DNA from: an uncultured Gemmatimonadaceae bacterium
GTDB taxonomy: Bacteria; Gemmatimonadota; Gemmatimonadetes; Gemmatimonadales; Gemmatimonadaceae
Assembly (NCBI GenBank): GCA_963817955.1
Contig: CAWFQK010000004.1
Coordinates: 1,600,001-1,664,000 of the forward strand
Direction of reading: 5' to 3'
DNA length: 64,000 nucleotides
The notes beneath the pieces are model-generated. The model saw only the letters and a list, made by a program, of their open reading frames with translations, was not told the origin of the DNA and searched no databases. A program made the translations under genes and the position numbers. Positions 1 to 64,000 of this stretch are shown piece after piece. How positions within the stretch are numbered: position 1 is the stretch's first letter; each line of letters begins with the position of its first letter.

Positions 1-2
1 AT

Positions 3-824
3 AATGTCACTGACGTCGGGTTCGACGTGCCGTCGACATTCCTGCACGAACTCCAGCACCTGATCTCCTTCTCGCAGCACGTCGTGATTCACAACGGCAA
101 CCCCGAATTCGGATGGCTGGACGAGGGGTTGAGCATCATCGCCGAGGAGCTCGGTTCCGTCTATTACGAGCAGAAATGTCCAGGGACGGCGTGTCGCACG
201 GATCCCACACAGATCTTTCCTGATTCGTCGCAGGGGTTCGTCACCGACTTCCTCTTCGACTCGTACGAGTACGCCCTGGAACCGGATACCGCGAGCGTGA
301 CGCTGCAGGACGACTCGGCCGACGGCTTTTCCTGGCGCGGGGGCGACTGGCTGCTGACGCGCTGGCTGGGCGACCAGATGGGCAACGCAGTATATAAGAA
401 ACTTGATCAAAACTCTGTGACCGGCGTCGCCAACATCGAATCCGTCACGGGCCAGCCGTTCCCGGCACTCTTTGCCAATTTTGGCCTCGCGCTCTACACG
501 GACAGTCTGCCCGGCCTTCCCCGGTCCACCGCTCCGGCGGCAAACCGGTTCCTCACACGAAACGTGCGCCAGTTATGGGCGCGCCTGTACTCCACGTCGG
601 GTGGGTACGGCGGATTCCCATTCGCATTCCCGCTGCCCGTTCACGTTCTGGGAACGGACACGACGACCGTCACGATGTTTCCGGGAACGAGCTCGTACTA
701 CCGACTGAACACCGCCACGAGTGCGGCTACGGTCACCATTCAATTCTCGGCGCCAGGCGGCGTACCCCTGTCGGCTGCTCTGAAGCCGCAGCTCGCGGTC
801 TTTCGATTGCCGCCGGGGGCGTGA
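3..824 (+). CDS. Zinc metallopeptidase-like protein, C-terminal part (5' end is outside the window)
   Basis: Frame is open from the window start. HExxH motif (LHELQH) followed by WLDEGLS, which provides a third zinc ligand as in gluzincin-type peptidases. Confidence 0.7.
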   Translation, partial: NVTDVGFDVPSTFLHELQHLISFSQHVVIHNGNPEFGWLDEGLSIIAEELGSVYYEQKCPGTACRTDPTQIFPDSSQGFVTDFLFDSYEYALEPDTASVTLQDDSADGFSWRGGDWLLTRWLGDQMGNAVYKKLDQNSVTGVANIESVTGQPFPALFANFGLALYTDSLPGLPRSTAPAANRFLTRNVRQLWARLYSTSGGYGGFPFAFPLPVHVLGTDTTTVTMFPGTSSYYRLNTATSAATVTIQFSAPGGVPLSAALKPQLAVFRLPPGA

Positions 825-908
825 TGAGCGGCGGAGCGCCGAGGCGGGGAGACGGCTTGTCTTTCTACCGCATTGCGGGCGTCGGGGGCGGGGACGGGTG
901 TTTCTTTT

Positions 909-986
909 AACGCAGAGGTCGCAGAGAACTGCAAGAGAGCTGCAGAGAACTGCAGAATAAAAGGGAACTGCAAAAGGGAACTGTAA
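909..986 (+). repeat. Degenerate tandem array of (A/G)GAACTGCA units; left arm of an inverted array pair
   Basis: Sequence reads gcagagaactgca...gcagagaactgcag...gggaactgca...gggaactgta. Confidence 0.75.
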
Positions 987-1148
987 GCGTACAGAAGAGG
1001 GAAGCGCGTATTGATGGAATGAACCGTGATTGCCGAGTCCACAATCATTCCGCTTATATCGTTGATGATCCCGACCTGGGCGATACCATCGGACCGTCAA
1101 CGACGGCATCAGCCAAGCCCGCCAGGCGAGACAATCCTTCACGGTCCT

Positions 1149-1198
1149 CTGCAGTTCTCCTGCAGTTCTCCTGCAGTTCTCCTGCAGTTCTCCTGCAG
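1149..1198 (+). repeat. Tandem 11-mer CTGCAGTTCTC x4.5; reverse complement of the 909-986 unit
   Basis: Exact copies at 1149, 1160, 1171 and 1182, plus a partial copy at 1193. Confidence 0.95.
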
Positions 1199-1252
1199 TG
1201 GTCAGTATACGGGTCATGCGCACCAGGGCGCCTGGCTTGCAGGCCACTAACG

Positions 1253-1328
1253 CCGGTCGGCGAGGTTCGAGTTTCCAGTGGTGAGTTGTGCGTTGTGAGT
1301 TTCTCGTGTCCCGTGGGACACGGGACAC
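1253..1328. repeat. Dispersed 48-bp element (copy 1) followed by a GTGTCCC/GGGACAC heptamer hairpin
   Basis: 1253-1300 matches 22864-22911 at 47 of 48 positions; its first 17 bp recur at 26804-26820. Confidence 0.9.
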
Positions 1329-1414
1329 TCAGCGCAGGGCGATACGCGGGGGGCAGGGCAAGTTCGCCAGAGCGCCCGGGTCCTCCAGCCGCCACCCAAG
1401 GAGCGCCTGATGGC

Positions 1415-2989
1415 TCAAGCCCAAGTCCAACGCTCGCGAGCCAGCGCCGAGTCGCCCGCGCAGTTCGCCAGCCAGGCCACGCGCATCGCGGCGAGTGAGA
1501 AGGTCGTGTCGGCATGCGACGCTCGCTGATACTCCTCGATTGCCTCAGCCGCGCGGCCGGCTGCCACGAGCCGCTCACCGGATAGAAAGGCCCGATACGC
1601 GTTCAGCGACGCGGTGGGCGGCATCGACTCGCCGGCAGCGCCACGGCGGCCGTGCGCCTCCACATCGACAATCAGGTTGAGCGCGAGGGTATCGACAAGC
1701 GCAAAGAGGTCGTCCGCGCGTCCGCTCGCCATTGCGCTCGCCACGACGCTCGTGTCACGGTAGACGCGGGCATCCAGCTCGGTGCGTCGTCCGCTGCGCG
1801 TCAGGCTGGCGAGCACAAACCATCCAGCGCCTTCCGTGGCGGCGATCCGGCGCGCCTGCTCGAGATCCAGCCCGCGCTCGCCGCCCGCGTTACTTCGTGA
1901 AATGGCCACCGACGATCCGACCACGCCGTCGAGGCGCGTGGCGAGCAGATCACCTAATCCGCGCGACAATCTCGCGGGAACGGAGTCGCCATAGATTGCG
2001 AACGGAAGAATCGACACCGACGTCCCGCGAGCCACAGCCGCCGGCAGCGACCGCATCGAAAGCAGCATGTTCGCTCCGAGGACAGCGGCGCCGCACGCGG
2101 CGAGTCCGAGGACCGACAATGCGGCGAGCTTTGCACGACCGGCAACGGCATCGCGGTAGAAGTTGCGCACCCGGCGCTGCAATGCTGTGAGGGCGCCGGA
2201 CGAATCGGCAGGCGCCGTCACCCTCGCCGCTCCGTCGGCTATCGAGGCCGGCGCCACGACGGGGACTGCTGCCACCTCGGCGTGCCGAATGGCGTGCGAC
2301 AGCTCGAGCAACTCGGCGTGTGCAGGTTGGCCGAGTTGCTCCTCGGCGTACAGCCGAAAATCTTCGAATACGCGGAGCGCCTCTTCCTTTGCACCAAGTT
2401 CCGCGAGCGCCGTCATCGCGCGCCGCACATTAGACGGATCAGCGGGACGGAACTCGAGGGCTCTCCGGGCCGCGGCCATTGCCGCGTTCATGTCACCATG
2501 CATACGCATGGTGACTTCCAATCTCCAGGCAGCAGCGACCGCGATGTCGCGCAATTGGCGTTGACGCGTGTCGAGCCATTGCTCGAGCTCCGCTGAGCCC
2601 GACAATCGCACACCCTCCAGGAAATCACCGGAATACAGCGCGAGCGCGTCCTCATCTCGGCTATCCCGCGACGCGCTCTCGAGCTCCGACACATCGCACC
2701 ATGCTTCGCTCGGCGACAACCCGATCTCGTCCGCGCCGCCACCCACGATCGCGCCGGCGCCGAGCGAGCGCCGCAGCACGTACACGGTATGCCGGAGCGC
2801 GCGCCGCGCCTCGGGCTCTGCATGCTCTGGCCAGAAGAGAGGCAGCAGCGTGTCACGGCGGTGCATGCCGATCGGTTTCGCCGCGGCGATATACGCCAAC
2901 ACTGCGATGCGCTTTGCGCCGACCAGCGGAACCGGCCGCCCATCTTCGGTCGTGGCCGAGAAGCCGCCCAGCAATCGCAACCGAATCAC
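1415..2989 (-). CDS. SARP/BTAD-family transcriptional regulator with TM segment, TolB-N-like and TPR region
   Basis: N-terminal MIRLRLLGGF...RRDTLLPLFWPE...ALRHTVYVLRR winged HTH; BTAD motif LYSGDFLEG; hydrophobic segment; ILPF motif. Shorter than its upstream paralog. Confidence 0.85.
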   Translation of the reverse strand: MIRLRLLGGFSATTEDGRPVPLVGAKRIAVLAYIAAAKPIGMHRRDTLLPLFWPEHAEPEARRALRHTVYVLRRSLGAGAIVGGGADEIGLSPSEAWCDVSELESASRDSRDEDALALYSGDFLEGVRLSGSAELEQWLDTRQRQLRDIAVAAAWRLEVTMRMHGDMNAAMAAARRALEFRPADPSNVRRAMTALAELGAKEEALRVFEDFRLYAEEQLGQPAHAELLELSHAIRHAEVAAVPVVAPASIADGAARVTAPADSSGALTALQRRVRNFYRDAVAGRAKLAALSVLGLAACGAAVLGANMLLSMRSLPAAVARGTSVSILPFAIYGDSVPARLSRGLGDLLATRLDGVVGSSVAISRSNAGGERGLDLEQARRIAATEGAGWFVLASLTRSGRRTELDARVYRDTSVVASAMASGRADDLFALVDTLALNLIVDVEAHGRRGAAGESMPPTASLNAYRAFLSGERLVAAGRAAEAIEEYQRASHADTTFSLAAMRVAWLANCAGDSALARERWTWA

Positions 2990-5697
2990 GGGCGACGCCT
3001 GGTGAGCCGCGCGAGATTGGCCGCCACATCGCGGACGATCGGCTGCATGAAGGCGTCGGCGTCACGCCAGCGCGTGAGCACCTCGCGGTACTCGGCGACC
3101 GCACTGGCCGTATCGCTGCTTGCCTCAGCGATGTGCGCGAGCGCCAGCGCCGCCGGTGCATAATAGATCCCGGCGTATCCCGGGTCTTCGGGCACGGCAC
3201 GCAGAAATCGTTCGGCGCGCCCGGGATCGCGGCTCGCCAACAGCAACCCGTGCAGATACCGTTCTCCAACCGCCGTGTAGGTCTCTACGGTGACAGTGGC
3301 TGCCTGGGTGGCCTGCGGAATGTGGGAGTCGTAGAGTGCCACGGCCGCAGCCGTGTCGCCGAGCGACAGCGCGATACGTGCGCGAAGCTGCGCGGAGAAG
3401 AGGCGCGCCACTTCGCGAATCGGTGGCGCGCCGCCCGCCGAGCGCAGCGAAGAATCGTCGGCCGCCGAAGCGTCCAACGCGTGGATCCGGGTCTGTACCG
3501 CCGCGACGTCGCCCCTGCGGGCGGCGAGCGCGCCGAGCACGTATTCGCGTCGTACATCGCGCAAATAGTCGCGGTTGCTCAGGAGCAGCACATCACCCTC
3601 GTGCGCGATCGAGTGCACGGGCGCGTGAAGCAGCGCCTCCTCCGCACGGCGGAGGAGTTCCGGTGAACCTGGCGCATAGGGCGACATGAGCAGCGACGCC
3701 CAGACCTGCGCCGCAAGTTGCTGGTCATAACCACCCATTTCTATCTCGCGCTCCGCCTCCGTCCAGCGACCCATGGCCGCCAGCAGATGCGCCGCGAGAA
3801 GATGCGATAGGCAGCGGACCGCGGGGCCCTGCGCAGGGTCGTCGAGTACGCGTGCAATCACGAGCGCTACAGCCGGCGAGCGGCCGTGCATCGCCACCCG
3901 CCAGCCAGCCATCTCCACACCGGCCGCGTTGCCGCTACGACTGGTCCGTCGTGCAGCCACCCGCAATCCCGCCGTGTCCGCCGATGTTCCCAGCGCAATT
4001 CGCAGCCCGAGAAGCTCGACCACTCGGTCCGCGGGTGGGTCGAGTGCCAGAGTCCCGGCGACGAGCGAGTCGAGGTCGCGCGCCCGACCCTGGAAGGCCG
4101 CAATGCGCGCGAGGTGCAGCCAGCCCACCGGATTGATTGGATCCAGGCGTACCACGCGCTCAAAGATCTGGCGCGATTCGGTGTACGGGCGGTTCATCCA
4201 TGGTCCGCGATGGAAATAGACCTCGCCCAGCTCCGCCCATCCGTCCACGTCCTCTGGGTAGTCGGCGACCACCCGCAAGAGACGCTGCTCCGCCTCTGAC
4301 GCGGACCGCAGTCGCAACGCCATACCCGCGAGCACGAGTTCCCGATAATGCGCCGGCAGGCGGTCGAGCCCGCGCTGTACTTCTTCGTCGATATGTTCGG
4401 TGGCGGCGAGCGTGATGCCGCTCCAGTCGAGGGCAACACTCAGCCTATACCAGGCAAGAGCAAAAGTGCTGTCGATCTGGGTGGCGCGTCGGAAACCGTC
4501 TACGGCATCGTCGAATGCTCCGCGGCGGAACGCCTGCTCAGCGCCGAGGTATGCGCGCAGGGCCGGAAAGGAGGATGTGGTCATTGCTGCGATCCGGCCA
4601 ATCTCCGACGAGCCTCTGGTCAGCTCCGGTGGAACCAGCCGCCTCGCGAGGTCATCCACCGCCGATAGCACGCTGTCCTGGCGCACCGCCACGGCGCTTG
4701 CAGCGCCCGCCACGCGGCCCTGCGCTGCGTAAAGAGTGGCGCGGAATTCGAGCCGGCCGTTGTCGGCGACGATGCTGCCGGCAATGAACTGATCGGCTCC
4801 GATCTCGCGTGCCAGCCGCGAGCCCACGTCTACCGACGTCGGGCCGCCGTGCGTGTTCGCCAGGTTGACCGACGTAAACGGATCGACAGTGCGCACGCCG
4901 GCCACCCCGTCGAGACGCGTCGCGAGCAGATCGACTATGCCGTCGGCGAGAAAGGACAGCCCCGGGTCGCCGACGAACTCGAACGGCAGTACGAGAACCC
5001 GGTGCCGAGTCTCCGCCGCGGCGACTGTCGCCACCCCCGGCTTGCGCGGCGCGCCGCTGGCGAGGCCTCCAACGAGCACGAGCGCGGACACGACCAGGGG
5101 GCGAAAGCGGCGATGCTTCGGCCGAAAGTGCGGCGCTGGCGGTGCCTGGGGACGCGCCGGCGATTCCGATTGCTCCGCTCCGTCGGCCCGAGCCGCCCGC
5201 GCGGCCAACCGCTGCAGCTCACCACGAATGCGCCGACGCTGCGTCTCGACCCAAAGTTCCCACGCACGGCCGTCGTCCACGACCACACCGTCGAGCAGAT
5301 CACCGCGGCGGTACAGGTAGACCGCGTCCTCAGCTGACCCGCGCTCGACGGCGTGTTCGAACTCCCACAGATCCACGCTGGGAAGCGGTTCCGCCAACCG
5401 AACTACGCCGCCTTCCTCGTCGATTCCAAGCGAGCAGGCGCGCAACGCTTGCAGTACAGAATCCAGCCGGCGATCGGCTGCCGTGGCGTCGAGATCGGGC
5501 CAGAGCAGGTCACAGAGCTGGCCACGCGCCATGCCGGTTGGGCAAACGGCGAGCGCGCCCACCACGGCAAGCCGGCGAGGGAACGCCGTCAGCTCGTGAA
5601 CCGCGCGGCCATCGGATCTCCGAACGTCAGGGAGGCCGAAGAGGTGCACCCGAACAGAATCGGGCGGTGCGTTGCCTTGTGGGGCCCTGCTCGGCAT
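2986..5697 (-). CDS. SARP/BTAD-family regulator with TM segment, TolB-N-like domain and TPR repeats
   Basis: VHLFGLPDVRR, LCDLLWPD, YRRGDLLDG, VLVLPFE and many TPR-like helices. Start moved to ATG 5697. Overlaps the next gene by 4 bp. Confidence 0.85.
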   Translation of the reverse strand: MPSRAPQGNAPPDSVRVHLFGLPDVRRSDGRAVHELTAFPRRLAVVGALAVCPTGMARGQLCDLLWPDLDATAADRRLDSVLQALRACSLGIDEEGGVVRLAEPLPSVDLWEFEHAVERGSAEDAVYLYRRGDLLDGVVVDDGRAWELWVETQRRRIRGELQRLAARAARADGAEQSESPARPQAPPAPHFRPKHRRFRPLVVSALVLVGGLASGAPRKPGVATVAAAETRHRVLVLPFEFVGDPGLSFLADGIVDLLATRLDGVAGVRTVDPFTSVNLANTHGGPTSVDVGSRLAREIGADQFIAGSIVADNGRLEFRATLYAAQGRVAGAASAVAVRQDSVLSAVDDLARRLVPPELTRGSSEIGRIAAMTTSSFPALRAYLGAEQAFRRGAFDDAVDGFRRATQIDSTFALAWYRLSVALDWSGITLAATEHIDEEVQRGLDRLPAHYRELVLAGMALRLRSASEAEQRLLRVVADYPEDVDGWAELGEVYFHRGPWMNRPYTESRQIFERVVRLDPINPVGWLHLARIAAFQGRARDLDSLVAGTLALDPPADRVVELLGLRIALGTSADTAGLRVAARRTSRSGNAAGVEMAGWRVAMHGRSPAVALVIARVLDDPAQGPAVRCLSHLLAAHLLAAMGRWTEAEREIEMGGYDQQLAAQVWASLLMSPYAPGSPELLRRAEEALLHAPVHSIAHEGDVLLLSNRDYLRDVRREYVLGALAARRGDVAAVQTRIHALDASAADDSSLRSAGGAPPIREVARLFSAQLRARIALSLGDTAAAVALYDSHIPQATQAATVTVETYTAVGERYLHGLLLASRDPGRAERFLRAVPEDPGYAGIYYAPAALALAHIAEASSDTASAVAEYREVLTRWRDADAFMQPIVRDVAANLARLTRRRP

Positions 5698-5750
5698 CGA
5701 GATGGCGGAAAGGTCGTAGAGCGAGCCCGCGAACACCGAAATCGGGCGAA

Positions 5751-5791
5751 CAAACGGGCAGCAAACGGCCCGCAATTAGGGTTGCAAACGT
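5751..5791. promoter_or_regulatory. Candidate SARP-type operator: CAAACGG direct repeats at 11-bp spacing
   Basis: CAAACGG at 5751 and 5762, CAATTAG at 5773 and CAAACGT at 5785, in the divergent intergenic region. Confidence 0.4.
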
Positions 5792-5900
5792 ACCGCTCGG
5801 CAGCCACGACTGTCAAAGGTGGCCTACCCCCCCACGCCGCGGCACCGCAAGCGGACCGTTTGCTCGAACACCACACACACCTTTCTACCCCTCCGCGACG

Positions 5901-7259
5901 ATGCAGAACCGCCTCAGATACTTCCTCGCTCTCGCCGTCGGCATGGTCGCCCTGCCCGGCTCGATTGCTCAGGCCCAGACGCCCAAGACCGTGGCATTGA
6001 TCGAGGTCTATGGGGATCCACAAATCCACACTAGGCTGACGGGCGGAATCAGCAGCCAACCGGTGCTCGATTACGCGGAGCACGCCGCCGTAGAGGCGCT
6101 CGGCAAGAAAGGCATGCGCGTGCTGCCGCTGGCCGCCACCGCTGCGAGCGTCGCCGCCGTCTGGGACGATGCCTACCTCGCCGCCATGGAGCCGGCGCAG
6201 AAGCAAGAGATGCTTAAGAGTGGCCAGAGCTACAAGGATCTCGTTTCCGTGTACCGGCGGTACGACAAGATGGCGCATAGCTCCCTCACCTTTATGGCGA
6301 AGGACTACAACCGAGTCACGGCTGGACAGGGTGCCCTTCATTTCGATTTCGAGAACGCTGCTTACGGCAATTACTCGGACCCGAACGTCGCCAAGCGAGG
6401 CGATTTGACACGCGACTCGGTGTTTACCAACACCGTGGCGTTCCGGCGCGCACTTGGCGAGATAGCCAAGAAGGCTGGCGCGGACGCGTATATGCTGGTT
6501 CGCGTGCTGCCCCATTCGCAGAACCTGGAAAAGAGCTGGGAGGACAAGAATCACCCATTCTGGTCGCGTTCGGGCACCGTGAAGTCGGGCAACTTTTGGA
6601 TGGCCCGCGTGGACGTCGTCCTGAATTCCGTGACGGGCGATCAGCTCTACAAGGACTTCGCGCTCGCCATCGGGGACAAGTCCATTCCGTTCATGCAGAT
6701 GATGAAGATGAGCTACGACTCGGCGAGCGCGGTGGAAGGTGTCGAGCAGGGGTTCGCCATCGCCTTCAGCAAAGCCATGGAGCGGCTACCCGCGGCGGGC
6801 GATGCAGTCGTGGCCGACGCCAGCGTCTTCGCGCCGCCAACCGATGAGTCAAAGGCCGTGCTCAGTTCAATGGCGCCGAAGGCAGTCGCCTCGACCAAAG
6901 CCATCACCCCACAGGACCTCATAGGCAACTGGGAGCTGACCGAGGTGAACAACGCGCCGATTCCCTTTAACAAGCCAGACGGGGGGGTGATCGTAGGCGC
7001 AAACTACGAGTTCACCGCCACTGAGTTCCAATCGCATTGGCACCACATGATCCAGGAGAGGGGACAGGCCAAGGCGAAGGACTCGGATCTCAAAGGCAAG
7101 ATCAAGATCGACGGGTCCGTGGTGACCACCGAGGTGGACGGCTTCATGGCCAAGATCGTGGCGAAGTTCACCGGCAACCCGCCCTTCGAAATTCAGGAAG
7201 ACGGGAAGACCGCCAAGACGAACTATGAGAACCTGACCTTCACCTGGACGAAGAAATAG
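5901..7259 (+). CDS. Secreted hypothetical protein with a C-terminal lipocalin-like beta domain
   Basis: Signal peptide MQNRLRYFLALAVGMVALPGSIAQA from ATG 5901; LIGNWELTEVN motif near the C-terminus. Confidence 0.75.
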   Translation: MQNRLRYFLALAVGMVALPGSIAQAQTPKTVALIEVYGDPQIHTRLTGGISSQPVLDYAEHAAVEALGKKGMRVLPLAATAASVAAVWDDAYLAAMEPAQKQEMLKSGQSYKDLVSVYRRYDKMAHSSLTFMAKDYNRVTAGQGALHFDFENAAYGNYSDPNVAKRGDLTRDSVFTNTVAFRRALGEIAKKAGADAYMLVRVLPHSQNLEKSWEDKNHPFWSRSGTVKSGNFWMARVDVVLNSVTGDQLYKDFALAIGDKSIPFMQMMKMSYDSASAVEGVEQGFAIAFSKAMERLPAAGDAVVADASVFAPPTDESKAVLSSMAPKAVASTKAITPQDLIGNWELTEVNNAPIPFNKPDGGVIVGANYEFTATEFQSHWHHMIQERGQAKAKDSDLKGKIKIDGSVVTTEVDGFMAKIVAKFTGNPPFEIQEDGKTAKTNYENLTFTWTKK

Positions 7260-8195
7260 ATGACCGTCTCTGCATTGCGAGCCTGGATGGTGCTGGGCCT
7301 GGTCGCCGCGCCCGCGGTGCTGGCCGCCCAGCAAGGCTACGACCCAACAAAGGACGCGGTCGTGATCAACGCCGAGTCACCAGCGACGCTCACCGCCGCG
7401 ATCATCCAGGCCGCAGAGGTTGCCGGCACGCCGAAGAAGCCGGTGTTCCACATCGGCAGCTATCGTTCGGACTCCGGTTTTGTCCGTATGTACGAGGAGC
7501 ATTTGCTGGTCGACACGCTCGAGCGCGGATATGACTACGCATATTGCTCGACCAGCTACCAGGCGGGGTTCAACCGCGCGTGCTCGGAGGTCACCGTCGA
7601 GCATCACCTCGCCAAGGTCGACGACCGCGGAATGGTGACGACCTGGCGAATGGTGCGCTTTACTCAGGACAAGCCGGGCGAGTTTCGCGTGACGTTCGAG
7701 CGATTCGAGCCCACCTCCAACGGCTACGCGCGCGCCGTGACTAACGAGCGTGATCTCTTCTTCGACGCGACGCGCGCGTCGCTCAAGAAGCAGGGGCGCT
7801 CGTACGGCGCCGGAAGTTTTGGACCAAGCGGGGTGGATGCGAAAGGACTGGGCGAGTCGGAGAAGCGCGCCGCCGCCGCCAGCGATGGGCCCACGGGCGT
7901 CTATCAGTTGGTGACCGTGAACGATCAACCGCTGCCGTTCCCGATGGTGCCGTTCGGATCGATTGCGAAGGGCGAGTACGTGCTCGAGGGCGACGGCAGC
8001 TTCCACTCACTGATCTCGTCCAACATCGCCGCGTTCGATAGCAAGGGAAAATACAGCATCACTAATGGGATGGTGACCTTCAGCGGCGGCAAGGCGATGG
8101 ACGGGCGCCCCGGGCTCATCGTCGGCCGGATCGCGCACGACACGCTCACCTACTCGATGAGCGGGCAGCGTATGCGCTTCGTGAAGCAGCAGTGA
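7260..8195 (+). CDS. Secreted hypothetical protein with a C-terminal lipocalin-like beta domain
   Basis: Signal peptide ending VLAAQQ; GVYQLVTVNDQPLP resembles the motif in the upstream gene; abuts the previous stop codon. Confidence 0.75.
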   Translation: MTVSALRAWMVLGLVAAPAVLAAQQGYDPTKDAVVINAESPATLTAAIIQAAEVAGTPKKPVFHIGSYRSDSGFVRMYEEHLLVDTLERGYDYAYCSTSYQAGFNRACSEVTVEHHLAKVDDRGMVTTWRMVRFTQDKPGEFRVTFERFEPTSNGYARAVTNERDLFFDATRASLKKQGRSYGAGSFGPSGVDAKGLGESEKRAAAASDGPTGVYQLVTVNDQPLPFPMVPFGSIAKGEYVLEGDGSFHSLISSNIAAFDSKGKYSITNGMVTFSGGKAMDGRPGLIVGRIAHDTLTYSMSGQRMRFVKQQ

Positions 8196-8692
8196 CACTC
8201 AGACTCTGGGGTCACCGAATGATCATGAATACGACACCCACCACCGTCCTCGGACATGGCGTGAGGCTCGCGTGTGCCGTGCTGCTCGTTGTCGGCACAC
8301 TGGACGCCTGCGCCACCGCATTTCAGCGGGACCGCCCGATCTGGGCCGGGACGTTCGAGGACGCTCCAGCGTCGGGCGTAGCCGAATTGTATATCGGCGA
8401 CACGCGATACGAGACCAAAGTCCGACTGGACCTGCACGCCGCCGCCGGAACCGCCGTCCGTTGGCGTCTTGTTCAGGGAAGTTGTAAGCTGCCCGGCGGC
8501 GTTGCCGGGCCGGTCCAGCAGATGACGGATCTGGTGGCCGACCGCAGCGGCAATGCCATGCTGACGCGCGTGCTCACCATGCGTTCTCCCGTCGCGGGAA
8601 AGTACGCGCTGGTGCTCACGCTCGTCGCGGACGGCAAGTCACTCGGCTGCTCCGACCTGAAGGTGAAGCAACACCTGAGGGAAGTAGTCTAG
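8192..8692 (+). CDS. Hypothetical lipoprotein (start may be 8219 or 8226)
   Basis: Hydrophobic stretch with lipobox-like LDAC; Cys pair (QGSC, LGCSDL); 4-bp overlap with the upstream gene. Confidence 0.65.
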   Translation: MTLRLWGHRMIMNTTPTTVLGHGVRLACAVLLVVGTLDACATAFQRDRPIWAGTFEDAPASGVAELYIGDTRYETKVRLDLHAAAGTAVRWRLVQGSCKLPGGVAGPVQQMTDLVADRSGNAMLTRVLTMRSPVAGKYALVLTLVADGKSLGCSDLKVKQHLREVV

Positions 8693-8698
8693 CGGGAC

Positions 8699-10795
8699 CT
8701 ACCGTGGTACTACCGGCAGCACCACGTGTGACGGGTGCGCGGTGTCGTGCACGAGTCGCTGGTGCGCAACAACGAACGTGGAGTCGCGTTCGTTGTTGCC
8801 ACCGGTATTCAGGTTGCGATCGTACTTCGGGAACAACGCCGACGACACGCTCACTCTGAGACGATGGCCCGGCGCGAACACGCGGGATGTGAACCACAAG
8901 TCCATGTCATAGCGCTCGACGCTTCCGGGAGTCAGCATCACTTCCTTGTCGAACCCTTGGCGAAAGCGTGCCCGCGCCACGCCGTCCTGTACGCGCTCGG
9001 CGTGTCCGTCGGGAAACACGTCGAGCAGCATGACATTCCAGTCCGTGTCCTTGGCGTCGCTCGCCGCCCAGAGCGTGGCGGACATCTGCCCTGTCACCTC
9101 GATGGGCTTGGTCAATGGTTTCGACGTGAACACCAGCGCATCGTGTCGCGATGCATTGAGCGCCGTGAAGTCCTCGTTGAGCGACGTCTCGAGCTCCCGT
9201 GAATCGATGAGGAACGGCGTCGGATTCGCCGGATCGTAGGTGAACGTGTCGGCCACCGCTCCGGTAGGCGGAATGGTATCGAGCACGCCGTCGCCTGTAC
9301 TCGTCCTGGCGTTGCCGCCGGATGTCACGTACCAGTTGGTAGGAACGGCACGCGCCAGCGGCCACGCCGCTTCCTTCCGCCACGTGTTGTCGCCAAACAC
9401 GAACACGTCCACCGGTGGCTCCCGATCGACACCGTTATCCTTGCCCAGCAGATAGTGATCGAACCAGCGGAGCTGAAGGCGCCGCGTCTCCACGCGTGAC
9501 TGCGGCCCGAAGTCGCCGGCCACGTAGTCGACGCCCTTGTGCGCCCCCGGCCCCATCACGAGCCGAATGAACGGATGCCCCGGCACCTTGTTCAGCGCAT
9601 TGGTGTAGTCGATCGGCCCGCGGGAATCATCGTACCACCCGGAGATCTGGAGCACGGGCGCCCGCACTCTCGCAATGTTGGTGGTCACGGCGTGATCGCG
9701 CCAATACGCGTCGAGCGTTGGGTGCGCAATCCATCGATCCCAGAGCGGCACGTCACCGCAGCCGAGCCGCTGTGGCAGGTCGCTGAGCGGCAGGCGCGTG
9801 AGCGCCGCCCCGATGTCGAGATCGCTGGTGTTCTGCAGCGTGCGCGCACGCATGAGACACGCCCAGGCGACGTTGATCGGCGAGAATACCATGTCTTCAT
9901 ACGGAACAATGCGCCACGGGTCGCTGGTCGCGGCCGAGGGCGCGATGGCCGCGAGATGCGGCGGCGCACTGACTGCGGCATACCATGCGAGCCGGCCCTC
10001 GTCGGAGTGCCCGATCAATCCCACGTGGCCGTTGGCACCAGGCAACCTGGCCGCCCACTCGACGGCGTCATATCCGTCACGTACGTCGGTGTCGTAGTCG
10101 CCAAAATCCTTGCCATCCGAGACGTCCCGGCCGCGCACGTGTTGCGCGACGAAGATGTATCCGCGCGACGCCCAATACCGGCCGGCAGGATGGAGAATAC
10201 GGGTGTAAGGCGTTCGCTGCAGGACCACGCCAAATGGTCCGTTGCCCACTGGACGCGCAATGTAGCTGACCAACCGCGCGCCGTCCCGCGTCTTCATGAA
10301 CACGGCGGTGTCTTCGGTCACGGCATATTGCGAATCCGACACGGCCCCCGGCCAGAGTGCGTACTGCTGCTCGACCACGAACGGCGTCGTGCGGCGGACG
10401 AGACGCATACGCCGTCCCGCCGGCTTGCCCGCAGTGAGCAGCTCGCCAGTGAGCGTGTCGCCGTGCCAGACGGCGCTGAGCGATTGATCGCCGCCGCCGC
10501 TGAGCACCACGGTATCCAAGTGCACCGCGAAATGGGTGACGTCGACCATGGGCTCGCCGGTGCGCCGGCGGATCGATCCAGCAATGCTCGTGTCGCGCCC
10601 GGTGAAGTGCGCGAATCCCATTCGCCGCCAGCCCTCGAATCCGGCGCGCTGGGCGGAGCCGAGCGCGACGTAGGCGTCCCAGTCGCCCGCGAGGCTTGGC
10701 GACGCCTCATGTGGTGCGCAGGCTGCGGCGCCCATGAGGAGGAAGACTGCGCACGCGGGTGCGCGGCGGGACAGCACGGAGCCATGACAGCGCAT
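8699..10795 (-). CDS. CocE/NonD-family hydrolase (peptidase S15), probable lipoprotein
   Basis: TRDGARL, RTPY, nucleophile motif GHSDEG, GWYD, and a PepX_C-like C-terminus (FPKYDRNLNTG). Confidence 0.92.
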   Translation of the reverse strand: MRCHGSVLSRRAPACAVFLLMGAAACAPHEASPSLAGDWDAYVALGSAQRAGFEGWRRMGFAHFTGRDTSIAGSIRRRTGEPMVDVTHFAVHLDTVVLSGGGDQSLSAVWHGDTLTGELLTAGKPAGRRMRLVRRTTPFVVEQQYALWPGAVSDSQYAVTEDTAVFMKTRDGARLVSYIARPVGNGPFGVVLQRTPYTRILHPAGRYWASRGYIFVAQHVRGRDVSDGKDFGDYDTDVRDGYDAVEWAARLPGANGHVGLIGHSDEGRLAWYAAVSAPPHLAAIAPSAATSDPWRIVPYEDMVFSPINVAWACLMRARTLQNTSDLDIGAALTRLPLSDLPQRLGCGDVPLWDRWIAHPTLDAYWRDHAVTTNIARVRAPVLQISGWYDDSRGPIDYTNALNKVPGHPFIRLVMGPGAHKGVDYVAGDFGPQSRVETRRLQLRWFDHYLLGKDNGVDREPPVDVFVFGDNTWRKEAAWPLARAVPTNWYVTSGGNARTSTGDGVLDTIPPTGAVADTFTYDPANPTPFLIDSRELETSLNEDFTALNASRHDALVFTSKPLTKPIEVTGQMSATLWAASDAKDTDWNVMLLDVFPDGHAERVQDGVARARFRQGFDKEVMLTPGSVERYDMDLWFTSRVFAPGHRLRVSVSSALFPKYDRNLNTGGNNERDSTFVVAHQRLVHDTAHPSHVVLPVVPR

Positions 10796-10874
10796 ATGCA
10801 GGATGCGTCGAAGCGGGAGCAGGGAGTTCCAGACTGAATCCGTACATCAACGTACGAGTTCGGATCAGGGGGCG

Positions 10875-12452
10875 CTATGTGTCTCGTGTCTCGTGTCTCG
10901 TGTCTCGTGTCTCGTGTCCCGAGTCTGGTGTCCCGAGTCTCGTTGCTGCACCGATCGCAAGCACGGCGCTGACGACGGCGCCCGCGAGCGCTGCAGCACG
11001 GAGCCCGCCCGTAAACGCGCCCTGGGCCTGCAGCAGCAACTCTGTTCCTTGCGCGCTGGGTAGATGGCGCGCCGCCTCGCGAGCGCCGCCAATGCTCTCT
11101 CTCGCCAGTCGGGCAATGTCCCCCGGCAGCCCCGACGGAAGCACGGCGAGACGGTGATTGTAAATCGCCGTGCTGATGCTTCCAAACACGGCAACACCCA
11201 ACGCAATACCAAAGTCTCCGCTCGCCTCGGACAGCGCGGCCGCCGATCCGGCCTTCTCGGGCGGCGCGGATCCGACGACGAGATCCTGACTGAACACCAC
11301 CATTGGACCAATGCCAAAAAAAACGAGGATGGCGGCAGCCACGAGCAGCCTCACCGCTCCAGTGCCGGTCACCTGGGCAAGGAGCAGGTAGCCGGCAGCC
11401 GAGATCCAGAGGCCAACGCTCACGATCCACCGCGGATGCAGCACGCGCGTGACGAATGGTGCGATGATGCAGCCCACCACCATCGCGATCGGCGCCGGCA
11501 GCATCGCCCAGCCAGCCTTCAGGGGCGACAGCCCCTCGACGATCTGGAGGTGCTCGCTCAACAGCAACAGGATACCACTCTGCGCCGCCAAGCCGAACAT
11601 CAGAATGAGCAGCGCGGCACTGAACGCCGGAACGCGAAAGAGCCGCAGGTCGATCAGAGGACTGGCAAGTACTCGTTGCCGTTTCACGAACACCACGCCG
11701 CATGCGGCGGCGAAGACGACGGCGGGAAAGGTCACGACCGTCACGCCGTCTCTCGCGAGTGACTTCACCGCGTAGACGAACGGCAGGATGGCGGCCAGTG
11801 ACAGGGCCACGCTCGCCGCGTCGAGCGGTGCGGTGGTTGCATCGCGAAACTCGGGGAGGAAGAACGGTCCGGTGGCAAGCAGCAACAGCATGACCGGCAC
11901 GCCCATCAGAAAGAGTGCGCCCCACCGGAAATGTTCGAGGAGCACCCCGCCGACGATCGGGCCGATGGTGGCTCCAACCATGAAACAGGCCGTCCACAGC
12001 GCGATGGCCGCCGCTCGTTCGCCGGCATCGCGGAACATGTTGCTGATCAGTGCGAGTGTGGACGGCATCAACGTCGCGCCGGCCAGACCCATGAGGGCAC
12101 GTGCGGCCACCAGCATCGCGACGCTCGTCGAGTATGCTGCGCAGATCGACGCGAGGCCGAATGCCGCCGCGCCAAGGAGCAGCAGCTTCCGCCGCCCAAT
12201 GCGATCGCCGAGCGTGCCCATCGTCACGAGGAACCCGGCAGTGACGAATCCGTATATGTCGGTGATCCACAGTTGCTCGGTGCTCGTGGCGCCCAGATCG
12301 GCGCTCAGACGCGGCAGCGCCAGATAGAGAACGCTCAGGTCGAGGGCAAGCAGGATGGTCGGCAGGCTCAAGACCGCCAAGCCGATCCAGGCTCGCTTGC
12401 CGGCCCTCTCGGGCACTGCCGAGCCTATCGCGTCATTTGCTGGATGATGCAA
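10875..12452 (-). CDS. MFS transporter, DHA2 (QacA/EmrB-like, 14 TM)
   Basis: LDLSVLYLALP, WITDIYG and GTLGDRIGRRKLL motifs. Confidence 0.93.
   Translation of the reverse strand: MHHPANDAIGSAVPERAGKRAWIGLAVLSLPTILLALDLSVLYLALPRLSADLGATSTEQLWITDIYGFVTAGFLVTMGTLGDRIGRRKLLLLGAAAFGLASICAAYSTSVAMLVAARALMGLAGATLMPSTLALISNMFRDAGERAAAIALWTACFMVGATIGPIVGGVLLEHFRWGALFLMGVPVMLLLLATGPFFLPEFRDATTAPLDAASVALSLAAILPFVYAVKSLARDGVTVVTFPAVVFAAACGVVFVKRQRVLASPLIDLRLFRVPAFSAALLILMFGLAAQSGILLLLSEHLQIVEGLSPLKAGWAMLPAPIAMVVGCIIAPFVTRVLHPRWIVSVGLWISAAGYLLLAQVTGTGAVRLLVAAAILVFFGIGPMVVFSQDLVVGSAPPEKAGSAAALSEASGDFGIALGVAVFGSISTAIYNHRLAVLPSGLPGDIARLARESIGGAREAARHLPSAQGTELLLQAQGAFTGGLRAAALAGAVVSAVLAIGAATRLGTPDSGHETRDTRHETRDT
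10879..10941. repeat. Heptamer tract (GTGTCTC/GTGTCCC, 9 units) inside the 3' end of the MFS gene
   Basis: Five exact GTGTCTC units followed by variants; translates on the minus strand as HETRDTRHETRDT. Confidence 0.95.
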
Positions 12453-12453
12453 A

Positions 12454-13659
12454 TCAGGTATGGTGATTGGACGCGTGGGGTCTGGCGCGAGCCAGCCACG
12501 CCAGAAAGATGAGTCCAGACGCGCCGTTCGACACGGCGTCGATCGCGAGCATGCCGTGCACGCCGAAATAGGTGTGTCCGATCCCCTCCAGCCACATCAT
12601 GTACACCAGAGGGATGTTCGTCGACGCAATGAACAACGTGAACCGCGTGCCGCTCGCCGCGGTACCGGAGGCGAGCAGCTCGAGCGCGAGTGCCATGAAC
12701 GCCGCGTAGGCAAGGCCGCCGGCGAACGAGTAGGTCGCGACGCCCACGGCGTACGTCGCCGGCGTGAGCGGCCCCAGGATCATCGCACCGCCACTCACCG
12801 CGAGGAGCAGGCCCGTGATCGGATACATGCGCCAGCGATCGAACCGGTCACAGATGAAGCCTCCAATGAGCGCGCCAACGGCCGTGATCAGACCGCCACC
12901 GAGGCCGACGGCTATGACGACGTCGCCGGACGCGTGGTAGTCCACCGCCATTGCTGAAAAAAGGCCCATAAGCGCACCCGCGCCGACGGGACTCACGAAG
13001 AAGGCGAACGCTAGCCAGACGTCGCGCCGCTCGAGGGTTCCCCGTATCTCGCGCAGCATACCCGAGATTCGTTCGCGAGCGCCCAGGGCCGGCCGTGCGG
13101 GCTCGCCGATTACCAGTACCACCCCGGATGGCAACGCAATGGACAGACCGACGACGAGTGCCGTGGCCATGGCCGGCATGTGCGCTGCCGTCCAGAGGAC
13201 GAGTGCAGCAACGACGACTCCGCCGCCGAGCATTCCTGCTTCACCCCACCCCGCGGCGCGGCCGCGAAATTCATTCGGCATGACCGCGGCCGCGAGGCCG
13301 CCCAACGCGCTCGAGATGGGCTGATTGATCACCGAGCCGACGACGAGGAGTGCTGTCACTGTGCCCAGTGCCGTCGTCATGTCGGCGCCGAGCGCAATGG
13401 CGGCGCATGCGCCGCTCGCCACGGAGAGCACGATGACCCATGTGCGGCGACGCAGTCCCACGTCCACGATTGGGGCCCAGAGGAAATACCAGATCGCTGG
13501 GGCCTGCACGAGCGCGCCAATCGACGCGATGCGCTGCACCGATATACCCTGCCTGCGCAGGAGATACGGAAGCGCCAACACGACGATGCCGTTGAAGATC
13601 CCATACGGAAGCGCCGCCAGCCCGAAGAGCCATGGGCGCGGTGGCGGCCTCTCACTCAC
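12454..13659 (-). CDS. MFS transporter (AmpG-like)
   Basis: About 12 hydrophobic segments; FLWAPIVD...RRTW and GGFICDRF motifs. Confidence 0.85.
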   Translation of the reverse strand: MSERPPPRPWLFGLAALPYGIFNGIVVLALPYLLRRQGISVQRIASIGALVQAPAIWYFLWAPIVDVGLRRRTWVIVLSVASGACAAIALGADMTTALGTVTALLVVGSVINQPISSALGGLAAAVMPNEFRGRAAGWGEAGMLGGGVVVAALVLWTAAHMPAMATALVVGLSIALPSGVVLVIGEPARPALGARERISGMLREIRGTLERRDVWLAFAFFVSPVGAGALMGLFSAMAVDYHASGDVVIAVGLGGGLITAVGALIGGFICDRFDRWRMYPITGLLLAVSGGAMILGPLTPATYAVGVATYSFAGGLAYAAFMALALELLASGTAASGTRFTLFIASTNIPLVYMMWLEGIGHTYFGVHGMLAIDAVSNGASGLIFLAWLARARPHASNHHT

Positions 13660-14630
13660 GAGGGAAGCAATCCCGTCTCGCTCAGCCAGGCGAGCGTAGA
13701 CTGAATGGTGTCGCGCGCGCGCCTGAAGGTCACACCGAGCTCACGCTCGGCTTTGGTGCTGTCGACGAACCAGTAGCGCGTCGCGTACGGGACGACGTAT
13801 GGATTGTACGGCAGCGGAAGGCGCAGCCGCATTCCGACGTGTGACACCGCACGGACCAGCCCATTGGGAATGGTCACGATCTTGGCGCGCCGCCCGAGCA
13901 GTTCGACGCAGAGCTCGGCGAGTTGCCGAATAGTGACGTTCTCGCCACCGAGGATGTACCGCTCGCCAGGTCGTCCCCGTTCGAGCGCGGCGACGATGCC
14001 GGCGGCGACGTCCTCGACGTGCACTATCCCCGTACCGCCGCGGCAGACGAGCACTGGATTCGACTTGGCGAAGTCGATGAGGTTCCCTGCGGTCACGAGC
14101 GATGTGTCGCCCGGGCCATACACCTCGGCCGGGTTGACGACGATCACTGGAACCCCACACGAAAAGGCGTCGCCCGCCGCGAGCTCCGCGCGATGCTTAG
14201 CGTGCGCGTAGTACAGCGACCCGTCCGTGATGGCAAAGTCGGTGCGCTCGTCGAATATCTGGGGTGTATCCGAGGCGTTGATTGCCGCCGTGCTCGAGAC
14301 GAACACCACCCGATGATCAGGCAACGCACTCGCTGCGTCGAGCACGTTGCGTGTGCCGCCTTCTATGATGTGCCCGACCGACGGTGACGCGTCGTCTTCC
14401 CATGACGACGGCGCAGCGAGATGGACGGTGCAGTCGCAGCCTGCCATCGCCACGCGAACCGACTCGGCATCGCGTACGTCGCCCAGAGCGCGGTCAAACG
14501 GCAATCGATCGATGCGGTCGGTGCGGCTGTTGGAGCGGAGCAGACAGACGACGTGATGGTCCAGGGCGACCAGTTTCTTCACGACCTGACTGCCGATGAA
14601 TCCGTTCCCGCCGGTGATGAAGACCTTCAT
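13656..14630 (-). CDS. NAD-dependent epimerase/dehydratase (dihydroflavonol reductase/HpnA-like extended SDR)
   Basis: MKVFITGGNGFIG Rossmann motif, YAHAK catalytic motif, VNPAEVYGPGD. Confidence 0.92.
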   Translation of the reverse strand: MKVFITGGNGFIGSQVVKKLVALDHHVVCLLRSNSRTDRIDRLPFDRALGDVRDAESVRVAMAGCDCTVHLAAPSSWEDDASPSVGHIIEGGTRNVLDAASALPDHRVVFVSSTAAINASDTPQIFDERTDFAITDGSLYYAHAKHRAELAAGDAFSCGVPVIVVNPAEVYGPGDTSLVTAGNLIDFAKSNPVLVCRGGTGIVHVEDVAAGIVAALERGRPGERYILGGENVTIRQLAELCVELLGRRAKIVTIPNGLVRAVSHVGMRLRLPLPYNPYVVPYATRYWFVDSTKAERELGVTFRRARDTIQSTLAWLSETGLLPS

Positions 14631-14839
14631 TCGTCGCGGTTGGAGGTCATCAAAGGCGTGGCCGGCTCGACTGTTTCGACTCCGTACCGAATGAACGCAA
14701 CGGATCAGGATACAAGGGAAGTACGCACGCCGGGTGGGGTCAAGGTCCAATGATTTGCGCCGCCGCTGGCGGACAAGTCCGCGATTTGCTCACCAAGGAG
14801 GAGGTCGCCTGAATTCCCAGACGGCATGTCTTCACCGGG

Positions 14840-16567
14840 ATGAACGCCAGTTCTCTTCGCCATCTCACGCTGTACGTCACAGTATCGCTCGCCGGCGCGA
14901 CCGTCTCGCCCGACGCGCGGGCGCAATCCGTTCCGGCACTGGCGTCGTGCAACGGGCGCACCATCGATTCGCTCATCATCGACCCAGGTCGGCCACCGTT
15001 CGCCGGCAGCGCCCGCAAATGGCAAACGATTGCGCGGGCGTTTGGCTTGCACCACGCGACCACTCGGGCCGATGTCATTCGAACGTATCTGCTGTTCAGC
15101 CAGGGCGATGTCTGCTCTGCCGCTCGCGTTGCCGAGTCGGTCCGCGTCCTCCGCAGCCTGCCATTTCTGGCCTGGGCCACCGCCGCGACTCGATCGGATG
15201 CAGCCGGTGGCGTCGTCATCGACATCCATACCACGGACGAAATTCCCGTGCTCGTCTCGGGTCGCCTCCAGCACGGTGTTCCTTCCGCGCTCTCGCTCGG
15301 AAATGAAAACGTCGGCGGCCGCGGGCTCCGTCTCATCGCCGGTGGCGAACGCGGCCGCAGCCGTGCCTACCGCGGCAGCGTCAGAGTCGAAGTCGCGGAA
15401 TCCGCTCCGTTCGACCAACCGATCCTGACGCGTTTTCAAGCCGAGCGTGATCCGCTCGGGAGTCACGCCGAGATCGAACTGTCGCGCCTCTTTCTATCAG
15501 ACTTTCAGCGTGGTGCCTGGCACGCGAGCTTTCGGAACGGCGACGACTTCCCGATCATCCTCCGTCCCGTTGGCGACGACGAGGCCATCGAGGTACATGA
15601 GCGGCAATGGTCGGTCGGCGGCGTCTTTCGGTCGAGGCTCGGTCCGACCCTGGCACTCTGGGGCCCGGTGGCACTCGGCTCGACGCTCAGGCCCGCATCG
15701 CGCGTCCTCATCGTGTCGGACTCCGGCGCCGTCTCCTTCAACGATTCGTCGCTCGTCGGCCGCCTCGAGGCCGCTCACGCCGTTCGTCTCGGCGGAATGG
15801 TTGGATTACGCCGCGTTCGCTACATCACGCGTACCGGACTCGACGCATTGTTCGCACCCCAGGACATAATGATCGGCTGGCAGGTCGGCGGCGTGGCAGC
15901 GCCGGGAGCCGGCACGAGGCGCGATCTGCTGCTCGCCAACAGCATCTATCTGGGCGCCGCTTCGGCCAAGGCAGTGATCGTCGGGGATCTCGAAGCAGAG
16001 GCGAGCCGCGACTTCGCGGCGGGATCGCATCAATCAACCATCGCCAACGCACTGGTCGTCGCCCATTTCACGCCGACGCCGCGCCTCACGATCGGAGTCC
16101 AGGACAATTTTTCGAGCCTCGAACACGCCCAATTGCCGACGCAGCTTTCACTCTCCGATCCCGACGGCGGCGCACGCGGATATCTCGGATCGTCCATTGC
16201 CGGTGGCCGGCGGAACGTGGTGCGAACCGAAATCAGATGGGCTCACCCTCGCGCGCTCCGTCAAACCGATCTCGGATTCGCCCTGTTCGCCGATGCAGCA
16301 AGAATATGGGCCGGCGACGTGCCATATGGCGTCGACGCGGCTCGTCAGAGTATTGGAATCAGCCTGCTCGGGGCGTACCCAACGCAATCGAAACGATTGT
16401 ACCGGCTCGATTTCGCCATGCCGATTCAACGTGACCAGGGAAGAGGACTCGAGATTCGGTTCACGAGCGGGGATCCGACGATCGGGATCGCGAGGGAGCC
16501 AGGGGATGTTGCGCAAGGGAGGAGGGCGCCGGTAGCGGGGGGGTTGTTTGCTTGGCCTGGAAGATGA
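14840..16567 (+). CDS. Outer-membrane protein, Omp85/BamA-TamA-like (POTRA plus beta-barrel)
   Basis: Signal peptide; POTRA-like TRADVIRTYLLFSQGD...ESVRVLRSLPF; barrel motifs GARGY, FADAARIW and YRLDFAMP. Confidence 0.7.
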   Translation: MNASSLRHLTLYVTVSLAGATVSPDARAQSVPALASCNGRTIDSLIIDPGRPPFAGSARKWQTIARAFGLHHATTRADVIRTYLLFSQGDVCSAARVAESVRVLRSLPFLAWATAATRSDAAGGVVIDIHTTDEIPVLVSGRLQHGVPSALSLGNENVGGRGLRLIAGGERGRSRAYRGSVRVEVAESAPFDQPILTRFQAERDPLGSHAEIELSRLFLSDFQRGAWHASFRNGDDFPIILRPVGDDEAIEVHERQWSVGGVFRSRLGPTLALWGPVALGSTLRPASRVLIVSDSGAVSFNDSSLVGRLEAAHAVRLGGMVGLRRVRYITRTGLDALFAPQDIMIGWQVGGVAAPGAGTRRDLLLANSIYLGAASAKAVIVGDLEAEASRDFAAGSHQSTIANALVVAHFTPTPRLTIGVQDNFSSLEHAQLPTQLSLSDPDGGARGYLGSSIAGGRRNVVRTEIRWAHPRALRQTDLGFALFADAARIWAGDVPYGVDAARQSIGISLLGAYPTQSKRLYRLDFAMPIQRDQGRGLEIRFTSGDPTIGIAREPGDVAQGRRAPVAGGLFAWPGR

Positions 16568-16677
16568 ACGGCGCGAACGGCTGACGGCGCTGACTCCCTG
16601 ACGGCGCTGACTCCCTAACTGCGCTGACTCCCTAACTGCGCTGACTCCCTAACTGCGCTGACTCCCTAACGGCGGCT
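16565..16677 (+). repeat. Left inverted-repeat arm: terminal ACGGCGCGAACGGC plus five 17-bp GCGCTGACTCCCT(A/G)AC(T/G) units
   Basis: Units start at 16587, 16604, 16621, 16638 and 16655. Confidence 0.95.
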
Positions 16678-16685
16678 TAGCACAA

Positions 16686-16762
16686 GGCGGACTTACGGCG
16701 GACTTACGACGGACTTACGGCGGACTTACGGCGGACTTACGGCGGACTTACGGCGGACTTAC
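16686..16762 (+). repeat. Tandem 11-mer GGCGGACTTAC x7
   Basis: Seven consecutive units, one with a single substitution. Confidence 0.95.
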
Positions 16763-16834
16763 GGCGGCGGGCGATTGGGAGGGATTGAAGGGTTATGATT
16801 GCGCGTTCTCGTCCGAAATGCTCCAGCGTTGCGC

Positions 16835-17200
16835 ATGACGCTACACCGCAACCTCGCCGTCCTCGATGCAGCGGATCTCGTAGCTGGTGAGATCATGCAG
16901 CTGATCGCGTCCACTCCCCGGCTGCTGCACGTCGAGCAGCTCCGAGATTCCGCGCAATCCATCGGGGCGAATATCTCGGAAGGTTTCGGTCGCGGGCCCG
17001 GCGCAGACCGGGCGCGGTTCCTCCGAACCTCGCGTGCATCCGCTGAAGAGACCATCCGACACCTCCGCGGGAACCTCAACGCCAGCAGGATCCCGGAGAC
17101 AACGTACTGGCGAATGCACCATCGATTGGTAACGATCTCACGAATGCTCGACTCGCTGCTCCGCCACCCCGAATCCAAGGCTCGCAGCGATCGCTTCTAG
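16835..17200 (+). CDS. Four-helix-bundle protein (23S rRNA intervening-sequence protein / Avd-like family)
   Basis: 121 aa. QLRDSAQSIGANISEGFGR...RFLRTSRASAEE matches the family pattern QLxRAxxSIxxNIAEGxGR...FLxxARGSxxE. Confidence 0.88.
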   Translation: MTLHRNLAVLDAADLVAGEIMQLIASTPRLLHVEQLRDSAQSIGANISEGFGRGPGADRARFLRTSRASAEETIRHLRGNLNASRIPETTYWRMHHRLVTISRMLDSLLRHPESKARSDRF

Positions 17201-17204
17201 AGAG

Positions 17205-17283
17205 TCAGCCGCCGATCGCCGCCTCCAGCCGCCGTCAGCCGCCGTCAGCCGCCGTCAGCCGCCGTCAGCCGCCGTCAGCCGCC
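17205..17283 (+). repeat. Tandem 10-mer GCCGTCAGCC (5 exact units plus degenerate ones)
   Basis: Exact at 17231-17280; the reverse complement (GGCGGCTGAC) resembles the upstream GGCGGACTTAC unit. Confidence 0.93.
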
Positions 17284-17388
17284 GTCAGGGAGTCAGCGTA
17301 GTCAGGGAGTCAGCGTAGTCAGGGAGTTGGCGCAGTTAGGGAGTCAGCGCCGTCAGGGAGTCAGCGCAGTTAGCCGTTCGCGCCGTCA
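17276..17388 (-). repeat. Right inverted-repeat arm: five 17-bp units plus terminal GCCGTTCGCGCCGTCA
   Basis: Units start at 17284, 17301, 17318, 17335 and 17352; reverse complement of 16565-16677 with about 9 mismatches by hand count. Confidence 0.95.
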
Positions 17389-18219
17389 AAGATCCCTCTT
17401 GTAAAAGGACTTTCCCACCACCCCCATCACACAGATGAGATACCCCACCGCATACCACACCGCCGTCCCACTCGGAATCGAGACATTCGCGAACGGTGAA
17501 AACGACAATGACCCGGTAAGTGGCGTCTGCATCTCGTATGCGGCGCGGCGCCACAGGGCCTCACTCGGCAGGATGAGGCTCGACACAACGCCGAGAGTCA
17601 CGATGTGCGCGCTCTGGGAAAAACCGCTCACCTGTTCGAGCCAGCCACCCATGAATGCGACCCCCTGAAGACCGAGCGCCAGTACCCCGCTCGTCAGGGT
17701 CGAGAACCACGTACCGAGCATGAAGGTCACGCCCAATACCAGCACACACTCGCCGGCAATCAGGAGAAAACCGCGTACCGGGTGCTCGGGCAGAATTCCC
17801 GTGGCGCCATACCCGACAGCTATGGTACCGAGGAACGTGAGCGCCACGTAAACGACGATCATGGCGACGAAACCGAGGTACTTGCCGAGCACAATCTGCC
17901 ATCGCGCGATGGGCTTGGTGGCGATCGCCTGGATCGTCCCCGAGCTGATCTCGCCGGCGATGGTATCGATCGACGTGAGAATCGTCATGACGACCGCGAG
18001 CAGGTCGCAGGTATAGAGGCCCACCATCAGCATCCCGCTCTCCACCTGATAGCGCACGAACGGCGACATCGACCGTCCCTGGAACTCGGCGACCTGCAGG
18101 CGAAGGGCAACCGTGAATACGGCGAGCAACAGCAGGGCGGCAATGAGCGCGGTCCACAGAATCTTCCGCCGCGCGGCTTCGCGCAATGTGATCCCGGCCA
18201 TGATCAAGGTGGCATTCAT
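17386..18219 (-). CDS. ABC-2-type transporter permease
   Basis: EISSGTIQAIATKPIARWQIVLGKYLG motif, multiple TM segments, C-terminal FYKRDL. Confidence 0.9.
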   Translation of the reverse strand: MNATLIMAGITLREAARRKILWTALIAALLLLAVFTVALRLQVAEFQGRSMSPFVRYQVESGMLMVGLYTCDLLAVVMTILTSIDTIAGEISSGTIQAIATKPIARWQIVLGKYLGFVAMIVVYVALTFLGTIAVGYGATGILPEHPVRGFLLIAGECVLVLGVTFMLGTWFSTLTSGVLALGLQGVAFMGGWLEQVSGFSQSAHIVTLGVVSSLILPSEALWRRAAYEMQTPLTGSLSFSPFANVSIPSGTAVWYAVGYLICVMGVVGKSFYKRDL

Positions 18220-19139
18220 AGTCCCTTATCCTCGCCGACGAGTGAGACGAACATGTCCTCGAGCGACACGCGCTGCGGCGTCACGCGAAAGATGTCAGTC
18301 CCAGCGCCCACGAGATGGCGCATGATATCGGGCAGCACAGTGTCCGACGGGACGCTGAAGGTGAGTTGGCCGGCGTCGAATCGCGCCGCGGTGGCCCACT
18401 GCGCCAAGCCGCCAACCGCACCGTCCGAGACGTTCGCTGCGTGCACGGTGACCTGGAGTCCTTCGATGGCGGTCCCGAGGGACTGCGTCGCCACGACTTC
18501 ACCTGCCTTGATGAAGGCGACGCGGTCGCAGGTGACCTCGATCTCGCTGAGCAGATGCGAGTTCAGAAAGACCGTGGCACCCCGATCGCGCTGCGCACGA
18601 ATGACGTCGCGCACCATGCGTCGACCCATTGGATCGAGGCCAGACGTGGGCTCGTCGAGGAAGATGAGGTCGGGATCATGAATCAACGCCTGGGCCAAGC
18701 CAAGTCGCTGCAGCATGCCTTTGGAGAACCCGCGAATTCGCCGCTGCGCATGTGCGCTGATCCCTACCATCTCCAGCGCTTCCGGCACGCGGGCGCGGAG
18801 GCTGGCAGCCGACATCCCGGCCAAGCGACCGTGCAGCGACAACAACTCCGACGCCGTGAGCCAATCGTAGAACCGAAAATCCTCGGGCAGGAACCCGATC
18901 CTCCGCCGGACGGGCACGTCGCCCGCCGGTTTTCCGAGGACCATGGCCTGGCCGCTGGACGGCCGAACCAGTCCGAGCAGCATCTTGATTGATGTACTCT
19001 TGCCCGCGCCGTTGGGGCCGAGGAATCCGAATATCTCGCCGCGTTCGACCGTCAGCGACAGGCCTCGCACGGCCGCGTGCGCGCCAAAGAGCTTCCGAAG
19101 GTCGTGCGTTTCGATGGCGGGTCCAGAGGAGGAAGTCAT
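18216..19139 (-). CDS. ABC transporter ATP-binding protein
   Basis: Walker A GPNGAGKS, signature FSKGM, Walker B LDEPTSGLD. Start set at ATG 19139. Confidence 0.95.
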   Translation of the reverse strand: MTSSSGPAIETHDLRKLFGAHAAVRGLSLTVERGEIFGFLGPNGAGKSTSIKMLLGLVRPSSGQAMVLGKPAGDVPVRRRIGFLPEDFRFYDWLTASELLSLHGRLAGMSAASLRARVPEALEMVGISAHAQRRIRGFSKGMLQRLGLAQALIHDPDLIFLDEPTSGLDPMGRRMVRDVIRAQRDRGATVFLNSHLLSEIEVTCDRVAFIKAGEVVATQSLGTAIEGLQVTVHAANVSDGAVGGLAQWATAARFDAGQLTFSVPSDTVLPDIMRHLVGAGTDIFRVTPQRVSLEDMFVSLVGEDKGL

Positions 19140-19156
19140 CACAGGAGCCTCATAAC

Positions 19157-20086
19157 TCAGCGCGCCATGCGCGCGAGCGCGATGCCGTCCGCCGAGCTGC
19201 CGTAGCCGGTGAGGGTATAGACAATGCCGTCGGCGGCCCACAGCAGCGCGTACGTGGGTCCACGGCGCCCGCCAGAGTTGACGAGCATGGCCGGGACGCC
19301 GGCGACATGCAGGGTGTCGTACGAGCGCAGATTGCGAGGCAATGACATGCTGAGCGCCTTCGACGCGTCGAACAGCCGCTGGAAGTCGCCGCCCTGTTTG
19401 GGGCTCATGCCGGCGAGCTCCAGCGCGATTCCGACGAGCTGCTCGGCATCGAGCGGCGGTGGAAAGATGACCGTGGTCTGCGGGGTCTCCATGAGCACCA
19501 CGCAGTTGCCGTTGTCCGTGGTCGGTGGGGGCGGCCCCTGGAGCTGGTTCTGCAGCGTGTTGGCGATTGGTGCCGGGCAATTGCCATACTGAACGCGGAC
19601 CGCGCGATGGGTGGTCAGGGTGACCGTTGCCCCTTCCACCGATGCGGGTTGCGCGAGCGTGGGCCGCCCCGCCTGTCGAAGATTCGTCTGAAGCTGCTCG
19701 GCAATCACCCTGATCTGATCGGCGTGCGACCCAATGACACTGAACGAGGGTGGATCGGTGCGACCGGCGAACAGACGCGGAGCGAATTCGGCGGCACGGC
19801 GCGCGGAGTCGGCCGACGGCACAGCAAAGTCGGGTTCATCGAGCGAGACCACCGTCGTATCGGTGAGCAGACCGGCGACGAGCTGCTGGAGTTGCCGGTT
19901 GCCGCTCGTGCCCGCCGCCGGAGCGGTCGCTGCGATCGGCTTGGGTTTGGCGATGCGGAGCGACGCAAAGAAGCGCGGTCCCAGGGCGCCACCCGGCATT
20001 GGCGCTGCACACAGCGCCGCGATGCCAACGACAGCGACGATCGGCACGAGCCACCTGTTGTGTTGCACTGCTGATTCGTCGGACAC
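19157..20086 (-). CDS. Membrane-anchored hypothetical protein, probably co-transcribed with the ABC genes
   Basis: N-terminal TM segment, 309 aa, ends 17 bp upstream of the ABC ATPase. Confidence 0.65.
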   Translation of the reverse strand: MSDESAVQHNRWLVPIVAVVGIAALCAAPMPGGALGPRFFASLRIAKPKPIAATAPAAGTSGNRQLQQLVAGLLTDTTVVSLDEPDFAVPSADSARRAAEFAPRLFAGRTDPPSFSVIGSHADQIRVIAEQLQTNLRQAGRPTLAQPASVEGATVTLTTHRAVRVQYGNCPAPIANTLQNQLQGPPPPTTDNGNCVVLMETPQTTVIFPPPLDAEQLVGIALELAGMSPKQGGDFQRLFDASKALSMSLPRNLRSYDTLHVAGVPAMLVNSGGRRGPTYALLWAADGIVYTLTGYGSSADGIALARMAR

Positions 20087-20125
20087 GAGTTCTCCAGGAC
20101 GCCGTTGCCGGCAGGTTCGATAATA

Positions 20126-20998
20126 CTACGCCACCGCCGAAGTTTGGCGAGCATCGCTCCGCGGCCGCCCCAGCGTGACTCGCGTACCCCGCCGCCGCGC
20201 GCGCACTCGCCACCGCCGCCATCCGTCCCACACGTTCGCCACGAGCAAACCCGCCAGGAGATAATACGCCGCGCCGACGCCCTCGAACACCGCGTACGCC
20301 ACGATGGCGGCGATCGCGCCATAGACGAGCTGGTCCCGGTGCTTCGGGGGCGACGTTGGCGGGTCCGTCACCATGAACAGGGCGAAGAACACCGCCGCGT
20401 GGAGATCCGGCGCTCGGTACAGTTCGGCCACGTGCGCCGGATCGCCCACGAACGCCGAGAGAGTAAAGAGGAAATAATAAATACCCAGAAACGCGAGGAC
20501 CGCCGGCAGCTTGTTCACGCGGGCGGCGATGAACACCCCCGTCACGAGCAGCGCGAGGATTGCCCAGAGGGGCAGTTCGGGCAGCGCGCCCCACCAGCTC
20601 TGTCCCGTGTGAAACGGATAGAACGTCGCGACGAGCGCCAGCGCTGCCGGATTGAACACGTTTGCGTTGCCGACGCGGATGATGTACTTGCTCACCACGC
20701 CCGCTGCCGCCGTTACGGCCGCCACGTACCACGGCTCGTGCGGACTGAGCACCATCGCCACGATCAATCCCGTGAGCAGCGCGCCGCTCGGCAGCTGCCA
20801 CCGGCCCGAGCGCCACCGCAGGATCGGCGCGTCCACGGCCATTGCGGCAACCACGGCCGCGGCGAGCCCTGGAAGCGCCAGTCGAAATCCTTCTCTGGGT
20901 ACGGCCATCCCGAGCAGGATCGCCAGGACGATGGTCACCAATCCCTTGGGCGTTCCAAAGAAGCGTTTGGCCACACGAATGCTTGATACAGGAATCAT
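20126..20998 (-). CDS. RnfD/NqrB-like membrane protein
   Basis: SGALLTGLIVAMVL, NVFNPAALAL and FFALFMVTDPPTSP motifs; ATGA overlap with apbE. Confidence 0.88.
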   Translation of the reverse strand: MIPVSSIRVAKRFFGTPKGLVTIVLAILLGMAVPREGFRLALPGLAAAVVAAMAVDAPILRWRSGRWQLPSGALLTGLIVAMVLSPHEPWYVAAVTAAAGVVSKYIIRVGNANVFNPAALALVATFYPFHTGQSWWGALPELPLWAILALLVTGVFIAARVNKLPAVLAFLGIYYFLFTLSAFVGDPAHVAELYRAPDLHAAVFFALFMVTDPPTSPPKHRDQLVYGAIAAIVAYAVFEGVGAAYYLLAGLLVANVWDGWRRWRVRARRRGTRVTLGRPRSDARQTSAVA

Positions 20999-21930
20999 GA
21001 TGCCGCCGGAAGGTACGTCGCGAACGCTGTCGTCTCGAACCGATCGAGCGTGGGTGTGATGATCAGACCATCCACGGACGAACGCTCGAGCAGTGCGAGT
21101 CCCTCGACGGGGCCGAGCACGAACGCGGCGGTAGAGAGGGCATCGGCCAGCGTCGCCTGCGGCGCAACGACGGTGACGCTCGCCGCGCCGGTCGCCGGCC
21201 TGCCGCACCGCGGATCGATGATGTGGTGCTCGCCGTCGCGCGGGCTCCGCCGCTCGTAGTCCCCCGACGTACACACGGCAGCATCACTCACCCAGAGCGT
21301 GCAGATCAGCGTGTCAACGGCGCGCGGATGACGCACGCCAACGGCCCAGGGGTCGCCTGTCGCGTTGTGCCCTGCCAGGTACAGATCGCCGCCCGCATCG
21401 ATGGCAAAGTTCTCGAGTCCCCATGACTTGCGCAGTTCAAGCGCGGCTATGTCGATGGCAAGACCCTTGGCGACCGCGCCGAAATCGAGCATTAGCGGCC
21501 GCGTGAGCGTGATCGTCTGCGCGTCCTCGTCGAGCACCACGTCGCGGTAGCTCACGGCGTCGGACGCGTTCCCGGCAGTCCGGACGGCGTTCCCGGTCCG
21601 ATACTCGCGATCGAACCCGCGCGCTTCCATCCTGTTGCCAACGGTCGGATCGAACGCGCCGAAGCTTGTCGCGGCGACGGCGATCGCCGCGCGCGCGATC
21701 TCGAACAGGATCGTGCTGACCGGCTGTGGCGAGCCTGGCCGGCGGCAGAGTGCGGTCAGCTCACTATTTGGATCAAAGCGCGAGCAGCAGCGCTCCAATT
21801 CCGCGAACCACCGCACGGCCGCCGCTGCGGCGTGCGCCCGGTCACGCGACTCGTCGGTGTCGGAGCCCGCGATCCGGATACTGACCACGGTGCTCATCGC
21901 CGAGCAACTGTGGACGAAGACGTCGCTCAC
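20995..21930 (-). CDS. apbE: FAD:protein FMN transferase
   Basis: AMST, FDPTVG, LDFGAVAKGLAID, DAGGD, TSGDYER and HIIDPR motifs; GTG start overlaps the upstream stop codon. Confidence 0.93.
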   Translation of the reverse strand: MSDVFVHSCSAMSTVVSIRIAGSDTDESRDRAHAAAAAVRWFAELERCCSRFDPNSELTALCRRPGSPQPVSTILFEIARAAIAVAATSFGAFDPTVGNRMEARGFDREYRTGNAVRTAGNASDAVSYRDVVLDEDAQTITLTRPLMLDFGAVAKGLAIDIAALELRKSWGLENFAIDAGGDLYLAGHNATGDPWAVGVRHPRAVDTLICTLWVSDAAVCTSGDYERRSPRDGEHHIIDPRCGRPATGAASVTVVAPQATLADALSTAAFVLGPVEGLALLERSSVDGLIITPTLDRFETTAFATYLPAAS

Positions 21931-22709
21931 TTTGCCTTCGAGAGTGCTTCGACCACGGCGCCATAGAACGCATTCGTGCTCTGCGTTGCCCCTGAGATGT
22001 AGTCGACCTCGGCGCTCTGGCGGTCGACCACCTGCTTGGGAAGCGCCGCGATCCACGAACATGAATAGCGCGTCAGACATTGCGTGATCGTCGCGGAAAC
22101 GATGCGCCCATTCTTGATCTCGACGGCCGCCTGAATATCGCCGTGGCGCGAGCTGCCCCAGCCCGCGTACGTGCCGTCCTTCAGGCCGTGATCGGTCGCC
22201 GCCTGCGACGCGGCGGAGTCTGTGGGCACACCGACCGGGCTCGGGGTGACCGAGGCGGTGGCGGCGGGAGCTGGAGCGGCAGCTGGGGCCGCGGAGGGCG
22301 TGCTCGTCGGCGTTGGTGTCGTCTTCGCGGTGCGCTTTGCAGTGCCACTATGCGCCAATGCACGCGCGTCGCTCTGTGCGCTGTCGGGGCCTGTCGCCGC
22401 CTTCCGGTCCGACGGCTTGGCTGGCCGCACCGTATCCACCTGTATCGGCTGTAGTGGCTGGCGCGCAATCTCGGATTCCGCGACCGGCTCATGCCGGCGA
22501 CGCGTTGCGGGCCCATCGTCAAACTGACTCGCCGCCGCCCGCGTACGGAGGAAACCAGCGCTGTAGATCGCCAGCACCGCCGCCGAGCCGAACGTGACCA
22601 GGTTGTTGGTCGAGCGCTTGCCCGTTGCGCCGACGCGCAGGCTCGCCGCCACAGGATTGGCGGCGGGCGGGCGGTTCGAGTCAGGCGACGTGTCGTCTGC
22701 GGGTGTCAT
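21927..22709 (-). CDS. Membrane-anchored FMN-binding protein with a Pro/Ala/Thr-rich linker
   Basis: LKDGTYAG...GDIQAAVEIKNGRI domain; flavinylation motif VDYISGATQST. Confidence 0.9.
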   Translation of the reverse strand: MTPADDTSPDSNRPPAANPVAASLRVGATGKRSTNNLVTFGSAAVLAIYSAGFLRTRAAASQFDDGPATRRRHEPVAESEIARQPLQPIQVDTVRPAKPSDRKAATGPDSAQSDARALAHSGTAKRTAKTTPTPTSTPSAAPAAAPAPAATASVTPSPVGVPTDSAASQAATDHGLKDGTYAGWGSSRHGDIQAAVEIKNGRIVSATITQCLTRYSCSWIAALPKQVVDRQSAEVDYISGATQSTNAFYGAVVEALSKAK

Positions 22710-22863
22710 GGGGGGCAGGGGCGGGGGGGCGTGCGACGTCTCCCTCTCATTAGACGCAGAGCTGGGGTGGGACGTTGGTGGACGGAGCGAGGTCTACTTC
22801 ATGGATTGGGCTCCGGGTGTTGACCGGCTGGATGTCGCTGGCTGCTCCGTACCGGTCGGCCCA

Positions 22864-22963
22864 CCGGTCGGCGAGGTTCGAGTTTCCAGTTGTGAGTTGT
22901 GCGTTGTGAGTGTCCCGTGTCCCGTGTCCCGTGTCCCGTGTCCCGTGTCTTGTGTCTTGTGTC
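22864..22963. repeat. Dispersed 48-bp element (copy 2) plus heptamer tract (GTGTCCC)5(GTGTCTT)2
   Basis: 47/48 identical to 1253-1300; the tract ends 7 bp from the stop codon of the serine hydrolase gene. Confidence 0.95.
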
Positions 22964-22970
22964 AGCAGTA

Positions 22971-24386
22971 CTACTCACTCGCAACCAGGTACTGCTCCAG
23001 CTTTCCGTCTGGCATGGTGAACGTCGTCAGCGTCACGCTCTTGTCGCCGCACCGAATCCGAAACGACCGAAATGTCATACCGCCGCGGAGGCTTTGGCTT
23101 GCCTGGACAACCGCCGTTGGCGGCCCGAGCGGGGAAAGGCTGGACGCAAAGTCAGCGAGGGCCTGGTCGTTGAAGTACGCGTTGGCATTCGGCGTGAACA
23201 GCCTGCGGTCGATTGAACCGTGCTGCAGTCCGGTGAAGATCGCGCGCGCTTGCGCTACCGCCGGGTAGGTTGTCTGATCGGCGGTGGTGAACAGGATGTC
23301 GGTGATGCGGCTGGCAATCTGCCGGTACGCAGTGGCCGCGTCGAGGTTGGTGAGCACCACGATCGCCATGCGGTCGTCGGGGAAGATGCTGTTCTGCGCC
23401 GTGAAACCGGACACCTCGCCCGAGTGCGAAATGAGGCGATGCCCGTAGAGTGTTCCCACGTCCACGCCCAGCCCGTAGCCGGCGGCGACGCCATTGGCGA
23501 GCCCCACCGTCGTCTGTTGCGCGAGGTACGATTCCGGCGTGAGCACTTTCTGATCGATGACGGATATGTCCCAGCGCGCGAGGTCGCTGGCCGTCATCGC
23601 CAGTTCGCCAGCGGCGAACATCCAGCCGCTTCCTTCCTTTGGCGCCACGCGCGGCGGCCCTAGCGCATAGCGTAGATACCGCTGCGGATCTGTCGGTCCG
23701 AGCGCGCCGCTATCGCTGATGAATACCGACTCCATGTGCAGCGGCGTGAACACTTCCCGGCGAAGAAAGTCCACGAGCGGCATCCCTGCCACCCGCTCTA
23801 CGATCAGGCCGGCGATGACATAATTGGTATTGCTGTACTGCCACTTGGTGCCCGGCTCGAAGTCGAGTGGCTTGCGCGCCCACTCGTTGATGATCTGTTG
23901 GGCGGTCGTGGACTTGAGCATGGGCGGCATGACGTAGTCCTGCGGCCAGAAATCCTGGTAGCCCGACGTCATCGAGAGGATCTGCCGAATGGACACCTCG
24001 TTGGCGCGCGTGAGCTCGGGCAGCCAGCGGCCCACCTTGTCGTCGAGCGACAGCTGGTGGCGCTCGGCCAGCAGCAGGACGGCCGCCGCCGTGAACTGCT
24101 TGCTGATCGACCCAATGCTGTAGCGCATCGCCGGCGTGGCCGGGAGGGCCGGATCGATGCGTGCCATGCCGTACGCGTTGGCGTAGACGATCTTGCCGTC
24201 ACGCACGACCGCGATCGACGCACTCGGCGCGCCGGTCCCCGTGAGCACGGCTCGCGCGGCGTTGTCGATGGCCGTTTGGGTCGCGACCGGGAGCGTCGCC
24301 TGCGCCAGAGCCGCAGAGGTCTGGATGAACGTTGCGGCAATGAGCGCCGCGGCAAAACAAGCAGACCGGCGGGCAGGGACGAGCAT
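22971..24386 (-). CDS. Serine hydrolase, beta-lactamase/peptidase S12 family
   Basis: Signal peptide; SxxK (GSISKQF), YSN and HSG motifs. Confidence 0.93.
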   Translation of the reverse strand: MLVPARRSACFAAALIAATFIQTSAALAQATLPVATQTAIDNAARAVLTGTGAPSASIAVVRDGKIVYANAYGMARIDPALPATPAMRYSIGSISKQFTAAAVLLLAERHQLSLDDKVGRWLPELTRANEVSIRQILSMTSGYQDFWPQDYVMPPMLKSTTAQQIINEWARKPLDFEPGTKWQYSNTNYVIAGLIVERVAGMPLVDFLRREVFTPLHMESVFISDSGALGPTDPQRYLRYALGPPRVAPKEGSGWMFAAGELAMTASDLARWDISVIDQKVLTPESYLAQQTTVGLANGVAAGYGLGVDVGTLYGHRLISHSGEVSGFTAQNSIFPDDRMAIVVLTNLDAATAYRQIASRITDILFTTADQTTYPAVAQARAIFTGLQHGSIDRRLFTPNANAYFNDQALADFASSLSPLGPPTAVVQASQSLRGGMTFRSFRIRCGDKSVTLTTFTMPDGKLEQYLVASE

Positions 24387-24563
24387 GGGATCTCCTGGAG
24401 TCTGGGGGCGTCGCCCGAACCTATCGCCGCCCTGGTGTGTGCGGTAGGCGCTGAACAGTCGGCGAAAGACGGTGGTCTAGGAGCAGACGCCCGACTGCCT
24501 TGTCCGCCGGGCGCGGCTAGGTTTTTCCTCGCATCCCCCCCATCCCGCACCGAGGATAGTTCA

Positions 24564-26753
24564 ATGAGGCTCTTTCGGTCCGTTCCGCTCGCCGCCGCCG
24601 CTGCGTCGGTAGCGTTGGCGTTGGCGCTTCCTCTCGCCCGCAACTCAGCCGCGCACGCGCAGGTCGTGGCAAAGCAGACGACTGCCCCAAAAGAAGTGCG
24701 TCGCCTCACCTCCGCCGAGCCAACCCAGCCGGGCGGATGGGTGAAGGAGTTCGGAACGATGTGGACCTTCGAATCGCCGCCGCTCGCATACTGGAAGGCG
24801 CGATATGGTTTCACGCCGGATCAGGCGTGGCTCGACCACGTTCGTCTGTCTTCCATCCGTATTCCGGGATGCTCGGCGTCGTTCGTTTCCTCGGCTGGAC
24901 TGGTGATGACCAACCACCATTGCGGCCGCGAGTGCACCGCTGGTGCGTCGCCGCGGGACAGCAACTACATCGAGACTGGCTTCGCCGCGGGCACCGCTGC
25001 CGATGAGAAGAAGTGCGCCAACATGTACGCCGACCAACTCCAGTCGATCACGAACGTCACCGACATCGTTCGTAAGGCGGTCACGGCCACCGCGCCGGCA
25101 CAGCAGGTGGCACAGCGCAACGCAGAAATCGATCGGTTACAGAAGGAGTGCGCACAGCGGCCAATAGATGTCTGTGAAGTGGTCACATTCTATCAGGGCG
25201 GCATGTATTCGTTGTACAAGTACCGCCGCTGGACGGACATCCGGTTGGTGATGGCGCCCGAGGGCAACATCGCCTTCTACGGCGGCGACCCCGACAACTT
25301 CACGTATCCACGCTACGACCTCGACCTGACGTTGCTCCGCGTGTACGACAACGGCCAGCCGATCACACCGCCGGACTTTCTCAAGTGGAGCGCCGCCGGT
25401 GCCGGTGAGAACGATCTCGTATTCGTGACCGGCAACCCCGGCTCGACCGGCCGGCTGCTCACGCTCGCGCAGATGGAGTACCTCCGCGACGTCGACTACC
25501 CGAACCGCCTGGCCAGCTACAATCGCCTGTTAGGGATCTGGCATGCGCTCGGTGCGCGCTCGCCGGACGCTCAGCGTCGCTATCAGAACCAGGTCTTCAG
25601 CTACGAGAATTCGAAGAAGGCGACCATCGGCTACCGCGCGGGGCTCCTGGATTCGTCGATCATGGCCCGGAAGCGGACGTTCGAGCGGGACTTTCGCCGG
25701 CGCATCGAGGCGAACGCGGCACTGAAGGCAAAGTATGGCCGCGCCTGGGATGAGATCGCGCGCGCCGAGACGGAGTTGGCGTCGTTCGCGACGAGGCTGC
25801 AGTGGCAGAGCTTCGGCGGCGGTTCGACGTTGTTGAACTGGGCGGGCGGCATCGTGCGTGTGCCGCTGCAATCGGCCCTGCCCGATTCGCTCCGTCTGCC
25901 CCAGTATCGCGGCGCCGGCCTCGAGCGCGTGCGTCGCCAGCTTCTCGCCGCTACCCCGGTGGACACGGCCTTCGAGCGGATGGCGCTCGCCGCGACGTTC
26001 ACGGCATGGAAAGAAGTGTTGCCCGCCAACGACCCGGCGCTCATGAAGGCGCTGGCGCTCGGAGGCGGCGACCCGCAGCGTGCCGCCGCGGCCGTGATCG
26101 CGAGGACGACGCTCACGGATACCGCGGCACGGCGCGCACTGCTCGCCGGCGGATCGGCCGCCGTGGCTGCGTCCACCGACCCGCTCATCGGGCTGGCAAG
26201 AACGATCGAGCCGGTGAACCGCCGTCTCGCCGAGCGCGCAGCGCGCCTCGACGCGACCGTCTCGGCGAACGCCGAGAAGATCGGCCAGGCAATTTTTGCC
26301 GCTTACGGCACGTCGCTGCCCCCGGACGCGACGTTCACGCTGCGCATTACCGACGGCGTCGTGAAAGGGTATCCAATGAACGGCACGCTCGCGCCCTACA
26401 AGACGACCATGTTCGGTCTGTACGACCGCGCCGCATCGTTCGACAACAAGGATCCATTCCAGCTTCCCGATCGCTGGGCGCGCGGGCGTGACCGTCTGGA
26501 TCTCACTACCCCGATGGACTTCGTATCGACCAACGACATCATCGGTGGCAACTCGGGCAGCCCCGTGATCAACCGCAATGCCGAAGTGGTGGGGCTGATC
26601 TTCGACGGGAACATTGAGTCGTTGCCGAACCGATTCATCTTTACTGACGAAGTCGCTCGGTCCGTGAGCGTCAGCTCGCGGGCGATCGTCGAGGCGTTGA
26701 GAAAGCTCTACGGAGCAGACCGGATCGCCAACGAATTGCAGGGGAAGCAGTAA
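24564..26753 (+). CDS. Peptidase S46 (dipeptidyl peptidase DPP7/DAP BII family)
   Basis: GCSASFVS, TNHHC, DNFTYPRY and IIGGNSGSP motifs; signal peptide from ATG 24564. Confidence 0.95.
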   Translation: MRLFRSVPLAAAAASVALALALPLARNSAAHAQVVAKQTTAPKEVRRLTSAEPTQPGGWVKEFGTMWTFESPPLAYWKARYGFTPDQAWLDHVRLSSIRIPGCSASFVSSAGLVMTNHHCGRECTAGASPRDSNYIETGFAAGTAADEKKCANMYADQLQSITNVTDIVRKAVTATAPAQQVAQRNAEIDRLQKECAQRPIDVCEVVTFYQGGMYSLYKYRRWTDIRLVMAPEGNIAFYGGDPDNFTYPRYDLDLTLLRVYDNGQPITPPDFLKWSAAGAGENDLVFVTGNPGSTGRLLTLAQMEYLRDVDYPNRLASYNRLLGIWHALGARSPDAQRRYQNQVFSYENSKKATIGYRAGLLDSSIMARKRTFERDFRRRIEANAALKAKYGRAWDEIARAETELASFATRLQWQSFGGGSTLLNWAGGIVRVPLQSALPDSLRLPQYRGAGLERVRRQLLAATPVDTAFERMALAATFTAWKEVLPANDPALMKALALGGGDPQRAAAAVIARTTLTDTAARRALLAGGSAAVAASTDPLIGLARTIEPVNRRLAERAARLDATVSANAEKIGQAIFAAYGTSLPPDATFTLRITDGVVKGYPMNGTLAPYKTTMFGLYDRAASFDNKDPFQLPDRWARGRDRLDLTTPMDFVSTNDIIGGNSGSPVINRNAEVVGLIFDGNIESLPNRFIFTDEVARSVSVSSRAIVEALRKLYGADRIANELQGKQ

Positions 26754-26780
26754 TGCACGGGAAGCAGTAATCAGGTACGG

Positions 26781-26817
26781 CCTCGCCGGCACGGCCTTTC
26801 GGGCCGGTCGGCGAGGT
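26781..26817. terminator. Hairpin between convergent genes; its 3' arm is the 17-bp core of the dispersed element
   Basis: CCTCGCCG...GGCC TTTC GGGCC...CGGCGAGG. Confidence 0.55.
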
Positions 26818-26830
26818 TCGCTTGCGTTGG

Positions 26831-28730
26831 TTACTGCGTATCCGGCAACCGACGCAATTCGAGTCGTGTGGGCCGGGCAGCGGTGTGGTAGACCCGCATC
26901 GTGGCCTTCTGGAAGTCCGTCGGTTTCGCTTCAAAGATGTCTGGCACGAACCGCTGCGGATTGAGATCGATGTGCGGGAACCATGTGCTCTGCACCTGCA
27001 CCATGATGCGATGCCCCCGCCTGAACGTGTGGTGAATGGAGGGCATCTCGAACTTGACGGAGTCTGCCGCATTCGGCACCATGGCCGACGGTCTTTCGAA
27101 CGACCGGCGATAGCGCGCGCGGAATGGTTCGCCGCGCACCAGTTGTTGGTAGCCGCCAACCGGAAAGGCGGTCGGGTCATTGGGCCAGTTCGCCGCACTG
27201 TCTGGAAACACGTCAATGAGCTTCACAATGAAGTCCGCGTCCGTGCCAGAGGTGCTCACGTGCAGCACCGGCGTGATCGGGCCGGTGAGCGTGATGTCCG
27301 CGGTGAGCACGTCCGTCTGATAGGTGAGCACGTCGGTGCGTCGTGACGCGAAGCGCTGGTCGGCCGTGATGTAGTCACGCGGCATCCCTTGATTCTCGAC
27401 GCGTTCCACCGTCGGCACCGGCTTCGCTGGATCGCTCACATATTCATCGAATGCGGTGCCCGCACGCGGCGGCGTGAACGCGAGCTTGCCCCCGGCCTGC
27501 AGGTAGAGCGCCGCCGGCGTCGATTCTTTCGGCGGCCACGAGTCGTAGCCATCCCATCTGTCCCCGCCGGTGCGAAACACGAGCACGCGAGGAAGCTTCG
27601 GATCCGGCGCGCCGGCGAGGTAGTGCGCAAAGAAGGGATACTCGACGGAATCCCGGAAGAACGGGCCCGTTTTGTATTTCCAACGGAGCGTGCCGAGGAC
27701 GTCGCCGTCGCCACGACTCCATCCTCCATGCGACCACGGTCCGACGATGATGCGGTTGTCCGCACCGGGACTCAGCTTCTCGATGTTGCCGTACACCCAC
27801 CATGGTCCGTGAATGTCCTCGGTATCATAGAAACCGCCGACAGCCAGGAACGCGGCTTTCACGTCGTGCAGGTGGGGGCGCACATCGCGCGCCTTCCAGA
27901 AGGCGTCGTAGGTGGGATGTGTGAGGATGGACTGCCAGAGTGGTGCGGTCGCGGAATCGAGAATCTTTCGTGTTCCGGGACCCAGAGGCTCCAATCCCAA
28001 ATAGTACTTGTAGGCGTCGGGCGTGCCCATGGAGAACGGATACTTGGGATCGGGTCCGGGCTCGTTGCGCGGGGCTCGTCCGAACCCGGTATAGAACCCG
28101 AAGTTGTGGGCCAGCAAGAAGGCACCGCCGTGGAAGTTGTCGTCCCCCATCCAGATGTCAGTCATCGGCGCCTGCGGCGAACACGCCACCAACGCCGGAT
28201 GCCTGCGAGAGACAGCTCGCGGTGGTGTAGAAGCCAGGATACGACGTGCCGTACATCCCCACCTTACCGTTCGTGGGAAGATTCTTCACCAGCCATTCAA
28301 TGCTGTCGTACGCATCGGTGCCCTCATCGACATCCGTAGGCTTGTCGTGCTTCTCGAGAATGGGCGTCATATCGCGGAAGACTCCCTCGGAGTAGTTCCG
28401 CCCGCGCACGTCCTGATAAACGAAGATGTATCCGTCCTCGACCCACTTCCGGTTGCCGGACGGACCGAGTGCCGCCTTGTAGTCGACACCGTATGGTGAC
28501 ACCGAGTATGGCGTGCGCGACATCAGCACGGGATATCGATGCGTCGTATCTCTCGGCACATAGATGGACGTGAAGAGCTGCGCCCCATCGCGGACGCGAA
28601 TGCGCACTTCGCGCTTGGTATAGAGTTCTTTGATTCGCGCCGCAAGGGCAGGGTCGCCCCCTTGACCCTGGGCCGGTAGCACGGCGGTGGCAACGAGTGC
28701 CAATGCGAGGAAGGCGAGCGGTCGACGCAT
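26831..28730 (-). pseudogene. CocE/NonD hydrolase split by a single-base frameshift near 28205 (true pseudogene or sequencing error)
   Basis: ORF 28158-28730 (signal peptide, RDG, RTPY, GTSYPG) and ORF 26831-28192 (SPQAP, GPWSHG, PepX_C) join as ...SCLS-RHPALVACSPQAP if one base is removed. Confidence 0.85.
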
Positions 28731-28752
28731 ATGAAGTCCGATAAAGATGGAT

Positions 28753-30303
28753 CTAAGTTCGGCCCCAGCCGAGGCTCCGCAAGGCCCGCCATTCGCCGGC
28801 GCGAAAGAACTGGGTCAAGGCGAGAATGGTCGGTAGGGCAGCAATGAGCACCAGCTTCAGACTCAACCCCGCGACGCTCAGGGGCCGCACGCCGACTGCT
28901 TCCGCCCAGCGGTCAATCGCGAACAGGAGCGCCGTGACGATCGCGAGGTGAACGAGCCGTCGCCACTCGAACGGCACACGAAAGACGCGGCCCGACTGCC
29001 AGGCGCCGAGTGCCGCCATCAACGCATAGGATGCGGGTGTCGCCCACGCGACGCCAACCATGCCCCAGCGCCGCGAGGCCACGATGCACGTCGCCACATT
29101 GAGCGCCGCTCCAGCGCCGGCGATCCACGGCAAGACGCTGGTTCGTCGTTCGACATACAGTCCCGAAGTCACGACGGTATAGATGCCGGTAAAGACATAC
29201 CCCAGCAGAATTACCGGAACGATGGGCAATCCGAGCCAGTACGCCGGCTTCACGTACTGGTGGACTGCCGGAATGGCCACGAGCACCGGCAGCAGGACTG
29301 AGATGATCAGGAACCCACTTGCGCAGACCAGCATGAGCGCGGTCAGGACTCTCGAGAAGAGCTGCGGTGCGTCCGGCTCGCGCGCATGCTGGAGGGCAAA
29401 CGGCGTCCACGCCAGGCGGAACATCTGCACGACCAACAGCATCGCCACACCAAGCTTGTAGTTGAAGCTGTAGATGCCGACCACATCCTTGGAACCCATC
29501 CCGTACACGCTGTGGGCGATGGCCTCGGGCAGGTAGTTGAGCACGAGCCGATCGCCGTTCTCGACGATCATGACGCCGAGCATCGCAGGCATGATCGGCA
29601 GCGCGTATCCCCAGAGTTCGCGCCACGCCGCGCCACGGAGGAGGGCGGGCCGGAATAGCCGAGCAATGTCGGCCATCACGAGCAGCAAGACGGCAATGTT
29701 TGCCCCGATGTTCGTCAGGAATATCGCAGACACGCCGGCGTTGAAGTGGCCAATCAGGACGATGTTGCCGGCAACGCTCAACCCCACGAACGCCAGTCGC
29801 AGGCTGGCGTATCGCCATGCCCGTCCGGCCATGCGCAGGTATGCAAACGGAACCGCGAGCAGCGCGTCCGAATACACAATGATCATCATGTAGCGGAACG
29901 ACGTACTGTCCAGCCTCGCCGCCGTGGCGAGCCACGGCGCTGCCGCGAAGCATGCCGCGGTGACCAGCGCACCGATCGCGAGAACGATGGCGAATGACTC
30001 GGTGAATGCGCGCTCGCCGGCTTTGGTGTTTCCCTGAGTCGCGGCGGCGTTGCGCATGTACGCCACGTCCATCCCGAGGTAGAACGCGATCGAGATGATG
30101 GGGATGTACGAATACACGACGCTCTGCACGCCGTTCTGTGCTGCATCAAAATGATGGGCGTAATACGGCTGCAGCAGGTAACTGAGCAGTCGCCCGACGA
30201 TGGAGCTCAGCCCATAGACGAGAGACTCGGAACCGAGCCGCATGAGTTTTCCGGCAAAGCGGTTCGAGCCCGGAGCCACCACGGTGACGAGTGGGGAGTT
30301 CAA
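28753..30303 (-). CDS. Polysaccharide/oligosaccharide flippase (Wzx/MOP superfamily); start may be as late as 30243
   Basis: ESLVYGLSSIVGRLLSYLLQPYY, DRLVL and VGIYSFNYKLG motifs; about 14 TM segments. Confidence 0.85.
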   Translation of the reverse strand: MNSPLVTVVAPGSNRFAGKLMRLGSESLVYGLSSIVGRLLSYLLQPYYAHHFDAAQNGVQSVVYSYIPIISIAFYLGMDVAYMRNAAATQGNTKAGERAFTESFAIVLAIGALVTAACFAAAPWLATAARLDSTSFRYMMIIVYSDALLAVPFAYLRMAGRAWRYASLRLAFVGLSVAGNIVLIGHFNAGVSAIFLTNIGANIAVLLLVMADIARLFRPALLRGAAWRELWGYALPIMPAMLGVMIVENGDRLVLNYLPEAIAHSVYGMGSKDVVGIYSFNYKLGVAMLLVVQMFRLAWTPFALQHAREPDAPQLFSRVLTALMLVCASGFLIISVLLPVLVAIPAVHQYVKPAYWLGLPIVPVILLGYVFTGIYTVVTSGLYVERRTSVLPWIAGAGAALNVATCIVASRRWGMVGVAWATPASYALMAALGAWQSGRVFRVPFEWRRLVHLAIVTALLFAIDRWAEAVGVRPLSVAGLSLKLVLIAALPTILALTQFFRAGEWRALRSLGWGRT

Positions 30304-30310
30304 GCGCGGA

Positions 30311-30342
30311 TAGGGAGCCAGCGCAGTTTAGGGAGTCAGCGC
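30311..30342 (-). repeat. Two units of the 17-bp AGGGAGTCAGCGC family
   Basis: TAGGGAGCCAGCGCAGTTTAGGGAGTCAGCGC, the same unit as in 17284-17368. Confidence 0.85.
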
Positions 30343-30432
30343 GACTTCTTGCACAGACACGTCGGCTGCTGACCATCTGGAACAGTACCCGAACGGAATG
30401 AATAGCAAATGAGGTTCAACACCCTCACACAT

Positions 30433-31107
30433 TCAGAAAATTCCCGGTATCAGATGCCAGCGGACCTTGTCCTGATATTCCGTGTACCCTGGCAGATCGT
30501 TCGCAAGCATTTTCTCCTCGTCAAACAGTCGCACGACAAAACCGAGAGCGATCAAGGCAGAAGGAATGAGCCCCCAATACGAGCCGAGAGCCAAAGACAT
30601 ACCGATGAAATATACTATTGCGCATGAATACATTGGATTCCGAACTATCGCATAAGGGCCAGTAGCGATCACTTTTTGTCCTTTGCTGATTTCTACGCTT
30701 GCCGATCCGAATGAATTTTCTTTGAAGACTCGATATACTGCCCACATGCTCACGATGATGAGAATGTCGCCTGTAATAGCAATAGAAGATGGCACGCTCG
30801 ACCAGCCGAATCTGTGGTCGAGCGCGGGAACAATGACATTGGCGATGACTGGAATTAGCAGACAAAACACAATGATCTTCTGTAGAGGTCTTGTCTCCAC
30901 GGTTGGACCGCTTTTCGCCCTGCTTTCAAGCAGTATCGGATCTTTTAGTATATACAGCGTGACCAGGACGCTTAGGAGACCGCTCACGACAAGATAAGCC
31001 CATGCTTGCCAATACCTGGCCGTTCCTGCCGTCAGAAACAAAGCGAGTCCTATGAGGAGATAGCCTGCAACATTTCCGAGCCACATTTTTGCTTTAGGAT
31101 TCATCAT
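30433..31107 (-). CDS. Isoprenylcysteine carboxyl methyltransferase (ICMT/PEMT-like) family membrane protein, AT-rich
   Basis: KVIATGPYAIVRNPMY and EEKMLANDLPGYTEY motifs. Sample line 30601-30660 is 25/60 GC, much lower than the flanks. Confidence 0.9.
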   Translation of the reverse strand: MMNPKAKMWLGNVAGYLLIGLALFLTAGTARYWQAWAYLVVSGLLSVLVTLYILKDPILLESRAKSGPTVETRPLQKIIVFCLLIPVIANVIVPALDHRFGWSSVPSSIAITGDILIIVSMWAVYRVFKENSFGSASVEISKGQKVIATGPYAIVRNPMYSCAIVYFIGMSLALGSYWGLIPSALIALGFVVRLFDEEKMLANDLPGYTEYQDKVRWHLIPGIF

Positions 31108-31169
31108 TTTATGATACAAGAAACGCGACTCTGACGTCGAACCGATTGTTGTCTTGCTTTATATAGCTC

Positions 31170-31193
31170 AGTCAGGGAGTTGGCGCCGTTCGC
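31170..31193 (-). repeat. One 17-bp family unit plus the arm terminus GCCGTTCGC
   Basis: AGTCAGGGAGTTGGCGC is identical to 17317-17333; GCCGTTCGC matches the arm end at 17373-17381. Confidence 0.85.
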
Positions 31194-31318
31194 AACACGT
31201 CCTTGGACCGCTGTTTGATGTACAGCGAGATGCCGTATCCGTGCAGCGGGCCGGCGGTAAGCGTCTTCAGGTTCCACATGACGAGCGCGCCGGGCAGCAG
31301 GTCGCGCCGTGCGGACAT
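31172..31318 (-). pseudogene. Truncated PadR-family regulator (N-terminal 48 codons)
   Basis: DLLPGAL...LKTLTAGPLHGYGISLYIKQRSKDVL breaks off before the GSLYPAL helix; the stop codon lies inside the repeat unit. Confidence 0.8.
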
Positions 31319-31647
31319 GGTTCGTTTACGGGATAGATGATCTATGGGATGGACTGACGGCTTCAACATGAAGCGGAATCCGCGGGACGCCAAGTCGCGT
31401 GTGGGCCATCGGGGGTGCCAGGCGACCGGCCGAGGGACGGATGGCATCGGTGACGCGATCTCGGGGCGAGGTTCTTGACGGGACCGTCCGTTGAATGTAG
31501 CGTCTCGCCCACCACGGGGGTCCGCGCCGTCGCGTAGCCCCGTGTCGAGTGTCGACGCGGCCGCAGTCTGCTCTTCATGGACGTCTCGTAGGCGACCACA
31601 CCAGCAGAACGTTGCCCCCTGCCCGTTCTCCAGGAGGAGAAGACCAC

Positions 31648-34600
31648 ATGACATCAGGACGTTGGAAGATGTTCGCGACAGTCGGTGCCGCGCTCATGAT
31701 GTTGACGGGCGCGGGCCACGCCCTTCATGCGCAAGGCACGATCAGCGGACGCGTAACCGGAAGTGGACAGCCGCTCCCCGAGGCGCGGGTTCTCGTGATC
31801 GGCTCCCCGCTGTCCGCCATAACGAACGACGATGGCCGATTCACCATTCGCAACGTCCCTGCCGGAACGGCGCAGGTTCAGGTGCTGCACGTCGGCTTCC
31901 AGTCAACCAAGAAGACCGTCACCGTGGCAGCCGGCGGCACCGCGACGATGGACTTCGAGCTCACCACCGCAGTGGTGCAGCTTGCCGAGGTCGTGACGAC
32001 CGCCACTGGTCAGCAGCGGCGCGTCGAGTTGGGCAACGCGGTCGCTACGCTCGGAGACGTGGGCACCAAGGTCGAGCAGTCGCAGATCGCGACGCCCGCA
32101 GATCTCCTCACCGCCAAGGCGCCGGGCGTCGTCGTGCTTCCGGGATCGACGCTCGGCGGCGCGCCGACCGTGCGTGTTCGCGGCGTCTCGTCGATCAGCT
32201 TGAGCAACGCGCCAATCTGGGTGGTGGACGGCGTCCGCATTGCGGCCGGCACGCTCACATCTGGAACGGACACGCAATTCTCGCTACTCAACACGCTCAA
32301 CCCGGACGAGATCGAGGATATTGAGATCGTGAAGGGTCCGTCGGCAGCCACGCTGTATGGCACAGACGCCGCCAACGGCGTCATCGTGGTCACGACAAAG
32401 AAGGGGAAGGCCGGCGCGTCCCGCTGGACCTATTCCGGCGAAGTCGGCAACGTCGACGATCGCACCAATTACCCGGACATGTACGCCAACTGGGGCCATA
32501 CGCTGGCCAATCCGACCAAGGCGGTGCGGTGCCAGTTGTCGAGCATGGCGCCGCTGGGCACGACGCCGGCGACGTCCACCACGTGTGCCTCCGACAGCGT
32601 CACGCACTACAACCTGCTCGCCGATCCCTCGCGAACGTTCGTGCACATGGGCCATCGCAGTTCGGCCGGCGCCCAGGTGAGCGGCGGAAACGATGCCGTG
32701 CGTTTCTTCGCGAGCGGCGACTTCAATAACGAGACGGGGCCGATTCAGATGCCGGGCTTCGAAGTGGCGCGCTTTGACGCAAACCACGTCTCGGTCCAGG
32801 ACCAGTGGTTCCACCCCCTGGCGCAGCAGCAGGAAAGCTTCCGCACGAACCTGTCCGCGGCCGTGAGTCCGACGTTCGACCTGACGGCGAATGCCGGCTT
32901 CACGAAGGTGGACAATCGCATCATGCCGGAGAGCGATCTGATCATCGCGCTGCTGTACACTGGTCTGCAGAACTATGGCTTCAAGGGGCCTGGGCTGGAC
33001 AAGACGCTGACTCAGGTCAATGGCACGCCCCTCAATGACTATCTCCAGTGGGCGCCGGGCGACATCATGCAGAATGTGAACGAGAGCGACGTGCAGCGCA
33101 CCCTCGGCAGCTTCAACGCCACGTGGCGTCCGTTGTCCTGGATGCAGAATGACGGCACCGTTGGTGTCGATCTGGCCAGCGTGAACTACTTCCACTTCTG
33201 CGGCCTCAATCAATGTCCGCCGCAGAGCGCCACCGCGCGCGTCGGCAACGTGACCGACAATCGGTCCACCACGCGAAACCTGTCGGCGAAACTCGTCAGC
33301 ACGTCCAGTTGGAACGCCAGGACGTGGGCGAATCTGAAGACGACCGTCGGCGCCGACTACGTCAATCTCGAGGCCGACGCTGTCAACTCCAACGGACAGA
33401 CGTTGCCGCCCGGTGCCAGCACGGTGAACGCCGCGGCAACGATTGGGGCATCGGAAAGCCAGCCGACGGCCACGAAGACGCTTGGTCTGTACGTGCAGGA
33501 ACAGGCTGGCTTGCGCGACCGGTTGTTCATCACGGTCGCGGCACGCTCCGACCAGAACAGCGCGTTCGGAACGAATTTCCAACGGATTCTCTACCCCAAG
33601 GCGAGTGTGTCCTGGCTGGTGTCCGATGAGTCGTTCTTCCCGAAGTACAGCTGGCTCGATCAGTTCCGTCTGCGGACGTCCTATGGCGCCAGTGGCGTAC
33701 AGCCAGGCCGCACACAGGGTCTCGTGCTGTTCTCTCCAAGCACGGTGGCCATCGACACCCGTGGTGCGACGACGGGCTCGGACACCCCAGCCCTCACCGC
33801 GAGCTCGCCAGGCAACGCCAACCTCAAGCCCGAAAAGTCCGGCGAGTATGAAGCTGGCTTCGACCTCCAGACGCTGAACAACCGGGTACACCTCGAGTAC
33901 ACCTACTACAACAAGCAGACGCGGGACGCGCTGATCAGCGTTCCGATCGCCGGCTCCGCCGCCGCACCGACGTTGAGCATTCTTCAAAACGTCGGATCGA
34001 CCAGGAATTACGGACACGAGCTCCAACTCGCGGCACAGTTGTTGGACTCGCGCCGCCTGGGCTGGGATGTGACCCTCACGGGCTCGCACAACACCGCCCT
34101 GATCGTGGATCTCGGCATCGACCCATCCACAGGCGTCGCGCGCGTCATCGGCGCCGGCGGCCTCACCGAGCAACGCAACGGCCAGCCGATCAACTCGCAG
34201 TGGTATCACCCGTACACGTACGCCGACGCCAATCACGACGGCATCCTGCAGCAGTCCGAGGTGCACGTCGATTCATCGTACGCCAACTACGGCAACGGCA
34301 TTCCCCGCGATATCTTCTCGGTGCAATCCGGCTGGGATCTCTTCGGCAAGATGGTGCGGTTCACCACGATGTTCGATTACAAGGGCGGATACAGCACGCA
34401 GGACGGCATGAACAATTTCCAGTGCAACTCCACTCCGCAATCGTGCCGCGAGACGCAGGATCCCACCGCGCCACTCGCGGAACAGGCCCGAGCCATCGCC
34501 AAGACGTATGGGACGATGATTGGGATCACGACGTATAAGACGGGCGCCGGATATTTCATGAATGGCCAGTTCTGGCGGTGGCGTGAAGCGGCGGCGATCG

Positions 34601-34809
34601 TGCAGATGCCGGATCGCATGAGCCGTCTCTTCCGAGCGCAGAACGGATCGAACCTCGTGTTCGCTGCTCGCAATCTGCATCTGTGGACCAAGTTCACCGG
34701 CCTCGATCCGGAAGCCAACTATGGCGTTGGCGGCTCCGAAGTGCAGAACGAATTCCAGAGCAATGCCGCCCCGACGTACTTCACGATGCGTCTCAACCTC
34801 AAGTACTAA
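31648..34809 (+). CDS. susC: SusC/RagA-family TonB-dependent outer-membrane receptor
   Basis: AGGAGG RBS; carboxypeptidase-regulatory-like N-domain; plug motif IEIVKGPSAATLYGTDAANGVIVVTTKKG; C-terminal aromatic residue. Confidence 0.95.
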   Translation: MTSGRWKMFATVGAALMMLTGAGHALHAQGTISGRVTGSGQPLPEARVLVIGSPLSAITNDDGRFTIRNVPAGTAQVQVLHVGFQSTKKTVTVAAGGTATMDFELTTAVVQLAEVVTTATGQQRRVELGNAVATLGDVGTKVEQSQIATPADLLTAKAPGVVVLPGSTLGGAPTVRVRGVSSISLSNAPIWVVDGVRIAAGTLTSGTDTQFSLLNTLNPDEIEDIEIVKGPSAATLYGTDAANGVIVVTTKKGKAGASRWTYSGEVGNVDDRTNYPDMYANWGHTLANPTKAVRCQLSSMAPLGTTPATSTTCASDSVTHYNLLADPSRTFVHMGHRSSAGAQVSGGNDAVRFFASGDFNNETGPIQMPGFEVARFDANHVSVQDQWFHPLAQQQESFRTNLSAAVSPTFDLTANAGFTKVDNRIMPESDLIIALLYTGLQNYGFKGPGLDKTLTQVNGTPLNDYLQWAPGDIMQNVNESDVQRTLGSFNATWRPLSWMQNDGTVGVDLASVNYFHFCGLNQCPPQSATARVGNVTDNRSTTRNLSAKLVSTSSWNARTWANLKTTVGADYVNLEADAVNSNGQTLPPGASTVNAAATIGASESQPTATKTLGLYVQEQAGLRDRLFITVAARSDQNSAFGTNFQRILYPKASVSWLVSDESFFPKYSWLDQFRLRTSYGASGVQPGRTQGLVLFSPSTVAIDTRGATTGSDTPALTASSPGNANLKPEKSGEYEAGFDLQTLNNRVHLEYTYYNKQTRDALISVPIAGSAAAPTLSILQNVGSTRNYGHELQLAAQLLDSRRLGWDVTLTGSHNTALIVDLGIDPSTGVARVIGAGGLTEQRNGQPINSQWYHPYTYADANHDGILQQSEVHVDSSYANYGNGIPRDIFSVQSGWDLFGKMVRFTTMFDYKGGYSTQDGMNNFQCNSTPQSCRETQDPTAPLAEQARAIAKTYGTMIGITTYKTGAGYFMNGQFWRWREAAAIVQMPDRMSRLFRAQNGSNLVFAARNLHLWTKFTGLDPEANYGVGGSEVQNEFQSNAAPTYFTMRLNLKY

Positions 34810-34833
34810 CCACCCACTCGAGGCCGATATTAT

Positions 34834-36261
34834 ATGAAGAGATTTACAGATCGCGCTCGATGGGCAATAGCTCTCGGCGCTCTCGTTGGCGGGCCGCTCA
34901 TCGTCGCGGCGTGCAGCAACGTCAAGGATCAACTGCTCGAGCCGCAGAATCCCGGCCTGATCGACCCGACCGCGGTGACGTCGGCCGCGGCCGCCTTCGC
35001 GCTCAAGGTGGGCGCGGTCGGCAAGACTCGTGTGGTCGTCGACGGCGGCGGAACGTCCGGCAACAACTGCAACAGCAATGCCGAATGTTTGTGGGAGGAA
35101 GTAGGCAGCCTCACGGACGAGTTCCATAACGCGGATTTTCAGAACACGCGTGGTGACATCGACCAGCGGCAGATCACGGACGACAATCCATCCGTTCCGT
35201 ATTCCAGCGTCACGCAGAACCGCGGCTACGTCCGCGATGCCATCAACGCCGTCCGGCAATACATACCGGACAGCACGGCGGACATCGGCGAGCTCTACAT
35301 GTCGCTCGGGTTTCTCGAGATGTCGCTCGGCGAGAACTTCTGCAACGGCATTCCGCTGGGTCACACCGTTGCGGGCGTCGTGACGTATGGAGCGCCGCTG
35401 ACCAATGCGCAGGTGCTCGACAGTGCATCCACCCATCTCGATTCGGCGTTGGCGATCAATACGGGGACGAGCGCGCAGGCGACGTTCATCCGCCAGGCAT
35501 CGTTGATTCTCAAGGCACGGATCCTCATCGACAAAGGGAACTTTGCGGCAGCCGCAGCGCTCGTTCCGGTCAGCGCGGTTCCCTCGTCGTACGCCTATTT
35601 CTTCGCCACGTCGCAGGCCAAGGGCGAGAGTCTTGGACTCTGGTCCATCGCCAACTCCACCGCTCGGCTCAGCGTGAGCGATAGCTCGGAGATCATCAAC
35701 GGCGTGGCGACACCCACAGCCAACGCGCTGCCATTCGCGTCAGCCGGCGACCCGCGAGTGCCGGTGAAGCCCGGCAGTGCCGTGACGCCGCAAGTCGTCG
35801 CGGAGGATGGTCAGACGCCCCAGTTCGTGCAATTGTTGTACACACGCTTCGATCCAATCGCCATGGTATCCGGCATCGATGCTCGTTTGATCGAAGCCGA
35901 GGCCAAGCTCAACGCCAACGACATCGCGGGCATGATGACAATCCTCAATGCGATGCGTGCGGCGCCCCCGAAGATCAGCAATTTCCAGCCGGCCGCCATG
36001 GCGGCATTGCCGACGCCGGCGACGCAGGATGCCGCCACCAGTTTGTTCTTCCGCGAGAAGGCGTTCTGGACGTTCGGTCGTGGTCAGCGTTTGAACGATG
36101 AGCGGAGGCTCATGCGGCAGTACAGCCGCACCGAAGCCCAGGTCTTCCCAACCGGCAGCTACTACAAGGGCGGCACGTATGGGCACAGCATTCAGTTGCC
36201 CGTCACGAACAACGAGCGCGCCAACCCGAACTTCACTGGCTGTACGGATCGCAATCCGTAA
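34834..36261 (+). CDS. susD: RagB/SusD-family lipoprotein
   Basis: Lipobox VAAC; ARLIEAEA and FREKAFWTFGRGQRLND motifs; directly downstream of susC. Confidence 0.88.
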   Translation: MKRFTDRARWAIALGALVGGPLIVAACSNVKDQLLEPQNPGLIDPTAVTSAAAAFALKVGAVGKTRVVVDGGGTSGNNCNSNAECLWEEVGSLTDEFHNADFQNTRGDIDQRQITDDNPSVPYSSVTQNRGYVRDAINAVRQYIPDSTADIGELYMSLGFLEMSLGENFCNGIPLGHTVAGVVTYGAPLTNAQVLDSASTHLDSALAINTGTSAQATFIRQASLILKARILIDKGNFAAAAALVPVSAVPSSYAYFFATSQAKGESLGLWSIANSTARLSVSDSSEIINGVATPTANALPFASAGDPRVPVKPGSAVTPQVVAEDGQTPQFVQLLYTRFDPIAMVSGIDARLIEAEAKLNANDIAGMMTILNAMRAAPPKISNFQPAAMAALPTPATQDAATSLFFREKAFWTFGRGQRLNDERRLMRQYSRTEAQVFPTGSYYKGGTYGHSIQLPVTNNERANPNFTGCTDRNP

Positions 36262-36282
36262 ATACCCGGGTGCTCAATGACG

Positions 36283-36323
36283 CAAACGGCCCGCGGCGAC
36301 CCTGCCGCGGGCCGTTTGTCTTT
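36283..36323 (+). terminator. Rho-independent terminator
   Basis: 15-bp stem CAAACGGCCCGCGGC / GCCGCGGGCCGTTTG followed by TCTTT. Confidence 0.85.
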
Positions 36324-36360
36324 CCGCTGGCCGCGCCGTGAGGCAAGCGTTAACCGGCGC

Positions 36361-36394
36361 TTGACGCCCAAAGTGATATAGTGATATATATCAC
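36361..36394 (+). promoter_or_regulatory. Promoter (TTGACG ... TATATA) overlapped by palindrome GTGATATATATCAC, a probable GntR/YtrA operator
   Basis: Perfect 14-bp palindrome at 36381-36394, just before ATG 36396. Confidence 0.7.
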
Positions 36395-36395
36395 C

Positions 36396-36815
36396 ATGAA
36401 CATCACCGTCAACGCCTCCGATGACCTTCCCATCTACCGCCAGATCATGCGGCAGATTATGGATGCCATCGCCGGTGGCCGCCTGCATGGCGGTGAGCGA
36501 CTCACGTCGCATCGCGAGTTGAGCGAACAACTGGTGATTGCGCCGCTCACCGTCAAGAAGGCTTACGACGAGCTCGAAGCCCTTGGTTACATCGAATCGC
36601 AGCGTGGACGGGGGACGTTTGTGGCGGCAAAGGTTCCGCGAACATCTCGGACCGTCGCCAGCGACCAGATCGCGGATGACGCACGAAAGCTCCTGACGAA
36701 CGCTTACCTCGCCGGTCTCCAGTTGTCCGATGTCACAAGGATCATCAGGGACGCCGATCGCGAGCTCACCAACGGCTCCGGGCCTCGGCACCGGAAGGAA
36801 CGGACCTCGGCATGA
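36396..36815 (+). CDS. GntR-family regulator, YtrA subfamily
   Basis: PIYRQI...TVKKAYDELEALGYIESQRGRGTFV; short C-terminal domain; precedes an ABC ATPase. Confidence 0.93.
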   Translation: MNITVNASDDLPIYRQIMRQIMDAIAGGRLHGGERLTSHRELSEQLVIAPLTVKKAYDELEALGYIESQRGRGTFVAAKVPRTSRTVASDQIADDARKLLTNAYLAGLQLSDVTRIIRDADRELTNGSGPRHRKERTSA

Positions 36816-37726
36816 CGCCCATTCTGGAGTTCCGCGACATCGTACGCTCGTTCAGGCCCGGAATCCCCGTCCTCGACGGCGTCTCGTTCGCCATGAACAG
36901 CGACGAGGTCGTCGGATTGCTCGGCCGCAATGGTGCCGGCAAGACGACGCTCATTCAGATCGCGATGGGCATGCTGTTTCCGCACAGCGGCAGTGTTCGC
37001 GTGTTCGGGCTCTCGCCTATCGAACAGCCCGTGGCGGTGAAGCATCGCATTGGATACGTCTCCGAGGATCAACTGTTGCCGCCGCTCTCCAGCATCGGGG
37101 AGCTGTTCGCGTTCCACCGGCGTCTCTTCCCCACGTGGGACGTGGCCCTGGAGCGGCAGTTGCTGGAGCGGTTCGGGTTGGCGGACCGCAAGCAGAGGAT
37201 CGGGGGGCTCAGCAAGGGACAGGCGCGCCAAGTGGCGCTGATGTGCGCCGTCTGCCATCGTCCGGAACTGCTCATTCTGGACGAGCCGGCCGGTGGACTC
37301 GATCCCGTCGCACGACGCGAATTCCTGGAGACCTCCATCCAGTTGCTCAACCGTGAGGGGTCGGCCATCCTGTTCTCGTCTCACCACATGAGCGACGTCG
37401 AGCGCTTGGGCGGCCGCATCGTGCTGCTCGATGGCGGAAAAGTGCGTCTCGATCGCGGACTCGATCAACTCCGCGAAGAACATTGTGTGGCCGTGATTCC
37501 GAAACACTTGGTGGCGAACGACGCATCGCTGCGGCAGGTGGCGGGATGCCTGCGTGTGCGCGCTCTGTTCGACGAATGGCACGCAGTCTTCCAGGGTTCG
37601 CCAGAGGCGGTGCGTTGCCGCCTGAAAGAAGCGCTCGGACTCGTGGACGTGAAGTGCGTGAGCGTTCCGCTGGAAGAGTTGTTCGTGGAACTCGTGGGCG
37701 GTGAGCGCATGGCGGAGGCATCGTGA
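36812..37726 (+). CDS. ABC transporter ATP-binding protein (YtrB-like)
   Basis: GRNGAGKT, LSKGQ and LDEPAGGLD motifs. Confidence 0.95.
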   Translation: MTPILEFRDIVRSFRPGIPVLDGVSFAMNSDEVVGLLGRNGAGKTTLIQIAMGMLFPHSGSVRVFGLSPIEQPVAVKHRIGYVSEDQLLPPLSSIGELFAFHRRLFPTWDVALERQLLERFGLADRKQRIGGLSKGQARQVALMCAVCHRPELLILDEPAGGLDPVARREFLETSIQLLNREGSAILFSSHHMSDVERLGGRIVLLDGGKVRLDRGLDQLREEHCVAVIPKHLVANDASLRQVAGCLRVRALFDEWHAVFQGSPEAVRCRLKEALGLVDVKCVSVPLEELFVELVGGERMAEAS

Positions 37727-39324
37727 TTGGCCTGTTGACGCGCCGTCGTCTTCGGGCCGCCCCGATCATGCTACCAGTGGCGATACTGGCTGCCGCCAGT
37801 ACGTTCTGGTGGGGCGGGCTTGGCCTGTTGATGAGCCTTCCGTTGCTGGGCGGTGTACTCCGCTTTTCCGCAGAGCGAGCGACCGTGTTCGAGGCCGGGT
37901 TGCCGATCAGAGCACGCGATCTCTTTCTTTCGCGTGTCCTCTTCTCGCTGTTGTGCGTTCAACTGCCCATGCTCGCGTGGATCGTGGTGTCCCTCGTACA
38001 GGGCCGCCATGCGTGGCCGATGCACCTCATGATCGACGCATCATTGATCGCGGCGCTCGTCGTGATCCTGCCGTATTCCGTGAGACCGAGCGAGATGCGT
38101 CCGCCGGCATGGGCGGCTCTGCTTCCACTGCTTGCGTTGGGTGTCATTGCGGCGGCGGCAATCTATTTTTTGCCGCCGGAGGTCGCCACGATCCTGTTGG
38201 CGGTCGGGATCGTCGGGGTCTCCGCTGGGACGTTCGTTGCGATTCCCGAATCGTTCCAGGTGGCTCCTCGCTTCATGGCCGGAAAGGCCGGCGCCGTACG
38301 CGCCATTGGTCCGGGTCTCTGGCCGGTGCGCGCAGCGAGCGCGAACAGTGAGACGAACGCAGGATGGTATTGGCCGGTACTGCGTTCGGTGGTGAATCGC
38401 GGCATGCTCCTCAGCTTCGCATTCATGGCACTATTCGGCGCCCTCCACGGTCCGTGGCTCGTATACGTCACGATCTTCGCATTCAGCGGAAGCGGCTCGT
38501 CGCGCACGCACACGCGTTGGATGCATGCCCTGCCCCTGTCGCGCCGAGCGATGTTGCTGGTCCTCGTGGTTCCGACGGCCGTGACGTTGCTGGGCGGGGT
38601 CGCCGTAGGTCATCTCATTCCTCTTCCCTTTTACACGGAGTCCATGAGCCGCGGCGCGCCGAGACTACACACCCCGCACTACTACGACAATCGAACGAAC
38701 GTGCCGCTCGAGTTCTGGCAGCGCGAGCCGTCGCCCCGCGTGGGACCGATCGTGGCGCCATGGGGCGAGACCGCCGAACCGGATACACTTGCACTACCGG
38801 GCATGACCGTGTTCAACCCGTTTACGTCGCACGAAGCAAACAGCCAGCGGTTCATCGAATGGCAGTTCGAACGCGCGACCGCTGCGGTTTACGGTCACCG
38901 GATGACGATAGCCGACTACGACGCAGGTGATGCAAGGCATCGCACTCGGGTGACATCGTCTCCCCGCATGTGGATTCTGAACGGGGGTGCGACACTCGTG
39001 CTGTTTGTCATTCTGATGTGGCTTTGCGAGCGGACGTATTCTTATCGTGCCGCGATGCGACCCCACCGAGTGCTCGACATCACCATCCCGCTCATCCCAA
39101 TGGTGGCAACGGTTGCCGACTATGCCTTGGGCGTCGACCGCGGTACCGGCATCATCATTCCAGCCGCGGAAGCGCTGCTGCTGCAACTCTCGCGCACGCT
39201 GCCGCAATATCCCCTTGTCATCGTGGTTGTCGCTGCGGCACCAGTGATTGTCGCCTTCAAACTCCTCGAGTGGCAGTTCACGCGGACAGAATTCGCCGAG
39301 CGCGCCATGACTGCATCACGGTGA
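37723..39324 (+). CDS. Multi-pass membrane protein, probable ABC permease
   Basis: Two permease-like LP(I/L)xxR motifs and many TM segments; 4-bp overlap with the ATPase. Confidence 0.75.
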
Positions 39325-39367
39325 TGCTGCCACACAGAATCCAATCCTCTCCCCCGCGGTTACCTGC

Positions 39368-41677
39368 ATGCGCCTCCTCCGCCGCTATCGCCCGATTCCA
39401 CTCCAGCCGGCGCTGATCCTCGGCGTCGCACTCGCCCTCAGTCTCGCGGTGCCCCACACCGCCTCCGCCCAGGGCACCGCCGCTGACTACGCACGCGCGC
39501 AACAGCTGCGCGCGCGCCAGCAGCATCTCGTCGTGGATGCGGTGGACCAGGTTCGCTGGATCGACTCCACGCCACGATTCTGGTATCGAATGTCCACGGC
39601 GGCAGGCATGGCGTTCATCGTCGCCGATGCCGAGTCGAAGCAGAAACGGCCTGCATTCGACCAGACGCACCTGGCCACCGCGCTGACGGCATTCCTTCAC
39701 CGCCCGATCTCGGCCGACTCTCTTCCGTTCGCGACGATCGATTTCGTGGACGCCGAACAGGCGATCGCATTTTCTGTCGGCACCGTGCGCCTGCGCTGTT
39801 CGCTCCGAGACTATGCCTGCGCGCGTTCCACGGACCGCCGCGGCACGCGATTCGACGCGGGCGTTGGCGGCGCGCTCTACGGCTCGCGTCCAGCCGAGGA
39901 CACCACCGAGCGCACGTCGCCCGACGGGAAATGGGCCGCCAGCACACGGAATTACAACGTGTTCGTGCGCCCCACGACCGGCGGTAACGGGTTCGTCCTC
40001 AGCACAGACGGATCAGAGGGCAACGGCTATCGCCAACGCACGCTCGTGTGGTCGCCGGACTCGCGACGGATCGCGGTGTACCGCGTCCTGCCCGGATACG
40101 GCCGCGAAGTGCATTACGTGGAGTCGTCGCCCCTGGGCCAGGTGCAACCCATCTATAGTTCGCGGCTGTACAGCAAGCCTGGCGATGTGGTCGACCGTGG
40201 CATGCCGGTCATCTTCGATGTCGTCGCCAGGCGGCAGATCGCGCCGAGCGACTCGCTCTTTCCCAACGCGTACCAGACGAGCCCCCTCGTCTGGCGTCGT
40301 GACGGACACGCGCTCACGTTCGAGTACAATCAGCGCGGACATCAGGTCTATCGCGTGATCGAGATCGACGCCGCTACGGGCAAGACCCGCGCGGTGATCG
40401 ACGAGCGGTCTCCCACCTTCTTCGAGTACTCAGCCAAGAAGTATCGCAACGATCTCGCGGATGGAAAGGAAATCGTCTGGATGTCCGAGCGTGACGGATG
40501 GAATCACTTGTACCTGTACGACGGCGCCACCGGCCGCGTAGAGAATCAGATCACGAAAGGGCCGTGGGTCGTGCGCGGAGTCGATCGCGTAGACTCCACT
40601 ACGCGGCAGATCTGGTTCCGCGCCAGCGGGATGGATCCCAAGACCGATCCGTACTTCGTTCAGTACTACCGCATCAACATGGACGGCACGGGACTCGTGC
40701 GGCTCACCACCGCCGACGCAATGCACGCGGTCACGTACTCTCCGGACATGAAGTACTACGTGGACGTCTGGTCACGCGTAGATCTGGCCCCGGTCGTCGA
40801 GCTTCGGCGCACGAGCGATCGCACGCTCGTCATGCCGCTCGAGCAGGCCAACGCGAGTGCGCTGCTCGCCACCGGCTGGAAGCCGCCGGAAGTGTTCGTC
40901 GCCAAGGGACGCGACGGCGCCACCGACATCTGGGGCATCATCATCCGGCCGACGAACTTCGATCCGACGCACAAGTATCCCGTGATCGAGAACATCTACG
41001 CCGGCCCGCAGGACTCCTTCGTGCCAAAGACGTTCAGCACGCAACTCGGCATGCAGGCCATCGCCGAGCTCGGATTCATCGTGGTGCAGATCGACGGTAT
41101 GGGGACGTCGAACCGCTCCAAGGCGTTCCACGATGTTGCGTACAAGAATCTCGGCGACGCCGGCTTTCCCGACCGCATTCTCTGGCACAAGGCCGTTGCG
41201 GCAAAGTACCCGTACTATGACATCAGCCGCGTCGGCATTTACGGCACCTCCGCCGGCGGTCAGAGCTCCACCGGTGCGCTGCTCTTTCATCCCGAGTTCT
41301 ACACCGTCGCCGTGTCCGCGGCGGGATCCCATGACAACCGCATGGACAAACTCTGGTGGAACGAGCAGTGGATGGGATGGCCCATTGGTCCCGAATACGC
41401 CGCGTCGTCGAACGTGGACAACGCGTGGCGCCTCCAGGGCAAGCTACTCCTCATCGTCGGAGAGATGGACACCAATGTGGATCCATCCAGCACCATGCAG
41501 GTCGTCAACGCGCTGATCAAGGCGCACAAGATGTTCGACCTGCTCGTGATTCCCGGCGCCGACCACACCAGCGGCGGCGAATACGGGGATCTCAAGCGGT
41601 GGGACTTCTTCGTCCACAACCTGCTCGGCGTCGAACCGCCAAACCGAAACGTCGTGGTCGAGCCGCGCCCTCGGTGA
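39368..41677 (+). CDS. S9 peptidase with DPP IV N-terminal domain
   Basis: Signal peptide, [10 protein letters not shown], nucleophile GTSAGG, DTNVD and catalytic His (GADH). Confidence 0.95.
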
Positions 41678-41771
41678 TGGCGACTCAGCGATTGGCGCCA
41701 TGCGCCGATACTGCATAGTGCAGCGCGCCCACGGCCTTCTCGGCCTTCCCCATAACAGGAGCAACCTCTCC

Positions 41772-42176
41772 ATGGCACTAGCCTGGAATGACGCGATGAC
41801 AACGGGCGTAGAAGAGCTCGATGACGCGCACAAGACGCTGATCCTTTGGATCAACAAGTTGACCGATGCGATGATGGCGGGAAAAGGCCAGACCGAGGTG
41901 CTGACCATTCTGAACTTCCTGGGCACCTACGCAACGCAGCATTTCTCACGCGAGGAAAGCTGCATGAACGCCTACCGGTGTCCGGCTGCCCTCGCGAACA
42001 AGAAGGCGCACGACGAGTTCCTGGCGTACTTCACCAAGATGAAGCTGGAAGTGGAGAAGAACGGTGCCACCGTGACCAACGTCCTGGCACTACAGAATTC
42101 CCTGAGCCTCTGGCTGAGGGGCCACATCATGAAGATCGATACGAGCCTTCTCGAGTGTGTCGACCGCGCGAGTTGA
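41772..42176 (+). CDS. Single-domain bacteriohemerythrin
   Basis: W...TGVEELDDAH, HFSREE, HDEF and WLRGHIMKID; CAGGAG RBS upstream. The usual HxxxH reads NKKAH here. Confidence 0.9.
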   Translation: MALAWNDAMTTGVEELDDAHKTLILWINKLTDAMMAGKGQTEVLTILNFLGTYATQHFSREESCMNAYRCPAALANKKAHDEFLAYFTKMKLEVEKNGATVTNVLALQNSLSLWLRGHIMKIDTSLLECVDRAS

Positions 42177-42207
42177 GTAACGCTGCAATCGGTCGATACT
42201 ACGGGCG

Positions 42208-44004
42208 ATGACTTTATCCATTACAGGGCTCCCTCTTCCCCTCCCCGTGCATGCCTGGCTTCCGCTCGGGCTAGCGGCGCTGGCGCCTCTCGCGTTATTG
42301 GCAGTGTTCGCGCCACCATGGCGTCGCCAGGTACGAGGAATTGCCGCGGCGCTCGCCTTGCGAACGGTGCTCGTGCTCGGGCTCGGAACCGCAACCATCG
42401 CCACCGTTGCCACCGTCTCCGTGGTGCGGGCCGGCTTGCGCGAACTTCGCGATCGTCACGACCCCCGCCTCCACGCGCTCGCCAGCGTCATCGAGGCGAC
42501 GGCGACTGGTCGCTACAGCGCCGACGCGAGCCTCCTCCTCGCGGACTACCAATCGAGGGCAGCGAGCGGCGGATTCGTCGCGTACAGCGCGAGCGCGTGC
42601 CAATCCGCTTGCCTCATCATCGGCGATCAACAGGCTCCCGCTGTGGCGACGCTCAAATCACGTCTCGCCCAAAGCTGGCCCAAGGACCAACGCGCCGAGT
42701 ATTTCGTACGCATTGGCGATCGGCCGTTCCTGCTGCTCACGGAGCCCGTGCACGACACACGCGGTGTCGCGATCGCAAACGTGGTCGCAGGGGTCGACGC
42801 GCAGCCACTGGCGGACCATGCGACGCGTACGGCATGGACGCTCCTCATCATCTCTTATACGCTCCTGGTGGTGGTGGGCTGGAGTTCGTGGCAACAACTC
42901 AATTCCTCACTTGCCGCCCGCATCCATGCCATCACCGAGCAGATCCAGGACGGCCGGGCCGGCGAGCCGAACCAGCCGCACGCCATTGCGGGTAAGGAGC
43001 TGGGCGATCTGGCAAACAGTGTCTCCGCGTACATCCAGTCGAGGCTCGAGGAACAGCGCGAGACCGCCGAGCACCATCGCCGTCTGGCGGAACTCGCGCC
43101 TGACGGCATCATCATGTGCTCTTCCGAGGGGATCACGTTCGTGAATGCCGCCGCGCTGGCGCTCGCCGGCACCAGCGACGAGCGACACCTGCTTGGGCGA
43201 CCGATCTCGGATTTTCTCGATGTCGAATGCAGCCGAAGCGCCGAACCGGGAACCGGCGTGTTGTATCCCGGGCGGTGGCGACGGCTCGATGGCACCGAGT
43301 TGCACGCCGATATCGCTGAGATCACCGACTCGAGCCGGCAGGGCATCCAGCAATTCGTCGTGCGCGACGTCACCGACCGGCGTTTGCAGGAGGCAGCCCT
43401 GGCACACCGCGCCGAACACGACGCGCTCACGGGGCTCGTGAACCGCGGTCGCTTCGAAACGCGGCTCGAACACATGCTCACGCCCGCCGACGCGCCACAT
43501 GGGCATCCGCCGCGCTTCATTGCCGTTCTTTATATAGATCTCGATGGTTTCAAGCGGGTCAACGATCGCCACGGGCATGCCGCGGGGGACGCGGTCCTCA
43601 TCGCCGTCGCGGCGCGCCTGCGTGAATCGACCCGCGACCAGGACGTCATTGCCCGGCTGGGCGGTGATGAGTTCGCGGTGCTCCTCGACCTCGACGACCA
43701 CATCGAAGTCAACGCCGTAGCCGCTCGCATCCTGGACACGCTCCAGCAGCCCGTGCGGTTCGATGGCATGGAGCTTCGGATTGGAGCGAGCATCGGCATT
43801 GCGGACACTCGTTCCGTCGAAGCAGCACTCGCATCGCTCGGCACCGGCAACACTCCACTCTCGGCAGCAGATCTCCTGCGTGCCGCCGACGCCGCGATGT
43901 ACAGTGCCAAGGCGGGCGGCGGGCATAGCTTCGGGCGAGTGGCAGCCGTTCCCTCCGCCGCCCGCCAGAGAACAGGCCGGGCGCTCGCACCCCTCGTGGC
44001 CTGA
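42208..44004 (+). CDS. Membrane-bound PAS-GGDEF diguanylate cyclase
   Basis: TM segments, PAS domain, HDALTGLVNR, DLDGFKRVND, RDQD I-site and intact GGDEF. Confidence 0.93.
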   Translation: MTLSITGLPLPLPVHAWLPLGLAALAPLALLAVFAPPWRRQVRGIAAALALRTVLVLGLGTATIATVATVSVVRAGLRELRDRHDPRLHALASVIEATATGRYSADASLLLADYQSRAASGGFVAYSASACQSACLIIGDQQAPAVATLKSRLAQSWPKDQRAEYFVRIGDRPFLLLTEPVHDTRGVAIANVVAGVDAQPLADHATRTAWTLLIISYTLLVVVGWSSWQQLNSSLAARIHAITEQIQDGRAGEPNQPHAIAGKELGDLANSVSAYIQSRLEEQRETAEHHRRLAELAPDGIIMCSSEGITFVNAAALALAGTSDERHLLGRPISDFLDVECSRSAEPGTGVLYPGRWRRLDGTELHADIAEITDSSRQGIQQFVVRDVTDRRLQEAALAHRAEHDALTGLVNRGRFETRLEHMLTPADAPHGHPPRFIAVLYIDLDGFKRVNDRHGHAAGDAVLIAVAARLRESTRDQDVIARLGGDEFAVLLDLDDHIEVNAVAARILDTLQQPVRFDGMELRIGASIGIADTRSVEAALASLGTGNTPLSAADLLRAADAAMYSAKAGGGHSFGRVAAVPSAARQRTGRALAPLVA

Positions 44005-44144
44005 TGAGGGAATGACCTCCCGGTCCATCTTCCATCCCAGTCTCAACTCTCGCGCAGCTCGAGCCGATACTTGAACTATCGCGTCTCCGGCTCCCCCCGC
44101 CCGCCGGCCCGCCATCACTGTTTCTCCCGTAGGAGCGAACACGT

Positions 44145-44600
44145 ATGTCGATCTCCCCCATTTCGGGCGGCTCGCCTCAGGTCTGGACCGGCGCGAGCGT
44201 GCGGACGTCCCCTTCCACGAAAATGGCGAACCTGTTCGACCAGATCGATTCGAGCGGGTCCGGGTCTATCTCGAAGAGTCAGTTCGAGCAGGCCTTCCAG
44301 ACCCTGAACCCGCCACGCGGCGTTCAGCAAGCTGGCGCCGATGCCATTTGGAACGTGCTCGATCCGAACCACACGGGCTCGGTGAACAAGCATGACTTCG
44401 TGACGGGTATGGCCACCGTCATGAAAGAGGTGCGTGCCCATCACCATTCCAGTGCCAATCCCGCCCAGACAGCCACCCCGGCGGCAACGGACTCCTTCGC
44501 CAGCATGCTTTCGACAAGCCTGAACCTGCTCAACCAGGTCACCGGGCAGGCCAGCGACGGCGCGCAGGCGAAGGGTTCGTCGATCGACGTAACCGGGTAA
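44145..44600 (+). CDS. EF-hand protein
   Basis: Loops DSSGSGSISKSQF and DPNHTGSVNKHDF; AGGAG RBS. Confidence 0.8.
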   Translation: MSISPISGGSPQVWTGASVRTSPSTKMANLFDQIDSSGSGSISKSQFEQAFQTLNPPRGVQQAGADAIWNVLDPNHTGSVNKHDFVTGMATVMKEVRAHHHSSANPAQTATPAATDSFASMLSTSLNLLNQVTGQASDGAQAKGSSIDVTG

Positions 44601-44606
44601 TCGCGG

Positions 44607-45587
44607 GTGGCAAGTGCGGCGATGACCCTCGACATGTGCATCCGCGCATACTCGTTCCAGGCCATGGGAACGGACTGCGCGGCGCACCTTGCTGGAGACC
44701 CCGCCGTCACCTCGGCCGCCGCGGCATTGGTCATCGAGGAAGTTCGGCGCATCGAGTCCACCTACTCGCGCTATCAGCGCGACAGTGTTCTCTCGCTCAT
44801 CAATCAAGCTGGCGCACGAGGTGCGTCGGTGACTGTCGATGCTGAAACCACCGGACTCCTCGACTATGCCTTTGCGCTCCATCGGGCGAGCGACGGTCTC
44901 TTCGACATCACGTCAGGCGTTCTGCGGCAAGCTTGGGACTTCGACTCGGGCCGGTTGCCGGCACCGGGCGCCATCGAACGACTCTTACCGCGCGTAGGTC
45001 TGCATCGCGTCGAATGGGACGCTCCCATTCTCCGCTTCGGCGTTGCCGGAATGGAAATCGACTTTGGGGGAATCGGAAAGGAGTATGCCGTGGATCGCGC
45101 CGCCGAGATCTGCCGCGACGCAGGGATCACGTCCGGCCTCATCGACCTGGGCGGCGACATTCGCGTCATCGGCCCGCTGCCGAATGGCGCCCCGTGGACG
45201 GTGCACGTCCGCCATCCCAGACGGCCGGATTGCGCGCTCGCCACACTGTCCGTCGCCAACGGGGCGGTGGCGAGTAGCGGTGACTATGAGCGTTTCATGG
45301 AGATCGACGGCGTTCGCTACTCTCACATCCTGGACCCAACCACAGGATGGCCGGTTCGCGGATTGGCTGCTGTAACAGTCAGCACCGACGCCTGCATCGT
45401 TGCCGGCAGCCTCGCCACCGTCGCGATGCTCAAAGCATCGAATGGCCCGGCATGGCTCCAGACACTCGGCGTCCCGCACGTGTGGATGGACGAGCAAGGC
45501 GCCGTTGGTGGCAATCGCGTACCACTTTCTCGGCCATCACTCTGGCGGCGCGAGAGGCGGGTGCAGCAGACTCGCGCTATCGGCTAA
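44607..45587 (+). CDS. apbE: FAD:protein FMN transferase (second copy)
   Basis: AMGT, FDITSG, IDFGGIGKEYAVD, DLGGD, SSGDYER and HILDP motifs; no signal peptide evident. Confidence 0.93.
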   Translation: MASAAMTLDMCIRAYSFQAMGTDCAAHLAGDPAVTSAAAALVIEEVRRIESTYSRYQRDSVLSLINQAGARGASVTVDAETTGLLDYAFALHRASDGLFDITSGVLRQAWDFDSGRLPAPGAIERLLPRVGLHRVEWDAPILRFGVAGMEIDFGGIGKEYAVDRAAEICRDAGITSGLIDLGGDIRVIGPLPNGAPWTVHVRHPRRPDCALATLSVANGAVASSGDYERFMEIDGVRYSHILDPTTGWPVRGLAAVTVSTDACIVAGSLATVAMLKASNGPAWLQTLGVPHVWMDEQGAVGGNRVPLSRPSLWRRERRVQQTRAIG

Positions 45588-46768
45588 GCGGAACCGTCCC
45601 CATCCTCCGGCAGCAGGATCTGGAACGTGGTGCCCTGCTCGTGGCTCGACGTGAAGCTCACTTTACCCCCCAGGTAACGCTCGCCGAACAGCTTCATCGC
45701 GAAGGTCCCCAGTCCCCGCCCAATCCCATCTTTCGTGCTGAACGACCGCCGGAAGATCTGACGTGCAATCGTCGGCGGAATGCTCCCGGGATTCCAAACG
45801 TTGAACATCGGCCGGCCGTCTCGCCGCTCGAACCGAACGTGCACCTCGGCGCCCGGCTCGACCGCCTCGAAGGCGTTCTTCACCATGTTCGTGAGCACCC
45901 GCACGAGCAGGATCGAGTCCACCATCACCGTTTCCTCATCGGCGACTCTGCCCACCTTGAGCTGCTTGCCCTGGGAGACCTCGTGCAGACTGAACAACGA
46001 TTCGAGCATGCCCAGGAAGACATTGACCGACGCGCGCTGAAACGATGTCTCGAGCTCTCCAGTTTCGCCCTGGAGCAACTGCCGGTGCTCCTCCATCTCG
46101 AGCAGCAGCCGTTTGGTGAGGATGGCGATGCGCTCGGCGGCCTGTCGCGGATCGGCCGCCTCGCCCCGCTCGAGTAGTTGGCTCCAGCCGAGGAGCCCGC
46201 CGAGCGTGTTTCGGATGTCGTGGAAGAACACCCGTTCCATCGCCTCACGACGCTTCTGGCCGCTGATGTCGTTGAGCACGAGCATCGTCACCGTCATGTC
46301 TCCGAGATCGATGGACGAAGCGCGGACCCGAAAATCGACCGCGTCGTTGCCGCTCTCGCCCTCGACCCACAGCCGGAACTCACCTGTCACCGGCTTTTGA
46401 GTCCGCTGACTGTCGAGGATCACGCGCACGGCGTTGCACGTCGCGCACACTGAACCGGTTCCACACCCCCCTGGTCCGGTTTCTCGGTTCAGGCACGCCA
46501 TTGCATCGCCGGGGCGCCGGCCGAGCAGGGTGGCAATGGAGTCTGCGTGAAACCGGCGGAGCGCCTGCGGGTTCGCGGCCAACACCTGGCGCTGCCGATT
46601 GAGGATGAACAGGAATCCATCAACGACGTCGCACAACGTGGCAACGATGGGCGAGCGCGCGACCAGCGCGATCTGCTGCTCGAGCGTTTCCGGGCTCACC
46701 AGTTCTGCGGGAACAAACTCGGTGAATTCACCCACGACGCCGTCCTTGCGTTGGGCCGATTGCATCAT
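45584..46768 (-). CDS. Cytoplasmic sensor histidine kinase with a Cys-rich PAS-like domain
   Basis: H-box FFHDIRN, N-box NMVKNAFEA, GRGLG; CX9CX5CX2C motif. Confidence 0.9.
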   Translation of the reverse strand: MMQSAQRKDGVVGEFTEFVPAELVSPETLEQQIALVARSPIVATLCDVVDGFLFILNRQRQVLAANPQALRRFHADSIATLLGRRPGDAMACLNRETGPGGCGTGSVCATCNAVRVILDSQRTQKPVTGEFRLWVEGESGNDAVDFRVRASSIDLGDMTVTMLVLNDISGQKRREAMERVFFHDIRNTLGGLLGWSQLLERGEAADPRQAAERIAILTKRLLLEMEEHRQLLQGETGELETSFQRASVNVFLGMLESLFSLHEVSQGKQLKVGRVADEETVMVDSILLVRVLTNMVKNAFEAVEPGAEVHVRFERRDGRPMFNVWNPGSIPPTIARQIFRRSFSTKDGIGRGLGTFAMKLFGERYLGGKVSFTSSHEQGTTFQILLPEDGDGSA

Positions 46769-46976
46769 ACTCAAATCTGGCTCTCCCTGCTGTGCTCAAT
46801 AAGATCTCTGCGCGGCCGATTAGACAGTTTAGCGTCCTGAATTGCATCCAGTAAGAGATCACCGCCCGATGCCGGATGGAGCGAGGTCAGCAGATGGTGA
46901 GGCATACGGCTTGCGCCGGAACCGCCGCGACCAGCGATCTGATCTCGCACCGGTCGCTCAACATGAGGCTGTTGCA

Positions 46977-47837
46977 ATGAGACGAACGTCTGCGATTCAG
47001 CCACTGATCTTCTTCGGGGTTCTCGTCGTCGGAGCCGTGATCTCCGTGTTGGCCGGTGGCTCACCGACCAGCCCCAACGTTCCGATAGCCGTCGGCACCA
47101 TCATCCTTGCATGTCTTCTGGCGGTTGCGGTGAAGGTGGCCAGCGAGTGGGACCGGGCAGTGGTGCTCCGACTGGGCCACTTTCGGTCGCTCAGCGGGCC
47201 CGGCCTGTTCGTCATCATTCCGATCATCGACACCATTCCGTACTGGATCGACATTCGCGTCATCACCGGCTCATTCAAGGCCGAAAAAAGTCTCACCCGG
47301 GACACCGTGCCGGTTGACGTCGATGCCGTGCTGTTCTGGAAGGTCATCGATCCCAAGAAGGCCGCGCTGGACGTGGCCGACTATCAGAGCGCGATCAGTT
47401 GGGCGTCACAGACTGCGCTACGCGACGTGATCGGGAAGACGCAATTGTCCGATATGCTCGAAGGGCGGGACAAGATCTCCGCCGAATTGCAGCGGATCAT
47501 CGATCAGCGCACCGAACCGTGGGGAGTGAATGTCATTTCCGTGGAGGTCAAGGACGTGCTGATCCCGCCGGGTCTCGAAAACGCGATGTCGATGCAAGCC
47601 CAGGCGGAGCGCGAGCGGCAAGCGCGGGTCATTCTGGGGGATTCGGAACGGCAGGTGGCGGAAAAATTTGGCGAGGCCGCCAAGACCTATGCCAACAATC
47701 CCACGGCGTTTCACCTCCGGGCAATGAACATGTTGTACGAAGGCCTGAAGCAGAACTCGACGATCGTCATCGTGCCCAGTACCGTCGTGGAGACAATGCA
47801 GTTGGGCGGGCTCACGGCCCTGCCGCCAACCAAGTGA
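46977..47837 (+). CDS. SPFH/stomatin (slipin) family protein
   Basis: RAVVLRLG, LTRDTVPVDVDAV and QAQAERERQA motifs. Confidence 0.93.
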   Translation: MRRTSAIQPLIFFGVLVVGAVISVLAGGSPTSPNVPIAVGTIILACLLAVAVKVASEWDRAVVLRLGHFRSLSGPGLFVIIPIIDTIPYWIDIRVITGSFKAEKSLTRDTVPVDVDAVLFWKVIDPKKAALDVADYQSAISWASQTALRDVIGKTQLSDMLEGRDKISAELQRIIDQRTEPWGVNVISVEVKDVLIPPGLENAMSMQAQAERERQARVILGDSERQVAEKFGEAAKTYANNPTAFHLRAMNMLYEGLKQNSTIVIVPSTVVETMQLGGLTALPPTK

Positions 47838-47846
47838 TTCGCTAGT

Positions 47847-49097
47847 CTACACGCGATCCGGCGCCCCGTTCCCAGACTCCGGAAGGCCCGCGGGATCGGC
47901 CGCAAGTCCCAGCCGGCTCACCAAGAGCGGCATCGTCGCGCCCTGCACGAGCAACGAGAGAACGGTTGCGCCGACGGTCACGGCCATCAGTACGTCGCGG
48001 CCAGCGAATGTCTCGGGTAGCGAAAGGGCGAGCACCATGGACAGTGCACCGCGCAGGCCCCCCCAGGTCAGAACGGCAGCCCAACTCCATGGCATGCGCT
48101 TTCTGACCGTTCGCTGCCCGGCAAAGAGCAGCAGCACGATGATGGCTCGAGCCACGAGCATGGCGACAAAGGCCGCCGCGATCTCGCGCCCAACGTGCAG
48201 CAACGACGCCGGCCGGAACTCGAAGCCAATGAGAAGGAAGACGATCGAGTTGAGTGCGAACCCGACATATTCCCAGAAGCTCTCGACCGCCGCCCGCGAC
48301 GCCGGGGACATCCCCAAGTCGCGCCCCTGGCGCGCACAGCACATTCCGGCGACGACCGTCGCCAGCACGCCCGAGACTCCGAGCGCGTCGGCGAGCACGA
48401 ACGATCCGTAAGCGGCGATCATCGTGAGCGCGATTTCGATCATTGGCGCATCGATGTGGCGGATCATCCGAGCGATGCCGAATCCGGACGCCAACCCGAT
48501 CAGAACGCCGCCGCCGGCGATGAGAATGAACTGGACCGATATCCACTGGGTCGATGATGCGGCACTGCTTCCCGTGAGCAGGGACAGCACGAGCGTGAGC
48601 AGGACGATGCCCGTGCCGTCATTGAACAAGCTCTCTGACTCCACCAGCGCGGCGAGATCGGAGGGTGCTTTGACTTCTCTGAATAGCGCCGTCACGGCGA
48701 CGGGATCGGTAGCCGCGACGAGTGCACCGAACACTACGCCGAAGCGCCAGTCGATCGCCGATGCGCCGGTCATGACGCGGATCAGCCCACCGAACACGGC
48801 AGCGGTTGCCAACATGCCAATGATCACGCCGGGAACGGCGAGGGCGATCGTGCTTTTCCAGACGCGGCGGAAGGCGTCGAGATCCAGATGAAATGCAGAC
48901 TCGAACAGCAGCCCGGGCAGGAAGAACGTAAAGAGCAGTTCTTTCGTGAGTCGCGGCGGACTGACGAGGCCGAGCGCTCCAATGGCCAGCCCGGTGACGA
49001 CCAGTGCAACTGTGTACGGAATCCGGACGCGGCGCACGGCAACGGCGACGGCGGTGGCGACGCAGAATAGGAGAACGAGCGTGCTGGCCGGATTCAT
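47847..49097 (-). CDS. Na+/H+ antiporter, CPA1 family
   Basis: ATDPVAV, ESLFNDG and WGGLRGA motifs. Confidence 0.95.
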   Translation of the reverse strand: MNPASTLVLLFCVATAVAVAVRRVRIPYTVALVVTGLAIGALGLVSPPRLTKELLFTFFLPGLLFESAFHLDLDAFRRVWKSTIALAVPGVIIGMLATAAVFGGLIRVMTGASAIDWRFGVVFGALVAATDPVAVTALFREVKAPSDLAALVESESLFNDGTGIVLLTLVLSLLTGSSAASSTQWISVQFILIAGGGVLIGLASGFGIARMIRHIDAPMIEIALTMIAAYGSFVLADALGVSGVLATVVAGMCCARQGRDLGMSPASRAAVESFWEYVGFALNSIVFLLIGFEFRPASLLHVGREIAAAFVAMLVARAIIVLLLFAGQRTVRKRMPWSWAAVLTWGGLRGALSMVLALSLPETFAGRDVLMAVTVGATVLSLLVQGATMPLLVSRLGLAADPAGLPESGNGAPDRV

Positions 49098-49351
49098 TGA
49101 GCGAATGTCGTCGAACGGCACATACGCGAATTACACCGCTCGAGCCATTCGAGAAACCGATGCATGCATGGGAATCTAATTGACCCTGCTTTTGCGCGGC
49201 CGCTCGTTCCGTCTTGCCTCGGCGCGCCGACTACGACTTATTGTAAAGGCAACCTTTGCAGTCGACCCGGCGGCCGGCGTCGAACTCCTCCAACGTCTCG
49301 TATCGTGCCGCTCGCCGCGCTTCACACGCTGTGTGTCATGGGTGTTCTCGC

Positions 49352-50605
49352 GTGAAGGGCACCTTCCGTTCGCTGAACAGCTACAACTATCGGTTGTGGG
49401 CCGGCGGCGCGCTCGTGTCCAACGTGGGCACATGGATGCAGCGCGTCGCGCAGGACTGGATCGTGCTCACCCAGCTCACGCACCAGAGCGCGACGGCCGT
49501 CGGCATCGTGATGTCGCTCCAGTTCGGGCCGCAGATCCTCTTTCTGCCGGTGACCGGTTTCGCAGCCGATCACCTGGACCTGAGAAAGCTGCTGATCGCC
49601 ACGCAGGCGGCGATGGGCGCACTCGCGTTGGGCCTCGGCATCCTCACCGTTGCTGGTCTCGTCCAGCTCTGGCACGTGTACGTGTTCGCCTTCCTGCTCG
49701 GCTGCGTCACCGCATTCGACGCGACGGCACGCCAGACGTTCGTCTCGGAGCTCGTCGCCGATGTCGACCTGTCGAACGCCGTGGCACTGAACTCGACGTC
49801 GTTCAACGCGGCGAGAATGATCGGCCCCGCGATCGCGGGCGTCCTCATCTCGGTCGTGGGATCTGGATGGGTCTTCCTGATCAACGCGGCGTCATTCGTC
49901 GCCGTGATCGGCTCGCTCGCGTTCCTTCGGAAGGAGGAGCTGCACAGGAAGGCCCGTGCGCCGCGAACCCCGGGCAGCATGGTCGAGGGATTTCGCTATG
50001 TGTGGAAGCGACCAGATCTCAAGGCTGTGCTCCTCATGTTCTTTCTGATCGGAACATTCGGATTCAACTTTCCGATCTTCATCTCGACCATGTCCGTCAC
50101 GGTGTTCCATGCCGGCGCGCATCAGTACGGCCTGTTGACGTCGGTCATGGCGATGGGGTCGGTGGCCGGCGCGCTGCTGTCGGCTCGGCGCGAGAAACCG
50201 CGCGTCGAACTCCTGTTGACGGGCGCCGGGCTGTTCGGGCTGGGCGCGGGACTCGGCGCGATCATGCCCAACTATGTGCTGTTCGGAATGGCCCTCGCCC
50301 TCGTTGGTGTGTCGGCGCAAACGTTCAGCACGACGGCGAACGGCACGGTGCAGCTCTCCACCGAGCCCGTGATGCGGGGGCGCGTGATGGCGATCCTGCT
50401 CGCGGTGGCCATGGGCGGCACGCCCCTCGGTGCCCCGATCGTCGGGTGGGTGGCGGACCGATTCGGACCACGATGGGCACTCGCCGTGGCGGCGGGCGCC
50501 GGGTGGGCGGCGGTTCTGGTGGGACTTCACTACTTGACGAAGCATCGGCAGCTCCGTATGCACGTACACGCGGGGCGCATTCGGTTCAGTTTCGACAATC
50601 AATAA
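49352..50605 (+). CDS. MFS transporter (MFS_3 / H+ antiporter-like)
   Basis: SNVGTWMQRVAQDW and NAARMIGPAIAG motifs; GTG start inferred. Confidence 0.92.
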   Translation: MKGTFRSLNSYNYRLWAGGALVSNVGTWMQRVAQDWIVLTQLTHQSATAVGIVMSLQFGPQILFLPVTGFAADHLDLRKLLIATQAAMGALALGLGILTVAGLVQLWHVYVFAFLLGCVTAFDATARQTFVSELVADVDLSNAVALNSTSFNAARMIGPAIAGVLISVVGSGWVFLINAASFVAVIGSLAFLRKEELHRKARAPRTPGSMVEGFRYVWKRPDLKAVLLMFFLIGTFGFNFPIFISTMSVTVFHAGAHQYGLLTSVMAMGSVAGALLSARREKPRVELLLTGAGLFGLGAGLGAIMPNYVLFGMALALVGVSAQTFSTTANGTVQLSTEPVMRGRVMAILLAVAMGGTPLGAPIVGWVADRFGPRWALAVAAGAGWAAVLVGLHYLTKHRQLRMHVHAGRIRFSFDNQ

Positions 50606-50614
50606 ATTTTCACA

Positions 50615-52195
50615 ATGCGGGCCATGCTTACACTCCGGTCACACATGCGCGGATACGGCGCGATCGCCGCGCTGCTCGGATTCCTCACGCTGGCGGCAGT
50701 TCCCGCCGCGGCGCAGCGTCTCGATCCCATCCTCTACACGGTCAGCATTCCCGCGGCTGAAACACACGTTGCCGTCGTCGAGGCGCGCGTGCCGACGTCG
50801 AATCGGGCCACGGTGGAGTTGATGATGCCCGTGTGGTCGCCCGGGTACTATGTGAGAGAGGATTATGCGCAGCGCGTGCTGCACGTCGTCGCGCGATCGC
50901 CGAATGGCGACTCGCTGGCGATCGAGCAACCGCAGCCGAACCATTGGCGCATTCGCACGGGCGGGGCCGCCACGATCACCCTCCGCTACGAATTGCAGTG
51001 CGGCGTACGCTCCGTGACGGGGAATTGGGTCGGCACCGACATGGCGGTGTTGAACGGCGCTCCAACCTTCATCACGCTACTCGAGCATACGCAGCGGCCG
51101 CACGACGTTCACCTCGTCTTGCCAGCGTCGTGGCACCAGAGTGCAACGTCACTCGCCGCCGCCACCGACCACGCACCGAATCACTATGTCGCGGCGGGGT
51201 ATGACGAGCTGGTCGACTCGCCAATCGTGATGGGCAACATCTCGGTACACGAGTTCGAGGTCGCGGGCGCCAAGCACACGCTCGCCGACATTGGCGACGT
51301 TCCCGCGACGTGGAACGGGCAGCTCGCTGCGGACAACCTCGAGAAGATCGCACAGGCGAACGCGCGTTTCTGGGGCTTCCTGCCGTTCACCAAGTACGTC
51401 TTCCTGAACGTGTTTCGACAGGGCGGCGGAGGGCTGGAGCATCTCAACTCCACGCTGCTCACGTCGAGCCCGCGCTCGGAGAACGGCGGCAACCAACGCT
51501 GGCTGGAGTATGTGGCGCACGAGTATTTTCATGCGGAAAACGTGAAGCGCTTGCGTCCGGTCGAGTTGGGACCGTTCGACTACGAGCACCCGCCGGCCAC
51601 CGCAAGCCTCTGGCTCTCGGAAGGCGTGACGTCCTATTACGGCGACCTGCTCGTCACGCGATCGGGCATCGACGCGCCGCGCGATTTTCTTGCGTCGCTT
51701 TCCAAGGACATCACGTCACTCCAGACGTCACCCGGGCGGTTGGTCCAGACGCTGGAGCAGGCGTCGCTCGGAATCTTTGCCACCGGTGGATCGGGCGTTG
51801 GCGGCGACCGCAATAGCACGGTGAGCTACTACGTGAAGGGATGCGTGCTCGGATGGTTGCTCGACGCGCGCATCCAGCACGCCACCAACGGGAGGAAGAG
51901 TTTCGACGACGTGATGCGATTGGCGTATCAGCGATTCGGTGGTGTGCATGGCTTCACACCTGAGGAGTTCGTCGCGGTCGCGTCGGAGGTGGCCGGAGCG
52001 GACCTCGCGCCGTTCTTCCACAAGTCGCTGCAGACAACCGACGAACTGGACTACTCCGAGGCGCTCGCCTGGTTCGGCTTACGCTTTTCGGCGTCGCCGG
52101 ACCCGGCCAAAGCGTGGACGTTGGAAGAGCGTCCCGAGGCAACGCCGGCGCAGAAGGAGCACCTTGGCAGGTTGACGGCGGTCACTCTGAAGTAA
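50615..52195 (+). CDS. M61 glycyl aminopeptidase without an evident PDZ domain
   Basis: PVWSPGYY, GGLEH, HEYFH, LWLSEGVTSYY and SYYVKG motifs. Confidence 0.92.
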   Translation: MRAMLTLRSHMRGYGAIAALLGFLTLAAVPAAAQRLDPILYTVSIPAAETHVAVVEARVPTSNRATVELMMPVWSPGYYVREDYAQRVLHVVARSPNGDSLAIEQPQPNHWRIRTGGAATITLRYELQCGVRSVTGNWVGTDMAVLNGAPTFITLLEHTQRPHDVHLVLPASWHQSATSLAAATDHAPNHYVAAGYDELVDSPIVMGNISVHEFEVAGAKHTLADIGDVPATWNGQLAADNLEKIAQANARFWGFLPFTKYVFLNVFRQGGGGLEHLNSTLLTSSPRSENGGNQRWLEYVAHEYFHAENVKRLRPVELGPFDYEHPPATASLWLSEGVTSYYGDLLVTRSGIDAPRDFLASLSKDITSLQTSPGRLVQTLEQASLGIFATGGSGVGGDRNSTVSYYVKGCVLGWLLDARIQHATNGRKSFDDVMRLAYQRFGGVHGFTPEEFVAVASEVAGADLAPFFHKSLQTTDELDYSEALAWFGLRFSASPDPAKAWTLEERPEATPAQKEHLGRLTAVTLK

Positions 52196-52289
52196 CGGGC
52201 TGAGTTGGGCCAATTGTTGCTCGGCAATTCGAGCCAACAATGGGAGGTCACATGAGATTCATCACCGTATCAGCCTCGGTGCTGACGGC

Positions 52290-53594
52290 GTGCGCCTCGT
52301 CGCTCGCCGCGCAGAGGGAGCGGCGTTCCCAGCCGCCCCGGTGACGACCGCCGTCGGTGAGGTAGAGAGAGCGCCCACTCTCGGCCACCGGGTAAACCGG
52401 CGGTGGTTGACACTCATCGGCGTAGTGGCCGTGCTCGCCATCGGCGGCCTGTGGTGGCGCTCACGCCCCGCCCCGGTCCGCTATGTCACCGCGCCCGTGA
52501 CGCGCGGCCCGATCATCCGCGGCGTCATCGCGACGGGCGCGGTGAACCCAGTGGTCACGGTACAGGTGGGCGCATTCGTATCAGGCACGATCCAGGCACT
52601 GTACTGCGACTACAACACTCAGGTGAAAGCGAATCAGTTGTGCGCCAAGATCGACCCGCGCACCTATCAGCAGACCGTCGACCAGAACGCCGCCGCGCTG
52701 GAGAGTGCGAGAGCGCAGCTCCAGAAGGATCAGGCCGCGCTCTCGTACGCAAGCATCAACTACGACCGCGACGCCCAACTCCTGGTCAAGGGCGTTGTCT
52801 CGCAGGACCAGGTCGACACCGACAAGAGCGCGCTTGGCCAGGCAAGGGCCGCGGTCGCGCTCGACGTCGCAACGATCGGCGAGCGCGTGGCCACGCTCAA
52901 GGTGGCGCAGGTCAACCTTCAGTACACCAACATCGTTTCCCCCGTCAATGGCACTGTCATCTCGCGCAACGTTGACGTGGGTCAGACGGTCGCGGCGAGC
53001 TTCCAGACGCCAATGCTGTTTCTCATAGGAAAGGATCTCACGCGCATGCAGGTGGACGCCAGCGTGAGTGAATCGGACATCGGCGCGGTGGCCGTGGGCC
53101 AGCAGGCGACGTTCACGGTCGAGGCGTATCCAAACCGCGAGTTCGTGGGGCGCATCACGCAGGTTCGCCGAGCTCCAATCACCGTGCAGAACGTGGTCAC
53201 GTACGATGTGGTGATTGCCGTCGACAACCCCGACCTGGTTCTGCTGCCGGGGATGACGGCAAACACGCGCATCGTGACAGCGCGCCGTGACGGCGTCCTG
53301 CGCATTCCACTCCAGGCCACGCGCTACACTCCCGGCGGCGTGGGAAAGGGGGGCGCCACACCCCAGCGCGCCGGAGCAAGTTCGCAGCATACCGTCTGGG
53401 TGCTCCGCGCCGGCCAAGCAGTCAAGGTGCCAGTGACCACCGGGTTGGACGACGGCACGCTCGTCGAGGTAGTCCGCGGCGACCTGGCTGTCGGTGAGCA
53501 GGTCATCACGGGCGAGGCCGGAACCGGAGCTGGAGCTGGAGCCAGAGCCGGGACGCGCCCGACGGCCCCCGGAACACCGACGCCGCGCTTGTAA
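52290..53594 (+). CDS. macA: Efflux periplasmic adaptor (MacA-like)
   Basis: Membrane anchor, VQVGAFVSG, IVSPVNGTVISRNVDVGQTVAASFQ. Confidence 0.9.
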   Translation: MRLVARRAEGAAFPAAPVTTAVGEVERAPTLGHRVNRRWLTLIGVVAVLAIGGLWWRSRPAPVRYVTAPVTRGPIIRGVIATGAVNPVVTVQVGAFVSGTIQALYCDYNTQVKANQLCAKIDPRTYQQTVDQNAAALESARAQLQKDQAALSYASINYDRDAQLLVKGVVSQDQVDTDKSALGQARAAVALDVATIGERVATLKVAQVNLQYTNIVSPVNGTVISRNVDVGQTVAASFQTPMLFLIGKDLTRMQVDASVSESDIGAVAVGQQATFTVEAYPNREFVGRITQVRRAPITVQNVVTYDVVIAVDNPDLVLLPGMTANTRIVTARRDGVLRIPLQATRYTPGGVGKGGATPQRAGASSQHTVWVLRAGQAVKVPVTTGLDDGTLVEVVRGDLAVGEQVITGEAGTGAGAGARAGTRPTAPGTPTPRL

Positions 53595-53627
53595 CGAAAC
53601 GTCGCCCACTCACCGATCGAGGAGCCA

Positions 53628-55712
53628 ATGGCACAACCGGTCATCGACGTCCGCGCGCTCACGAAGGTGTTCGCACTCGGCGGCACGGAGACCCGAGCGC
53701 TGGACGGCGTCACGCTCTCCGTGAGCCCCGGCGAGTTCATCGCTATCATGGGCGCGTCGGGGTCGGGCAAGTCAACGCTCATGAACATTCTGGGATGCCT
53801 CGATCGCCCCACGAGCGGGCAATACTTCCTCGAGGGCGTCGACATCGCGACGCTCGCCGAGCCGGCGCTGGCCGCCATCCGGAGCACCCGCATCGGATTT
53901 GTATTCCAGAACTTCAATCTGCTCCCGCGAACGAGCGCACTCGAGAACGTGCTGCTCCCGCTCTTCTACAGCGCGCCCCGCGGCGACGCGACCGTCCGGG
54001 CCCGCGGCGCGCTTGCCGCCCTCGGCCTGGCGAACCGCGAGGCCAACGCGCCGAGCCAGTTGTCGGGAGGACAGCAGCAGCGCGTCGCCATCGCCCGTGC
54101 CCTGATCAACGATCCGGCGATCCTGCTCGCCGACGAGCCGACAGGCAACCTCGACTCGAAGACCGCCGCGGACATCATGACCACGCTCCGCGCGCTCAAC
54201 CGCGAGCGGCGGCTGACCGTCGTACTCGTCACGCACGAGCCGGACATGGCGGCCTTCACCGACCGGATCGTCACGATGCGCGATGGCAAGATCGTCTCCG
54301 ACGTGCCCAACGTGGCGCAGGTGCCGGCCTCGGCGCCCGATGCGGAGGGCGTCGCCGCGCCGGCCATTCCGGCCCCGGCCGCTCCGTCCACCGCGACACC
54401 GCTCACCGCGTTCACGCGTATGGCACTGGTCGCCGCGTGGCGGGCGATCGCCCGGAACGGCATGCGCTCCGCGTTGACGATGCTCGGAATCTTCATCGGC
54501 GTCGCCGCACTCATCGCAATGGTGGCGGTCGGGCAAGGAGCCAACGCCGCCGTCAAGGCGCAGATCGAAGCGCTCGGTACCAATTTGCTCGTGGTCCAAC
54601 CCGGCGCGACGACCGCGGGCGGCGTGCGCGCCGGGTTCGGCAGCGCGTCGACACTCCGAACCACCGATGCCGACGCGATCAAAAAGGACGATCCCGCCGT
54701 GGCCGACGTCGCGTATCAGATCCGCCAGGTGGCCCAGGTGCAGAGCGGCGACCAGAACTGGTCCACGGGCATTCAGGGCGTGACGCCGAGCTATCTCTCC
54801 ATTCGGAACTGGCCGGTGGCCGCGGGCCGCGCGATCGACGATGAGGACATGCAGAACGGCGCGCGCGTGGCGCTGCTCGGGCAATCGGTGGTCAAGAATC
54901 TCTTCGGCGAACAATCCAACCCGATCGACGCCACAATTCTGATCAAGGGCGTTCCCCTCCAGGTGATCGGCGTGTTGTCGGCGAAGGGACAGACGGGATT
55001 CGGCCAGGATCAGGACGACGTCGTACTCATTCCCTTCTCCACCGCCGAACAGAAGGTGCTCGGCGTGTCGGCGCCCGCGACCAGCGGGACCGCCGCCGGC
55101 CAGACATACCCTGCGCCGCCGAATCCTTTCGGAATGCGGCCCAAGCTCACGGGCTACGTCAGCACCATCTACGTCCAGGCCGTCAGCACCGCCGCCATCC
55201 CGAATGCGCTGGCACAGGTCACGGCCACACTCAGACGGCAGCACGACATCCAGCCCGGCGCGGCGGACGACTTCGGCGTGCGGAACATGAGCGACATCAC
55301 GCAGGCCGCCGAGGGGAGCAGCCAGGTCATGGCAATGTTGCTCGCCACCGTCGCCTCGATCTCGCTGCTCGTCGGCGGTATCGGAATCATGAACATCCTG
55401 TTGGTGTCGGTCACGGAGCGTACCCGCGAGATCGGCATTCGTATGGCTGTCGGAGCACGCCGGCTTCAGGTACTGCTCCAGTTCCTCGTCGAATCGATTC
55501 TGCTCAGCGCCGGCGGCGGGGCTGCCGGCATCGTCATTGGCGTGGTGCTGTCGAAGGTGATCTCCGTCGTCGCGGGGTGGCCCACCGCCCTATCGCCTGT
55601 GGCGATCATCGGCGCGTTCTTCTTCTCTGCTGCCGTGGGGATCTTCTTCGGCTATCATCCCGCGCGCAAAGCATCGCGGCTCAATCCCATCGAGGCCCTG
55701 CGGTATGAGTGA
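53628..55712 (+). CDS. macB: MacB-type fused ABC ATPase/permease
   Basis: GASGSGKS, LSGGQQQR, GGIGIMNILLVSVTERTREIGIR and PIEALRYE motifs. Confidence 0.95.
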   Translation: MAQPVIDVRALTKVFALGGTETRALDGVTLSVSPGEFIAIMGASGSGKSTLMNILGCLDRPTSGQYFLEGVDIATLAEPALAAIRSTRIGFVFQNFNLLPRTSALENVLLPLFYSAPRGDATVRARGALAALGLANREANAPSQLSGGQQQRVAIARALINDPAILLADEPTGNLDSKTAADIMTTLRALNRERRLTVVLVTHEPDMAAFTDRIVTMRDGKIVSDVPNVAQVPASAPDAEGVAAPAIPAPAAPSTATPLTAFTRMALVAAWRAIARNGMRSALTMLGIFIGVAALIAMVAVGQGANAAVKAQIEALGTNLLVVQPGATTAGGVRAGFGSASTLRTTDADAIKKDDPAVADVAYQIRQVAQVQSGDQNWSTGIQGVTPSYLSIRNWPVAAGRAIDDEDMQNGARVALLGQSVVKNLFGEQSNPIDATILIKGVPLQVIGVLSAKGQTGFGQDQDDVVLIPFSTAEQKVLGVSAPATSGTAAGQTYPAPPNPFGMRPKLTGYVSTIYVQAVSTAAIPNALAQVTATLRRQHDIQPGAADDFGVRNMSDITQAAEGSSQVMAMLLATVASISLLVGGIGIMNILLVSVTERTREIGIRMAVGARRLQVLLQFLVESILLSAGGGAAGIVIGVVLSKVISVVAGWPTALSPVAIIGAFFFSAAVGIFFGYHPARKASRLNPIEALRYE

Positions 55713-57210
55713 CGCGCGCTTCGCCCTGAATCGACATGTACGGCTCGCACTCGCCGCGGGTGCGCTGGTCGTACAATCGTGTCGAACGGGGCCGGATTTC
55801 GTGCCGCCCGCGCCTCCTGTCGCGCCACGCTACGCCGAGGCGATCGCCGCACTGCGTGCCCCGATCGACAGCGCGGGGCAGCACTTGGAGTTGGGGCAGA
55901 CGGTGCCGCTCCAGTGGTGGGAAGCGTTCAACTCTCCGGAGCTGAACGCGGTCGTGAGCCAGGCGGTCGCAAGCAGTCTGACACTCGCCTCCGCGCAGGC
56001 GAGCCTCGCCCAGGCCCGCGAAGTCTTGAACCAGGCGAGCGGTGGTCGCTATCCGAGCGTGGACGCCTCGGCGACCGCGGAGCGCCAGCAGAGCAGCGCC
56101 GGAGGCATCAGTGGCGCTCCGCGGCGGACAACGAACATCTTCTCAATCGGCGCGACGGTGAGCTATCCCATGGACCTGTTCGGGGGAATCCGCCGGTTCG
56201 TTGAAGAGCAGGCGGCGTTCGCCGAAGAAGCGCGGTACACTGTGGCGACGACATACCTCGCGGTGACGGGCAACGCCGTCGGCTTCGCCATCACACTCGC
56301 GTCGCTCCGGGCGCAGATCGAGGCGCTCAACGAGATCCTTGCATACGACCAGCAGAACCTCGATCTGGTCCAGGCCAAGTTCACTGCTGGCAAGGCAGCG
56401 CGGATCGACGTGCTGAGCGCACTGACGCAACTCGAGAGCGATCGCGCGCTTCTCCCTCCCGTGCAGCAACAGTTGGCGACCGCCAGCCACGCGCTGTCGG
56501 TACTCGTCGGACAGCTCCCGAGCGAGTGGTCGCCACCGCCGTTCGACCTCGCCAAGCTGGCGCTTCCGAGAGCACTGCCGGTGAGCATACCGTCCAACCT
56601 GGTACACCAGCGCCCCGACATTCTCGCAGCGGAAGCACGCCTTCACGCGTCCGGCGCGGCGATCGGCGTAGCCGGAGCGCAGCTGTACCCGAACATGACC
56701 ATCTCCGGTACCCTGGCGACACAGGCGGCGTCGACCTCAGGACTCTTCAAGGGGTCGAGCATTCTCTGGAACCTGATCGACGGGACCACGGCGCCGATCT
56801 TCCATGGCGGTGCGCTACGCGCCCAGGAGCGAGCCGCCGTCGACGCCTATGACGCCACGCTCGCGGTTTATCGTCAGACCACGCTCGCCGCCTTCCAGCA
56901 GGTTGCGGACGTTCTGAACACATTGGCGTTCGACAGACAGCTCGCAGACGCGCAGTCGCGGACACTCGCCACCTCGCGAGAGCTGTTGGGCCTTCAGCGG
57001 ATAAGCTACGACGCGGGCAAGTCGAACATCCTGCAGCTCATCGACGCACAGCGCAGCTACCAGCAGTCGCGCCTGGCGCAGACGCGGGCCTTGGCCTCAG
57101 TCTACCAGGACGTCGCGCAATTGGCGGTCGCCATGGGGGGCGGCTGGTGGCAAGCCTCGGACGCCGACCTGCGCGACTGGGGGAGCGGCGAACCGCCGGG
57201 GCAGCCATAA
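55705..57210 (+). CDS. Outer-membrane efflux lipoprotein (NodT/TolC family)
   Basis: Lipobox-like VQSC, WWEAF, RPDILAAE and AMGGGW motifs. Confidence 0.93.
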   Translation: MSDARFALNRHVRLALAAGALVVQSCRTGPDFVPPAPPVAPRYAEAIAALRAPIDSAGQHLELGQTVPLQWWEAFNSPELNAVVSQAVASSLTLASAQASLAQAREVLNQASGGRYPSVDASATAERQQSSAGGISGAPRRTTNIFSIGATVSYPMDLFGGIRRFVEEQAAFAEEARYTVATTYLAVTGNAVGFAITLASLRAQIEALNEILAYDQQNLDLVQAKFTAGKAARIDVLSALTQLESDRALLPPVQQQLATASHALSVLVGQLPSEWSPPPFDLAKLALPRALPVSIPSNLVHQRPDILAAEARLHASGAAIGVAGAQLYPNMTISGTLATQAASTSGLFKGSSILWNLIDGTTAPIFHGGALRAQERAAVDAYDATLAVYRQTTLAAFQQVADVLNTLAFDRQLADAQSRTLATSRELLGLQRISYDAGKSNILQLIDAQRSYQQSRLAQTRALASVYQDVAQLAVAMGGGWWQASDADLRDWGSGEPPGQP

Positions 57211-57293
57211 GGACGCCAGTATGCCGCCGGCGGCCGACTCGTGTCGTACTTTCAAACACTTACCGACGCGCTGGAGCGAGAGCCGCCTCGTCG

Positions 57294-59768
57294 TCAATCG
57301 GCCTTCAGTGAATCGGCTGGATTCGCGCGGGCCGCGTGCCGCGCCGGGATCCACATCGCGACCGCCGCGACCGCGAGCACGCTCGTCGCCGCTACGGCGA
57401 TCATCGACGGATCGCGCGGCGTCACCTCGAACGTCAGGCTTCCGAGCAGTCTCGAGAACGCGACGAAGACGAGGACGCCCGCGGCGGCGCCAGCGATGGC
57501 GATGCTCGCGCCTTCGCGCAGCACCAGCCATGGCGCCGAGGCGGGATCGAAACCGACGGCGATGCGAATGCTGATCTCGCGCGCGCGTAGCGCGACGACG
57601 TATGCGATCGCGCCGTACAATCCGACGATACCAAGCACCAGCGTGGCCGCGGCACCGACACCGAGCATGATGAGCGCAAACGTCATGCTGGCGCGCGAGT
57701 CGGCCACGGTCTGTTCCATGCTCGCCGGCCGGTGGAACGGGAGATTGGGGTCGAGCGCGCGCAGCTCTCGACGCAGCGCATTCGCGATCTCGGGAACAGG
57801 CGTTCGTGTTCGCACGACGAAGGCCAGGTCGCGTGTCGTCGTCTTGGCGGTCGTATCTCCATTCGGCTCCGCCGGGAAATAGACCTCGGGCACCGCGGGC
57901 AGCGTGAGCGTCGAATCGCGTACGTCGCCGACGACGCCGACGATCGTGAACCACGGTCCAGTCGCCGACGAGCGAATGCGCTTCCCCACTCCGGTGCGCC
58001 CCGTCTGGTCGTGCCACACCTGCTCGACATACTTCCGGCTTGCCACTGCCTCGAGCGCACCTCGGCGCACATTCGCGTCGTCGTAGGTCCGTCCGGCGAT
58101 GAGTGGAATGCGCATTGTCTCGAAGTAGCCGCTCGACGTGGACGTCGCCTGCACGATTGGGGGCAGGTCGGTGTTCGACGTTCGCCCGTCATCACCCCAG
58201 ACGGTCACGCGATACGGAAAGCCTTCGATCTCGAGTGGCAGCTTCGCCGTCGTCGCCACCGAGGCAACGCCAGGCAATTGACGGAAGCGAGCAATCGCGT
58301 TGCGGTAGAAGGCAGCGGCATCCTCGTCGTGTCGATAAGACGCACCAGGGAGAAACGTCCAGAAGGTGAACACGTTGGACGCCTCGAATCCTGGACTCAC
58401 GTGACGCAACCGCAGCATGCTGCGTCCGAGAATGCCGGAACCCGCGAGCAGCGCAAGCGACATCGCGACCTCGACGCCGACGAACACCGCACGTAGCCGG
58501 CGTGCCGAGCGGGAGTCGGTCGCCGTGCGGCCGGCGTCGCGTAGCACGGACATAGTTGCATGGCCGCGCCCGCGCAGCACGCCGATGAGCGCTGTCACCA
58601 GCCCGAAGGACACCAGGAACAGCGCCGCGATACCAACGACTGGTGCATCGATGCGCACTTCGTCGAGCCGCGGCACGCCCACGGGCGCGATTCGCACGAG
58701 CAAGTGCAACGCGAACCATGCGATGATGAGACCGAGCACAGTGCCAGCGGTCGCGACGAGTCCACCCTCGAGCAGCAGATCGCGCCACACGGTTCCGGCC
58801 GACGCGCCGAGCGCGCGGCGCACGGTGAGCTCGCGCTGACGCCACTCGGTTCGCACGAGCACGAGCGACGCGACGTTGCTGAACGCGACGACGACGAGCA
58901 GCCCGACGACGGCCGCCGTCATCCACAGAATGCGATCGAACCCGGCGATGACGTCATCGCGCATGGCGTGCAGCACGGGTGCGATGCGCGTCTTCCGCAT
59001 GACCATCGCCGTCGCTACGCCCGGCGCCTGCTCCGGAAAACGCTCGGCTGCACGTCCGAGAATGTGAGTGAGCTCGAGGCGTGCGGCCTCGATGGAGACG
59101 CCGGGTCGCAGGCGTCCGATACCGTCGAAGCCGAAAGTGCCGAGATAGAGCGGGTTCGTCGCGTCGAGTGGAATCCACACGGGCGTGCGCGACTCGGGAA
59201 ACGCAAAGGCGTCGGGCATGACGCCGACGATCGCTCGCTGCACGCCGTTGATGTTGATGGGTTTCCTGAGGATCGCAGGATCGCCGGCAAAATGCGATCG
59301 CCACAAGCGTTCGCTAATGAGTGCGACACCGGGCGCCCCCTTGGCTGCGTCAGCGTCGACGAGAAGGCGGCCGATCATGGGACGCACGCCGAGCACGCCG
59401 AACACAGTGGGCGTCGTCCAGGCGGCCCGTACGCGCTCGGGCGCGACGTCGCTTCCAGTATAATTGAGCGTTGCCGCGAGCGTGACGAAGACGCCCGTGG
59501 CTTCGAAGCTCCTGGTGCTCTCGCGATAGAGGGCGTACGTGCCGAGCGATTGCTTGGCCACCGGGATATCCACGCCTGGTAGCGTGTGCCACATGCCGAC
59601 GAGCCGATCCGCGCGCACATACGGCAGCGGACGCAGAATCACGGCGTTCACCAGGGCAAAGACGGAACACGCGGCGGCGACTGCCAACGCGATCGTCGTG
59701 AGGCTCGCCGCGGTGTAGGTGCGGGCGCGAGCGAGCGACCGCGCGGCGAAGCGAATCTGTTCACGCAT
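57294..59768 (-). CDS. ADOP-type duplicated ABC permease (two MacB_PCD/FtsX units)
   Basis: LRPLPY, RQRELTVRRALGA, REISIRIAVG and PARHAARANP motifs. Confidence 0.9.
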   Translation of the reverse strand: MREQIRFAARSLARARTYTAASLTTIALAVAAACSVFALVNAVILRPLPYVRADRLVGMWHTLPGVDIPVAKQSLGTYALYRESTRSFEATGVFVTLAATLNYTGSDVAPERVRAAWTTPTVFGVLGVRPMIGRLLVDADAAKGAPGVALISERLWRSHFAGDPAILRKPININGVQRAIVGVMPDAFAFPESRTPVWIPLDATNPLYLGTFGFDGIGRLRPGVSIEAARLELTHILGRAAERFPEQAPGVATAMVMRKTRIAPVLHAMRDDVIAGFDRILWMTAAVVGLLVVVAFSNVASLVLVRTEWRQRELTVRRALGASAGTVWRDLLLEGGLVATAGTVLGLIIAWFALHLLVRIAPVGVPRLDEVRIDAPVVGIAALFLVSFGLVTALIGVLRGRGHATMSVLRDAGRTATDSRSARRLRAVFVGVEVAMSLALLAGSGILGRSMLRLRHVSPGFEASNVFTFWTFLPGASYRHDEDAAAFYRNAIARFRQLPGVASVATTAKLPLEIEGFPYRVTVWGDDGRTSNTDLPPIVQATSTSSGYFETMRIPLIAGRTYDDANVRRGALEAVASRKYVEQVWHDQTGRTGVGKRIRSSATGPWFTIVGVVGDVRDSTLTLPAVPEVYFPAEPNGDTTAKTTTRDLAFVVRTRTPVPEIANALRRELRALDPNLPFHRPASMEQTVADSRASMTFALIMLGVGAAATLVLGIVGLYGAIAYVVALRAREISIRIAVGFDPASAPWLVLREGASIAIAGAAAGVLVFVAFSRLLGSLTFEVTPRDPSMIAVAATSVLAVAAVAMWIPARHAARANPADSLKAD

Positions 59769-59834
59769 GACGCCCTCTTACCTTCGTGCCGTTGGTGGAC
59801 GGTGGGGACAGCGTCGTGTAGTAGTCCCCTCGCG

Positions 59835-60167
59835 TCAGGAGGTTCCGCTCTTGACGTGACTCCGGACGTTGAGTGGGCGGATGCGCTGGATATTCTTCGC
59901 GTCCGCCGAGTGCTGCACGTAGTAGATATCCCACACGAGCTGCGCGTTGAGCCACGACTGGCCGCTCGCACCGAACAGACGCTCAAGGCGGAGTGCCGTA
60001 TCGGGCGTAACGCCCCTCTTTCCCTTGACGATCTCGTTCACGCGATTGAGCGGGACCTCGATGCGCTTGGCCAGCTCGACCTGCGTCATGGAGAGCGGCT
60101 TCAGGTAATCCTCCAGGAGAATCTCCCCTGGGTGCGCCGGTGGCTCGTGCGTAGGAATACGGACCAT
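59835..60167 (-). CDS. higA: HigA-family addiction module antitoxin (HTH)
   Basis: HPGEILLEDYLKP...RVNEIVKGKRGVTPDTALRL...WLNAQ. Confidence 0.92.
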   Translation of the reverse strand: MVRIPTHEPPAHPGEILLEDYLKPLSMTQVELAKRIEVPLNRVNEIVKGKRGVTPDTALRLERLFGASGQSWLNAQLVWDIYYVQHSADAKNIQRIRPLNVRSHVKSGTS

Positions 60168-60432
60168 GATGTCCTCGCCATGCAATTAGATACCCATGGA
60201 ATGAGCACTACCCTAGCTGTCGGACTACCCCGTGCGTTGAGCTTACCCCTAAAACACCTGCCTACCCGGTTCCCCGTCAACCATGGAACGCATGAAGCGT
60301 TGTGGGGCGTTGACCCCATCTTCACCACCCCGATCACCGGACTGACGTCGAGCATCTGGAGCGCATGGTTCAACGCTCCCGGCGATCCTCGACACGTCAT
60401 CGGAGACTGTTTACGTTGCGGTAAGAGGCGCG

Positions 60433-60867
60433 ATGTCCACGCCCGAGGTTCCATCGGGCGGCGCCAGCGGATCACCGAGAGGTACGAGGGTTTATCCCGA
60501 TGCACGAATGACGCGGTCGCATCACGCGTTTCTTGATAGACGTCCCTTGACTGAACTGATAGAGGCGCGGCAAACGAACGCAGAGTCGCGCTTGGTCGAG
60601 GCGATGCGCGAGCTCGCCGCGCTGCTCGAGAAGGAAGCGAGCAGCTTAGAGTGTGGACGACCGTCTGCCAGCTTGCTTGCAGTCGACCAGTTTCCGATTC
60701 GCTCGCTCGCCATGCGCATCGAAATGTGGCGCTCTGAAATGGTGCTGAGCTCGCGGCTGGGCACGGCCCTCTCGCGCGACTCCAAGGAGCGCCCTCGAAC
60801 GGCGCACACCGCCAACGGTTCGCCGATCGCAACCGTCATTCCGCCAGATCCAGGCGGAGCGATGTGA
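60433..60867 (+). CDS. Hypothetical protein
   Basis: 144-aa ORF with GAGG upstream and helical composition; no recognisable motif. Confidence 0.35.
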   Translation: MSTPEVPSGGASGSPRGTRVYPDARMTRSHHAFLDRRPLTELIEARQTNAESRLVEAMRELAALLEKEASSLECGRPSASLLAVDQFPIRSLAMRIEMWRSEMVLSSRLGTALSRDSKERPRTAHTANGSPIATVIPPDPGGAM

Positions 60868-61051
60868 AGTGATCGCACCGCTCGCCGTTCAGCGATCCGC
60901 CGATAGCTTTGCGCAGTCGACAACGACGGACCTGCGCGCAAGACATTGACGCGAACCGCGCGACGAGGTCTCCGTGTGCGACATGTGGGATCGTTGTAGG
61001 TGGCGCAGCGACGTACTTGCTCCTTCACGCCGGAACCCGTATTCTCCGAGT

Positions 61052-61279
61052 ATGGACTTTCGCGGCAGAATCACGATCGAGCCAGGCAAGCGGAGCGGCC
61101 AGCCGTGTATTCGCGGACTCCGCATCACCGTCGCAGATGTTCTCGACTATCTGGCGGGCGGCATGAGTGAGGATGACATTCTCACCGATTTTCCCGACCT
61201 CGAGCGTGAGGATATCCGGGCGGCTCTGGCCTTTGCGGCGGATCGCGAGCGCCGGCTTCGGGGCGACACCGCGGCGTGA
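61052..61279 (+). CDS. DUF433 family antitoxin
   Basis: RITIEPGKRSGQPCIRGLRITVADVL...DFPDLEREDIRAAL. Confidence 0.93.
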   Translation: MDFRGRITIEPGKRSGQPCIRGLRITVADVLDYLAGGMSEDDILTDFPDLEREDIRAALAFAADRERRLRGDTAA

Positions 61280-61635
61280 GCAGCTCGGGCTCTCCGCGCC
61301 TTCTCCTCGACCAGAATCTCGCCGCGAGCTTGGTCCGCCGTCTCTCCGACCTCTATCCCGAGTCGGCACACGTGCGTGAGATGGGCTTGGCCAGCGCCGA
61401 CGACGAAACGATCTGGAATGTCGCCGCCGCGAACGGGTACGTGATTGTCACTAAGGACGATGACTTCAGACAACGGAGCCTCCTGCGTGGCCCGCCGCCG
61501 TACGTTGTCTGGGTGCGCTTGGGCAACTGCCGGACTGCCGAAGTCGAAGCGTTGCTTCGCGGTCGCGTTATCGATGTGCGTGCGCTCGTTGCGGACCCCG
61601 ATGCAACCCTGCTCATCCTTTCGCATCTTCCCTGA
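61276..61635 (+). CDS. DUF5615 PIN-like toxin
   Basis: LLLDQNL, DETIW, VTKDDDF and VVWVRLGNC motifs; GTGA overlap with the DUF433 gene. Confidence 0.9.
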   Translation: MSSSGSPRLLLDQNLAASLVRRLSDLYPESAHVREMGLASADDETIWNVAAANGYVIVTKDDDFRQRSLLRGPPPYVVWVRLGNCRTAEVEALLRGRVIDVRALVADPDATLLILSHLP

Positions 61636-61716
61636 CTGCACGTCGAATTCTTGCGTCTCTGTTCGCTAGAAGATATGACTGGGCTGGTGACGTTCGGCTG
61701 ACCTCGTGAGGTCTCT

Positions 61717-61815
61717 ATTCACCTGAGGATCGAACTTGAGCGCGAAGAGGACGGGCGGTGGATCGCACGGGGTGAACGCGGGGCGGTCGGTGTGGCACGA
61801 CGCGGGTGGCTGTAG
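61717..61815 (+). pseudogene. HicB-family antitoxin remnant
   Basis: GAGGT RBS, then ATT (probable mutated ATG) and HLRIELEREEDGRWIA, a typical HicB N-terminus; similarity is lost afterwards and there is an early TAG. Confidence 0.6.
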
Positions 61816-61842
61816 CCCAGCCGCTTCGTGCGGCCGCAACAG

Positions 61843-62580
61843 TCACGCCCGCTCTGATAGACGAGCCTTGGGCAATGAAGAAGAAGCGCTCGAGCCAGGC
61901 TCGCCATCACGGATGCCGAGATAGCTCAAAACGAGTCGCGTCACCTCCGCTACGAGCTCGGCGTGCGTGAGAGACGGTTGGCTTGGGATGTCGTTGAACA
62001 GCAGCCGCTCCTGAAGAATCGACGCCGCGGCGGACAGCGCGAACGGTACGGCGATCTCGGGATGCCGATGGGCGATGTCGGACGCGTGCGATTCGAACAG
62101 ACGCTGGAGATCCGCGTACGTGCCCGCGTTGAGCGCCGCGGCGCGCTTGCGGAAATCGGCGTCGGGATGCGTGCGGGCGTACAGCACGAGCGCGCGGAGC
62201 AATGGACGGTGCAATCGATAGCCCTCCGCGATTCCGGTGACGAGCGAGGCGGCGAGCTGCCGGAGCGTGGCCCGCTGGAGCTTTCCGGTCGCCAGGGCTC
62301 GGGCATTCGTCGCCGCGACGCGCTCGAAGTAGCGCGTGTACACGGCGCGCAGGACCGCGTCCTTGTCACGAAACCGCCGATAGACGATGCCGAGCGAGAC
62401 GCCGGCACGATCGGCGATCGCCCGCAGCGTCGCCGCGTCGGCGCCGCCTTCGCGCAACAGCTCCTCGGCTGCCTCGAGCAGACTCTCGGTCGTGGCCTGG
62501 CTACGCTCCTGCTGCGCGGGCAGGGGCTGGTCGAGCAGATGTGACGCGCGGGCGGACCGCGACGGTTTGGACGGAGCCAT
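61843..62580 (-). CDS. TetR/AcrR-family regulator
   Basis: QQERSQAT...ATLRAIADRAGVSLGIVYRRFRDK. Confidence 0.95.
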   Translation of the reverse strand: MAPSKPSRSARASHLLDQPLPAQQERSQATTESLLEAAEELLREGGADAATLRAIADRAGVSLGIVYRRFRDKDAVLRAVYTRYFERVAATNARALATGKLQRATLRQLAASLVTGIAEGYRLHRPLLRALVLYARTHPDADFRKRAAALNAGTYADLQRLFESHASDIAHRHPEIAVPFALSAAASILQERLLFNDIPSQPSLTHAELVAEVTRLVLSYLGIRDGEPGSSASSSLPKARLSERA

Positions 62581-62633
62581 TGACAGGAAATTAACGTGAT
62601 CGTATGATCACATATACGTGATCGCTCGATCAC
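62580..62633 (+). promoter_or_regulatory. Sigma70 promoter TTGACA-N17-TATGAT with two GTGATC-N4-GATCAC operators
   Basis: -35 at 62580-62585, -10 at 62603-62608; palindromes at 62596-62611 and 62618-62633. Confidence 0.85.
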
Positions 62634-62680
62634 ATCATAGCACGCGCACCCGCGTTCGTCCATCGCTCGAGGATCTTCCC

Positions 62681-63817
62681 ATGACCGCGTCGCCGATCGT
62701 CGTTCCCTTCACGCTCCGGTTCGACCACATCCTTCTCGACGCACGGGTCAACGGCATTCCGGCCACGCTGGTGCTCGATACCGGTTCCGGGGCGAATGTG
62801 CTCGACGCCGAGTGGGCGACGCAGCTCAACCTCGCGGCGGGCCGTGCGGCGCAGGCGCTCGGCTCCGACCGCGTCTCGATCACCATGGCGACGATCGACG
62901 CGTTGGAGCTGGGCGACGGCAGCGTCGCGTTGCGACACGAGACGGTCGCGCTCGTGCCGCTCGGCGAGGTGAGCGCCCAACACGGGCGGCACATCCACGG
63001 CACGATCGGCTTTCCGTTCTTCATGAAGTACGTCGTCGAGATCGACTATGAGGCCCGCGTGCTTCGACTGTACGATCCGGCGGCGTTCACGTACGAAGGG
63101 GCCGGATCGCGCATGGCCGTCGACCTCTCGATGCGCCTGCCGCTGCTCGACGCGGAATTCACCGGGCGTGACGGCACGTCCATGCCGGCGCGGCTGCTGC
63201 TCGACCTCGGGACGGGCAGCTACGCCTCGGTGCTCACGCGGCCATTCGTGGCTCGCCACGAGGACACCCTCACCGCCGGCCCGACATTGAGCCGTGTGCT
63301 CGGCACCGCGGTGGGTGGCTCGATCGTTGGCCGCGTCGCCGCTCTCGATGCGTTGACGCTGGGCGGCGTCCGGATTCCGAAGCCGATCGTCGCGCTCCCG
63401 GACGAGGGACGCGGGTTCTTCGCGGTGACGTGGGCCGACGGGACGCTCGGCGCACCGGTCCTTCGCCGCACGCGGCTCATCCTCGACTATTTTCGTAAGG
63501 AAATCATCATAGAGCCTGGGCCGGGGATGAACGCGCCATTCGCGTATGACGAAAGCGGAGTGACCTTTCGGATGACAGGCTCCGAGTTTGAGAACGTCGT
63601 GATCGACGCCGTCGCTGATGGGTCGGCAGCGGCGCGCGCCGGGATTGCCGTTGGCGATACGCTGCGCACGCTCGATGGCGAGGCGGTGTCGGGGTCGTCG
63701 CTCGAGCGAGTCAGCACGTTGTTCTCGAGTCCACCGGCGAGGTACGTTTTGGGGCTCGAGAAGGAAGGACAGGCTCGCGACGTTCTGCTTGATCTCGAGG
63801 CGAGCGCTCTCGGTTAG
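62681..63817 (+). CDS. Aspartyl protease (two retropepsin-like domains) with C-terminal PDZ
   Basis: VLDTG and LLDLG motifs, GTIG/GTLG, PDZ motif GSAAARAGIAVGD; GAGG RBS before ATG 62681. Confidence 0.88.
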   Translation: MTASPIVVPFTLRFDHILLDARVNGIPATLVLDTGSGANVLDAEWATQLNLAAGRAAQALGSDRVSITMATIDALELGDGSVALRHETVALVPLGEVSAQHGRHIHGTIGFPFFMKYVVEIDYEARVLRLYDPAAFTYEGAGSRMAVDLSMRLPLLDAEFTGRDGTSMPARLLLDLGTGSYASVLTRPFVARHEDTLTAGPTLSRVLGTAVGGSIVGRVAALDALTLGGVRIPKPIVALPDEGRGFFAVTWADGTLGAPVLRRTRLILDYFRKEIIIEPGPGMNAPFAYDESGVTFRMTGSEFENVVIDAVADGSAAARAGIAVGDTLRTLDGEAVSGSSLERVSTLFSSPPARYVLGLEKEGQARDVLLDLEASALG

Positions 63818-64000
63818 CGGACTGTTGAACTACGCGTGCATCGCCAGCGCGGTGGCAAGAGAACTCGACGCGGGTCGCCATAGAGTCGCCGAAGAGGTGC
63901 ATCTTCACGCCGCAATGAAGTGTTCAATTCTCGGAATGAGGTGGATGAACGCCGAAGGCAGCTGAACGTCTAGCGCAGCCAACTGGACGGTTGCCGAGGT

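Follow-up and report, generated by a model that had tools for sequence, protein, structure and literature searches.

Proteins of the PF05635/TIGR02436 family are very widespread and their structures have been solved, and we know of no function for them; to our knowledge, no PF05635 protein is a known recombinase or transposase. The closest described setting for their genes is the intervening sequence (IVS) of rRNA. In the account of the Coxiella IVS, an ORF of this family lies inside an RNase III-cut stem, adjoins tandem heptamers (GACAGAT), and is proposed as a mobility component (PMC4990558). The locus reported here has the same protein family in the loop of a long inverted-repeat stem as the ORF-bearing rRNA IVSs of Coxiella burnetii and Leptospira, and it shares further features with IVSs of 23S and 16S rRNA and with CPR rRNA inserts, as these are described: short tandem repeats by the ORF, suspected mobility, and an ORF that is often decaying (PMC4990558; 10.1101/2024.02.27.582315). 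Unlike rRNA IVSs, our locus lies between two protein genes and not in a 23S/16S rRNA helix. Its arms are 200 nt long, are built of 17-, 11-, and 10-mers, and belong to a family that is dispersed through the genome and includes copies lacking a gene, and its termini act as stop codons.

Two other kinds of system invite comparison. Avd of diversity-generating retroelements (DGRs) is a structural relative, described as a nucleic-acid-binding four-helix-bundle ring that works with a reverse transcriptase, and its fold and ring assembly are related to those of the cassette family (PMC10053308). Unlike Avd systems, the cassette lacks an adjoining reverse transcriptase, template, or variable repeats, and no DGR-type reverse transcriptase was found in it or its neighbors. 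Miniature transposable elements of the MITE and REPIN kind resemble the cassette family in that they have terminal inverted repeats, occur between genes or at 3' ends, and spread in lineage-specific bursts; each family has many short copies that lack a gene and one or a few that carry it (for REPINs, as described in PMC3116915). Unlike in MITEs and REPINs, the cassette arms are tandem arrays and not unique sequence, and the gene-bearing copy carries no known transposase, its sole gene being the PF05635 gene. In the foldback transposons of eukaryotes, short tandem repeats make up the long terminal inverted repeats, the loops vary, and few copies are coding; these elements are eukaryotic and unrelated in coding capacity, and the analogy is one of form only.

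The window analyzed is a stretch of 64,000 nt from the draft genome of an uncultured Gemmatimonadaceae bacterium. Within it, an 824-bp cassette (16565-17388) consists of inverted tandem-repeat arms around one gene and extends from the stop codon of one neighboring gene to that of the other. The order of parts is terminal motif, 17-mer (5.4 copies), 11-mer (7.5 copies), PF05635/TIGR02436 gene, 10-mer (8.5 copies), inverted 17-mer (5.6 copies), and inverted terminal motif (Table 1).

Table 1. Features of the cassette and its flanking genes (positions are those of the window)
Feature	Position	Strand	Details
Left neighbor, outer-membrane-protein-like, 575 aa	14840-16567	+	Weak Omp85 match: PF01103, 19.9 bits, below the cutoff of 24
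Left terminal motif TGAACGGCGCGAACGGC	16565-16581	+	Equals the family-wide terminus ACGGCGCGAACNGC; also at other family copies
Left 17-mer array, ~5 units, T(G/A)AC(G/T)GCGCTGACTCCC	16582-16674	+	Tandem Repeats Finder: 16584-16674, period 17, 5.4 copies, 95% matches
Left inner array, 11-mer GGCGGACTTAC, 7.5 copies	16686-16767	+	Tandem Repeats Finder, 97% matches
Four-helix-bundle gene (PF05635/TIGR02436)	16799-17200	+	133 aa from TTG 16799, or 121 aa from ATG 16838
Right inner array, 10-mer GTCAGCCGCC, 8.5 copies	17204-17288	+	Tandem Repeats Finder, 89% matches
Right 17-mer array, ~5 units	17274-17372	+	Reverse complement of left array; Tandem Repeats Finder: 17274-17370, 5.6 copies, 85% matches
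Right terminal motif GCCGTTCGCGCCGTCA	17373-17388	+	Reverse complement of left motif; permease stop (minus strand) in its last three bases
ABC-2 family permease, 277 aa	17386-18219	-	48 bits; convergent
ABC ATPase of the permease	18216-19580	-	Upstream of the permease

This architecture is real and far from chance. Tandem Repeats Finder recovered the arrays that an initial annotation had read from the letters, and the inverted repeat of ~110 bp with about 9 mismatches that it had counted by hand corresponds to outer arms of 110 nt each (16568-16677 and 17277-17386), which are 92% complementary (~9 mismatches) and separated by 599 nt. When gaps were allowed, the inverted repeat lengthened to 167 nt at 85%, and a GGCGG/CCGCC core makes the right 10-mers complementary in part to the left 11-mers. 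The core AC[GT]GCG is common to all repeat types of the cassette: the left arm has it 13 times and the gene not at all, and its complement is present 10 times on the right arm and once in the gene. The RNA fold of 16565-17388 is one almost unbroken stem of -500.5 kcal/mol, compared with -347.7 ± 7.0 for 20 shuffled sequences (z = -22). No transposase was found in the interior, as had been noted before, and a sigma-70 scan of the cassette gave no promoter-like site, the model being possibly unsuited to the host organism.

The ORF is intact, without an internal stop, and scores well above the family cutoffs for both PF05635 (58.2 bits; cutoff, 33.8) and TIGR02436 (59.9 bits; cutoff, 24), which confirms the assignment for which the initial annotation had proposed an HMM search. 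The 121-aa length given there holds for the ATG version, although the ORF reaches 133 aa from TTG. The conserved polar motif was evaluated as the Q..R...S...N..EG region quoted in PMC3936711. Residues Q34, S41, N45, E48, and G49 are kept, whereas the near-invariant R column is occupied by D37, with R36 beside it. Most members of the same protein clade also have R or K one column earlier, so the displaced R looks like a clade trait. The family profile matches PDB entries 2gsc (XCC0516; E = 1.2e-35) and 2rld (Bacteroides; E = 5.2e-16), each with five chains per entry; these two direct sequence relatives of the cassette protein are known as structures only. XCC0516 is described as a homopentameric ring (PMC4990558). 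A correspondence of the five 17-mers to a five-subunit ring was ruled out, as family arrays range from 3 to 10 units; five units is the commonest array size (9/20 multi-unit arrays, a count that leaves out a short two-unit row at C1:219522). A PADLOC match to Cas11e was disregarded as weak (E = 0.005).

The cassette meets its neighbors at their stop codons. The TGA of the left neighbor (16565-16567) forms the first three cassette bases and the permease stop the last three, so that the arms do begin and end where the initial annotation had placed them, although its Omp85 label for the left gene is weak. All five left-neighbor orthologs (44 to 52% identity) share the C-terminal end position, ...WP(A/G/V)(R/G), and all eight permease orthologs (66 to 78% identity) finish ...DL at the identical residue. 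These aligned ends show that the cassette termini evidently supply both stops without shortening either predicted protein. Across the family, the terminal TGA or TAA is the stop codon of a long ORF at 7 of 20 outer termini, with one more offset by 2 nt, compared with 292 of 5,000 random TGAC sites. The earlier proposal that such units land at gene 3' ends thus holds for the family copies. An empty site was not obtained, because the Omp85-permease junction is conserved in no relative searched, neither in 30 congeners nor in the order sample. Permease orthologs in eight relatives have other downstream neighbors, without the Omp85 gene and without a cassette; the Omp85 orthologs (≤52% identity) never adjoin the permease; and a metagenome scan with the C-terminal half of the Omp85 protein found no relative. 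A 4- to 5-nt direct repeat, AAGA(T), adjoins both cassette ends, but it was not seen at the other copies read, and no consistent duplication was found across them.

The arms are not unique to this locus. The arm families of the cassettes in this genome occur at 148, 22, and 21 places, and 13 loci of the cassette's own family share the terminus ACGGCGCGAACNGC, each with individual variants. Arms of this family also occur as gene-less hairpins (loops of 63 to 107 nt), as solo arms, and in one copy with a decayed gene fragment (C1:251915-252404), whose loop holds 167 nt that are 86% identical to the interior of the cassette gene. The claim that 16565-17388 is a discrete cassette is borne out. Two other cassettes, at C4:1553k and C1:472k, have 590 nt in common at 94% and unrelated flanks; a comparison of their genes over 393 nt gave 16 differences, divided equally between synonymous and nonsynonymous changes (8 each). 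The double 17-mer pattern occurs 51 times in this genome and not once in 200 other genomes of the order or in metagenome contigs; the 17-mer family is thus lineage specific and, in this search, found in this genome only. Given the gene-less, solo, and decayed copies, the dispersed family resembles MITEs, to which the gene-bearing copy stands as an autonomous element. Other dispersed tandem arrays in the genome (GTGTCTC, GAGAACTGCA, and others) are without any four-helix-bundle gene, and such non-cassette families account for 573 of 767 high-copy 20-mers absent from the four cassettes; arms may therefore not need the cassette protein.

As a separate observation on the arms, the left arm was matched best by the right arm of the same hairpin in 4/7 family-C hairpins and 1/8 family-B hairpins, and in one family copy the two arms are 99% alike, rare variants included. 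These data do no more than suggest that the two arms evolve in concert.

In many phyla, genes of the PF05635 family are usually packaged in the same way, within a hairpin. In this genome, inverted repeats enclose four of the five PF05635 genes (136 nt at 93%, 121 nt at 96%, a rearranged copy, and the 167 nt at 85% of the present cassette), with one paralog lacking them. The check on paralogs suggested at the outset therefore gave the same kind of flanks for three of the four other copies. Among 30 relatives, inverted repeats surround 20 of 28 testable copies, compared with 8 of 1,000 random positions of this genome. In a wider sample across many phyla, they surround 50 of 67 testable copies, compared with 1 of 132 shifted controls at the same loci; this sample was drawn with one peptide pattern from which the best 80 of 592 matches were kept, and it is biased to one subfamily. 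Tandem arrays flank the PF05635 gene in 88 of 98 loci, on both sides in 63, and related cassettes are present in 13 other genomes. We found no description of PF05635 genes in repeat hairpins outside rRNA in the main text of openly available full-text articles.

Repeat period tracks protein clade. In the general sample, 122 of the 151 best arrays have a period of 7. Loci encoding proteins of the cassette protein's own clade (34 to 57% identity) carry inverted arrays in 18/21 cases, with periods of 12 to 25, mostly 16 to 17. The proteins of these 18 long-period loci group together in the tree (SH-aLRT, 93), on which the period label requires 3 changes, compared with 16.8 in shuffles. By its predicted protein, the cassette gene is a member of this long-period clade, characterized by 12- to 17-nt repeats with an ACGGCG-like core and not by the usual heptamers. 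The suggestion that the repeats are binding sites for the encoded protein thereby gains indirect support, as clade tracks period and the AC[GT]GCG core is present throughout; however, the link between clade and period has essentially one origin, so co-inheritance of the whole cassette explains it as well as recognition does. In-frame stops in 6 of 23 matches to this clade in other genomes indicate that the gene is often dispensable.

We favor the reading, at a probability of roughly 60%, that 16565-17388 is a selfish, insertable DNA cassette of rRNA-IVS design, with the PF05635 gene in the loop and arms made of inverted short tandem arrays. Such a cassette would spread as DNA through a mechanism that exploits its palindromic arms. 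The ring-forming protein would bind the ACGGCG-core units of its own arms, and this binding may serve propagation, maintenance, or expression of the element. The long stem would render insertion harmless, because each convergent mRNA would merely terminate in a stable hairpin, and RNase III may cut the stem, as with rRNA intervening sequences. A RAYT/Y1 transposase (PF01797) gave no match in this 94% complete genome; with no known recombinase and only a retron-like reverse transcriptase at hand, no enzyme for movement was identified. The initial annotation's view of an IVS-like unit outside rRNA is upheld, in that an ORF-bearing unit of this type sits between two protein genes and Rfam has no match at E ≤ 1 in 16000-18000.

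Several other explanations were weighed against this reading. The arms could be REP/BIME-type repeats of the host that sit at 3' ends, terminate transcription in both directions or form mRNA-stabilizing hairpins, and spread by themselves, with the gene a passenger whose protein is unrelated to the repeats. Many gene-less copies and solo arms at gene ends would fit this account, as would the array families without a four-helix-bundle gene, a stem that terminates both convergent mRNAs, and the frequent pseudogenization of the gene in relatives (6/23). We nevertheless regard it as rather unlikely, since this genome has three unrelated arm families with a PF05635 gene placed symmetrically inside each, the same layout recurs at 50/67 loci across phyla (best 80 of 592) against 1/132 controls, and repeat period follows protein clade. 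A passenger gene also fails to explain why PF05635 alone among gene families occupies the loops, and the solo arrays at C1:245861 and C1:248717, inverted relative to each other and separated by 2.8 kb that contain several ORFs, count against it as well. The gene being flanked by inverted repeats also recalls an invertible segment, an on/off switch whose gene would be turned around by recombination between the 110- to 167-nt arms, and the gene-less hairpins C1:214908-215259 and C1:221649-222048 indeed hold the same loop in opposite orientations. These loops occupy different sites, however, and thus represent separate insertions and not a flip; with the arms a dispersed family and no recombinase nearby, such a switch is very improbable.

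An element selected at the RNA level is quite improbable too. Here, the transcript stem would be under selection and processed by RNase III, and spread would proceed via an RNA intermediate, with the Avd-like protein aiding a reverse transcriptase. The very stable stem accords with this, as do the published accounts of RNase III excision of the homologous Coxiella IVS (PMC4990558) and of Avd as the partner of a reverse transcriptase (PMC10053308). A stem in the transcript, as the initial annotation had it, would be a trivial consequence of any inverted repeat in DNA, and the arm mismatches at 76 loci have no excess of sense-strand G-U pairs (74 versus 93; P = 0.16), with 161 transversions, as many as transitions; nothing thus indicates selection on an RNA stem. 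Moreover, the genome's only reverse transcriptase is retron-like and lies ~880 kb from the cassette, at a locus that also encodes an IS256 transposase and a SNF2-like helicase; a template/variable repeat pair is absent; and no sequence match to the Avd structure was found at E ≤ 0.001. A chance arrangement or assembly artifact might be suspected in a draft genome of nine contigs for which a single public DNA run contains a small share of the stretch (0.07 of sampled words). That run yielded short contigs only: one matches 16271-16421 without a difference, two pieces of 47 nt map to the left 17-mer array, and none crosses a cassette junction. A look-up of public RNA runs listed none that contains the stretch. 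Given the fold z score of -22, a family at 13 loci with individual variants, and related cassettes in 13 other genomes, we consider this explanation negligible.

The selfish-cassette reading can be extended to the family as a whole, in a form that we put forward tentatively and that, taken jointly in all its parts, is doubtful. On this view, hairpin cassettes would form an undescribed and very large class with PF05635 proteins as its sequence-specific partners. Each clade would recognize its own units, mostly heptamers, and here 12- to 17-mers with an ACGGCG core, and protein binding would drive cassette copying, insertion, or retention. The rRNA IVSs, and several so far unexplained families of short intergenic tandem repeats and of palindromes that supply stops, would belong to this class as special cases or remnants, and the class would operate with no classical transposase. 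The long-period clade offers a natural specificity-swap test against the heptamer cassettes of the same genome, such as the one at C4:1553k. As PF05635 genes in the sampled loci are usually packaged by matched arrays that are also dispersed without the gene, the family gains a concrete, testable context. Such a class would tie the 30-year-old puzzle of ORF-bearing rRNA IVSs to ordinary intergenic repeats and may account for many gene-end sequences annotated as tandem repeats or palindromes, those that supply stop codons among them.

The 824-nt cassette in the window is a real, discrete element of the intervening-sequence (IVS) type located outside rRNA. Its layout in the initial annotation, mirrored tandem-repeat arrays around one four-helix-bundle gene, was borne out by sequence reading and repeat tools. 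The outer 110 nt of the cassette are 92% complementary, and a gapped alignment extends the inverted repeat to 167 nt at 85%. The cassette RNA folds as a single extended stem of -500.5 kcal/mol, with z = -22 relative to 20 shuffled sequences. One core, AC[GT]GCG, is common to every repeat type: the left arm has 13 copies, spaced first 16-17 nt and then 11 nt apart, and the right arm has 10 copies of the complement; the gene has no copy of the core and one of its complement. The ORF exceeds the curated cutoffs of both PF05635 (58.2 bits) and TIGR02436 (59.9 bits), and the family profile matches two PDB entries of five chains each, 2gsc (E = 1.2e-35) and 2rld (E = 5.2e-16).

Features of the window cassette, and the reverse transcriptase locus of the source genome (G000, GCA_963817955.1; C4 is one of its contigs)
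Feature	Position	Description
Cassette	16565-17388	824 nt; opens with terminal motif TGAACGGCGCGAACGGC
Left array, after terminal motif		about five 17-mers, T(G/A)AC(G/T)GCGCTGACTCCC; period 17, 5.4 copies, 95% matches
Left inner array, after left 17-mers		GGCGGACTTAC x7.5
Single ORF between inner arrays	16799-17200	TTG start, 133 aa; 121 aa from ATG 16838
Right inner array, 3' of ORF		GTCAGCCGCC x8.5
Right outer array		about five 17-mers in reverse complement, then terminal motif in reverse complement
Retron-like reverse transcriptase	G000:C4:729500-735500 (L159)	NF038233, 135 bits, below cutoff

Among known elements, the ORF-bearing intervening sequences of rRNA come closest. For the Coxiella IVS, the available text of one report (PMC4990558) describes the same ORF family within a stem cut by RNase III, tandem GACAGAT heptamers, and a decaying ORF, and proposes a mobile origin. 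The available passages of three further papers term the family functionally uncharacterized (PMC10053308, PMC3936711, 10.1101/2024.02.27.582315); they relate it to Avd (PMC10053308) and place it inside cas loci (PMC3936711) and in rRNA inserts (16S and 23S) of CPR bacteria (10.1101/2024.02.27.582315). A full-text literature search, with most subscription papers outside its reach, found no description of such hairpin packaging outside rRNA.

Both ends of the cassette coincide with stop codons. The opening triplet is the TGA that ends the left gene (14840-16567; a weak Omp85 match, 19.9 bits versus a cutoff of 24), and the final triplet serves as stop codon for the convergent gene of an ABC-2 permease (17386-18219, minus strand). 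All permease orthologues found in 30 relatives (8/8) terminate in ...DL* at the identical residue, as do the five closest left-gene orthologues (5/5) in ...WP(A/G/V)(R/G)*. Both neighboring proteins keep their normal length, neither cut nor extended. The cassette therefore occupies the stop-to-stop gap exactly.

The arms belong to a dispersed family. A BLAST search of the source genome (4.53 Mb, nine contigs, 64% G+C, 94% complete) with the cassette as query retrieved arm-like arrays at 12 further places on contigs C1 and C4. Several are full hairpins with loops of just 63-107 nt and a common terminus, ACGGCGCGAACNGC; others are solo arms. These gene-less relatives are MITE-like. The copy at C1:251915-252404 has a 185-nt loop containing a fragment of 167 nt with 86% identity to the interior of the cassette gene, which is intact in the window copy only. 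Two adjacent 17-mers (≤2 mismatches) occur 51 times in the genome and in none of 200 further genomes from its order, just two of which are congeners; the exact pattern had no match in a metagenome contig collection. A near-identical unit, CGCTGACTTCCCAACGG, surrounds a 57%-identical gene interrupted by a stop in one congener. At 7/20 outer termini of the family, the terminal TGA or TAA is the stop codon of a qualifying frame (≥100 codons, GC3 ≥0.70), with a further 1/20 offset by 2 nt and 4/20 having a qualifying stop within 20 nt; 292/5,000 random TGAC sites pass the same test.

We note further arrangements of this family. Three gene-less hairpins lie within 7 kb at C1:214908-222048, enclosing ~6.4 kb with two long ORFs; hairpins 1 and 3 have the same loop in opposite orientation, and the left arm of one equals the right arm of the other (100% over 123 nt). 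At C1:245861-248819, two solo arrays stand inverted 2.8 kb apart with several ORFs in between, a pair that could be a larger composite unit. An isolated 40-nt stretch in the window (30303-30342) is 90% like the 17-mer array.

The initial annotation had proposed an IVS-like mobile or processed RNA unit. The proposal is partly supported: the cassette is discrete, lies outside rRNA, has MITE-like relatives, and fits stop to stop. Selection on a sense-RNA stem should favor G-U over A-C mismatches on the gene's strand. Among 76 loci, the best alignments between arms contained 74 sense-G-U and 93 antisense-G-U transitions (binomial P = 0.16), alongside 161 transversions; there is therefore no sign that an RNA stem is under wobble-tolerant selection. 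Arm symmetry seems to reflect the DNA itself, or a process renewing both arms. The arms of the gene-remnant copy are 99% alike, rare unit variants included, but across the family the best partner of an arm is the other arm of its own element in just 4/7 hairpins. As to movement, a search of the 94% complete genome for a Y1/RAYT transposase gave none, no consistent target duplication was seen across the family (AAGA(T) borders the window copy alone), and no empty site was obtained for the window cassette. The sole reverse transcriptase is retron-like and ~880 kb away. Its neighbors are a transposase of the IS256 family and a fragment of an SNF2-like helicase; the locus may therefore be a defense island. 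The genome also has dispersed array families (GTGTCTC, GAGAACTGCA, and others) that include no PF05635 gene, which keeps alive the reading of a host repeat with the gene as passenger. For the protein's role, any role in RNA processing, and the means of movement, we infer rather than observe.

Repeats of other families also occur in the window. A gene-less hairpin at 921-1199 pairs GCAGAGAACT x3.5 (921-956) with its complement CTGCAGTTCTC x4.6 (1149-1199) through 27-nt arms that have 89% complementarity and 193 nt between them; its unit ranks among the high-copy 20-mers of the genome. Heptamer arrays lie at 10879-10943 (GTGTCTC x9.3) and 22910-22949 (GTGTCCC x5.7), neither with an inverted partner within 300 nt. 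The latter abuts, at 22802-22913, a full ~115-nt arm unit of family A, another dispersed arm family, of which an isolated 48-nt piece lies at 1253-1300.

Hairpin packaging extends to PF05635 genes in general. Four of the five in the source genome lie inside long inverted repeats (versus 8/1,000 random positions), with arms from three unrelated families dispersed at 148, 22, and 21 places. Two cassettes on different contigs have 590 nt in common at 94% amid unrelated flanks, and their genes differ at 16/393 nt (8 synonymous, 8 nonsynonymous). The fifth gene (C2:824631-824945), on the longest tree branch, lacks any flanking inverted repeat or array. Stacked upstream of the cassette on C1 (C1:471815-472300) are heptamers of two kinds (CAGTTGT, GGTCAGT), a piece of family A, and a 24-mer x7 (ACAAACCGGGCTGATAGGTGAGCA); the arms appear modular. 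The family is present in 28 of 30 relatives, where 20/28 testable loci are enclosed (within ±700 nt), compared with the same random-position control. Across many phyla (Acidobacteriota, Planctomycetota, Pseudomonadota, Chloroflexota, Bacteroidota, and others), 50/67 testable loci are enclosed (within ±400 nt) versus 1/132 windows shifted by 1,100 nt, in a sample that favors one subfamily because it holds the best 80 of 592 hits to a single peptide pattern. Tandem arrays flank 88/98 loci, on two sides in 63, and 122/151 best arrays have a period of 7.

The window cassette is a member of a clade with unusually long repeat units. Relatives of its protein (34-57% identity) occur in 13/150 other genomes of the family-level group, with an in-frame stop in 6/23 matches. 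Inverted arrays of period 12-25, mostly 16-17, flank 18/21 loci, the window included, and most have a GGCGC or ACGGCG-like core; the remaining three are the most distant or partial matches. These 18 loci form one group in a protein tree of 59 sequences (SH-aLRT 93), with conserved residues of its own and subclades having common periods of 14, 16, and 12-13. The long-period label requires 3 changes on the tree versus 16.8 in shuffles (0/500 that low). Because the state is essentially of single origin, coinheritance accounts for the association no less well than recognition. That the period and core stay while the remainder of the unit varies argues for constraint. This long-period clade is the point newly added by our analysis.

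Follow-up and report, generated by a model that had tools for sequence, protein, structure and literature searches.

A foldback-repeat arm split by a foreign methyltransferase gene and joined to a truncated padR gene in an uncultured Gemmatimonadaceae bacterium

The window, i.e. the whole stretch of 64,000 nucleotides that was analysed (GCA_963817955.1 CAWFQK010000004.1:1600001-1664000), belongs to a metagenome-derived genome of an uncultured Gemmatimonadaceae bacterium (4.53 Mb in 9 contigs, ~64% GC, 94% complete, 4.3% estimated contamination). At 30.29-31.19 kb it contains two small blocks of a 17-bp repeat, which enclose a methyltransferase gene of low GC content and which are joined on one side to the start of a membrane-protein gene and on the other side to a padR gene that has lost its 3' part. 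A complete element of the same repeat family, with a gene of its own in its loop, is found elsewhere in the window. The features, in window coordinates, are:

16567-17385: full foldback member of the repeat family, made up of a terminus, five 17-bp units, seven 10-bp units, a loop with a gene, and the mirror image
16799-17200, plus strand: four-helix-bundle gene of the 23S_rRNA_IVP family, carried in the loop of that element; PF05635, 1.1e-15, 58.2 bits (cut-off 33.8); TIGR02436, 2.4e-16
28753-30303, minus strand: gene for a 516-aa multi-pass membrane protein ('flippase'); start at TTG 30303 or ATG 30243; GC3 0.80
30294-30342, plus strand: inner right-arm remnant with about three 17/18-bp units, the first degenerate (BLASTN and reading of the sequence)
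30343-31164 (to 31169 at its widest; 822-827 bp): foreign low-GC segment, delimited by GC content, BLASTN and change points
30433-31107, minus strand: intact PEMT/ICMT-family methyltransferase gene; 224 aa from ATG 31107, or 228 aa from the alternative TTG 31119
31165-31193 (BLASTN start at 31164 or 31166), plus strand: outer right-arm remnant with a unit tail, a full unit and the partial terminus GTTCGC
31172-31318, minus strand: truncated padR; 42 PadR codons (31193-31318), then six repeat codons and TGA
31648-34809, plus strand: gene for a TonB-dependent receptor (Pfam), divergent from padR, as the context on the right flank

When the limits of the two blocks are set by BLASTN with 20 arms of the repeat family, only ~77 bp of a single right arm survive at 30.29-31.19 kb. 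Units of the form AGGGAG(C/T)CAGCGC begin at 30312 and 30330 and AGGGAGTTGGCGC begins at 31174, all on the plus strand and all in the orientation of the right arm at 17287-17367. A scan for the unit pattern with up to two mismatches returned 16 matches against 3.11 expected, a number that was reached in 0 of 100 shuffles. An earlier, sequence-only reading of this DNA had described right-arm-orientation units around an ~0.8-kb AT-rich segment with an ICMT-like gene, and this description is borne out by the sequence itself, BLASTN, GC content and Pfam; it had also noted that the copy at 31170 is identical to 17317-17333, and the 17-mer at 31170-31186 does agree with that stretch letter for letter. 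The further statement that this copy carries the arm terminus is correct insofar as the 17-mer is followed by GCCGTTCGC, which is also present in the terminus of the full element (17374-17382), but the terminus at 31187-31193 is incomplete and has neither the GTNAGCN stretch nor the last GCCGTC. Similarly, units do lie on both sides of the gene, as the word 'bracket' had implied, but the two blocks are direct rather than inverted and therefore look like one arm split in two and not like two elements bracketing a cassette. Removing 30343-31164 in silico restores a continuous, periodic unit array. Neither a target-site duplication nor a canonical end was found at the junctions of this locus, the remnant itself is without a four-helix-bundle ORF, and Rfam gave no match within 16000-32000.

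The segment that separates the two blocks differs sharply from its surroundings, with a GC content of 47.8% (30343-31169) against a genome mean of 64.0% (s.d. 3.1%, 400-bp windows). A two-change-point fit of GC content places the boundaries at 30375 and 31174, with support intervals (30310-30407 and 31160-31246) that include the inner edges of both repeats; the shifts in composition thus coincide with the repeats, a point that a sliding-GC plot had been proposed to test. The sequence AGCGC at the left edge (30338-30342) has a counterpart, AGCTC, at the right edge (31165-31169), which makes the latter ambiguous by 5 bp. This match is imperfect, and microhomology, target duplication and chance all fit it and cannot be separated. 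A search of the ends of the segment for repeats or inverted repeats found none.

Exactly between the units sits one complete gene with ~50 bp of its own upstream DNA. Its ORF (30433-31119, minus strand) matches PF04191 PEMT (2e-12, 47.8 bits, cut-off 25) and PF04140 ICMT (1e-6, 29.6 bits, cut-off 24), whereas its score against the NCBIfam equivalog isopcys_mtase (NF040696) is 50.6 bits and thus under the 160-bit cut-off. By Pfam, the predicted product belongs to the PEMT/ICMT superfamily, and the likeness to isoprenylcysteine O-methyltransferases is a family-level one. The protein is of full length, as homologues mostly have 223-235 aa and alignments begin at residue 5.

Several lines of evidence speak for a foreign origin of this gene. 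Its GC content is 47.6% and its GC3 0.51, compared to a GC3 of 0.72-0.86 in the neighbouring genes. The best homologues in 24 genomes of the same genus reach 48-50% identity (at 62-66% GC) and a paralogue in the same genome 40%, whereas the best matches among 5.8 billion database proteins are 70-74% identical. Most of these carry no taxon name, and the few named ones are proteins from Paceibacterota (71%) and Dehalococcoidia (69%) metagenome-assembled genomes (MAGs). Maximum-likelihood analysis of 47 proteins gave a tree in which the eight homologues of the genus and of this genome are parted from the window protein and 38 database proteins by a branch with 100/99 support, a clustering that is partly by construction, because the database proteins were chosen as best matches of the query. 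At two loci of species representatives (71% and 68% identity, on contigs of 55% and 43% GC), nucleotide similarity is found inside the ORF only, and for the relatives L045 and L046 it is limited to window positions 30435-31107; no repeats of the present kind surround the relatives of the gene in two other genomes. Composition, identity and tree together mark the methyltransferase gene as foreign and, to judge by its sequence, as horizontally acquired, in agreement with the earlier reading. As a side observation, the MAG of an uncultured bacterium that carries L046 has a second, diverged copy of the gene 688 bp downstream of the homologue, i.e. a tandem paralogue (L046:3001-4300).

On the other side of the outer block, the padR frame ends as RTAPTP followed by TGA, all of it encoded by the repeat. 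The earlier claim that the padR frame breaks off at the repeat and takes its stop codon from there therefore stands, and the junction sits within the truncated, non-canonical terminus. What is left of the protein matches positions 2-35 of the 101 positions of TIGR03433 (E 6e-7), so that the winged helix of ~100 residues is incomplete. The closest relatives of this padR are 52-68% identical; five of them have 108-110 aa, and the sixth (L048) has 80 aa where its locus ends. An ADOP permease gene directly follows padR in five of the six evaluable loci of these relatives, which is the usual TIGR03433/TIGR03434 pairing and is also seen in an intact pair in the present genome at C1:248.9-251.9 kb. 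The permeases of the relatives have no orthologue in this genome (best match 36% identity), and the 3' two-thirds of padR together with a permease gene of ~2.5 kb have therefore been deleted rather than moved. An orphan C-terminal half of a PadR protein at C2:274911-275090 (minus strand), which starts with ASLYPAL (around residue 47) and has an ADOP permease gene after it (C2:275091-277000), was considered as the missing piece, its break point being only ~5 residues from that of the window padR; it was rejected, being 44-53% identical to the ortholog group and having an adjacent permease that is not orthologous to the ADOP permeases of the relatives. This orphan is cut off by an island of 53-60% GC next to a tRNA-like sequence, with ORFs that by eye look like a toxin/antitoxin/SecB-like chaperone trio.

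The inner block adjoins the membrane-protein gene and overlaps the open frame upstream of it; the array begins within ~10 codons, and by eye the alignment shows the conserved N-terminus to be kept. This protein has no Pfam match even at E<=1, and its designation as a 'flippase' derives solely from a weak match to NCBIfam HfsF (E 0.0099, 14.9 bits, cut-off 700). Truncated padR shares the minus strand with the methyltransferase and membrane-protein genes, and on this arrangement the three could form one transcript. Orthologues of the membrane protein, 66-70% identical, occur in three of 40 relatives (G013, G021 and G006) and have no neighbours in common with the window over 12 kb. The arrangement padR-ADOP-ADOP-flippase is found in G013 and is absent from G021, but the padR of G013 is non-orthologous and only 43% identical to the fragment and is therefore not taken as the ancestral state. 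On the right flank, the 1.5 kb upstream of the orthologues of the TonB-dependent receptor (71-76% identity) contain no padR, and the genes found upstream are different ones. Next to the membrane-protein gene, a hydrolase-like gene appears to be split into two overlapping ORFs (26831-28192 and 28158-28730, minus strand), maybe by a frameshift or an assembly error.

The repeats at this locus belong to a family with 14 multi-unit loci in the genome, seven of them full foldbacks and seven solo arms. A full foldback begins with the terminus TGACGGCGCGAACNGCT, continues with 4-8 units of 17 bp (AGGGAGTCAGCGC family), several units of 10 bp and a loop of ~100-450 bp, and ends with the mirror image; the termini conserved in the family are TGACGGCGCGAAC...GTTCGCGCCGTCA. 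The 17-bp and 10-bp modules have an ACGGCG core in common and are sometimes interleaved, and the units are not themselves palindromic. The full element in the window folds as a hairpin (-282.9 kcal/mol, z -18.6). All copies sit between or beside protein genes, and ten of the 20 outer termini are at most 20 bp away from the stop codon of the flanking gene, with the terminal TGA/TCA being the stop codon itself in several cases. For the full element in the window this holds on both sides (16565-16567 and 17383-17388), its terminal TGA/TCA providing the stop codons of both flanking genes. A two-unit pattern of the family has 74 matches in this genome and none in 40 relatives or in the collection of species-representative genomes, i.e. 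the family is restricted to this genome among those searched.

It is this restriction, along with copy number and conserved termini, on which the case for mobility of the family rests; the present locus adds no direct evidence, although it had been cited in support of the mobility of the 16.5-17.4 kb element. Inspection by eye revealed no consistent target-site duplication at the seven full copies. The genome has no match to the Y1/RAYT transposase family PF01797 and no paired family termini enclosing a transposase, which at 94% completeness does not prove that a transposase-bearing partner is absent. An origin of the arms from IS21 was considered and rejected, as the end repeats of the IS21 copy in this genome are of another kind. 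That IS21-type copy (C9:139900-142860) is flanked by several copies of a separate hairpin repeat family, GTTCACCGCCGTGTAGGCGGCTTAGAAG.

Which process could have generated a structure in which ~77 bp of array DNA carry three junctions, i.e. to the start of the membrane-protein gene, to the foreign segment and to padR codon 42? That the repeats mark rearrangement junctions had been proposed before and is supported by this arrangement. Our preferred interpretation is that the locus is probably the scar of a breakage with untidy repair at a hairpin-prone repeat, accompanied by deletions and by the capture of foreign DNA. A foldback arm prone to hairpin formation would have broken and been imprecisely repaired. 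On the outer side, a deletion would have taken the last part of the terminus along with the 3' two-thirds of padR and the adjoining ADOP permease gene; on the inner side, the rest of the element would have been lost, leaving the remnant abutting the start of the membrane-protein gene; and between two units, a foreign low-GC fragment of 822-827 bp with its complete ICMT/PEMT-family gene would have been joined in. Repeat instability as the cause, end joining as the mode of repair and the order of events are what we infer here, and a single break does not suffice for three junctions, which call for additional breaks or for a series of events.

Long inverted repeats are known to be fragile, and palindromes stimulate deletion, with SbcCD cleavage, Ku/LigD end joining and the capture of filler DNA during double-strand-break repair. 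The locus resembles the outcome of such repair, known here from sequence, in that one arm is lost, the flank is deleted and unrelated DNA is inserted, and a Ku gene is present in the genome. Genome-wide, windows with less than 52% GC define 30 islands in 4.53 Mb; the one described here is among the two strongest and is the only one that adjoins an array. As arrays make up ~0.1% of the genome, ~0.03 of these 30 islands would be expected in an array by chance. For a single event, the causal role of the repeat rests on this estimate and on the known fragility of long inverted repeats, and with one case the estimate is suggestive. No empty or intermediate allele was found. The relatives are too rearranged for a synteny comparison, and four public runs that contain parts of the region show no alternative joint at 2-3x depth. 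These runs, all from the same study, contain 8-11% of the sampled words; their contigs are short and none skips the island, which speaks neither for nor against an empty site.

Alternatively, successive unrelated events may have met at a repeat that remained passive: a foldback located at the 3' end of a padR-ADOP operon would have been affected by ordinary deletions and, independently, by an illegitimate insertion. With half of the outer termini of the family being located near stop codons, one would expect the element to have started out directly behind ADOP. Truncated padR genes also occur without a repeat array nearby, i.e. the orphan half at C2:274911-275090 described above and a second PadR-like gene without its N-terminal part at C2:540065-540256 (plus strand); a family array was found neither at C2:274911-277000 nor near the latter gene. 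Moreover, an N-terminal padR query detects six places in this genome compared to 11-34 in each of 24 relatives of the same genus, and this low number hints at an ongoing loss of padR-ADOP pairs. However, passive coincidence would have to account for three junctions within so short a piece of array and for the position of the sole strongly foreign single-gene island exactly between units, given that arrays occupy so little of the genome, and we regard it as rather unlikely.

A process in which the repeats themselves are the agents seems improbable, namely that the arms of elements resembling the intervening sequences (IVS) of 23S rRNA genes are active recombination substrates able to take up unrelated genes between units, with the ICMT segment as the first cargo swap to be seen. 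The methyltransferase gene would then either ride in a cassette or replace the four-helix-bundle gene, and the same activity would have given rise to the solo arms and to the copies without an ORF. Still more doubtful is a homologous exchange, in which the methyltransferase gene was joined to the units in another strain of the species and entered this genome when the units on its two sides recombined. The segment does have direct copies of the units at both ends, and the donor must be conspecific because among the genomes searched only this one has the units, but the homology on either side amounts to no more than 49 and ~28 bp, and the exchange would shift the original capture event to another strain.

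Equally hard to uphold is the suggestion of the sequence-only reading that the 17-bp units form an integrase-free cassette system, i.e. dedicated recombination sites that capture and mobilize unrelated genes. In its favour, a complete single gene with some upstream DNA of its own lies exactly between units, and the contents of the loops differ between copies of the family. DNA of foreign composition, however, is present at this one repeat locus only: one of the 30 low-GC islands adjoins an array, the other 14 loci adjoin none, and beyond 30.3-31.2 kb arrays and low-GC islands are thus not linked in this genome. Where solo left and right arms enclose DNA at other places, its GC content is ordinary and it consists of ordinary or decayed host genes, as at C4:1136-1146 kb (sensor kinases, an amidase, a TPR protein and a multicopper oxidase). 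Integron-like cassettes are defined by several cargo genes and a recombinase; here, neither a Y1/RAYT transposase in the genome nor a transposase or recombinase among the 22 neighbouring ORFs scanned was detected, the padR junction lies at a truncated, non-canonical terminus, and relatives of the methyltransferase gene elsewhere come without such repeats. The locus looks like one well-documented rearrangement scar, a one-off event and not a new gene-capturing system.

An assembly chimera, with a low-GC fragment of another organism joined in at the repeats, is highly improbable. Misjoins typically arise at repeats, and contamination of the genome is estimated at 4.3%. However, a chimera would require the 1.71-Mb contig to be misjoined twice within 830 bp. 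Short contigs from a public soil run, which may be the source sample of the genome and is hence not independent support, cover 30205-30381 and 31143-31354 with 0 differences. They bridge the repeat/padR junction as well as the left junction of the island, reaching 39 nt into the latter, whereas at the right edge just 22-27 nt on the island side are covered.

Returning to breakage and untidy repair as the favoured explanation, the locus is a concrete example of a repeat-element arm that coincides with the loss of resident genes (padR-ADOP) and the gain of a foreign one. If such arms turn out to be hot spots where DNA is deleted and captured, they would contribute to the plasticity of genomes in soil Gemmatimonadota. 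Solo arms occur in other settings as well. At C1:245862-248817, a solo left and a solo right arm are 2.7 kb apart, with normal GC content and a weak coding signal between them; this stretch (C1:246-248.7 kb) is decayed DNA in which two gene fragments are found, one of them C-terminal chemoreceptor-signalling sequence and the other ArsR-like, and downstream of it come an intact padR-ADOP pair and then a full foldback.

The analysis also ties a hitherto orphan 17-bp repeat family to four-helix-bundle, rRNA-intervening-sequence cassettes. A decayed fragment of the gene in the loop of the full element is found in another loop of the family (C1:252090-252256). The genome has five PF05635 genes, and of the four outside this element three lie within inverted repeats of 127 nt (94%; C4:1054669-1054980), 121 nt (96%; C4:1553199-1553510) and 48 nt (92%; C1:472315-472626). 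Their arms are tandem arrays whose units, heptamer-like or 24 bp long, have no relation to the 17-bp family. Flanking inverted repeats score above all 200 random controls (maximum 29.2 bits) at four of the five PF05635 loci of this genome and at 22 of the 28 testable loci in relatives. Our literature search found no description of free-standing PF05635 genes in repeat hairpins.

In build, the 17-bp family is related to ORF-bearing IVS of 23S rRNA, both having inverted tandem-repeat arms around a PF05635 gene. The IVS of Coxiella burnetii is described as having a stem with the S23p ORF in the loop and a variable number of tandem heptamers, i.e. variable short direct repeats beside the ORF, and is called a selfish element with mobility unknown (PMC4990558). 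Unlike the IVS of 23S rRNA, which by strict definition reside within the 23S rRNA gene (in helix 45) and are cut out by RNase III, the elements described here lie between protein genes, their arms extend to ~200 nt and are composed of 17-bp and 10-bp units, and there are ORF-less copies and solo arms. The family with its 17/10-bp modules, ORF-less derivatives and solo arms is thus a local variant of IVS-like four-helix-bundle hairpin elements.

The family also shares features with other repeats. As in MITEs and foldback elements, its members are multi-copy, non-coding or nearly so, and have conserved terminal inverted repeats; the FB elements of Drosophila have arms made of tandem sub-repeats, as seen here. 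In contrast to MITEs, the seven full copies have no target-site duplication (again by eye), and no partner transposase with these ends was found. REPIN/RAYT systems are similar in being hairpin-forming intergenic repeat doublets of a single lineage, often at gene ends, but differ by their palindromic units and by the PF01797 transposase, for which this genome has no match. Finally, the genes that border the full element in the window allow a view of the site in relatives. Orthologues of its ABC-2 permease neighbour in ten relatives end with ...DL and their own stop codon, followed by unrelated downstream DNA, and in one locus (L099, G005:C3) three tandem repeats of the GGACCGGT type come right after the permease stop codon, at the place where the window has the foldback.
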